Origin: Sphaeroforma arctica JP610
Taxonomy: Eukaryota
Direction of reading: 5' to 3'
Length of the DNA stretch: 58,200 nucleotides
Assembly (NCBI RefSeq): GCF_001186125.1
Contig: NW_014040194.1
Coordinates: 24,249 to 82,448 of the forward strand
Shown: in pieces, positions 1 to 58,200 of the stretch
Numbering within the stretch: position 1 is the first letter of the stretch
Layout: the number at the start of each line of letters is the position of its first letter
Translations under genes and position numbers: made by a program
The notes under the pieces: model-generated
Database searches by the model: none
What the model saw: only the letters and a program-made list of their open reading frames with translations
What the model was told of the DNA's origin: nothing

Positions 1-192
1 CTTACATATGTGTACATATACATATACACAATAAGTATCTAAATACGGAACCACTATACATTCGGGCATGGTTCATACCGTACGTAGTGTATGTGATTTA
101 GCGTCGATCCGGTTAAAAGTTATAACTTAATATTCTTTGTTTCGTCTACACAGGGAAAAGATTCAAGTCAGCAGCGCATACGAAATACTTAC

Positions 193-634
193 CATGCCCG
201 TCGAACACTGCCGCCAAAAGCCAGGACACTTTGCCGATCATAAGATCACATATGATAAACCTGTCCTCGTTGGATCGCTTCCTGCCCCTGTATGTGCTGG
301 CACCGGCGTCTCTGGCCAATCGCTTGAACTTGGCTGGAGTTCGCCTAGGCCACGCGGACGTTATTCTGGGGTCATCCAATTGTAATGCGGATGCATGTCT
401 TATCTGTGTGTTGGTTTGTATGTTAGTCAGTATGTTCGCGCCTTTTGATATTGACTTTATGTGGCGTCTCTCGGAGTGTATGGCTGTGTTTCGGTTGAGC
501 CTTAAACTTAACGGGCTTGTGAGAGTGCTGTTATGTCTATTGGTATTGTAGCCGGCTCTAAGTGTTCGCATACACATGGTTCGGTGTCCGCGCAGGCACT
601 GCATAGAAGAGGCCATTCCCAGTAACCGCTTCAT
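193..634 (-). CDS. Protein phosphatase 2C, mitochondrial PPM1K/PP2Cm-like; first coding exon only (gene continues off the left edge)
   Basis: ORF 146..679(-) contains PP2C motifs 'GASTYRGRKRSNEDRF' and 'AVFDGHG', followed at once by a GTAAG donor at 192. From ATG 634 (MKRLLGMASSM...) the N-terminus is Arg/Ser-rich and acid-poor, like a mitochondrial presequence. The PPM1K subfamily call rests on resemblance only. Confidence 0.75.
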
Positions 635-3026
635 AGAAGCAGATAACCTATATATATGTCCGTGTAGTTGTTCCGGCAAGTACTATTTCGATGTCAGATC
701 GGAGTGTATAAACAAACCTTATTTCTCATATACTATAATGAGCTGTTGATACCAAGAGAGAGTGTTCATCTAGAGATGATATCAGTCCACTTGACGAAAA
801 ATGTATGTTATCGAACTATCATTTCTGTGCTACTACTACTTGTGACTCCCCGGTGTGAATACATGCATTATTTATATAATTCATATCCGCTGTGTAATAA
901 CAATTGCTTTATTTTACTACCACTCGGCTGCACATAAATTTTATTTATTTTTTATTATAATTAAAACGGTGTAGTGTATATTAACTATAAATGTACGGAC
1001 AATGTACGGACTGTACGCATATCTAAAAATCTGCATCGCTGTGCTGGGTGCCTGGGCCTGGGCCGCCTGAAAGCTCTGGTAGTGGTGGTGTGATGATGAT
1101 GTGTAAATTCTACGCAGATTCGCAGAATGTCTACAAAAATATTTTCTTCAAATATTTTGTAAATAAACATGTAGAGTTGTAGACTGTAGTATGTACAGTC
1201 AGCCTAGGATCAGTCACTAGTCAGTAGTCAATACTATAACTACACAGAATCAAGAGCACAGAGTACAGACTATAGAGTACAGACTCATATATAGTTTAGT
1301 GAGTGTAGTACGGTACACTGTATAGTGTATGCTGACCTGAATAGTGCATAGACTTATTTACTCTCGACACTCGACAGTCCCTGCAGTCCTGCACTCTGCA
1401 GTCGACAGTTCGACACTCCACTTCAACAAGTCTTCAGACTTCAGTCTCCAGTACTCTTCACACACACACAAGCAAGAGAGAAGAGTCAACACTCAACAGT
1501 CAACATTTACGCATGTACCAGAGTCCAGACTACCAGCTTGTACCAGTACTTTGTAGAATACTATTCACTTGTTATTTTTATTTTAAAATACAAGAAGTCT
1601 GGCGTTCAGCTCCAAATGTAAATACTACATATTCATCGGCCAAATTGCCCTCCATTTTCGCCATCTGATTGTTTGTAAAATTGAGTATCCAATCATTTAT
1701 ATCCGTTGGCTCCGTTTTCGATGTCCCACAGTCCCAACTCCCAAGTCCCAAGTTCCAACCATAATAGCTCAGCGCCGTCAGCGGCCGAGACTCGAGACTT
1801 GAGACTCGGGGCCTCAGGCACACCCTCTCAGGACTCAGGATCGTCAACACTCCTCACTCTCAGAGACTCGGACTCATTCCTCACTCACTCAGGGCCTCAC
1901 AGCCGGGCTCAGCGGCAGCCTCACAAGTCACAGACACAGTGGGGAGTACACAGTGGTGAGTGGTGAGTGGTTACTACTCAGTGCTCACCAGTAGTCAGTG
2001 AGTCACGTCACAGCTTCAGCCTTCAGGCCCTCAGCCCTCACATCCAAACCAGCAACCCCACGGGCCACAGGGCACAGCCGCACAGGGCCGCCACAGGCCC
2101 ACACTCCACAGACCCCAGGCCCCAGCATCAGGCCACGGACACGGATAGCCCTTGAGTCCCCCTCAGGGCCTCAGGAGACCTAAATAAATAGGAGTCTGGG
2201 CCTCTGGGACTGTCCTCTCTGCTACTACTGGTAGAGAAAACCCAGTTTACCAGTGGCACACGACACGTCATATACTCTTTAGTCACTACTCCCATGAGGA
2301 TTACTGGATTTATTTACAAAGTCAATACCAAACATACCACTTTTACCTAAATATGAACAAACCAAAATTCGCCAAAGATATTCGAATACGAATTTCGGGG
2401 AACATTCTAGAAATATTTAAATATATTTTGGGGGGGAATTTTTTGGTCTCAAAAAAACCCCCCATACATAGTTATGTACATAATGATAAATATATACCGA
2501 TGTACTTGTAGTAGTAAATGACTAATGTACAGTATTTTAGAAGAAGAAAAATACATGTTTGTATGTATTCAGTTTTTTATTGACACAAAAACCGGCCGAG
2601 ACACTTAAACCTGCCACCACTATGCCAATTGTTAGAGACACCTCCACTATGCCTATCACGTAATTTTACCCTCAATATATTTACCTCTGCCTGTCACCTG
2701 ATGGCTGATGCTTGCATATTTACTTTCGGCTGTACGACGTCACATTTTTCTTAAAATAATCTGAACGCTTTGACCAATCGCTAATAAGTGTCAGTGGAAC
2801 TTTCCAGAAATAAATATTGGCTCAGATGTGTGTACTATTATATGTCACAATAATAGCAACGCGTGGTTGTCAAAAATAAAATGCATGACATGGTTCCTGC
2901 GTACATATCCAAATATCAAACTATTTATATTTAAGCCTTTGCATAATTCTCCACAAGACTTCAGTGTTGTTTACTTACTTCTACATACGTAGTTAGCTAT
3001 TTATCTGCTAAGTACTAACCCGAATA

Positions 3027-3413
3027 ATGTTTGGCAGACTCCTGCGCCCTGCCAGGTCGGTACCGATCGTCCTTAGAGTATGTCACATATGTATATAGCT
3101 GTGTGTGTTGTGTCACGCGTGTATTGATATCCACATGAATGTGGTTGTATGCGTGTTACGTCATATGTATATCGACGTGTGTGCGCTTCTAAGACTAATG
3201 TGTCACTGCATATTTGTGGTGAATAAATACGTTTTGGGCGACCATACCTTTCATGTGCTCACATGATATGATCTTTAAGATATTATATGTATGTTGAATG
3301 TCTTCCATCATTTATAAAATTAGTTATTTTTTACTTCTGATAGTTACGCGTATATTTGGAACTGATATATATATATAGATATGTGTGTGTGTGTGTGTGT
3401 GTGTATGTATATG

Positions 3414-3448
<35 letters not shown>

Positions 3449-3691
3449 ATGTACGTGTGTATAATATATATATATATATATATGGGGAGAGTAGAATGCA
3501 CGAAGAACTTTTGAGTCCTAGCTATATATCTATGTGACGTGAAGAGAAGTAGTGTGTTGTATCTAGAAACTGTCTTGTACGGGGGCAATTTCCAGAGTTG
3601 ACGAGACAGTTTTATGTATGTGGAATTCAGAATGAGGTATATAATTAGCATATGCTTCAATCGAAATTCACTATATATATATATATATAAA

Positions 3692-3722
<31 letters not shown>

Positions 3723-6700
3723 ATCTAAATGTGTATGTGTGTGTCTGTTTGTGCGTAGTAGATATACAAATTATAAGCGATACGAGTGAACACAATTGCA
3801 TATTGTCTGGTGATGATGTTCACTCGTACATGACTTGCATGTAGCTAGCCTACTCGGTTGTTTCCACGTAGATTGAAAGTAAGCAAGTACATGTATGCTC
3901 AAATCTGATATTGTTGTTTTTAGTCTGAACAAGTTGATTGCAACATTATAGTATATGAATGAGTACCTTGTGCTTTCTGTTTCAGATCGCAATAGTGATA
4001 CGCACGTGTTCGTATGCATACTTAGTATTGTGCGCTGTTGTATTCGTAATCTATCTCATTTACATAGTTCTATATACATACTATTATATTAACCTCATTA
4101 TCTGACCTACTAAACCCATATACCATCTCGCTGTATACGTACAACCCACGCGTGCCTCTATCAGAATGTCGAGCGCTCTTACTCAGTCGCCAGCAGTCTG
4201 CGCACCTTCGCACGCGCCAGCGCCAACCGCCCCGAATTGACAAAGCAAACGCCAGGCGTATTCGTACGCTTCAGCTCCAGCTCTAGTTCGTCTAAGGGTG
4301 CTGAGTCTGTGGTGACCGGCGAGCCTGTGTCCGGCTTCAACAAGGAGGATGAGGAGGATGGACCGGCTACTGCGGAGGATGTGGCCAGGATCATGCGTGA
4401 CTTGGGTGAGACGCCTGTAGATGTGACTAAGGATCGGGCGGTATGTTAGCATGCTTTGTATGTATGTATGTCAGGGGTGTGCCGTCGGTTGATACCGTGC
4501 ACGCTCGCTCGGTATCGCATGTGCTGGTTTACGAGTGTACGCATGTGTTGATATAGTGCTGATGCCCTACAACCCCCCGGACATACAGGCTCAGATGGAG
4601 GCTATGGATGACCCGGAGTTCAAGCTTGAGGATGCCGAAGAGATGATCAAGGAGGAGTTGATTGAAGAGACCGAGACCGCCACAGGGCCTGCCGAGAAGC
4701 GTGATTTCCAGGCGGAAACTCGCAAGCTGTTGGATATAGTGGCTCACTCGCTGTACTCGGACCGTAAAGTGTTTATCCGTGAGATTGTGTCGAATGCCAG
4801 CGATGCGTTGGAGAAGCTACGGTACAAGCAGCTGACCAACAACGACCAGATCAGTGACTCGGACCTGCCGTTGGAAATCAAGATCTCGGTGGATAAGGAG
4901 AAGGGTTTGTTTATAATCCAGGTGTGTGAGGTTTTAGTCCTAGTGCATGTTAGTTTATATCGTACCAGGGGTGTGAGGTTTGGTCCTAGTGCATGTTAGT
5001 TTGTCTCGTATACTCTTGTTTCACGTACGTACACTCGTGCATGTGTGGATATGAATAGCACGCAGCGTAGCATTGGTGGTTTCCTACAATGTAAATCTGG
5101 ATTATTCGTAGAAGTGGCGTTCAAGGGTATTCCTTGCCCTGGTGCTCAACTCAGCAATATATTGATGCTTTGTATAGTAAAATGCCAATGTTCAATCAAA
5201 TCCCACCTGCTTCACTGTACAATCTCGACTCTTGTTGTTTTTGTTGTTGTTTGATCCTCCGGTATTAACTATTCGTGGCAAATCTCATCCCATGTTATCG
5301 GGTTTTGGGTCTTGGCGTACAATACTGTTTAGCTCACGATTCCCATATTCTCATCCAGGATACTGGAATTGGAATGACTGAGGCTGAATTGGTCGAGAAT
5401 CTGGGCACAATCGCGCACTCCGGTTCCAAACAATTCCTGAACGAGCTCACTGACGGTATGCGAAGGACGATGGACTGTGATAGTGTTTGTGGGGGATGGG
5501 GGAGACGTTCGTACGGTTTTATACAGCTATCATGTGTGTATGATCCAACAGGAGGTTACCAGACAGTAGGTGTGCATGGTATTGTTCAACTGTCATATGT
5601 GTATGATCCAACAGGAGGTTACAAGACAGTAGGTGTGCATAGTATTGTTCTACTGTCCTATGTGTTTGATCCAACAGGAGGATACAAGTCAGTAGGTGTG
5701 CATAGTATAATCCTGCAAGGTGTATGTACAGTTTCTCGTGGACAATTTACGCATGTTCAGCCTCTTACCGGCTCTACACGTTTACACAACGGTGTTGGCA
5801 TCAAGACTGTGTGTAGGGTAAGTGTATCGGTGATCTACACCACACCTTCAGACGCACTCGTTAACACTACTGACACACCCCTCATACAGACCATCAATAC
5901 ATATCTGCACTACTGAGCATTGTAGCATACCACGGCCATCCTAATATATCCTCTTCCGCACTTGTCACACACTCTGCACACAGACAAGGGTGTGTCCAAG
6001 GACGGCATCATCGGACAGTTCGGAGTGGGTTTCTACTCCACCTTCATGGTAGGTAACAAAGTTCGCGTGTACACCCGCAGTTCACAACCCGGGCACAAGG
6101 GCTATCGTTGGGAGAGTGATGGCAGCGGTTCATACGACATCTCCGAGGCCGAGGGCGTGCAGCGCGGTACCAAGATCATTATTGAGCTTAAAGACGACTC
6201 CAAGGAGTTCTCCGAGCTTGGCAAGGTGCGTATAAGTATATATATATATATATACGAGATGTTGTGTGCTATATATGTGTATTATTTTGTACTCGTATGT
6301 TTGCGTTGTATGTGTTGGCGTTGAATATTAGGAGGGCAGCAGCAGTTAGTCGCTGAGTCCAGGAGCAGCGCAACGCTATTTAAAAACAAGCTTTGTGAGC
6401 CTCGCCAGCATAATGACGCCTTGAACACTCGCATTATATATACATCAATATGTGTGTGTGAGTGTATGAGTATACATTGGAGTTACTTACTTCTGTATGC
6501 AAGCGTATATCTCTAACCGAGTTTATTTGCAGATCAGAGTATTTGTAGTAGACATGGGTATGTTCGGCTCGTGCTGCGTGTGCATGTCAGCGACGGGGCG
6601 ATTCTCGTGCAACGTCAAATGGCTCCTGTTTGTAAGCAAGCAACCACGCATGTGCTGGCGATCCTAATGCACAAGCAATACCACCATACTTGTAAATTTA

Positions 6701-9700
6701 TGTATCTACACATACACACAGGCGTATGCATGTTGTCTCGGTTCTGAAGCATGGCACATCTGTCTGTACCACTCTGCAGGTCCGCACTATTGTTTCAGAC
6801 ATGAGCAACTTCGTTTCGTACCCCGTGAGTATCAATGGGGACCTGGTGAATACGGTCAAGGCCATTTGGACTATGCCCAAGAACGAAGTCACTGAAGAGA
6901 TGCACGCCGGTTTCTACCGATTCATCTCTGGAGACTACCAGGACTACACATACATGTATCAGGTAGGCAGCTAAGAAAACAGTGGCCAGGATGTGTTGTA
7001 TACAGTGGGCATGTATACATACGCACACGTATGTAGATCCATAAGAGTGTGCCACTCACTGGAAGATCACAGTTATTTTTTAAACAAAATATATCGATAG
7101 AGAATGGCTTTTCTTATGGTGGTCGTGTGCGAATCTTCTGCTCGAATCAAGCACAGTATACTATAGCTGTCTACATTTTTGTTTTTATTTTGTTTTTTTT
7201 TATCATATCACGAGCAACGTCGATAGTACTTCTGTGTATGTGCATGATGTGTTTGTCGTGCAAATACAACAACTAACTTGTGCATTCCACTCAAGTGACG
7301 GAGGCATCTACATATATATAAACATAGATACATATCCAGCAGCTGGGCACATCATTTACTTACATCATTCACAACACACCGTATTCTTGCAGTTCAACAC
7401 CGATGTGCCTATCGAGATCAAGTCATTGTTCTACATCCCCAGTTACCACAGCGAGAAGCTGGGCATGGGACAGACCGAGCCAGGAGTATCCCTGTACTGC
7501 CGCAAGGTTTGTTTTAACTGTATTTGTAAAGCCCAAATTTTGATATAGGTTTTTATCTTGGGATTTTTGCAATGCTGCATATAGCCTGTGAAGAAGAAGA
7601 AATAACATACATATGGGTGGGATTCGAGCAAACTAGATCGCTACTTTATTGCCGGTGATACTGGGCTGCTGGAAAACTTATACATTTGGGAGTCGCTGGT
7701 GCACGTAGGGAAGTAGTGTAGTGCTTGTATGTGATTCGTGGACACACGTGGTTGTGTAAACAATATACATGTACGTAAGCATGTGTCAATATTCTAAGTC
7801 CAGGGATATTTGTCGCAGTGTTGTATATAAATAGCGGATGCCGTATCAGTGGCGTAAACCTAATATATATATAAATTGTGTAAGTCAATTTTAGAGACAT
7901 ACAGCTCAGAATTGTGGCCAGTGGAACTCCTATTGGTACTCAGGTTTAAAGCACAAAAGCAGTAAATGACATTGGCTCGTTTGTTCTTTATTCTGAGTCG
8001 TATCTCTCATCAATAACCTCCGGTATAGTCATGTACCTTGTACATACACTCGCTATCTGTATGCACCTTAGGTCGAATTATTTTCGTCCCAACACTCTTG
8101 TAAGCAATACAACCCAGAAGACTTTCTCGTTGCGGATATCAATAAATATAGTCCTACGTTCTTGTAACAGGTGCTCATTCAAAACAACGTGAAGAAGATC
8201 CTGCCAGAGTGGATGCGATTTGTCAAGGGTGTAGTGGACAGCGCGGATATCCCTCTCAATCTCAGTCGTGAGCTGTTGCAGGACTCTACGCTCATCGCCC
8301 GTATGCGTGACTTGTTCGGTGACAAGATCGTCCGGTAAGCACCCCGAGTGTGGATTCATCTACGTGTGTATCTTCGCGGGCATGTATCGTCGCTTTATAT
8401 AATATGCATGTATATATATATATATATATATACCGTGCGCATTCATACAGGTTTTGTCCTCTATATATGTTGTTTATGGTTGTTTTACATCGTTGCGTCA
8501 ATGGGTTCGGGCATGGCTGCACGTTGTTAAATTTACTTTGGACACGTGACACCGATGCAACGGGTGGCAACTCAGGAAGGCATGGTATTTGGTGTCTATT
8601 GCATTTGCTCTTGTGTCAGACTTTTGGTTTTCGGACCGACAAACTAATATCTGTATATTCCCACAATATCGTAAATCTTTTCTCACCATGTGTCCAAGAG
8701 TAAGACCCATATATATATATATGCGTGTGTGTGTGTATGTATATGTAAGTTTTAGAACTGAGCCCGGTCTATTAATTGCCGTTCGTTCATACGCTGTTCG
8801 CCATGTATGCCAATCTACATGCCTTTGTGGTGTTCTTAACACTGCCCTGCTTGCATACAACCATTCAGAGAAATTGCAAAGCAGGCCAAGAAGGACCCCG
8901 CCAAGTACAGCAAGTGGTACAAAGACTTTGGCAGTTTCGTTCGTGAAGGTATTGTGACCGAGCCCGGAAACCGCGAGCGCATCGCAACTCTCGTGAGATA
9001 CGAGTCCAGCAAGAAGAACGCCGGTGAGCTGGTCGGCATGCAGGTAGGATATGTCCACACAGATGGGAGTTGTATGTGTGTGTAGATCGGCATAGCCGTA
9101 TACATACGTGTTGTTACAGCACGAATTTGTCGGCATGCAGGTAGGATATGTCCACACAGATGGGAGTTGTATGTGTATTGTTGACGTGTGCGTATCTCTC
9201 CTAAACAACCACTACACCTCAACTGCACGAATACAGGACTACGTAGATCGAGCCTTGCCCGATCAAGACATGATCTACTTCATCACCGCTCCCTCGCGTG
9301 CTGTTGCCGATGAATCACCTTATATGGAGGCCTTCCGCGAGAAGGACATCGAAGTTCTGTACATGTACGAGGAGTTGGATGAGATCGTCATGCAGCACCT
9401 GGGAGAGTTCGGCAAGAAACGTGTTGTCCACATCTCCAGTTCGGAAGCCAACCTGCACAAGGACACCCCGGAGTCGACCGATGAGAAACACTTGGACCTT
9501 GCTAAGTGGATGGCCGAGTCTCTGGGCAAGGATGTAAGTGTGCGTGTCCATACGTGCTAGAGCTTCGCGTCCACGTTTATCTGTGTATGCATATGAACGC
9601 TAGGATACTACACGTTAGTTGGTTTACATTCCTCCTGAATGTAGTCATATTCCTGATTCCAAGCGGCCTAGTACCAAGCACCACGGGGTCAGTAGTTGTC

Positions 9701-10607
9701 GGTCTCCGTAGATGTGGTTATTTACTAGGCCAATGTGCTCTATATTAACTTAAGCGATGGCATTGCAAGGCAGCGAGGTGAATCTGCGTTTGCCGGGCAA
9801 GCTTCTATTGCTTTATACTCGCATCTAGGATGCATTCCTTAGAGCGTTTGGCTCAAGATATATGTATCTACAGTTATCTGTATGCTGTGTATAGGGTGTG
9901 CAGATGCTTTCGATTGCTTGAAGTGCAAGGGCGCTGAATTGATAGCTGGTATTCTAGGGAAGCACTGTTCGGTTCCAAACAGCATATAGATATACTGTCA
10001 AATAACTGTCAACAAGCACGCGTCGCACTGTGGTTAGTGTGCTTGTACGCATCGACTGTGTACACACATACGCAAGCGAATACATCCACATGCTAAACGT
10101 CTGCGCTTGTTCTGTGTTCTGACTGGCTCCTATCAACAGGTCGTCAAGGATGTGAAGATCAGCACCCGCCTCACAAAGGCGCCTGTAGGTATAGTCGACC
10201 CCACAAGCGTGGGTATGCGTCGCATGCTGCAGATGATCGACTCGGACCGTGCTTCCAAGATCCCCCCTCAAGTATGTTCGCTGGCCTGATGTGTAGTTGT
10301 CTGCATATACAACGCATGTATATGCTTGTTAGTGCTTCTGCAGCTCTGTCTATACACCCCTGTCTACCCCGACACTCATCTGTCTATACACCCCTGTCTA
10401 CCCCAGACCCTGGAGATCAACCCTTCGCATCCCATCCTCACCAAGCTGAACTCCGTACGCGCCGACCAGCCCGACGTGGCGCAGCGCGTGACCCGTCAGC
10501 TGCTGGAGAACGCGCTGATTTCCGCGGGGCTGTGTGAAGACCCGCGCACGATGCTGGAGCGTATCAACCTGTTGCTGGAAGATGCCCTGACCAGGGGTGA
10601 CAAATGA
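3027..10607 (+). CDS. TRAP1: Mitochondrial HSP90 (TRAP1/HSP75), 12 exons, ~754 aa
   Basis: Manually spliced in-frame GT-AG exons: 3027-3077 ([17 protein letters not shown] presequence), 4165-4440, 4589-4921, 5359-5455, 5984-6225, 6780-6962, 7393-7506, 8171-8334, 8869-9043, 9237-9533, 10140-10271, 10407-10607. Motifs: [88 protein letters not shown]. No charged linker and no C-terminal MEEVD/KDEL. Confidence 0.95.
5530..5710. repeat. Intronic minisatellite, 63-bp unit x3 (TRAP1 intron 4)
   Basis: 'tgatccaacaggagg' recurs at 5541, 5604 and 5667. Confidence 0.9.
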
Positions 10608-12133
10608 GCTGGTTAGGAGGTTAGAGGGTTTGCTAGGGCGGACGAGGGAGATAGTGAGAGGCTTGTTGCTAGGTGCTAGCGTAGGTTTGCTTGGCGTCTG
10701 CGCGCGTATAAGAGCTTGAGAACGGTCTATAGTCACTGTACATGTACAGCATATACTAGCAGCATGCACTATGCTATGTCAAGGATTGGGATAGCAATGA
10801 TGGTTCGGTAGGCGGTATATCCGTGCGGGTTCGTGAGACCTAAACGGCAGAATCGAAGTATATTCTGCTGCGATGCGGAGAGTTTCTATCGGTCTAAGGT
10901 GGGATAACTCGTCAAGAGCATATTAAATAAAGTGTATATAAAGTAACCTGTGAAGTACATAGTGTGCAGACAAATGGACTGAGCTATTAGTATGTGGATT
11001 TGGCGTATCCCACGTGCAAGTACAAATTATTAAATAGGAATACACATACCTACACGTATCAACCAAGGAATATGAGAAGTACATACATAAGGGTTTTTTT
11101 AGTACTATGATTGTATAGCCCTTTCGGGCGGCGTCACCGACTGCAGCTAACTACAGATACGGACAGAGATACATACGTGTTGATAAGCCTAGATACATAA
11201 TATTGCACCCTGGATTGGTATCGAAGCGAATTGGATTGAACACGCGCTTGATTACGCAGGCACGGATGACTCGATTGCAACTTAGTTTCGTGTCCTTATT
11301 CTGAACTGCTGAAGCTTTCGTAAAGTTTTGCTTAGGATTACAAGCGGGTTTTAACTCAATTTCCAAGTATGCGTTTGGCTCGTATTTTCGCCATGCTGCT
11401 TTTAAGTGTGTCACATTCGATGCCCTGGTAGTTGCTGCTATTCTTTGTTATATGGAATCCTCGCTCGCATAGGCTCTATCCAAATACGATCATCTGGAGT
11501 GTTTAAACATAGGCAACATCCGCTACGATGATAACCTGGGGTGTTCGAAATTAGGCATCCACCGCTACGATAGACTTGAACCGCACATAAAGTGTTGATA
11601 TAGTGTATAATACTCGCGATTCTAAGTATCTGAGTGGAATAGATAGCCTTTTCGATAGCTTTTTATTTCAATTATGGCTATGTGTGTAAGGTATACTGCT
11701 CGAGATTCAAAGTAAGTGGAAAGCTTGCTCACGATACACTGAAGACCACTACTTACAAAGAATTGTAAAAGAGCTATGCATACTTCTTTACCACGGCAAG
11801 GGCGTTTAATGCGTGAAGGTGCAGACCCATAGGATATATTGTACGTGCATATGCACAGGTGTATTTCGACATAGAGACAGACCAGACACCCTACGGAAGT
11901 ATTTTTTTTTAACAAAATACGATATGTAATAAGTGGACCAGTTTCGTATTTGTATGACAACTGATAATAGTGATAACAATTTCATCGTAGATATCTATAT
12001 TATAAACTAAATAAATGTGGTTGGGGGGGTTAAAACGGTGCAATCACCATTCCACAGGCGCAGTTTACGGTAGTAGCCGAGGACATGCACACGGAGTTGT
12101 TGGAGGAAGCCTGGTACACAACTCATATGCACG

Positions 12134-12904
12134 ATGGAAGAGCCTGTGGTGTCTGACATTATGCTTGTCAAGGGCGTCAAGTGCCCTAAGGGATATATGC
12201 TTGTAAGTAGAATGGGCATGTCGACTATAAGAATTGTAAATGGCGTTTACTGTTGTTTATTGTTGATGCGTTGAGTTTACTATTGTTGATGCGATGTGCG
12301 AGATGCATCGCTGCAGTGTGTCTTTAGTACGGCCCCCTAAACATCTATGGAATGTGTGTCTGAGCGTCTCAGGAGGTTTCACTGGTGACTGGTGTACACG
12401 TCTACTTGATTGAGCTGCCGTAGTTAGTTATTTCAGCTAAATACTGAATGGGTCTCGAACTCACATATTCGCATCCGCATAGTCACTTTGATAGATTAAA
12501 TGATTCTTCGCGTAAATGATACAAGTCCACTTGGTGGATCGTTGTATAAGTAAAAGCACCGTTGCTTCCTCAACCCTCGGCCGCCCAAGCCTTAGTCGTG
12601 CACTATATCTATGTGAAGCAGTTGGTGTTGATTTTGTAGAGCTCAAGACCCGGTACAACATGGCAGTGTTAGCGAGTACGCGCATGTACGCATGCCTTCC
12701 CGCTTTCACAGCCGCATAAATAATGTGCATATATTTGTATATATATATTAAATATATATGTGTAAACGTATGCGTGTTGAGTGTGTGTGTCAGTGTTTGT
12801 GTGTGCGTATGAGTTTATATANNNNNNNNNNNNNNNNNNNNCACTCAAACACACTCAAACACGTGCATGCACAAACACACTTAAACTTATATATATATAT
12901 TTTA

Positions 12905-12938
<34 letters not shown>

Positions 12939-15900
12939 GATTATTTACGTATCTATTTATGTATGTATGTATTTATGTATGTATATATGAATTTATGTAT
13001 GCTTTTATGTATGTTTGTGTGTATGTGTGTATGTAGGTGTATGTGTATATGTATTTATGTATGTCTGTATGTATGTATGTATGTATGTATGTATGTATGT
13101 TGTGGGTGTGGATGTGGATGTGTATGTGGGTGTGTGTCTGTATGTCCGTATGTGCGTAGGTGTATTGGTGTGTATATGTGTGTATACATATTTGCATTCA
13201 GGTCCGTCACATTTGTGTAGATATTCTATGTATTGCACGAATACATTTTATAGTCGTGTTTGAATGTACATTTTGCATCACTTGTTAATTTTATCAATTG
13301 TAGCCTGCCTCATTACTGATCTGCTTCTTTCATTTCTATCTTGCCTTATACCATCCCAGCTCAATTTGTCGCCGAAGGGACATTTTGCCTCTCTAACCCG
13401 CAAATCTTATACCAGGGCGGACATATTTCTATGCGTTAAGATGGAGTTGGAGCCGACAAACATTATAACGGATGTCACATGTATTGATATGGGCAAGGAA
13501 CCCGTTCCGAACGGGTTCACATTGGTGGAATCAAGGGCAGGTATGTATAGAACTGTAGTACACCTGTGTTTTGTTTGGTTTGCGTATTGTGAGTTTCATG
13601 TATATACACACATATATTCCTGCTCAACAGTGATTGAGGTTATACGCACTGCTGAGGTACGGGGAAAACTTCTTTAAACCAAAGGACAATGGATGGGCCG
13701 TTCCGCATTAGCGAGGGCTTGTGTTATGTATGTATTTATTATGAGCCTTAGTACATTTGTCTACCTCTACCCGACACTTTCCTGCGATCGATAACATAAC
13801 ATTCGCGATGTTTGTATAATAGGTGGAGTTCGCACAATGGTCGCTGTGAAGAGGTCTCCAGTTGATGAAGCGAGTCATATGGTGACCAAAATATGCGCAA
13901 CCTTGCCGAAAAAGGTACTTTGTTTTCACTTATGCGCTCGTGACAACACCTCGAATTTCTTACTATAGACTACCTCTTCCATCGAGTACGTCGGAGACCT
14001 ATAGATGTATATGTATATACTAAGAAAAAGTGTGGGTAGATAGGAGAAGACCGAACTGTGAACAGTCAGATCGCAGAAACGATCAGCAAGAGTGGGGAGC
14101 GGTTTTTGAAATGGATAGCATAACCAGCTCAAGGGGGCAACGAAACGGTTCGTGTCAACCCGGAAGTAAAATATATAGAAACAGCACTTGATCAGCATCG
14201 CAAGTGTTTACTCCTGGGCTAGAAAGTACTTGGCAGCGCCTTGGCTCGATGATCAAAAAAATTAGGTCACCTTCAACATCGAGTGTGTTTTTCGGCTTAA
14301 CAATTGTTGCGCCACAGACTAATCTCTGCGCTTGGTGTATATTGCTCTCGTACCTTGTGTGTGTGTGTGTGTGTGTCAGATGTTGTTTAGTCGCGCTGGA
14401 ATTAAAGCGACATGGAATAGGTGAGAGCTGGATCTCTTTGTGTCAGCTTAAGTTTTGTATTGCAGGCAGGAGAGGAATTCGGGTTTTAATAGCCGACTTG
14501 CCACTAAGTTTTGTAACGAGCTTTGAACAGCGATCTGACGCTGCGGTGGAAGCGCATGGGATTTGCGGCTGGTGTGGGCACTGCAGAGGCACGGATTGGA
14601 GCGGTCTCCTTTCCCTCTTTATCAATCGAGTACTCGTAAAGTGAAGTCGATTGGCTCTATAATATGTCGCAAACATACACTATGAAATATTTTCATTCCG
14701 TGCTATGTTCATAATAGGCCTATCCTATCTGCTATCTGGTAGCTATGCTGATCTAACACCCCATCCATACATATTTGTTTTAAGTCTTCATGCACCTCTC
14801 CACCACACAGGAAGCACTAGACAGAGATTGGCGCGTACACAAGAAGAATTTAGGGGACGATGTGCATCTGGGCTACAAGCGGATAGTATTGAGCCGTGGC
14901 GCGTCAACCGGAGGGCCGCCGCGGCCAGCACAGTCGCCTATGGCATCGTCACAAGTTCCAGAAAGGCCTAGTTCGGTCTATTCATCGATGTATGTCCATG
15001 TCTGGGTTGTTTTTTTCTGATATATTTCGGGTTTCAGTTCGTAAGAACACAAACGTGAAATAAATCTAGTTTCGCTTGGGTTTCTTGTCAGTGTAAGTCA
15101 TGTTTGAGTTTTTTCTCTGAAATAGAAATATATTATATGTCTCAGTTGCCATGGCATGTACCATTACTGGTTAGGCCTAGCGTGGTCTATCCGTTGATGT
15201 ATGTCATGTGTCGGTTGATGTTTTCTTGCTTGCCCAGGCCTTGTCTCTGTGGATTCAGGCTGATTCAATTGGCTTCTCACGCCCCACGAAGACCAGCGTG
15301 TATCTTGCGAATGTTGCTGTGTTATATCGGAGTGTCTGTGAGCGAATATCTTGCCTTATGGGAACTTCCTTTGGTTTCCTCCTTGGCTGCTCGCTGGAAG
15401 TGGCGAGGGATACGATGCTGTTATGAATGCTAGGGCTGCCAGAGAATCGGGCATACTTACGCACCAGTACGGCCGTTACTATAGCGACAGCAGATTCAAA
15501 TATTTATTGCTTGGTGGAATGCAAGTTTTTTTTTCTGGCATTATGGCATTCTTATGCCTCTGATCTAGCTCATGTCGGGCCGTTCCACAAGAATGTCCAT
15601 ACACAATTACACGCAGCTGCGTTCTTTCTCTCCATACAAACTTAGTTGTTCTACCCACCTTTTTATCTTTCTCTCCTTGCAAACTTAATTTCTCTACCCA
15701 TCTTCCTATCCGCCATGCCCAGTTCACAGGCCGGCGCGGATGAGAGCGCAACTTCAGGGCTATACCCAAGTGTCTCTGGCAAACCCGGAATGCCATCACC
15801 TGTGCCTGTGGGTGCTATGTGGGAGGAACAGCCACCTGTGGCCCAATCACGGAGGAATGATTTGCAATATCCAGCTCTCGAAGGAATCACAGTCGACTTC

Positions 15901-17045
15901 GAAGCGGTATGTCGTTTTTAAAATTCGTATGTCACGTGTATGAGTTATACTTGTGTCGCAATGTATAGCTGTCTCTGTAGTCAAAACTGGTAGTATTTGT
16001 ACGTCTGTATTGGGTTTTATCGGCTTATTAGCATCTGTTTCATAATGTGCATTGTGTGAGGCCCGCCAGGATTTGAATTGATATGTTTTAAATTTTGGAT
16101 ATCTAGGTTAGTGGCACTTAGATAATTTACAGAGCGATTGAGTGTTAATGCCCTTCGACGTCAATCGAGTACTAAGTAGTATTAGAATTTGGCCAGAAAA
16201 CAATAAGGGCCAATCATGAGACGATTATGTGGTATTGCCAGGTCTATGAGTTGAAGTTCGGTACAGGCTCTCGGTTGTCCTTTCGACAGCCGTAGATACA
16301 CTCTCTCACGTGCTTCCATCCTATTGCGAAGTTCTCATTACGGAGAAGCGCGTTCTGTCGCGTATTCATCTTTGCAAAAGCGGCTGTTCTTTCCTCAGCT
16401 TCACAATCCTCTTTGGTGAGAGAGTATCAATACGCTCAAAACATGTTTCGCGATATCAGGAATAGCGCAATTTTGTTTGTCGGTATTGGATATAGCTTTT
16501 TCACATATAATTGACAGGGCTCGATCTCCACCGGTTTCACCATTATTGTTGGCGTATTAACTTTCGTCCCCGATTTCAATGAACTTTCTAGCCGGAATCT
16601 GCGGCAGGGCTAGCATCAAGTAATGCCGATCTTTCGATGAAAGAGATGGAGATGGAATTACCGACGCCGATGGACGTATGTGTTTCTTTTCGTTTACTCA
16701 CTGTAACATGCTGTACATAAAACCCTACCTTTCTTTATCCATCGCGTGTCGAATTCAAATTTGCCAAGATTTTCGTTTATAACAATGTTCAAATCACTAT
16801 GTTTTCTACTGTGTATTTCGTATTTTTGCATAGGGTTATCATATGCATAGTGATGGTCAGTATGACAGGCCGTTTCAATTTATTTTTCTTATGGGCGAGT
16901 TCCGTCAATTGACAGAATTGATTGATCTAGCTTATATACTCAAGCCTATGGATACCGAACGAACATTTTTTTTCTGTTTTTTTTTTTAACCATGCAGCTA
17001 TCATTCGACTTCTCAGTAGAGACAAAATACTTGCAAGATCAGTGA
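12134..17045 (+). CDS. MVB12: MVB12-like (FAM125) ESCRT-I subunit: N-terminal MABP domain, Pro/Ser-rich linker, C-terminal UMA motif; 7 exons, ~278 aa
   Basis: Phase-consistent exons: 12134-12202 (MEEPVVSDIMLVKGVKCPKGYML), 13360-13540 (..IFLCVK..IITDVTCIDMGKEPVPNGFTLV), 13823-13914, 14811-14989, 15723-15906 (..ALEGITVDF), 16592-16675, 16998-17045 (LSFDFSVETKYLQDQ*). The repeated 'D-I-x-V...P-x-G-[YF]' pattern is MABP-like. 'LEGI' plus 'FDFSVE' resemble the UMA signature. Confidence 0.72.
12822..12841. other. Assembly gap (20 N) within (TA/TG/CA)n microsatellites
   Basis: Run of N in the sequence. Confidence 0.99.
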
Positions 17046-18080
17046 TGAAGAATGGAAACCAATTATAGAGGGGTGGCATGCGACGTCGAAGGGACGCATC
17101 ATGAACCGCCAAGTCAACGTGTCGGCATTAGTCGCAATCAAAATTAAAACAAAATTAAAACACCTGTGTAGGAATTAACATACAACCTCGGCCCTCCGTG
17201 CAGTTTTTGTGTCGGTTGGTGTATATTGCGTAGATGCATTGACTGGTTATTTGAGTATGATTATATGGAAGAAACCAAATGCTTAATGGGGATTGTTTAT
17301 ATGAGTAACCTGGTGGCTGGGACGCAGATGACCAATTAGATTGTATTCAGATTAAGAGTACGCATATGAGGCCAACAGACAGATAGGCAGACTCTCGAAT
17401 ACAAAGAATAGTTCCCACGGACGCTGACGCTGGTTTTAGTACAGTACACGTCATTCACAACCACTATCGATTTCCTTTTAACTCGGTATCGCTGTCTCAG
17501 CACATGTGTTACTATCGCTGTTGTGTTTTCTAAAAGCCGCTCAGTCGGTTGTATGTGTAAGTTGCAACCTATTACGGAATCGTGCTTTTTTAAAGCCTTA
17601 CCACTTATCTGCAGTAAATTGTAGTATCGCGTCCGGGCCATGAAATGAGAGGATCAAAATCCTCAACATATCATCTGCGGCATGTCAATACTCTGAAGCA
17701 AGCTCTCATGAGATATCTCAAATCTCTTGTACTCTACTGCGTCTTCCTGGGGACTCGCTCGCTCACACCCTCATCACGCTCAGTATATGAACACGCAACC
17801 TTTGCTCGCCCATCCCAAACCTCGACGTGTCCGGTCGCGAAGTTATATTATTTAATCTCGAGACCATAGAGATATGCGACTGAATAACAATGCAAAGCTA
17901 TTCTTAATATTTACTCTTTAACCTACCGATCTACTTGTGTTGTGAGGGGCCGAGCGGTACTCCCGAAGAGAAGAGAGGAGAGTGAAAGACGCTTAGGGAT
18001 TTCCAAGTGCGACTTGTTTAACCTAACGTGCGAAGCCATATGCGCCTGCGAGCCTCCAACTCGTATCTCATGTACTTATT

Positions 18081-18698
18081 TTATTGTTGAGCAAACAGTA
18101 CGTGTACACTCAATGAACACTGGCTACACTGTACAACATCCAGGCCCTGCTCCAGTTCGTCTCCGCTAACAATATAGTCACCGCCACATCGACACGCCTG
18201 GCTGTATGTGTCATCACTCTCATTATAATCCATGTCATCCAGATCAACCTCTCCGTTGCCGGGACAACTCTGTGTCCAGTCGGAGTTGTCGATGCGTGCG
18301 TCATATATACTTCGCTGTGTAGCATCCCGGAGTGTTGCATACGCCTCTTGTATGCAAGCAAATATATTACGTGTATTCGGCACACTCCTCCTCTTATCAC
18401 ATAGTACCTTTTCATCTACGCTAACTCCTGAACTTTCTAAAGTATCTGACATACTCGCGTTCGCCTCAAGTCTGCTGCAAGGCCCACTGCCAGCATTTAC
18501 TTCACCTTGCGAACATCTTTGTAAACTAGGTGATACATTTGAATTTTGTGACAGTGATTGTACTTTATCTGGGTGGTACTTTAATATTAGACGGTGGTAG
18601 CTCGCTCGAATAGTAGCGGGAGATGCACATCTAGTAACGTCCAAGATATCATAGTAAGTCCTGTTAGTGTTAAGCGTCGTATCATTCGGAAGCGTCAT
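18081..18698 (-). CDS. DPH4: Diphthamide biosynthesis protein 4 (J-domain + CSL zinc finger), single exon, 205 aa
   Basis: J domain 'TYYDILDV...IRASYHRLILKYHPDK...IQEAYATLRDATQRSIYD', followed by a CSL finger 'VDLDDM..YSQACRCGG..VVQCSQCSLSVHV'. Confidence 0.92.
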   Translation of the reverse strand: MTLPNDTTLNTNRTYYDILDVTRCASPATIRASYHRLILKYHPDKVQSLSQNSNVSPSLQRCSQGEVNAGSGPCSRLEANASMSDTLESSGVSVDEKVLCDKRRSVPNTRNIFACIQEAYATLRDATQRSIYDARIDNSDWTQSCPGNGEVDLDDMDYNESDDTYSQACRCGGDYIVSGDELEQGLDVVQCSQCSLSVHVLFAQQ

Positions 18699-19319
18699 TT
18701 GTGATTATTACTGCGTGAACGGTATTAGTTGCTGAGGATCTCCTACATTCGATTACACAGTGCCGATATTGAAATGTACGTAAATAAACATGAATTTAAA
18801 AAAAATAGGTAATGAGCCAGGGCCACGCCGCCCACGGACCGTACTCCGTAGTCTGTTGTCTATTAGTCTGTACTCTATTAACTCACACCGTCTCACAGTC
18901 TCACACACACTTCACAGAATCATATTTACAATGATACTGTAGTTAACTGTAAACCTTGCTTTTTTTAGAAAACAAAAACAAACAAAAAACAAAAAACAAA
19001 AACCCCCCAAAACCATGGCCTCCTAAAATAGAGATATTGTGGGAAAACTGTTCAATTCAGGAGGCTATGGCAAAACCCCAAAACAAAATCAGTGATATTC
19101 ATTTTCAAGTCAAAACAATATTATCGATCAATGGCGATTGTGTTTGTTTTGAGCTTCAGACCTTCAGTTTGTGCCATCCATTCATCTTTTAAAATAGTGA
19201 AGTGTGTTGATAACATAATTACATAAATAACATAACAATTGCTAGCGAAGTGTGCTCATAGTTTCAACTTATACCAAACGTGCGGAACCCCTTGACTCTA
19301 CAGTAGATAACATCCCATT

Positions 19320-24307
<4,988 letters not shown>

Positions 24308-25954
24308 ATCGCCTGGGTGTGGAATTGGGCATTGGGATACTGGTACTTCCTGTTCATCGATCATCACACATTAAAAACTTTGAAATACGAATAATTTTGG
24401 TAGGATCACAGTAAATGATAATTGTTAATAAAACTGGTTATTGATACCAAATGTCCTCGGCTGTCGAATACATAAAAAAAGCTATTTTGTTTTGTTCACC
24501 GCTTGTGTTAAATAAATATTTTGAGCAGCGCTATGTTACTAGTTAAGTGGACATTTCTTCGAGACGACAAGCGTGAGTTTCAATAATTAGCCGTACACCA
24601 AAGTTAGCGTTGGCGATTGGGAAAGCATAAGAACGAGTATATACTACTTTTATGTAAATTCAAATAAACGTGACATGTGAAAAGCGGAGAACGCGTGTGG
24701 CGAATTGTGTTTAGTGTATTCAGAGGCTAAACGGAGGAGCCTGTATGCAAAAAAAATCGTAACAGCAATATAAATTGCACAAAGTGCACTTTACTGCATT
24801 TTAAGTTGCAAGGTTTATTCATCCCACAAACTCGAAAGATAGATCTTCCAAACAGTTTAGCTCGTACCCGGAAGGAGAGTATCAATAAATCGTTACCAAA
24901 TACAAACGTCATGTTTCTTCCATTGCCAGTGCCATTCTTCAGTTTGACGTAATTGTGCAGCCACTGGCGATAACCTGTTATTGTAATGGAGTGCAAAATC
25001 CGAATGTTGTACGAAAATAATACACGTCTAAAACTGGTTTTAGCAAGGATGCATTTGCAGTGTGTAATATCTGTCGGACACATGTGTATTTCGAGGCTGC
25101 TGTAATCATATTGTGACATATTTCAGGATGTCACTCGTCAAGAATGCATACAAGTACTATGAGACCTAGACATCTATGATGCACTGTTCTAATGCACGCA
25201 CGCGTGCAAATTTTTGAAGAAAGCTGGAATTCGGGAAGGATGGCCGCGTCTCGTAATAAAGTGTTGTTCAAATCTTTCATCCATTTTAACAGACGAGCTA
25301 CTTTACACATAACAACAGTATTTACATAGTCTATTTTAGAATAGTAATTTCGTATATTTTCGAGTGCCACTGACGTCACAGTATAGGCGAAGTTGTAAGT
25401 TGTAACCACCACTGCGCACTTTGTCTGGATAGACACACATCAAAGCACCAGGTGGGGTTTATTGTGAAGAAGTAATAGCACACAGCACACATCTCTAAAG
25501 GAATGAACTGCGTGTTGCAATTAATACTGCTTTATTATCATTAAGACATTTCGTCCCTATCATGCCAGAAAATGACGGTATGTGCAGATGTTAATATCTG
25601 CCATGTACTGCCTACAATATTTGTGATGTTAGCTTCTTTGTGACTTTAGCTTCTCGCGCGTTTTCTGTATCGATCTGTTTTACACCACGCAACACTAGCT
25701 CAGCAGCGGAATTTTCTGCTTCTTTCTCTGCTTTTCGAAGTCAAAATCTTATAACCATCTACTAGAGGGGTATATCTGTCTAATGCGGGGCTGATGCACT
25801 CTTCGATCATTCGCGAAGGCGGCATGCAGCACTTCCAGCACACGAGGTAGTATTGAGTCTGTTTCGAGGGATCTCGGCTGTTGCCTCATACACTTGCAAG
25901 GGTAAATGTGTACTCATAGTATTTACCAAGAACTTCAACAAGTGGCTAACTGAC

Positions 25955-27089
25955 AGTGTTATCAGAATCGGGCAGTATCACAGCATGCAACAAGCCCCGT
26001 GTTTGCCTCAGCGCCGGGGTTGCCAGAAACGGGTGGCTGAGTATAGAGAGGAGCTGCACATGCGCAATCTCCTGAGATGTGGCATGCGAGTGCCGTACGA
26101 TCTCGTCAGCGGCAGTGGCCATTAGGGTGTATTCGGCACAGTATGCGGCATATACTTGACGCCACCATTGCACTGTTGGAATGAAAAAACTCATATGTAT
26201 GGGTGAAAAGTTCGATTGGACGGGTGAACGAGGGGCGAAGTACATGGGAGATATGAATAAAGGACGCAATCTAGGATACCACATCCATGTCGATCATGGC
26301 AGTGACTGTTGCTGCAGTCAACTACCACTGTCGCCACTACGTCAGCAACCCAAGGCGAAATAGATGGCGTTCGCTAAAATAAAAAAGATATCAGCGTAAT
26401 GCTATCGATAAACACGCAATATATTGATCACCCGAATTGGGCACATACTTACTACCGTAATTTATCTCTGCTGCAAGCGTAAATGCACAGCCCAAAAAGT
26501 GAGCAAGCCGCTATAAGAAGAGATTTGGACATCCGTGTATGTCATCACTTGGACCACTGCTATACGATTCCGCCACATCGCTTAGTTAAGAAAAGCAATC
26601 TTCGCATTTTAACACGAGTGTATAGTTGTAACAATACAAAAAACGACACTTAATCAACTAACACCTGCCATTCACTTTATCCTTGTCTTGGAACTACAGG
26701 AACACATTGGCGCTCGCAACGACTACGGACAACACAAACCGTGCATTTATCCGCAATAGCCGCGTACTAAGACACGATTTAAAGCCCTATTCAATGTATA
26801 AAACCGCTGTATACCTACGCTACAATATCTATGCATACATTCGCTATATAACATCAGCGTATACTCGCAAAAGACTACTTACGTATAGCCACAGCAAAAT
26901 ACTTGTATATATTCGCAACAGACCACATACATATATGTTTTCAACAGATTACATACGTATATTCGCAATAGACGCATGATGCAGCTGTGGTATGGGTAGC
27001 ACCAGCAGATCATCGTTTGCCATCGCGATTGTATTCCGGGCAATTTCTAGATTCTCCAAGTTATTGCGCATGCGTGTGATGGTGGTGGC
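25955..27089 (-). CDS. Possible spliced gene of unknown function (partial model)
   Basis: Two open, phase-compatible exon candidates with good splice signals: 27089-26957 (ATTITRMRNNLENLEIARNTIAMANDDLLVLPIPQLHHASIANI, ctgcag|...|gtatgt) and 26172-25955 (QWWRQVYAAYCAEY...LPDSDNT, ccaacag|...|gtcagt). No domain recognised; ends not resolved. Confidence 0.3.
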
Positions 27090-28238
27090 CTGCAGTAGGG
27101 AGCGTAGAAAAAAACGCTTAGGAAATACGTACAGCCGTTTCAAATTAGGTCCTGAGAATTCTGATTTTAATGGATATACACAACAGGCATCCATGCTACA
27201 CCAGCACCAATTTGTGCAACTCTGAGCATATCGTATATTGAACGCAATTTCTCCGATCATCACCATCGCCACGAAGGCATGTATACAATATCGATATGAC
27301 GTCCTTGATGCGCTCAGTGACTGGTTTCAAATGTGAAACTGTAAGCTCTGAGTGCGAAATTAACAGCTACTACGAAGTAGAAATTCGAAGCAGTCACAAA
27401 CAGCACATGGCGACCACCTATCAGCTATGGTGTGTTCCATCTTGTGACTAATACAGCAATGTATGTGTTTAGTGGTTGATATACACCAAAACGATTGCAC
27501 AGCGCGCCGACATTACCAAGTGCGGGATGAAGGTCGAATTTGGCATGAGGAAGGTCAGCATAAACCCTAAGGACATATGCATGTGCAGAATCAAAACCCC
27601 CATCGCCAATACAACTGTAAGCTCGCTTCAATGAGCAAGACATGTGAGAAAAGTGCTTTTCCGATATTTGCCCGTCAAAACATATTGTATCAAATTACCA
27701 ATTGCTCACATTTGCTGTTCATTTTGTTTCCAATGTCGTGCCGAAGTAGATAGAGACTGCCCGCGGTCTCAATCTCTGCCTCATCGCTCATACCATTCTC
27801 TACTTGGCTGTACAATAATGTCATTTGTATACAATTTGGTTTGATTTATGTACCATTTACTTGGTGAAAGAACAGCGCACGTATTTGATGCGGTATATAA
27901 ATTAAAGCCGCATTCAGATATGCAGCAACTAAACCTCTTAGGGAGGATAGGACTGTGTCAGCAACTAAAAAATGCCACATTTATATCACATGCGTGCAAA
28001 CGATCACAATCGGTACAAAACACATTCGCGTTCAGACGACAGACAATAACAAACTGGAGTAGTTTATGTGAAAACCAATGCTCGTTTGCAATTACCACCG
28101 ATACAATTATAGTGAATTTTTCTGTACGTAATCATAAAACTTCCCACAAATCTGTATTTAGTCAACTATCAGGTCAAATACATCTAGGTATAAACAAATA
28201 CTAACTTCCAATGAGTAATTAGTAGTAATGTAAATATC

Positions 28239-28435
<197 letters not shown>

Positions 28436-28492
28436 TACTCAAGTAGATACTTTACTGTTCGTGTACTTAGTGTATATTATTAGGAATTCACC

Positions 28493-31400
28493 ATGAGTAG
28501 TGCAGCTGAGCTTCCCTGCTACACGCTCGTAAGTGGGTCAGCGGACGAGGAGAACATCCCGGAAGCAGATTTACGTGTAGCCTTTGAGAAGGGCACAGTA
28601 GCACAGAAGGTAGATGCACTGCAGGCATGTGTGCGTGGTATGCTCAGAGGGGAGAAGTACCCCACTATTCTCATGCAGATTATCCGGTTTATTCTGCCGA
28701 TGAAGGAGCATGCCATCAAGAAGATGCTTCTACTGTACTTTGAGATTGTGCCCAAGTTGGGAACCGATGGCAAGCTTTTGCCACAGATGATCCTTGTGTG
28801 CGATGCATACCGTAAGGACTTGGTATCTCCCAATGAGTTTGTGCGGGGTTCAACCCTGCGTTTTCTGTGTAAGCTTAAGGAGAGTGAACTCTTAGAGCCT
28901 CTTATGCCCAGTATTAAGTCGTGCTTAGAACACAGACACTACTATGTGAGGCGAAATGCGGTGTTGTGTATATATACGCTATACAAACAGTTCGACTTCC
29001 TCATGCCCGACGCACCCGAGGTGGTGTACAATTGCCTGGTGAACGAACCGGACATGACAGTAAAGCGTAACGCATTTATGATGCTGGTATATGCAGATAA
29101 GGACAAGGCGCTGGAGTTCTTAGGCACATGTATTGATCAGGTAAGTGAAGGAAATAGTAGGATTCAAGATAAACGTGTGCTCTCGTATAAAATGTGCATG
29201 TAGACGTAATATATATGCATCTATATGTATATGCATATATATATATATAGGACATAAATACATATATACATACATTAATACATATACATATATATTATGT
29301 AACAAATCATATAAGCAAATCATATACAAAGGTGTATGTAGATTTTCAAATGAGTAAATTTACGCATGTATATATATATATGTGTGTGTGTGTGTATGTA
29401 TGTGTTTATGTACGGATGTATGTATATATATATATATATGTGGGTGTGGGTGTGGGGGTATGGGTGATGATGTACACATACATTTATGTATATCTATACA
29501 TCTGATTGTATTGTACTATTTCTGGATATATATATATATATATAGATGTATTGTTTATATACGCAATGATAAAAATATATTTATAAATCTGTACCAGCCG
29601 AACCTGTAGATATTTTGCAGTGCACGCACACATGTGCAACTGCATATACTTCAAATCATTTTTATTTGCAAATACATATCCATAATAGATACAGATATAC
29701 GTATTTGTACATGTTGTCATAACAATCTGTGAGTGCGTGTATGTGGATATTTCTCTGTTTGTGTTGGGTATATGTACTTGCATGTGCATGTATATTGTTT
29801 ACATATACATAATAATACCGACAAGTCTTGCACGAGTTTAAATTGTGAATAAATTGATCAACATGGTTTGTGTTTGTCCATCTATGTGTATGTGTTCTTA
29901 CATATACCTTATATACAAGTGCCTATTTTAAAAAAATATATATACATAAATCGTTCACATATACATACACTGTACTTTTACCTATATGATTGCATGTGCT
30001 TGATGATGTAGGTATATCGTTAAATATTCCTACTCCATCAAATAATTAAGATATACGTTCCTTATTGATATATGTATGCTGTTGTGCACACATATATACT
30101 GTGTGCCATATACATTTCTATGCATATTTAGTACACACGATAATATATGTGTACATGTCTATTCCTAAACAGGTTTGCACATGCACGCCTTTCTGCTTGT
30201 ATGAATGTATATCGCATGTCAAGTGCACGTATTGTGTAGTCCAACAATACACTTAGCAACTTTTTTTTCTTTCGTTATTCTGGTTTTAGATATATGTCTG
30301 TTGCATATCTGCGTACTTTGATTTTTACATCGAATTACATTTGTTCGAAATTTACAGGTCGAAAATTATATGCATAACTGCTACGAGTCATACAAACAGA
30401 GGCAAAAAGTTGTCTAAGTAAATATTACGCATGTATACGTATTTTATTGTTCAGTGTACCTATATGTGTGTTTTAGTATATGTATGCGCATCATTACATG
30501 TATGTATATATGTATATATACATATATATATGTGTGTGTATATATTTGTATGTATGTATATATGTATATATACATATTGTGGGGGGGGTTGGGGTTCGTT
30601 TTCATCTTCTTGTTTACGAATATAGTATAAACTCATATCTTTGTTTATACTAATTTACATCTATATACATAACCAGATCCATATTTTCATGGGTATTTGC
30701 ATGTGAATGTATCATAAGTATATATATACATGTGTGTGTGTGTGTGTTTGTGAATGTATGTATTTATATGTATGTATCTATACCTCTATATATATAAATA
30801 TATATGCTTGTATGACGTACGTTTTAATGTGTAAATATCGGCTCGGCTGATTTTCTACATCTGTGGATGATTGTCTGAAGTGTCAAATAATTTCAACTAA
30901 TTTGTCTCAAATTCGCCTAGTATTTTTCTACTGTATTTTGTCTCTATCGATACGATTGGTCTCCATTCGACACCAGCTTCGGTTAGGTTGTTCAATTAGT
31001 TGAGTTAATATACACGTTTACGTCCGCAGTCATAATCCCTACATCGACTCTCTCAATTTCATTCCTTCATACTTATTTCTGTATACACACTAATATTCCA
31101 ATGTATGTGTGTTTTAATTCATACATTTCTATATAAATACTTATGCCACCCCCATACACCACACTTCACTTCATCCCAGGTCCCCAGCTTTGGCGATATT
31201 CTGCAACTGGTCGTGATTGAACTGGTCTACAAAGTGTGTCGCACCAACCCAGCGGAGAGAGCCAAGTTCATACGGTGTATATACATGCTGTTGAACTCTA
31301 GCTCGGCCGCTGTTCGGTACGAAGCCGCCGGAGTGCTTCTGACTCTATCTACAGCCCCTACTGCCGTCAAGGTAACGATCGCTGCAATGTTTGTGTGGGG

Positions 31401-34400
31401 CTTAGTATATGGTGTTGTTAAGGAGACTATCAGTGCGATGGTTTAGTGAGTATCGTATGTTGCGGTAGGTATATCACCCTGCCTACCACCCCCAACCACT
31501 GACATGGTAGTGATCCGTGCGGCGAGTGTTGTGCGTATAGTTATATTGTGCAATTAGTATGCTACCCTGTCTACCACCCCCACGCCACTGTCATGGTAGT
31601 GATCCGTGCGGCGAGTGTTGTGCGTATAGTTATATTGTGCAATTAGTATGCTACCCTGTCTACCACCCCCAGCCACTGTCATGGTACTGATCCGTGCGGC
31701 GAGTGTTGTGCGTATAGTTATATTGTGCAATTAGTATGCTACTCTGTCTTCCGCCCCAGCCGCCGTTGCGATAGTGTCGTGTATGAAGGTTTATGTGCAA
31801 ATTTTCATTAGATACAGCCAGTATATATAGTGTTGCATACGATTGTGTTGTGTTGTCCCTCCGACTCTGCCGAGGTCGTCAGAGTGCTGGGTCTCCTGGC
31901 TACCGCCCCAACCGCCGCCAAGTTAATAAGACCCGATACGATTGTGCGTACTAGTATGTAGTTTTGTACTCAGGTACAATATGTAGACATACACATATAT
32001 GTATGTGTATGTTTCTGGACTTCAACTCTGCCGTTGTGTGATTCGAGTCCGCAAGCTTGCTTCTATTCTGTGTATCACCTCCTCTGCCATCGAGCGCCGG
32101 GGGTATATATATGTGTGTGTGTGTGTGTGTGTTTCTGTATCTATACTCGTTGGAATAAGCTGTTAATGTTTTACTTAGCATTGCGTTGTAAGCTGATGCT
32201 CTTGTGTAAGGCTAGCACTTACACATCATGATGTGCAAGACCGCCGAAGTTTTCCGTGTCTTGTATTCATCCTAATATTTGTTGACCTACCGATAATGTG
32301 ATAACAACTTGTTTTCGCGAATACACCAATTCTTACGTGTTGTTTATGCCGTACAATGAATTTAATTTATATGGACTACTCGCGAAAGGATTTTCGTAGC
32401 ATAAAATGAACATGTACTTGTTTGTGGAGGCAGATCTTCCGCTTAATATGGCTATAACCTGTATTTATACCTTGTGCTTATACTGGTGAATGTTTGAATA
32501 CAATACATGCACTTATACTGGTAAATATTGGAATACAATGCCTGTACTTATGCTGACAGATGTTTGAATACAATACCTGTGCTGTTCGTAAGTATTTGAA
32601 TACAATGCCTGTACTTATGCTGGTCAATATTTGAATACAATGCCTGTACTTTTGCTGATACGTACTTGAATATAATACCTGTACTTATGTGCGTGAATAT
32701 TTGAATACAATACCTGTACTTATGCTGATAAATATTTGAATACATTACCTGTGCTTATACTGGTACATCTTTGAATACGATCGTCTAACTAAAAAAGTGG
32801 TTCATCAGCACAATCATTTAGGCTGCTAGACTCCGTATTGTTAGTGCGATTTCGCGCTCGGTGGGAAACCAAGTGCACATGAGATCGTTCACACACGTTC
32901 TATCTTTATGTCCAGACCTCGCATGGAACATCCACATACGTGTGTATCCACCCCCGTGTTTTACAAGGCATAAGGCTGTATGGTTATATTCGCTCACATA
33001 CCACCCTCTCTCTCACCCTGATGCTCAGGCGGCTGTCTCGTGCTACATCGATCTGGTGGTCAAAGAGAGTGACAACAACGTCCGTCTGATTGTGCTGAAG
33101 AAGCTTTCGGATCTGCAAAATAACCCACACATTGAGAAGATCCTGCAGGACTTAGTCATGGATCTGCTGCGCGTTCTCAACGCCCCGGATCTGGAGGTGC
33201 GCAGACAAACGCTGGAGATAGTGATGAACCTCGTCACATCCCGTTCAGGTATAGTTTATTGTTTTGAATGACATGACCTTCGATGTAGCCCTACGCCTTC
33301 GTGTGCATAAGCGGCTACTGGTTGGTGACGTCGAGTCTTCTAGTTATAACTTGTGACGTCGAGTCTTCTAGTTATAACTTGTGACGTCGATCCTTCTAAT
33401 TATAACCTGCAGGTTTCATGTTGGGAGTTGTGCGAGCACGCGAAGTGCTGTTTGTATCTGGTTCTACCTTTGAGATGGTATTAATTCTTCACCCCAACGC
33501 TACTCTCCTGTTATGTCTAGCAGTGGAAGTTTCAGTATAATGCGGTCAGCGACCAAGAGCACATTCACATACATCGATTCTGGTGTTTCTTGTCATTTCG
33601 ATAAATTTTGCTTCTCCACTATCTCTGTTGTGTATCTGGGTACCCTCGAACCACAACTCACATCCACTTCTGTGTTCAATGACGCGTTGATTGTAGTGGA
33701 GGAAGTGCTTCAGTTGCTGCGAAAGGAGATCACAAAGACATTCGAAGAAAACGAGACCAGTGATGCCTACAGACGCCAGCTCATCAAAGCCCTGCACAAG
33801 TGCGCCGTTAAATTCCCGGACAAGGCCGTGACTATTGTGCCGGTAAGCGGATAGAATATACGGCACTGTGTGTTTCTATGCACAGAGTTATAGTTATTGC
33901 ATGAAGAGTAAATGTTGTCATGAAAAAAAGAATACGTACAAGCTTGCATATAAGGGGAACCTTAGTGTAGCAGTGCGTACGAACTCCACTCATCGATGAT
34001 CTGCACAAGTGCGCCGTTAAATTCCCGGATAAGGCCGTGACTATTGTGCCGGCCGGTAAGCGGATAGAATATACGACACTGTGTGTTTCTATGTACAGAG
34101 TTATAGTTATTGCATGAAGGGTAAATGTTGTCATGAAAAAAAGAATACGTACAAGCTTGCATATAAGGGGAACCTTGGTGTAGCAGTGCGTACGAACTTC
34201 CACTCATCGATAATCTGCACAAGTGCGCCAGTAAATTCCCGGGCAATGTCAATGTCTAGCAGTTGTTCCGTTGTGTGCCTGTGATATACCGAGACTGTTT
34301 TAAGGGTATTTGTAAGGTATAAGTATATTGTTTGCTGGTCATCCATGTTGATATAGTAAACTACATATGAAAAATGTATGTGTGAAGAACCCGAGAGTGC

Positions 34401-37400
34401 GATGCGTATCAACAGACCTATCAAAACAATGCACAAATGCGCCATCAACTCCCTAGTGCGGCCGCGACTTCTGTACCAATGGGCACACGAGAACTGTAGT
34501 GTTCATCGGCGTTGATAATGTTTGTGTACATATAGTTATTCATGTTGGCGTATTGTTAGATGTATGTAGATACATGTGGGTGCATATGCGGAGTAAGCCG
34601 TAGTTCCCGTATTGAAATACTGATCGAAAGTTCCATAGTTCCGGGTATGAGTATGAATGAGTTTACTGCGATGACCATCTCTGGATAGTGCTATGGACCA
34701 CTGTCGCTTAAGCTATGTGCGATGTATGTATGTTTGCGTGTGCGTATGTGCATGTATGTACATGTATAGTTGTATGTTCGTGCATATGTATATATGTATG
34801 TATATATATGTGTGTGTGTATGTATATATATATGTGTGTGTATGTATGTATAGTATATATAGTATATATTAAACAAACAACTATGTAGTATATATATATT
34901 ATTATTATTATATATCGTATAAATATTGTATTTCTTGTTCACTTGTCGTAGATTTCATAGACTGTGATTCAGCTGCATCCAACTGCTTCGTTCTCAACGC
35001 CTTAGATCTCTTTCTATTTCATCTGTACATGTATAGTTGTATGTTCGTGCATATGTATATATATATATATGTGTGTGTGTGTGTGAATATATATAAATGT
35101 ATGTGTGTGTGTGTATGTATATATATATAAATGTATGTGTGTGTGTGTATGTATATATAGTATATATTAAACAAATATCTATGTAGTATATATAATTTTA
35201 TTTTATTATTATATATCGTATAAATATTGTATTTCTTGTTCTCTTGTCGCAGATTTCATAGACTGTGATTCAGCTGCATCCAACTGCTTCGTTCGCAACG
35301 CCTTAGATCTCTTTCTATTTCATCTCACAATGTCGCCAATGATTCTCTATCACGCAACGCCGATTCCACGCACTCATCTGGCTAGCTCCAAATTCTATTA
35401 CTACTCACACGTCCACCTATCAGCATCTCAACAACAAACCGCCATTATTCCACCGTTGCGCATACAGATTCTCATGGACTTCATTGGGGACAGCAACTCC
35501 GCCAGTGCCGCCGATGTAGTGGCCAGTGTGCGTGACTTCATCGAGTTCTTCCCTCAACTGAGAGAGAGTATCGTCGAGCGTCTGCTCGCCACCTTTGCAC
35601 ACGTCAAAGCGGCTCACATTTTTCGTGCTACCATGTGGATGCTTGGAGAATACTGCCTCAGTATTGAGGAGATCGATCAAGCTCTGGTGACGTTCCAAGA
35701 GAGTGTGGGGGCTTTGCCCATTGTGGAATCCGAGCTCAAGGCTGCGGCGGCCATTGGTGGCGAGGATGAGGATGGCGACACCCCCGATGGTGAGTATTGT
35801 CTAGTAATAAGTATGCACATATATGTGTATATTACATGCACGCTCTGATTCAATTTGCATTTGAGTACTGATCTATGTTTGTTTGTATGTATATATATAT
35901 ATATGTGCGTGTGCGTGTGTTTATACATACATACATACATACATACGTATATACATATATTTATGTAAATGACCTAGAGTTGTGCACATATGTATTGCGG
36001 CATACTTACAAATGATAAACTAACCGTAAACTCTCGTCCCCATCCTTCAGATCTGTCTGCAACCCGCAAAAACTCGCGTGAGGCTCGCGGGTCGAAGTCG
36101 CGTGTGACTGCAGACGGCACGTACGTCACACAGTCGGCATTCAGTGTCGCACCCTCTAAGGCTGAGCAGCTGATGGATACAGACATATCTCTGCGTAGCC
36201 TTATGCTCACTGGAGATTTCTTCTTGGGCACCACTCTGGCCGGGGCTTTGACCAAGCTCGCGCTGCGAAGGTACGGTATTAAAATGTGCACATATACACG
36301 TATGCGTCAAGGTGATGTAGTGTGTATATGTTTGTGTCCGTGCATATCCTATTCTCCTTGTGTGGCCTTAGGCGGTTTGATGACCCCGTCTTGGCACCAA
36401 TATTGCAGGGGCATTGGCCAAGCTCGCACTGCGAAGGTAGTGTGTGAATATGTGCACATAAAGACCTGCATGCGTCAAGTAGATATACTGTGTATGCGCA
36501 TAGCCCTCCGTAGCCTCGCGCTGTCTGGCAACATCGTCTCGGAGCCACCCTTGCCGGGGTGTTGACCAAGCTCGATTTACAGAAGCACAGTGGGGCCCAG
36601 AGTCTAAAATTAAGTGTCTGTGGGAAGTAGAAGAAATGCACACCTGTGTCTCGTATATATCGCTTTGCTCTGATGTTCTCAACCATTTAGACCGTTCAGA
36701 TCGAATACGGCAGAGGGGCGAGCCAAACGAGGTAATTTACAGTGGAATGTTGGTTCTCTCCGTCGATATACACACACAAGTATTCTGGATAGGCCTAACA
36801 TGGACTGGGGCGCATCTATTTCCCGCATGTGCACACACACACCGACTAGCATCGTGCATGCGTGCACACTCTTCACTCCTCGTGATTACCTTACATGTAC
36901 ATACACATCACATCAACCAGCGCCATGCCCTCATACACACACTCGAATCAATCACGTGGCATCCTCTTATATGCACATTCACTAGATTCGGCGCCAGCAT
37001 ACTCTCCTACACCTCATGAGATCCTCACGTGTACATACACCCCAACTGATGTCAGGCATACCCGCACTCACTAAATTCGTAAACACATGCACACCACCTC
37101 ACGCTACAGGTCCACCACAGACGACAACCAGGACAGGAATAACCACTACTCTGCCCAGTGCATGCTGATCATGGCTTCCATCATGCACCTGGGCCGAAGC
37201 GGCATCCCCACGCAGCCCATTGAGCACGACACATACGAGCGCGTGTCTGTGTGTCTGCGATGTCTGGCTGAACCTTCCGAGACAACGACCGAGGTCTTCA
37301 CAACCGAGTGCAGGCGCGCACTGAAAGAGCTGCTATCGAAGGTGTGTGGGGGAGGGTGTATTTAGATAGGGTAAGACCCCATGTGTATGCATATTTGGAA

Positions 37401-40400
37401 TAGAAATGCGTAAATCTCATTCGCATACTTTCGGGCGTGGATATTGGGTGTATGTCTTGATTCCGTGTATCTTTGTATATATCAGTGTGAATTATGTATG
37501 CGAATGGTTGCGGAAGGGATCCACATATGTAGACACTCGTATTGCTTGTGGGTGCGCGCTCGCGTACGCTGACCAAAGGGTCGTATTTCTAATTGCATGC
37601 GTGCACATGTTCATATACCTATCCAGGAAGACTTGGTATGTTTAATTGAATGTGGATAATTTCTGTACATACATCACTCCATACAATGTACCTGGCATTG
37701 TCGTTACCGCAACATACGATAGCTATGCCATCTCAACGATCTTATTTTAGTGTATGTGTATGTCTCAAGTGAAAATCAATTCACATTCGCACTCGCCCAA
37801 CCACTCTCAGGTAGCGGCAGAGAAGAAGGCTGACTCTGATGACCCGGCAGACGCTAAGGTGGTTCAAGTTGATCAGTTGATCAAGTTCACCCAGCTGGGT
37901 ATCAAAGAAGATGACATAGGTATGTACCAACATACAACCAGCGAGAAGTGAGATACGTATCTCTGATACAGCTAGTGGTCTTTTAGGACATCTGTGTAGT
38001 CTCGTTAGTGATGAGGCGACAGTGGGGTGTTCGTACTGTGCACGTGTGTGCATAACAGCAAGATTCTACAAGTGTAAGTATATGCATGGTGCAATTTTGT
38101 GCAATACTTCACTATACGCAGAATTTTGGACTGGCCGTGCCAACAACCACACACAATCATGCACGTTTACAACCTCGCCACTTTAAATCTTCGAACCTTA
38201 TGTGTTTCACTTCATACCTTTATGTAAACCCAGCTTCTTTTTTTTTGAGTGTAGCTCTACAAACGATCATGTAGTGGAGGACTACACTCGAGCTACAGGG
38301 TGAAATCGCCTGCATTCGCGACCATAAACACACGTATATATATATATGCATGTATGTATGTATGTATACACCATACCTTAGATGTTTGTGCGCTGTTTTA
38401 TTTTTTGTTGCGCTGTCATCATGCTTACACCTTGCTTCGTACCTGGGCCCTTCTCGCAGGCGATGATCTAGAGCAGGATTTGACCCTGGCTACAGGGGGT
38501 TCTGCTGTGTCTACCACTTCAGCGCTACAGAAAGTGGTACAGCTCACAGGCTTTGGCGACCCAGTGTACGCTGAGGCGTATGTAAACGTCAACCAGTACG
38601 ATATCACCCTGGACGTACTTATGGTCAATCAAACAGACGACACTCTGCAGGTGTGTGCTGTAAGACGAGCTTTATTCCAATGACTTTCTTACACGCATTT
38701 GAATTTCTAGCTTTGAGTATATATGTGTGTGTGTATGTAGATAACATGCGTTTTGTCGGAAAAAGGGTCATATACCTGCTCGGGCTACTCTTTTCTCAAT
38801 ATTCCACGATGTTTGATTGTTCCAGGGTTTGGCACTGGAGCTGGCGACAATCGGTGATCTCAAGTTGATGGAAAGGCCCGTCATTACTACTTTGGGCGCA
38901 AGAGACTTTGTGAACTTGACCGCCAGCATAAAGGTCGGTGTGCGTTTCAATACGCAAGCGGTGTTGTATGTATAAGTGTAACTGTGTGTATTGTTTGTAT
39001 GCTTTTGTCCGTTGGTTTCATTGAGAAAGTGGTGTTGTATGTATAAATGTGTATATGGTATGTATCCAAGTTTGTGTTCGTGCGTTTAAGTACGCAAGTG
39101 GTGTTTGCGCGTTTTAATACGCAAGTGGTGTTGTATGTATAAGTGTGTGTAGGGTATGTATCTCTGTGTTTACGCGTCTATGTGTCGTTGTATGTTCATG
39201 TGTACCCTATGTGCGTGTTTGTGTATGTGATCGGACTGTGTTCGAGTATGGGTAGTACTGTCGTACGATGATGTTTAAGTGTGTTTTTCTGTTCCCCCTT
39301 ATATACGTGTGCAACATCCCGACTGAAAAGTCTGTCCATAATCTCTGCGTCTGATGCTGGAAGAGAAAAAGGGACGTCGGATGAAAGTGAGGCTCTTCTC
39401 TGTTCCCTTTATCCTTTGACAAGTGTGTACTACAATTTTGGGTTCTGATATCGACGTATAGAGGTCAAATGCAGACCATCGCAGATGTGTTTGTAAGTGC
39501 GTGCCAACGAGAATTTATCGGTCAGCAAAGTGCACAATGCTACAGCAACTGGGTATGTGCTGACAACTATTTCAGCGTATGGTTTGTAATCCTGGAAACT
39601 CAGGTACAAATATAGGGTTGTGGTAAATGTTTGTCTATTCACACTCTTTGAATGTGAATAGCAATTATAATTGTATTAAATGTTGTCTGTTTTTACTCTT
39701 TGAATGTAAATAGATATCATAATCGTATCAAATGTAGTCTAGACATACTCTTAGAATGTAAATAGAAATTATAATCGTATGTATGTGTTTGTCCTACCAG
39801 ACAAGTAAAGGACATGTCGTCTACAGGTACTTTACGATCAGAAAAGAAAACGAGCTTGTGTTATAACTACCTGAGCCAGGGTGCGTGCTCGACCGAGTGT
39901 GAAAGCGCTCGTGCAAACCACGCGTGTGTTGCTGATTCGGGAACCAATATTGTTCGGGTGGACATGTGTTCTTCTCGAGTGTATCTACATCCTTTCGTAC
40001 TCGCGCGAGGATTCGTGTATTTCCCATGTCCGACGATATATGTATATATATAAATATATTGTACATGCTGGTGTATGTGCAACCACCGGGTAATAGTTGA
40101 ATAATGTATATGTCTTTGTTCGCTTGCCATTCCAGGTGAGCTCTACAGACACGGGACTGATCTTCGGCCACATCGTATACGATATCAGTGGCACATCAGA
40201 ACACGGAGTGATTGTGCTGAATGACATTTACATTGACGTCATGGATTATATTGTACCCTCTTCGTGCACGGAGACGGTATTCAGACAAATGTGGGCCGAG
40301 TTTGAGTGGGAGAATAAGGTGCGTTCCGACTTCCAGAGATTGGAGAGCGAAATTACGACTCTATGTGTTGTGTAGATGTATATTTAGATATTCATACATT

Positions 40401-41736
40401 CATACACAGAGTTTTTAGATTCGAGGGACATATGCTTTCCTCATACTATAGGAGTTTTGCTCAAATCCAAACGGTTTAATACGTTTGCTAGCTATAGAGC
40501 TGAATGTTCATGTAGATACAGTACTGGTGAGTGTATATGATGTTCATTACATATGAATTTAAAAATATTTATTATATATATATGTATGTGTGTGTGTGTG
40601 CGTATGTGTGTATATGTATATATATATATATATCTAATTCTGGAGAAAACAAACACTCCTGCGACTTGTATGGCGGTACAACGCTGCTCGTGCAGTGAAT
40701 CAACCTCTTCCTCTGAATCTTGCACTCCTTGTCATCAAGCCCGCGACAATTGTTTTATCTCACGGAATATTTGTGTGACACTGGTTGATAATTTGTACCT
40801 AATGTATCTATTATTTCATGTACTCTATCCGCTAGGTTACCGTATCAACAGACATCCAGAGCTTAGAGGACTACTCAGCACATATCTGCAAGGCTACAAA
40901 CATGAAATGTCTCACCATCGAGAGTGCCAAGGGAGGCGACTGTGGCTTCTACGCCGCCAATTTATATGCCAGGTATATACACGGTATAGTCGTATTGCAC
41001 ACAACCGGTGCTAAAAGAGCTATAATCCATAAGCTCGGTTGAAAATAATTCATCGAGGTTTTTGGACGTCATCTTATTTGTTTCTATCAAGATCTATAGA
41101 CCCTTCAACGCCTAATGAACCATCTCACGATGCACTTCCTCTTGCCACAATTATTTTCCGCTTTATAACTCATCTGTGCTTCTCTCGACGATAAATCTAC
41201 AGATCAATCTTTGGGGAGGATGCGTTGGCCAATTTGTCAATTGAAAAGACAAAAGACGGCCGAATCGTGGGCCATATTCGAATTCGTGCTAAGGCTCAGG
41301 TATGCAGTGGACAAATGCAAGTATTTCCTTGGTTGTGTGGACTATATAAAAAAGTCCGTCTATACGTGATCATCAAATGTATTTGAAATTTTACAGAAGC
41401 GCTCGTGTGTATTCTATATTGATTACCGCATACGCGTGAATTTCCGGTGTGCCGATTGTCATATCTATGGCTACTACTTTATCATTTCTGGCCGTGCTTG
41501 TCAACTAGGTCTGATCTTATGAATACTAGAAAATGATTAAGTATGCTTTCAGTTACTAGTTATTCATGTGTGTGGCCTTGGGTTTTTGTTTAAATGTGGT
41601 ATCCTTCTTGGGTAACCATCTCCTATACGCCAATGCACATGAACAACTATACTTCTTTACTCACTTACAGGGAATCGCACTGAGTCTGGGAGACAAAATC
41701 ACAATGAAGCAGAAGTCAGACAAGTCATCAGTCTGA
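28493..41736 (+). CDS. COPB1: Coatomer subunit beta (beta-COP), 14 exons, ~956 aa
   Basis: Exons 28493-29140, 31180-31371, 33029-33248, 33697-33842, 35468-35789, 36051-36270, 37110-37341, 37811-37919, 38460-38650, 38826-38933, 40136-40318, 40836-40972, 41203-41299, 41671-41736. Motifs: [112 protein letters not shown]. Confidence 0.96.
31476..31760. repeat. Intronic tandem repeat, ~88-bp unit x3 plus a partial copy (COPB1 intron 2)
   Basis: Unit starts at 31476, 31564, 31653 and 31741; core 'gatccgtgcggcgagtgttgtgcgtatagttatattgtgcaattagtatgcta'. Confidence 0.92.
32455..32780. repeat. Degenerate ~35-bp minisatellite, ~9 units (COPB1 intron 2)
   Basis: Recurrent 'tttgaatacaat(a/g)cctgtacttatgctg' consensus. 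Confidence 0.88.
33324..33408. repeat. 28-bp tandem repeat x3 (COPB1 intron 3)
   Basis: 'gtgacgtcgagtcttctagttataactt' occurs three times; the third copy is diverged. Confidence 0.85.
33792..34245. repeat. ~210-bp tandem duplication spanning the 3' end and donor site of COPB1 exon 4
   Basis: 'ctgcacaagtgcgccgttaaattcccgg...gccggtaagcggatagaatatacg' at 33792 and 34001; a partial third copy starts at 34215. Confidence 0.92.
34757..35325. repeat. ~270-300-bp intronic tandem duplication (COPB1 intron 4)
   Basis: Two copies, each starting 'tgtacatgtatagttgtatgttcgtgcatatg' and ending 'cgccttagatctctttctatttcatct'. They differ mainly in embedded microsatellite length. Confidence 0.88.
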
Positions 41737-43149
41737 GCCAACATTGTGTATTTCCTCTCCATAGCCCCACCGATACCATACATCAAGCCTCCAGCGACTT
41801 TGGCTTGTTCCGGGACAACCCAATTTCTAAAGATAAACAAATGTTTCTGTTCTTCACGTGATTCATATGATACGAGCGTTCAATCTGTTTGTCTCAAGTG
41901 TGTTCTTTTTATCGTGTAAGACTTGGTTAACTGTTGCAGAAAGTTGATCTAGTATAGTTATTTGTACGAACAACAATAGTTGACTAATCCACCTCTCTCA
42001 ATACTGAGCCTCGTGCTATTCTTCGCAACGCAGATAAACTCCTATTATAGAGTTGCTGTGTTCGGACCACGATCGTCGCAATTATCGCAATGCGTTCAGC
42101 TTTTATGATTATTACGATTACAAGTAAAGCATTGTCTACCCGTCCGCTATGCTATTGAGACTTGTCTCACTCGCTTTAGCTTGAGAGTAAATCAATACGA
42201 CTCCACGAATCTACAACGTCAGCACCAACAGCAGTCTCGAGGGGGGGGGCTTGTACTCCAACTTAATGATACAATGGTGTACCACTTCTGTTGGGAGTAT
42301 GGCTTGTAAGTCTAAACATATCGCTTGTGTATGGAAAACTGTCGAAATACGGCGATGACATAGTTCTAAATCAGTCGATTCATTGCCGACGAATTTAAAA
42401 ATTAAAATCAGCGTATAGAACTTCGGCACAAAAATCCATAAAACTCGGGATAATCTGTGAGCTCCTCTTACCGGTGCTTGTATCATACGTTGAATTTTAC
42501 TGGCGAAACCTACAACTGAATTCTTCTGTCGATATTATTGTCCTCTACTATCGTGGGTTGTAGTACGGCAATATAGATGAACTAATCGGATACAAAGGCA
42601 TGTGCACCAAAAACGGCATGTACATCAATATTTATACGCCACTGCATTTTATTGTGATATTTCCTTAACATAAATTATCCCTGATTGGAATGTGCGACAT
42701 CCAAACTTTTTTTTTCTATCTGACCACACGAGGCCGCTATTGTCGAGCTTTGGCGAATGCTCCGTCATTACCCACAGTGTTAGTGGTGCGAATCCACAGT
42801 ATACTCTCTCCTATGAAAACGACTCAACACGTGAAAGTCTAAAGGTATCACATTCGATATATGAAACCCGGCTCATGTAAACTATTAATCACTCAACAAG
42901 AGATCCGCAGCGGTTAGCGGTTTCAGCGCTTGACATAAACCGCTAACCGAACAATTTGAGTTGAAATATGCATTATGGTTCCTCCTGCTTTATACGCTAT
43001 GAATCGACATTCGATAGAGACAAAACCCTTATGACGTACTTTTTAAAACTAGATTCAACATTTATCTTTGTCGATTTGGTCCCCTTCACATCATAGTAAC
43101 TCGCATGAAGGGGATTCTAATATCATTGTGGCTAATCGATTATTCGGTC

Positions 43150-46100
43150 AAATACGCGAGATTGTGTTGTGTGTTTTTGTTAGCCTCGTTTGATAATTCT
43201 GAGGAGTTTATGTTAAATGTGTTTTCGTGTAAACGAGACAGCCTGTCCACCGTATCATTATCTTTACCTGGCACATGCATGATGGTAAAGTGGTGGTGGA
43301 AGATCATTGCTATTTATTTCAATAGCATGAGGTGTAGGGTCTGTTGCTGGTTCATCTGTGTTGAAGCTTTGTATTCCGTTCATAACCGTGTGTCACTACC
43401 CTTTATGTATTCTAAAAAGGGGCTCGCCTCGCTTGATACTTCTGAGGAGTTTGTGTTGAATGTGTCTTCGTGTAAACGAGACAGCCTGTCCACCATATCA
43501 TTATCTTTACCTGGCACACGTATGATGGTGAAGTGGTGGTGGTATCATTGCTATATATTTCAATAGCATGAGGTGTAGGGTCTGTTGCTGGCTCATCTGT
43601 GTTAAAGCTTTGTAATCCGTTCATAACATTGTGTCACTACCCTCTATGTATTCTAAAAGTGTTTCAGATTGTAAACCAGTGCGAGTAGTTATTTCGTGTT
43701 TGTACCAAAACACTGTTGTGTAGAGTTTAGTCCTTTTGAGAAATATAGTATGTTTCTTCGGACCCCATCAATGACTTCGATACAAACATCTTTTGTGTCA
43801 TAGTCACTAGCGTCATTCATGATTTGAAACGGGGCTCCGGCTATCGGATACGCTAGTGCGGCAGAGCACTCTGTGGCATTCTTTAGCTCTTCCCACTTCC
43901 TCTTCAGTTCCGCGGTTCATACTAGACATGTTCTAGTTGATCTTTCCCTTCATAAGATGTCAGAAATGCTCCGTATTGTTGGCAAACTGTGGAATATAGT
44001 CTTGCATATAGTTGGCAAGTCTCACGGCTCTGTGCAGTTGACCAGTCCATCATTCGTTTCTGTTACTCAGTAACAGTCCTTGAGTTGTAACTTGCACCCC
44101 AGTAAGTTAACGGTCTTGGCTGCGAAAGCGCACTTCAAGTGGTTCAAACGGAAGTTCGCCTGGTTCAGTCTTTTGATCAAAGTGGATGACTATGTCATCC
44201 ACTTACGCTTGTGTCTCTTTTATGCCTATGAGCAAATATGTTTTGATTCGTTAGAATTGTGCTGTTAGTGAATATAAACCAAACGGTGTTGGTTTAAACT
44301 AGTAATGAGCCCCTCTCCACGAGAATGTGAAGAGATAACAAATAAGCAGTGATTAAAGCCCCGTTAAATCTAGTTTGGAAACGAATTAGGCTCCTTCTAG
44401 GTTGCGGAGTACCTCTTTTACTTTTGCTAATACAAACTTATCTTGTTCATATTGATAGTTGATCTCTCGTGACTCCAGACATATCAGTCCAGAAACAAGC
44501 CTATTTTGGTCCTGTTCAGTCTGTAGAGATTAGTGGCAAGTTCCCTTGTGTTGGTGTTGCTCGGTTATATATGTGTCCATCTTTAACTCGCTTTTGTACG
44601 TTTTCGTCTTTTGGTGTTTGTATTTGTGTGGCATAAAGTTTACTCTTGCATCGCTTATCTGTTTAATGTTGATTTCGTTGCTCGGTATTCCCACCGTAAT
44701 CCTTGGCAATGTACATCTGAAGGGTTAATGTATTTGTTATAATAGGTCTGCGAGACACTCTTTGAACCCTTTCTGTACCCTTTCTGTTTGTCTTCTGGAT
44801 CTTTCTCATGTGGTCTCAGTAGTGATTTCCATTTGGCGTCATTGGCATTAGCAGATTTATTTCCCTTGTTCTATGTGTATCTAAGTGTGCATACTTGTCA
44901 GGGAGATCGAGTACCTCAAAACAGTGAGCAGCTTTTTCTTTATCATAAATTATTTCGCATACTTTTGTTGTGCCTGTGCGTTGTACTCAGATATATGTTC
45001 GTGCAATATAATCCGATCTCGCTGTGGCTGATAGGAATATTTCAATTCCTACATATATGAGCGTTGTGCTCCTGGATCTACCAAGGTATTGTAAGGATTG
45101 CCATTGATTTATATGCCTATATGGAATCGTTGGTCTCGTGGTTAAGAAGCAGTGAAGTCGGTGTGTAGGTCAACGTCATTTACATTTACTAACAACGTTT
45201 CATCATCTGTGTCTGCATTCACTATGTCCACCATATTATCATAATAACTTCCGCCCACCACTGCTTTGAAAAATTTATCATCCGTCTCTCCAAACTTAAT
45301 ACCATGGGTGATGACTATTTGTCCCACATTGGTATTCTCTTGATTGTTCTGTGCCGCACGTTTACGTTCCAAAGCTTTCATTCGATTGCTTTCTCCTTTC
45401 CGAGGGCTCACTTTCAGTTAGCTTCTAACGCTTGTCAAGTTCGTTCCTGTTGATATGCAATATACAAATGCTCAGCTTGCATCTGCACGTTCAAACTTAT
45501 ATCATGTAGGTCATCGAATCAGACTGAATTTCGACGCAGAGTTGAGTCAATATTAGCAATTGTAATCCTCTACACGAGTGCACTCTTTTAACAAATCTGG
45601 GCTGGCATCAATAAACTTACATCATGTAGGTCATCGAATCAGACTGGATTTCGACGCAGAGTTGAGTCAATATTAGCAATTGTAATCATCTACACGAGTG
45701 CACTCTTTTAACAAATCTGGGCTGGCATCAATTTGACCTCATTAACGTCAATTTGCTTCAACAGCTTTTGTATTAGAGATAAGTGCTGTTCTAGTGACAT
45801 GCTCTTTTCTAAGAACAAGTCTTCGGTCAGTGTTGCAAACGCAATAGCATCCTAACAAGATTCACCCATATTGAAGATCCTGCCTTTTGGTAACTTCGGA
45901 AGCTTGTACAACTTCAGTAGCTTGTACATCACATGCATATCGGTCTAGTCACCCGTGCGCAATCTGATTAACCCCAACTCGCTAACAAACCCGCTAATTG
46001 CGATGCATTCATCGTGGTCTTCTTTATCACAGTCAATGGCCATTCATCCACTACTGGCATAGAGTAATCTTAGTGCCTGAGTATGAAATGTACTTTTGAG

Positions 46101-46450
46101 TTTGTGGAAGCCTCTGATCTCAAAGTTTCTTCAGCCTTCAAAGCATATAGCTTGTCCAGCCAATTAGTCATCACCCGAGTCAACGGCATTATCCAAAACG
46201 ACATGGATTCTGTGCATCTCTCTGTTCCGTGCTGCACGCCCCGGTGTGATATCACTATCAAGCTGAATTGCTCTTCTATATGTCCATTGTTCTTTGGCTC
46301 GCTTCTGATAAACACAAGAATGCTTGTGTGTGTGTGCTGTCTAAGTATAGTGATATGATGGAGACTACTAGTAAATTCATCTCCGCGAACAGTTTTGGCG
46401 AGGGAAGTGATAAATGTGTATTAGTCTTGCGCGGATTTTATACCTCTTTA
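43150..46450 (-). mobile_element. Decayed Ty3/Gypsy retrotransposon copy A (gag-like, protease, RT, RNase H; truncated after RH)
   Basis: Minus strand: protease 'NTLVDPGAQR' (~45090-45061); RT 'SKLDLTG..FSWRGAHY..PFGL..VDDIVI' (44420-44185); RH 'QIMNDASDY..YFSKGLN..HFTIIRVPGKDNDMVDRLSRL'. Many stops and frameshifts. Internal tandem duplications of 243 bp (43183/43426) and 120 bp (45493/45613). Confidence 0.85.
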
Positions 46451-46559
46451 AACGTCAAGTGTCATTCATGAGCGAGCGACATCGTACTTGCGTGGTACCG
46501 CCTACTAGCAGATGACATTAGCAAAATAATCTGATATGATCCAAATTTAAATATCGCTG

Positions 46560-46626
46560 TGCAGCATCTAGGGACCAGATTATCAAGAAGCCAATACAAA
46601 CCCGAAAACCACAGAATCGTCAAATT
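46560..46626. repeat. Terminal fragment of the LTR-like repeat (inverted relative to the 50968 and 54900 copies)
   Basis: The reverse complement matches 55032-55098 closely ('aatttga.gattctgtggtt...gataatctggt.cctagatgct') and the end of the 50968-51274 copy. Confidence 0.8.
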
Positions 46627-47370
46627 CACGAGTTTTGGGTCCGATTTTCCACGATATAGCCTGAGAATCGATCACACGACGACAAATCGAAATGCAAAAG
46701 GAATAATGAATATTAAATACGTCGGCAAATAAAAGAGTACTCGCCACATACTGATAACTACAAAACAAGGGAACAATTAGTATCCAACATTACACACGCT
46801 CAATAAAACAAACGGATGAATGAGAGCAGCATCCATAAACAAGAGATTGAATATCAAATTTTAGCATGAAAATCAGAAAGCGCTAAAACAGGTATTGATG
46901 CACATGAATAATAGCAATGGGTACAAAGAATACACACAAACACTAACATCAACACAGTTTGGTGCAGGACTGAAAAATACACACAGGTGATGTCAATAAG
47001 ACCGAACATCACAGGCGAAGACAATACTATCACGTCAGCACACGTGTCAAATCAAGGCTAAGACCTCACATGAGAAAAAAGTCTAGCTAAGACCACATAT
47101 GGCAAAATAATACTATTATCACATATGACAAATAATACTATTATCACACATGACGAAATATGTCGTGCTAACTTCATACGTGACGAAATAAGTTTGACCA
47201 ATAAACAACAGAAACTCATTTCCAATCACAAAAGGAATACAACAAGCTACCAATCAACACATATCTGTAAACTCTTCACACGAAAGTGCAGCAAAACGTA
47301 CTAGCAACAAAGGTAAGTAAGATGAATCAGATATTTATTTTTACACAAGTTACCAGCAAAGACAAGGGGG

Positions 47371-49750
47371 ATGAAGCATTTATTCAGAACGAATATAACA
47401 CAAGTCGTTACTAATACCATGCAACACATACACCACCACAGACAATTTAAGATGCCGACAGCAACCAGAGCAGGGGTGTATGGCGGAGACGGCGATGACA
47501 CCAACATGCATGGCATGGACAACAGACCAGCAGGTGAGCCAACCCCAGGTCGTAGCTCAAGTCTACAAACATCTGAGGGGGTACCAATTCAGGCGTCAGC
47601 AATGCAATTAGAAATAGACAAGAGCATTTGTCAAGGCAACTACTTCCTGGCCAGTAGGTTCATCTCCAAGCTAGAAGCAACAGCACCTGTAGCTATCGCA
47701 AGTCTACACAAGATGAGAGTAGGTATTTATGATCAGCAACACGAGCGTCGCATACCTCTGGTAAACACAGAGCTCAGAAAGAGATACGATCAATGTATCA
47801 ATGCGTGTGGTGATGACGATGAGGATGAAGTAATTCAAATTAGTCAAAGCATTAACGAGCTAGAAATCATGCGTTCACGCTTAGGTTACAAGGTTAAGGC
47901 ACCAGCATTATCTAAACTACTAAAGACCTCCAAATTTTCGAAATTATTGAGAGATAGTTCTTTCAAAATGAAATTTGTGAAGACAATATAAAGTTTACTA
48001 CGCAGTGTTGAGACCAGTTTCTAGCTAAGTCCATGCCACTATGTCAGTATCCAGCACTAGTGAGATATCTATTAGATTTCACTGATGCAACTGACAATAC
48101 CAAGGGGGTCCTCAATGAAATACGTGACTCGGAGACGTAGAGCACAAAGAATTACTCTGATCCAGAGCAATTCAATAGAATCACTATTGGTAGACTCAGG
48201 CATCACCCAGTAGACTATCTATCAGAGAAGTTTCTCAATGACATAGAGAACAAGGCACTGAATGTGAAAGTGTGTACAGAGCGTATGTATAGGACAATGC
48301 AGGTGTTAGAGGAGCGATACAGAAATACGGACAAGGAGCCAATACATGTGCAACTCCTCAAGAAATTTTTGTACCACACAAGTACATTCCACAAACGAAT
48401 GAAGATGTAAAATTGGTGGTTTACAGATGGTCACATATACAAATGAATATCACCAGCAACGGTGAATTTACCATTGTTGTCCACAGGTGGACATGACCAA
48501 ACAGGTCTCCTCAAGAAAGTGAGAAGATGCTTAGACTTACGCGAGATCAATTACCAATATGAGCAAGGAAGTATTGCACAACCTTAAAGAAGCACAATTT
48601 TTCTCCAAACTAGATCTCACGGGGAAGGGGGGGGGTTCAACCTCTTCCTAGTTGATGAAGCTAGCAGGCACTTCTTCGCATTCTCGTAGAGATGAGTGTA
48701 ATACTCATTCAAGTCAGCGCCATTCGGTCTGCACTCACTCCAAGCACAATTTCAGAGAGTCATGGGAAACTTGCTCATATACATTAAAGGAGTGCAAGTG
48801 TACGTGGATGACATAGTTATTACAAGCCTCGCAGAAGAAAAACATCACAAAATAATTAAACGATTGAACGGAGTAAACTCCCGCCGACTCAACCACGACA
48901 AATGTGCTTTTGCGGTCAAAGTGGTCGCATTCTAGGAGTGAAAGACGCGAAACAAGGACTCGAAACTGATCCTGAAAAACAGAAAAGAATGATGGACTGG
49001 CCACTACTCAGAACAAAAAGAGATCTGCACAGAGCGGTGGGACTCGCAAACTACATGCGTGACTATGTCCTCAACTTTCCCAACACAACTAAGCACTTCT
49101 GCAACCTAATAAAAGGAAAATGAACCAAAACAGATCTATGTTATGGACACCGGATGGGAAGAACTCAAAGAAGCCATCGTATGTTCGGCGACACTATCAT
49201 TCCCTGTTGATGGGGTACCGTTTGAGATCGTGAACAGCGCTAGTGACTATGGCATAGAAAGATGTTTATTTCAGGTCATAGATGGAGTCAGAAGAGACAT
49301 TCTCTACTTCTCTAAATTCTTGAACCCAGCCCAACAACGCTATGGCACAAACACTAAAGTGCTACTAGTCCTGGTATACAGTTTGGAACATTTCTCTGAA
49401 TACATCAAAGAAGGGGACGTAACACTTTGAACAGATCACAAACTGATCACGCAAATGAACAGTCAACAGACGTTACACCCACTGCTAGCCAAATGAATAG
49501 CAAAAACAATCCACCACCATTTCTCCATCATACATGTCCCGGGCAAGGATAACCAGATGGCAAATATATTGTCACGTCTACACGACGGTATTTTTAATAC
49601 CAAAATGTCGAATGTATTAAAAAAGACGCGAACAAAACAACACACAACAGCCAAGAATACACCACCTTGGAAATAAACATGCCAATAATAATATCAGTTA
49701 TAGACTGGAAGAAGCTAAAAAAAGGCTTGGCATATTCACAGCAGATTGCG
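47371..49750 (+). mobile_element. Decayed Ty3/Gypsy copy B: gag-like ORF (47371-47991, probable start MPTATRAG at 47452), protease deleted, RT, RNase H, start of MTase domain
   Basis: RT 'KVRRCLDLREIN', 'SAPFGLH', intact YVDD codons at 48801-48812. RH 'NSASDYGI..YFSKFLNPAQQRYGTNTKVLL..HFSIIHVPGKDNQMANILSRL'. Ends in 'ISVIDW..EAKKRLGIFTAD', homologous to the start of the MTase domain in copies C and E. Confidence 0.85.
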
Positions 49751-49884
49751 ATGTTCCTCTGTGAGACATGCAATGACTAGTACACTTGCACTCTACTGTC
49801 CATGAGCAAGTTTGCTATGACTCCCTGGAATTGTGCTGTGAGTGAGTGCAGGTCGAATGGCGCTAATTTGAATGATTATTGCGC

Positions 49885-50635
49885 TCCTCTTCATGAGTCT
49901 GCTAACTTCATCTACTAGGAAGTGGTGGAACCCCCCCCCCCCCCTCCCCTTGAGATCTAGTTTCGAGAACAATTGTGCTCCTTTAAGGTTGTGCAATACT
50001 TTCTCACTTGTATTGGTAATTGATCTCGCTTAAGTCTAAGCATCTTCTTACCTTCTTGAGGATACCTGTTTGGTCATGTCCACCTGTGATAACAATGGTA
50101 TGCTCACAGTTGTTGGTGTTGTTCATTTGTATATATGACCATCTGTAAGCCAACAGTTCCCATTTTCATCCATTTTATGGAAGGTACGTAAGTGGTACTG
50201 AGTTTCCTTTGGCATGCCTCATTTGTCTGACATTGATCTCACAGTGATATTGGAACCTGGCAAGTTGCAGTGTACGGCAGGAGGTATATTTGCACTGGTT
50301 TCTAAGTTGTTTGCAAGTGATTCTCTGAACCCTACTTGTTCGTGCTCTGGGTCTTTCTCATGTGGAGTGAATAGTGATTCCCATTTTGCATCTGTTGGAA
50401 TAAGTGTATTTTTTATTCCTGCTGTGTATCCAACTATGTATGGTAGAATGTACATACCTAGCAGTATTGGTGCCTTCTTGTCTGGTAATTTCAATATTTC
50501 GATGCACTGAGAGGTTTTCCTACCTCCATAATTAATGTCACATACTTGTGTTGGCACTATTCTTTGTATTCGTGCATCTGTTTGTGGTTGAACCCTAAAA
50601 CCCCTCTTTGTAGATGACACACGCATCCAGGCTCC
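49885..50635 (-). mobile_element. Decayed Ty3/Gypsy fragment D (protease C-terminal half, linker, RT N-terminus)
   Basis: ORFs 50219..50626(-) ('APILLGMYIL') and 49793..49996(-) ('LKGAQLFSKLDL..FHHFLVDE'). Inverted homolog of 48400-48690 and of 52270-52980. Confidence 0.82.
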
Positions 50636-50967
50636 GCAGTCTGTTCGGTTGTAACCCTTCCTGAACCCGATCGATGAATGGGGTCGTCATTCCGGTCTAA
50701 GACAAGGGAATATTAAGCCCCGAAAGATATCGTCAAGTATGCTGCATGCGGTACCGCCTCTCCGTATCAAAGGACATCTCATCACGCCAACGCTAGTAGG
50801 CTCCACAAATGCGAACACTTCAACAGATGCCTACTTACCCCTCCCATACCATGGCGAGGAACTCTCTGACATATATCCACAGCCTTCCAAATACTTGGAA
50901 TTTCAACTGTCCCAGGGCATACCGGGTATCGACTTTGTAAAACACATGGACCACCTCATGGCAGTAT

Positions 50968-51274
50968 TGTAGAGTGTAGAGAGTAGCTGAAGGATACGAG
51001 CGAAACGATACAATGGACCTCTTCTCAAGTACGGTTATATCAGCTAGGAAAAGACCTTAGTCTGAGAGAACCGAACTGAGTCTATATTTGTGTTTTCTAA
51101 TTCACAAGACTCAGGCTTTTTACTTGAGTGTTTCTCTCACTCGCGGAGTCCCGGTATATCTTACCGGTTCTACCGCTAATACTGCTGATGACTCTAATGT
51201 CAGGAATTTATTAATCCTAATTCCAAAACTCAATATTTGACCATCCTTTTATTATCTGGTCCCTAGATGCTACA
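50968..51274. repeat. ~307-bp LTR-like repeat with TG...CA ends and a 5-bp terminal inverted repeat (TGTAG...CTACA)
   Basis: Begins 'tgtagagtgtagagagtagctg' and ends 'tctggtccctagatgctaca'. Homologous pieces at 54900-55098, 56216-56250 and (inverted) 46560-46626. No target-site duplication seen. Confidence 0.75.
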
Positions 51275-54200
51275 CAACGACTTCCATGACAGTCACTTGA
51301 ACGTTGAATACAAGCAGCACGATTGCGTCACACAATGCTTGAGCTGGAGAAACAGTTCAAGAGCACTGAGAGAGAGTTCATCAATTGGTAACTTCTCAAA
51401 ACATTTTGTTCCCTCTCACTAGTCATGTATAGACAGCAAGCTGAGACTGACAAGATAATAAAGGCTCAAACGAAGCCTGATAGTAGTAGTGGACACATAT
51501 CTGACATACAGAGAAGGTATTCCATGAACTCACGGAAGATCCATCAGACAAGCAACGATAACACAGGCTAATCGCAATCGTGAACGCATAAGAGTGAGAA
51601 CAAAAGAGTGAGAACTGCATTCATCCCAGACCAACGAGTCAATCGTCCAAGACTTGGCATATCCACAGGGAGTTCACTCAGAGGGGTGAGTCCACCCAGA
51701 GAGGCTGGACCACAAGTAGGACAAGGCAGAGGACGTCCCATCGGACAGGGCACTAACAACCCAACACCGCGAGGTCTAAGACTATGCCCACACTGTGGTA
51801 CAGGCCCTTCGCCACATGCGTTCAGCAAGTGCCCCAATGAGGAAGAAAGCAACCCCCAATGAGGAAGAAAGCAACCGCCAGAAGACAATAGCGCGTGCAG
51901 CGCAGCAATCTCAACCCATCCATCATGTGGACTAGTTAACCATTACTAATGGCAACAAGGTCCAAGAGATGGACGAAGAAATTTGACAGGCTTGGTGGGC
52001 GGAAGCTATAATGGTAAACATGGTAGACATTGTGAAGGCACACACTAATGAAGAAACGTTGTTAATAAATGCAAATGATATTGCTTACACACCTTGTTCT
52101 TTAATTCCTAACACACGAGACCAACGATTGCACATAGACATACAAATCAATGGCACTACATACAACGCACTAGTTGATTCAGGTGCACTACGCTTGTGCA
52201 TGGATCGCAGTGTAGGGACTGAACTAAATTTATCAGTCAAACACAACCTGGCTACATACAGCTAGCCAAATCTGACGCACGAGTACAACGCACAGGCTCA
52301 ACAGAAGTATGTGATGTAAACTACAGCGGTATAAAATCATCAAACTGCTCTGAGGTACTCGACCTCTCTAACAAGTAGTCACCAATACTTTTAGGTATAG
52401 ATATTTTACCATACTTGGGTATACATCTAGCGGTGATAATCAATCCACTCATACCAACAGGTACCAAACGGGAATCACTTCTTATATCACATGAAGAAGA
52501 CACTGGACACGAACAAGAAGGGTTCAGAGAATCACTATCAGACGTATACCAAAACGGCATGATCCCACTTGACGTACACTGTGATTTACAGGGTCAGTAG
52601 TGGAGATCAACCGAGCCAAGAAGTCAAAACCAAAATATCCGACACGCTAAAGTGAACCTTGTTCCTCACATATACATACCAAAAACAGATTACAATGTTC
52701 AAAATTGTGTCAAATAGGGTCACATATACAAAAGAACAGCACCGACACAAGTCATACTACCACTATTGTCAACAGGTGAATTTGAACCAACAGGCTTACT
52801 AAAGAAAGTCCGCATATGTTTGGACTTAAGAGAAGTTAATTATCAACATGAACAAGACAAATTCGTATCGTCGAAAATGAAATAAGTACTTCACAACTTA
52901 CAAGGTGCACAATTCTTTTCCAAATTGGACTTAACAGAAGGCTTCCACCATTTTTGTGTACACGAAAATAGCCAACACTACTTCTCTTTTTCATGGAGAA
53001 GAGCACAATACTCATTTAAGTCAGCCCCATTTGGACTGCACTCGCTAACAGCACAATCCAAAGAGTCATGGACAATCTACTCATTGACATTAAAGGCGTA
53101 CAAGTATATGTATATGACATAGCCATTGCCAGCCTCACAGAAGAGGAACACAGAGAGACAGCACGAGAAGTCATCAAAAGACTCAACGCGACCAACTTCA
53201 GGTAAAACCACAACAAATGTGCGTTTGCAGTCAAGACAGTCAATAAATTAGGCGTCGAAATTACAACAAAGGGGCTCAAAAGAGAACCCGAACAAAAAAA
53301 CCGCATGATTGGCTGGTCTTTACTAAAGTCGGATTAGCAAACTACATGAGGGACCACATACCCCAGTTTGCACACGCAACGAAACACTTCCACAATCTCA
53401 TGCTAGGAAAATTGAGCCAGAACATAGCCAATATTTGGAAACCTGAACTAATTAAAAAAGGGGAAGAACTCAAAGATGCCATCGCATGTTTAGCAACATC
53501 GGCATATCCAATTGATGGAGTACCATTCCAAATCATGAATGACGCAAGTGGTTATGTCATAGTAGGCTGCATGTTTCAAATCATAGACGGGGTCAGACGA
53601 GATATACTTATTTCTCAAAAGGCATAAACCCCGCACAATAAAGATATGGGACAATTACGAAAGAGATACTAGCGCTGGTATACAGTCAGGAACACTACTT
53701 GGAATACATCCAAGGAGACGATATAACATTGTGGACAGATCACGAGGCACTATGCCAGATGAATAAGCAGCAAACGCTGCATCCCATGTTAGCGAAGTGG
53801 ATAGCAAAACATTTCATCACTACTTCTCAATCATACACGTGCCTGGAAAAGACAACCAATTTGCCGACATACTATCATGATTGTACGAAGATACCTTCAA
53901 CATCAAAACATCAAATGTGTTGAATGAAGCCAACGAGCATACACACAATGGTCAACAATACACTGACCTTGAAACAAACATGCCCATACTAGTATCTGCC
54001 ATAGACTGGCAACTACATCCACGATTCTACAAAGAGGCAGAACGCAGGTTTGTAAAATTCGTCATCGATTTATTAGTAGCAGCATAGTTCTACACTAAAG
54101 AACAGAATGCATTACTACAAAAATGGGCAGAGGAAATAAACGCATTGGCGTATTCCCCTGGGAGCTAATCTCAGACGTTCTTGACAAAGTCATAGAGGAA

Positions 54201-54899
54201 GCCACGAGAATCACAATATGCGTACCTTACTACCCAAATACAACGTGGTTCCCCAAGTTCCTGTCACTGTTAGAACAAGACCCGATGATAGTCGAAAACA
54301 CGAACAACACGTTTCTGAACGAGGGCACGACAGTCTGTGGCAAAACACCATTGGTGGGCACACTAGTAGCAAAGATAGGCACAAAGTCACCATGCTTTGA
54401 CCAAAAACTAGCACATCCAGCTATAAAGATCGTGTCGGTACAAACCGATGATGAGTCGGCAGAGCTAGACACAGTCACATTTGAGGATAGAGTTACCCTG
54501 ATATCTCAATACCACTCTGTGGGCCACTACACTGTCGAAGAAACAGTGAATAAACTTCAACTAAATGGCCACACATGGTCACGCCAGAAAGAACATGTAA
54601 ACCAATACATTGAAGGCTGTGTACCATGTCTCAAGTACAAATCCACAAAAAGGGCTTCCACCTTTACAACGAATAACAGCCGCATTTCCGGGCGACAAAA
54701 TACAAGTGAACACCATCGGTCCCTTGATCAACTCGAATAGAGACAGCACATGCGTCCTAGTTTTCCTCGATGTGCACTCATCATATGCCATACATAGATC
54801 AATGATGGAAAAATCAGCTGCGACAGTCGCACGAACACTATTCCAATCATGTTTGAACAAAGCTTTCCACAAATCATACAAACGTATCAAGGCCCAGAA
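51275..54899 (+). mobile_element. Near-complete but decayed Ty3/Gypsy copy C: gag (Zn knuckle), protease, RT, RNase H, Dam-like MTase, H2C2 zinc finger, truncated rve integrase
   Basis: CPHCGTGPSPHAFSKC knuckle (51785-51832); protease 'YNALVDSGA'; RT 'LDLTEGFHHF..FSWRRAQYSFKSAPFGLH'; RH 'FQIMNDASGY..LWTDHEAL'; MTase 54004-54380; 'YHSVGH...YIEGCVPC'; integrase 'PLQRITAAFPGDKIQVNTIGP..LDVHSSYAI'. Multiple frameshifts and stops. Confidence 0.9.
54004..54380 (+). pseudogene. DIRS/Dam-like DNA N6-adenine methyltransferase domain in copy C (disrupted)
   Basis: 'DWQLHPRFYKEAERRFVKFVIDLL..' then '..PWELISDVLDKVIEEATRITICVPYYPNTTWFPKFLSLL'. One stop/deletion and a frameshift at the catalytic motif. 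Confidence 0.8.
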
Positions 54900-55098
54900 T
54901 GAGATAACCGAATTGAGTATTTATTTTAATTTCCTAATTCACTAGACTCATGTTTTTACTTGAGTGTTTCTCTCACACGCGGGGTCCCGGTTCAGCTTAC
55001 CGGTTCTACCGCCAATATTTCTGAAGACACTAATTTGATGATTCTGTGGTTATAGGTTTTGGATTGGCTTTTTGATAATCTGGTTCCTAGATGCTAAA
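54900..55098. repeat. 5'-truncated copy of the LTR-like repeat, joined directly to the broken integrase of copy C
   Basis: 'tgagataaccgaattgagt...ttacttgagtgtttctctcac.cgcgg.gtcccggt...cttaccggttctaccgc' matches 51063-51200; ends 'ctagatgctaaa'. Confidence 0.82.
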
Positions 55099-56215
55099 TT
55101 AACGCCGTGAAGCTGTTAATATATCTGAAGTATCAGAGTTCAATTTAAAAGTGAAGTATAAGAAGGCAGTTAAATAATAAGATTAGGTATGCCTCGTGAA
55201 AACATTAATACTCTGGGGGATTAAAAGGCTGAGGCATTGCATATACATATTGTAAATCCTCCCAGTACTAATGTCGCCGAAGAGATTTTATTGATCTTTT
55301 CGTTGTTTGTCTAGACGAAACTATAACTAATTTTCGTTGGGCCAATTCGAAGGACTCGCAAAATCCTATCTTCAAACGATTGTATTGTATTGATCATAAT
55401 AACTATCATCGGCAATCTGGTTGGCTGAACGGAGGATAAATTAGGAAACTGTAATAGTCCCTAGAAAACTATGTTCGGTTGAGCCATCTCGCTACCGAAG
55501 TATTCAGATATATATATTTGAAGAATTTAATAGGTCTTTAAATAGGTCTACTACAAGTATCGTCTTTGGCATTATAATGGGCCAATTCATGGGCCGAATC
55601 TAAATATCTGATTTGTAAAATGGAAAAGATATTAATTTAATAATCTTGGAGAAAGACAAGAGCAAATCCAGTGTTGTGGACCAGAACCGGGATTACGAAT
55701 GTACGAGAGAGATCATCAATGACAACATCAGTTTGGGTGCCGATTCAGAAGCAAGGTCTACGACAGGATCAGAATCTGATACGGATATGTTTCTGACCGA
55801 TGGTAGTATCTCAATAGAGGATTTGTATGAATACGACAATGACCAGAACATACAGAGAAGCACGAGTTGATCTGAGCTCAATGAAACTTCAGGGTTGCAG
55901 GATTGCCCCCCCCGGTAAGAACTCGTGAGCAAACTTACTCACAGGTTCCAAAGCTCTAAAATTGAGAGAGTGGAGATGCTATCACGTATATTTCCCTATG
56001 ACAAGAGATGAAAGATCAACATTCTTCGAGGGTTTTCACCAGGATGACATCGCCGACTCCAATAGCATTCAGCTTCTACAGGATTTGATTACGCCTGTGA
56101 ATCCTGGAAGTCTCAGAACAAAGCATAACACGAGGAGACAAATACAAGCAAGAATATGAAAGGTATTTTATATTCATTTATTCGGTTTTTAAGTATGTAT
56201 GTCGATTGATTATTT

Positions 56216-56250
56216 TGTAGAGTATAAAGAGTAGCTGCAAAAATACGAAA
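56216..56250. repeat. Terminal ~35 bp of the LTR-like repeat, abutting the integrase of copy E
   Basis: 'tgtagagtataaagagtagctgcaaaaatacga' versus 'tgtagagtgtagagagtagctgaaggatacga' at 50968. Confidence 0.7.
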
Positions 56251-58200
56251 TTTTCCGTAACAGTGGTACAAGGTCTCTATGTAATCGTTCGTTCGCGCCT
56301 AAGATTTTAGGTTGGTACGGCGGAGAGACTAGGTGTTGTGCCTAAGACTTTAGGTTGGTACGGCCGAGAGACTAGGTGTTGTGTCGGCGCTTCTTCAACG
56401 ACTTTTGAAAGTATATCGTTAACATATTCAGTGCCTTGGCCAGTCTGTATGGTTTGTGGGAACCCAATTTCACACATGATTGATGCCAGTGTGCGTGCTA
56501 TAGTAGCCGCTGATTTGTCCATTGTTGGTAGTAGTATGGCATACGATGAGTGCACATCTAGCGATACTAGCACATATACGTGTCCTCTATTTTAGTCCGA
56601 TTGGTGGCCCAATGGTGTCTACTTGGACTCTGTCGCCTGGAAATGCGGCTGTTATTGATTGTAAGGGATGGAATTCATTTTTGAGGGGGTTTTTTTTGAG
56701 ACATGGTACGCATCCTTCGATGAATTTGTGTACATGTTGGATCTGAGGCAAATCATGTCCATCTGTTTGCAATTTGCTTACCGATTCCTCAGGGGTGTTG
56801 TGTCCATGTGGTATTGCTCGATGATGTACATGTCTCGTATTCTGTTGCCTGCGGTGCATCTCCAGATTGCAGTAGTTGTGATGCTGCAACGTGTATGGCA
56901 GGTTGTTCCCGCGTTGAGTCAAAGTATGGAGACTTCACTCCGATCTTTGCGACTAATGTGACACCCCATGGGGTCTTGTCACAAGCCTTCTTGCTTTCTT
57001 TGAGGAAAGTATTATTTGTGTTCCCCACTAGCATCGGGTCTTCTTCTAGTAAAGACAAGAATTTTGGAAACCACGTTGCATTGGGGTAGTATGGTACACA
57101 TATCGTGATGCTGGTTGCTTCTTCAATGACTTTGTCAAGGACATCAGGTATGAGTTCCCATGGTGGTTTCGCCCATACATTCACTTCCTGCGCCCACTTT
57201 TTTTGTAGCACATTATGTTCTTTGGTGTAGTATTTATCTGTGTGTGCATTGTGTGCCGATGCAAACAGATCCACTGTGAACTTCCCAAACCGTCTTTCAG
57301 CTTCTTGGTAGAATCTGGGGTTTAACATCAAGTCTATGGCTGATATGGTCATGGGCATGTTTGTTTCCAAGGTGGTGTACTCTTGGCTATTTTGTGTTGT
57401 CTCATTCGCCTTTTGTATTACCTTTGAAGTTTTAGTATTAAAAGTGTCTTCATGTAGACGCGACAACATGTCTGCCATCTGGTTATCCTTGCCTGGGACA
57501 TGTATGAGGGAGAAGTGGTGGTGGAACGTTTTTATAACGTCTGTTGACTGTTTATTTGCGTGAGCGCTTTGTGATCTGTCCACAGTGTTATGTCCCCCCC
57601 TTGATGTATTCAGAGAAATGTTCCAAGCTGTATACCAGTGCTAGTAGCTCTTTAGTATTTGTGCCATAACGTTGTTGTGCTGGATTCAAACCTTTTGAGA
57701 AATAGAGAATGTTTCTTCTAACTCTATCGATGACTTGAAATAAACATCCTCCTATACCATAGTCACTAGCATCATTCATGATTTGAAACGGTACCCTATC
57801 GACAGGGTATGCTAGTACCGCTGAACAGGCGATGGCTTCTTTGAGTTCTTCCCAATTCTTTAGTTCCGGAGTCCATAACATGGATATGTTCTTGTTCATT
57901 TTTCCTTTCATTAGGTTCCGAAAGTGTTTCGATGTGTGGGCAAAGTTGCGGACATGGTCGCGCATGTAATTTGCTAGTCCCACTGCTTTGTGCAGATCTC
58001 TTTTTGTTCTGGGTATTGGCCAGTCCATCATTCTTTTCTGTTTTTCAGGGTCTGCTTTGAGTCACTGTATGGTGACTTTCACCCCGAGAATGTTGACCAC
58101 TTTGACCACGAAGGCACACTTGTTGTGATTGAGTCGGAAGTTTGCTCTATTCAGTCGATTGATTACTTCACGAACTGGCTTGCGGTGTTTCTTTTCTATA
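56250..58200 (-). mobile_element. Ty3/Gypsy copy E (runs off the right edge): RT end, RNase H, Dam-like MTase, H2C2, rve integrase
   Basis: ORF 57588..58031: RH 'FQIMNDASDYGIGGCLFQ..YFSKGLNPAQQRYGTNTKELLALV'. ORF 56789..57583: 'HVPGKDNQMADMLSRL' plus MTase. ORF 56587..56922: 'PHGH..KFIEGCVPC..FPGDRVQVDTIGP'. ORF 56307..56573: 'GFPQTIQTGQGTEYVN..SRPYQPK', continuing as 'GANERLHRDL' after a 43-bp duplication (56298/56341). Confidence 0.92.
56939..57334 (-). CDS. DIRS/Dam-like DNA N6-adenine methyltransferase domain within pol of copy E (frame open, motif IV reads KPPW)
   Basis: DLMLNPRFYQEAERRFGKFTVDLFASAHNAHTDKYYTKEHNVLQKKWAQEVNVWAKPPWELIPDVLDKVIEEATSITICVPYYPNATWFPKFLSLL matches the Dam/DIRS-MT pattern DW.L.P..F.....FG...vDLFAs..N....yy.....l...W.....w.NPP..li..vl.K.......l.vP.wp...Wf. 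Confidence 0.82.

What the first reader, a model, noticed from the sequence alone, without database searches (positions are those of the whole stretch)
56250..58031. Ty3/Gypsy retrotransposon with a DNA N6-adenine methyltransferase between RNase H and a DDE integrase (PR-RT-RH-MTase-IN)
Seen: in copy E the Ty3-type RNase H (DASDYGIG...ELLALV...HVPGKDNQMADMLSR) runs in frame into a ~130-aa domain with 'DLFAS..N' and '(N/K)PPW...VP...WFP' motifs. An H2C2 zinc finger and an rve core follow (VQVD...QT(G)QGTEY...GANER). Established: this Dam-like MTase is the domain found after RNase H in DIRS1-group retrotransposons, which integrate with a tyrosine recombinase; canonical Ty3/Gypsy pol goes directly from RH to IN. 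No tyrosine recombinase is visible here, while an aspartic protease (copies A and C) and a DDE integrase are present. Inference: a hybrid lineage of integrase-using LTR elements captured a 6mA writer, possibly to mark its own cDNA or insertions (6mA marks active chromatin in ciliates, chlorophytes and early-diverging fungi). I do not know a named family with this architecture, but novelty must be checked against TE databases.
Basis: partly seen in the sequence, partly recalled or inferred. Interest (0 to 1): 0.92.

Follow-up and report, generated by a model that had tools for sequence, protein, structure and literature searches.

The report
Dead ichthyosporean DAM-LTR retrotransposon copy
This is a broken copy of a Gypsy-type jumping gene that carries a phage-like adenine-methyltransferase domain between its RNase H and integrase, a design already described in a 2026 preprint; the one addition is that its intact relatives end in a likely worn-down chromodomain, which the preprint says this lineage lacks.

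Summary
The domain order is real. Pfam finds RNase H (7e-24), Dam PF05869 (3e-14) and the rve integrase core (2e-10) in that order. Two intact 1,288-aa relatives carry PR-RT-RH-Dam-IN in one ORF. RT-RH neighbours are integrase-bearing Ty3/Gypsy. Correction: copy E is not in frame. It has several frameshifts and stops, NPPW reads KPPW, an integrase Asp is Gly, and it is cut short.

It is not novel. bioRxiv 10.64898/2026.05.21.726589 names an 'Ichthyosporean DAM-LTR lineage' including Sphaeroforma arctica, source of the only named hit (85%). It already proposes the 6mA self-marking model; its E. coli activity test was negative. This scan also found the same kind of element on other DNA (20 notes, at least 3 genomes).

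One addition: the preprint says the lineage lacks chromodomains, yet 3 of 3 near-full-length relatives end in a divergent, cage-less chromodomain-like tail. Their closest RT relatives are chromodomain-bearing elements without Dam. That tail is not in the window. Verdict: already known; interest 0.2.

The parts
57594..58196 (-). Copy E: RT C-terminal part/thumb and RNase H N-part (DASD, ELLALV); one internal stop; RT core lies beyond the window end
   Evidence: tblastn to P0003 384-585, 84%; Pfam RT_RNaseH_2 7.2e-24
57535..57603 (-). Copy E: RNase H middle (WTDHKAL) in a second frame
   Evidence: tblastn to P0003 583-605, 83%
57335..57538 (-). Copy E: RNase H C-terminus (HVPGKDNQMADMLSR) and linker, third frame, in frame with Dam
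   Evidence: tblastn to P0003 613-843, 69% over the whole segment
56921..57334 (-). Copy E: Dam-like N6-adenine methyltransferase domain (DLFA motif; catalytic motif reads KPPW instead of NPPW)
   Evidence: Pfam Dam 3.3e-14; TIGR01712 3.5e-12; PHROG 111 9.9e-15; codon read-out
56605..56836 (-). Copy E: integrase zinc-finger region and first catalytic Asp (VQVDTIG), frameshifted
   Evidence: tblastn to P0003 857-924, 59%; no Pfam hit on this piece
56249..56597 (-). Copy E: rve integrase core; second catalytic Asp replaced by Gly (QTGQGTEY); 43-nt tandem duplication at 56297-56382; element breaks off after GANER, so residues 1029-1288 of the intact Pol (including the chromodomain-like tail) are absent
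   Evidence: Pfam rve 2e-10; tblastn; repeat D13
52050..54899 (+). Copy C: degenerate sister copy showing PR-RT-RH-Dam-IN in one stretch; Dam motifs broken by a deletion, a stop and a frameshift; ends inside rve
   Evidence: tblastn chain to P0003 19-983; Pfam protease and H2C2
48368..49711 (+). Copy B: RT-RH fragment of the same family ending at the start of Dam; 80% identical in DNA to copy E
   Evidence: tblastn to P0003 223-680; blastn 48850-49709 vs 58168-57328, 79.9%
49780..50611 (-). Inverted PR-RT fragment of the same family abutting copy B
   Evidence: tblastn to P0003 83-373
43152..45237 (-). Copy A: degenerate PR-RT-RH with a tandemly duplicated RNase H end; no Dam match
   Evidence: tblastn to P0003 3-663; repeats D1, D6

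Best explanation
This is a dead, frameshifted copy of a multi-copy Ty3/Gypsy retrotransposon family whose intact relatives encode protease, RT, RNase H, a Dam-family adenine-methyltransferase domain and a DDE integrase in one reading frame, most likely the already described ichthyosporean DAM-LTR lineage. SHOWN: domain order, single ORF and intact NPPW in relatives, Ty3/Gypsy-type RT-RH, decay of the window copies. INFERRED: an ancestor that was a chromodomain-bearing Gypsy element gained the Dam module between RNase H and integrase (from a DIRS element according to the preprint; not tested here). In an active copy Pol would be processed and packaged. The Dam domain would put 6mA on the element's own cDNA or RNA-DNA intermediate, the integrase would insert it, and host AMT1 would maintain the mark, keeping new insertions in transcription-permissive chromatin. 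I put identity with the described lineage at about 0.93, catalytic self-methylation at about 0.5, and the relatives' tail being a true chromodomain fold at about 0.85.
For: Pfam order in the window. P0001 and P0003 (1,288 aa) and P0004 (995 aa, starts inside RT) carry RVT_1-RH-Dam-H2C2-rve in one ORF, P0001 and P0003 also the protease. NPPW is present in 4 of 4 Dam hits. The best PDB hit of P0003 is Ty3 Gag-Pol, 7.4e-60. Of 117 listed non-Dam RT-RH relatives (120 of 124 hits listed), 109 carry rve and/or H2C2; 0 list Dam or a phage integrase. 0 of 117 match the Dam domain by phmmer (best E 0.42). Dam is as conserved as RT between P0003 and P0004 (86/148 vs 86/146), while the linker after it is 4/23. 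At the K codon of copy E, the whole laid contig depth in 4 of 4 runs gives Asn. The only named Dam hit is S. arctica SARC_00333, 85%. Host beta-COP is nearest to animal and Capsaspora proteins at 55-61% among named hits, consistent with a unicellular holozoan. The preprint names this lineage and reports more 6mA-marked and more expressed DAM-LTR insertions than other LTRs in S. arctica and A. whisleri.
Against: No enzyme activity is shown. The preprint's heterologous DAM-LTR and DIRS DAMs did not raise 6mA in dam- E. coli, and it reports that eukaryotic DAMs align only to part of the prokaryotic domain. The 6mA enrichment is correlative and could be written by host AMT1 alone. Between the close relatives P0003 and P0001, Dam (78%) is less conserved than RT, RH and rve (92-95%). 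LTRs and target-site duplications could not be shown, as no genome is held. The host is inferred, not given, and I could not place these sequences in the preprint's tree. The preprint says the ichthyosporean lineage lacks chromodomains, which does not fit P0001, P0003 and P0004.
Confidence: 0.9

Rival explanations
1. Same element, but the Dam-like domain is not the 6mA writer: it works as a nucleic-acid- or SAM-binding module, or on RNA, and the 6mA on these insertions comes from host AMT1 acting on transcribed loci.
For: Negative E. coli assay and only partial alignment to prokaryotic DAM in the preprint. Unchecked notes of this scan report DAM-LTR lineages elsewhere that keep the domain but lose the catalytic motif (leads only).
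Against: NPPW is kept in 4 of 4 database relatives, and Asn stands in all laid contigs of 4 of 4 runs at that codon. The preprint's enrichment persists across length and age thresholds.
Confidence: 0.4
2. The arrangement is a chance chimera: a DIRS fragment nested in or recombined with a Gypsy copy, or an assembly artefact.
For: The locus is a pile of at least five broken, partly inverted fragments.
Against: Two diverged window copies (C and E, 69% DNA identity) and three independent database proteins (59-85% identical to each other) share the same collinear order, the latter in one ORF.
Confidence: 0.01
3. The element is a DIRS-group retrotransposon whose tyrosine recombinase lies outside the window, and the integrase belongs to a neighbour.
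For: RH followed by Dam is the DIRS arrangement (Dam-like domains in DIRS: PMC5890265 passages). My trees held no DIRS sequence.
Against: A protease and a DDE integrase are in the same ORF as RT-RH-Dam. Pfam RT_RNaseH_2 and Ty3 are the best matches. RT-RH nests with support 100 among chromodomain- and rve-bearing Pol proteins.
Confidence: 0.01

Closest known systems
Ichthyosporean DAM-LTR lineage (Fernandez-Moreno et al., bioRxiv 10.64898/2026.05.21.726589; Pirum gemmata, Abeoforma whisleri, Sphaeroforma arctica)
   Same: Ty3/Gypsy Pol with a PF05869 Dam domain and NPP motif; nearest named sequence is from S. arctica; the same proposed 6mA self-marking role.
   Different: The preprint's text says this lineage 'lacks chromodomains'; 3 of 3 near-full-length relatives here end in a divergent chromodomain-like tail. 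Its text does not give the RH-Dam-IN position for this lineage (its Fig. 2B and supplements were not visible to me). The window copies are dead.
Chlorophyta DAM-chromovirus-like and Chloro-Ochrophyta DAM-LTR clades (same preprint)
   Same: DAM inside a Ty3/Gypsy element; the first has a chromodomain, the second has DAM between RT and integrase.
   Different: Independent captures according to the preprint; algal hosts.
DIRS retrotransposons with Dam-like methyltransferase
   Same: Dam-like N6A methylase domain in a retrotransposon (PMC5890265 passages); the proposed donor of the domain.
   Different: DIRS integrate by a tyrosine recombinase in a separate ORF; this element has an aspartic protease and a DDE integrase in Pol.
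Chromoviruses with group II chromodomains
   Same: C-terminal chromodomain after the integrase that lacks the first and third cage aromatics (definition from PMC3350952 passages); chromoviruses are known from holozoan protists (PMC4007536 passages).
   Different: Group II was reported only from plant Gypsy elements in that 2012 paper; common descent with them was not tested here, and they carry no Dam.
Phage/bacterial Dam-family methyltransferases (PF05869, TIGR01712, PHROG 111)
   Same: Same profile family; all 29 metagenome loci recovered match only the Dam region at 26-44%.
   Different: No RT, RNase H or integrase match in any of those 29 loci.

Membership tests
Ty3/Gypsy LTR retrotransposon | Pol order PR-RT-RH-IN with a DDE integrase after RNase H | tested here: met
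   One ORF in P0001 and P0003; collinear in window copy C
Ty3/Gypsy LTR retrotransposon | RT-RH related to Ty3/Gypsy | tested here: met
   Best PDB hit Ty3 Gag-Pol 7.4e-60; 109 of 117 non-Dam relatives carry rve/H2C2; trees without DIRS outgroup
Ty3/Gypsy LTR retrotransposon | Direct LTRs, PBS/PPT and target-site duplication | tested here: inconclusive
   A ~170-200-nt repeat precedes the gag-like regions of copies A and C and recurs at 54900-55100, but no complete LTR pair or TSD was shown; no genome held
DAM-LTR (Fernandez-Moreno 2026) | PF05869 Dam domain in a non-DIRS LTR-type Pol | tested here: met
   Dam E 3.3e-14 in the window and 2e-12 to 4e-15 in the three Pol relatives
DAM-LTR (Fernandez-Moreno 2026) | Asn-Pro-Pro catalytic triplet | tested here: met
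   Met for the family (4 of 4 relatives; all laid contig depth in 4 of 4 runs); not met in window copy E (KPPW) or copy C (broken)
DAM-LTR (Fernandez-Moreno 2026) | 6mA enrichment on insertions; methyltransferase activity | not testable with these tools
   The preprint reports enrichment in S. arctica and a negative E. coli assay
Ichthyosporean DAM-LTR lineage | Ichthyosporean host and membership of the preprint's DAM clade | tested here: inconclusive
   Only named hit is S. arctica SARC_00333, 85% over 88% of the query; host beta-COP holozoan-like; preprint sequences not available
Ichthyosporean DAM-LTR lineage | Lacks a chromodomain (descriptive trait in the preprint) | tested here: not met
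   Chromodomain-like tail in 3 of 3 near-full-length relatives. It is weak enough to be missed at the preprint's 1e-5 threshold (whole-protein E 0.015, 0.0042, none). The region is deleted in the window copies, so it is untestable there.
DIRS retrotransposon | Tyrosine recombinase; no protease or DDE integrase | tested here: not met
   Protease and rve are in Pol; no phage-integrase hit in P0001, P0003 or P0004. Flanks of intact copies were not seen.
Chromovirus | C-terminal chromodomain after integrase | tested here: met
   In relatives only: profile of 3 tails vs PDB, 21 of 21 hits at E<=1 are chromodomain proteins, best 4.4e-05; excised P0004 tail passes the Pfam Chromo cut-off (25.6 vs 25.1), P0001 22.5 and P0003 15.8 do not; AF2 three strands plus helix, pLDDT 80.9; 38 of 38 listed Foldseek rows are chromodomains, prob 0.96-1.0, none at E<=0.001
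Chromovirus | RT clade membership | tested here: inconclusive
   The Dam trio groups with P0125, P0126 (clear Chromo) and P0159 (weak Chromo, E 0.0026) at support 100; the link to the main Tf2-like chromo clade is weak (0.655 FastTree; 92 SH-aLRT in an unresolved node that also holds 4 rows without Chromo)
Classical (group I) chromodomain | Three-residue aromatic cage | tested here: not met
   Only the Trp is kept; first position is Ser or His and the third is absent in 3 of 3 tails aligned to CBX1/Swi6 (cage definition)

The most novel reading that the evidence does not exclude
The ichthyosporean DAM-LTRs are not chromodomain-less conventional Gypsy elements but Dam-capturing chromoviruses. 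They kept a cage-less (group II-like) chromodomain, a type reported only from plants in the one review I read, and pair it with a 6mA writer.
Probability: 0.3. Interest if true: 0.45.

Novelty: already known. Interest (0 to 1): 0.2.

Why it matters
If the Dam domain is active, retrotransposons would be writing an activating host mark (6mA) on their own DNA, the mirror image of 5mC silencing. That idea, and this lineage, are already in a 2026 preprint, and activity is still unproven. This locus adds only dead copies. The useful by-products are (i) naturally intact single-ORF family members (P0001, P0003) suitable for the missing assay and (ii) evidence that the lineage carries an overlooked cage-less chromodomain and probably descends from a chromodomain-bearing Gypsy clade. 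That would correct one descriptive sentence of the preprint and make a reader-plus-writer hypothesis testable in a cultivable protist.

Tried and rejected
No whole genome is held, so copy number, LTR pairs and TSDs could not be examined.

The single-sequence AF2 model of the window's Dam domain was poor (pLDDT 60.5; the other four models 33-37). It gave no Foldseek match at E<=0.001 and best VIA-align Z 3.5: inconclusive, no evidence for or against the fold.

The deep HMMER search for DIRS-type Dam relatives never ran (queue full), nor did the ESM Atlas look-up of the tail. There is therefore no Dam tree, and the DIRS origin is taken from the preprint.

No listed holder among 24 sequencing runs is on record as RNA, so nothing is said on expression. 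Summed contig depth is not a copy number; I use it only to say that many similar copies exist (1,522 pieces laid from X1, 1,192 of them at 90-99% identity). No laid contig shows the window's own letter at the K codon, so I cannot tell a copy-specific mutation from an assembly error there.

The integrase C-terminus and chromo tail have no match in the window (best E 0.41). No tRNA genes in the window. No earlier scan note was found by sequence.

Rejected: chance chimera, DIRS identity, intact in-frame Pol at this locus, and novelty of the architecture.

Full report
OBSERVATION. The window is a roughly 42% GC eukaryotic contig. Its first 40 kb hold host genes in several pieces (DnaJ/CSL, phosphoacetylglucosamine mutase, beta-COP), and its last 15 kb are a pile of broken retrotransposon copies. 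At 56250-58200 on the minus strand, Pfam finds RNase H (RT_RNaseH_2, 7.2e-24), Dam PF05869 (3.3e-14, 53.3 bits against a cut-off of 28.1) and the rve integrase core (2e-10), in that order. The Dam call is backed by TIGR01712 (3.5e-12, below that model's cut-off) and PHROG 111 (9.9e-15).

Against an intact relative, copy E falls into six tblastn segments with frame changes between all neighbours. It has stops in the RT thumb, after Dam and in the integrase, KPPW for NPPW, Gly for the second integrase Asp and a 43-nt duplication. It breaks off at residue 1028 of 1288. Public contigs reproduce two of the broken stretches exactly (one of these runs may be the window's source).

WHAT IT IS. No genome is held, so I searched proteins. 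The Dam domain gave 4 hits among 149 candidates of 273-2000 aa: P0001 and P0003 (1,288 aa, 76-77%), P0004 (995 aa, 56%) and P0002, named Sphaeroforma arctica SARC_00333 (85%). P0001 and P0003 read protease-RT-RNase H-Dam-H2C2-rve in one ORF; P0004 is the same from RT onward. All four keep NPPW. Five window fragments belong to this family, and copy C shows the full order in one stretch. This rules out a chance chimera.

RT-RH is Ty3/Gypsy-type. The best solved relative is Ty3 Gag-Pol (7.4e-60). Of the 117 non-Dam relatives listed (120 of 124 hits shown), 109 carry rve and/or H2C2, and none lists Dam or a phage integrase. None matches the Dam domain by phmmer. The family has many copies in public runs. 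At the codon where copy E has Lys, every laid contig in 4 of 4 runs gives Asn, so the family keeps its catalytic motif; whether the Lys is a real mutation or an assembly error is open. The host is not given. Its beta-COP is nearest to animal and Capsaspora proteins among named hits, which together with P0002 points to a Sphaeroforma-like ichthyosporean (inference).

LITERATURE. A search for Gypsy + retrotransposon + adenine methyltransferase + DIRS + integrase gave 2 papers. I read the whole main text of bioRxiv 10.64898/2026.05.21.726589. Its figures are not held and its supplements were not seen; Fig. 2B and Supplementary Fig. 2 may bear on the domain order and on the chromodomain point. [quoted passage not shown] It finds more 6mA-marked and more expressed DAM-LTR insertions than other LTRs in S. 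arctica and A. whisleri, and proposes that DAM methylates the RNA-DNA intermediate and host AMT1 maintains the mark. Its test in dam- E. coli was negative. Of PMC5890265, PMC3350952 and PMC4007536 I saw passages only. This scan's notes hold 20 findings with the same key words in at least 3 other genomes (8 shown); I had read the preprint before opening them.

ONE ADDITION. The preprint says the ichthyosporean lineage 'lacks chromodomains'. The three near-full-length relatives end in a chromodomain-like tail.
- As whole proteins they score below threshold: Chromo E 0.015 (P0001), 0.0042 (P0004), none (P0003). This would be missed at the preprint's 1e-5 hmmsearch threshold.
- Excised, the P0004 tail passes Pfam's cut-off (25.6 vs 25.1) and the other two do not (22.5, 15.8).
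- A profile of the three tails hits 21 PDB sequences at E<=1, all chromodomain proteins, best CBX1 4.4e-05.
- AF2 on those three rows gives three strands and a C-terminal helix at pLDDT 80.9. All 38 listed Foldseek rows are chromodomains (prob 0.96-1.0, TM 0.52-0.67, but none at E<=0.001).
- Only the cage Trp is kept, the pattern of group II retrotransposon chromodomains.
- In RT-RH trees (115 of 120 rows, FastTree; 44 of those 115, IQ-TREE quick) the Dam trio groups at full support with P0125, P0126 and P0159. These lack Dam and carry Chromo: two clearly, one weakly. The link to the main chromovirus clade is weakly supported, and the trees had no DIRS outgroup.

Limits of this addition: the tail is not in the window, the three records are unnamed, and I cannot show they are the preprint's sequences. 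A search for ichthyosporea + retrotransposon + chromodomain gave 4 papers; I read the preprint and passages of one other, and saw the other two as listings only, so absence from print is weakly tested.

MECHANISM. Shown: architecture, conservation of Dam on a par with RT over the P0003-P0004 distance (58% vs 59%; flanking linker 17%), motif retention in the family and decay at this locus. Against a core-enzyme role, Dam is less conserved than RT, RH and rve between the two close relatives (78% vs 92-95%). Inferred from the general Ty3/Gypsy cycle (own knowledge) and the preprint: Pol is packaged and processed, Dam would methylate adenines of the element's cDNA or hybrid, the integrase inserts it, and AMT1 would maintain the mark (about 0.5). 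The main rival is a non-catalytic or RNA-directed domain with host-written 6mA (about 0.4). My structural test of Dam was inconclusive, and the DIRS origin was not tested.

VERDICT. Real, correctly read in kind, wrongly read as in-frame, and already described, most likely down to the lineage. Interest 0.2, most of it for the overlooked chromodomain-like tail in the relatives.

Noticed in passing
P0001 1205-1269, P0003 1206-1270, P0004 926-990 (not in the window): Divergent cage-less chromodomain-like tail after the integrase, followed by a basic Arg/Lys run; at odds with the preprint's statement that this lineage lacks chromodomains.
   Followed up: yes
window 46563-46700 (-), 51063-51232 (+), 54900-55100 (+): Three copies (85-89% alike over the aligned parts) of a ~170-200-nt repeat containing TGGT(C/T)CCTAGATG. 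It precedes the gag-like regions of copies A and C and interrupts copy C inside its integrase; probably a 5' LTR end or leader of the family, and the third copy may start another insertion.
   Followed up: partly
window 56297-56382: Tandem 43-nt duplication (95% alike) inside the integrase core of copy E.
   Followed up: partly
window 43183-43658 and 45493-45732: Tandem duplications in copy A: a ~242-nt unit repeating the RNase H end, and a 120-nt unit (98% alike) in the gag-like region.
   Followed up: no
window 48371-48803 vs 50198-49780: An inverted PR-RT fragment (81.5% alike) sits head-on against copy B; the 43-58 kb block is a nest of at least five fragments of one family on both strands.
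   Followed up: partly
window 51770-51850 (+): Cys/His-rich stretch (CPHC...H...C, read by eye) upstream of copy C's protease, perhaps a Gag zinc knuckle; not scanned in that frame.
   Followed up: no
window 55700-55950: A stretch between copies C and E that several divergent contigs cover in public runs, so probably another repeat; unidentified.
   Followed up: no
window 47326-47991 (+): 221-aa open frame upstream of copy B with no convincing Pfam hit (best REC102, E 0.004, below cut-off); possibly Gag-like.
   Followed up: partly
window 4493-10800, 18081-18704, 23801-24307, 28484-38700: Host genes: Hsp90/TRAP1-like exons (named from recalled motifs; the one piece scanned had no Pfam hit), DnaJ plus CSL zinc finger (Dph4-like, name recalled), phosphoacetylglucosamine mutase, and beta-COP.
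   Followed up: partly
P0166, P0173 (RT relatives): Two chromodomain-bearing Gypsy Pol proteins also list PF00856 (SET domain, name recalled): another chromatin-writer domain inside a retrotransposon Pol.
   Followed up: no
P0155 and P0185 (RT relatives): P0155 is a Gypsy Pol listing several ankyrin-repeat families (names recalled from accessions PF00023, PF12796); P0185 lists PF21743, not looked up.
   Followed up: no
window 12822-12841, 19929-19948, 28272-28291: Three 20-N scaffold gaps; none lies in the retrotransposon block.
   Followed up: no
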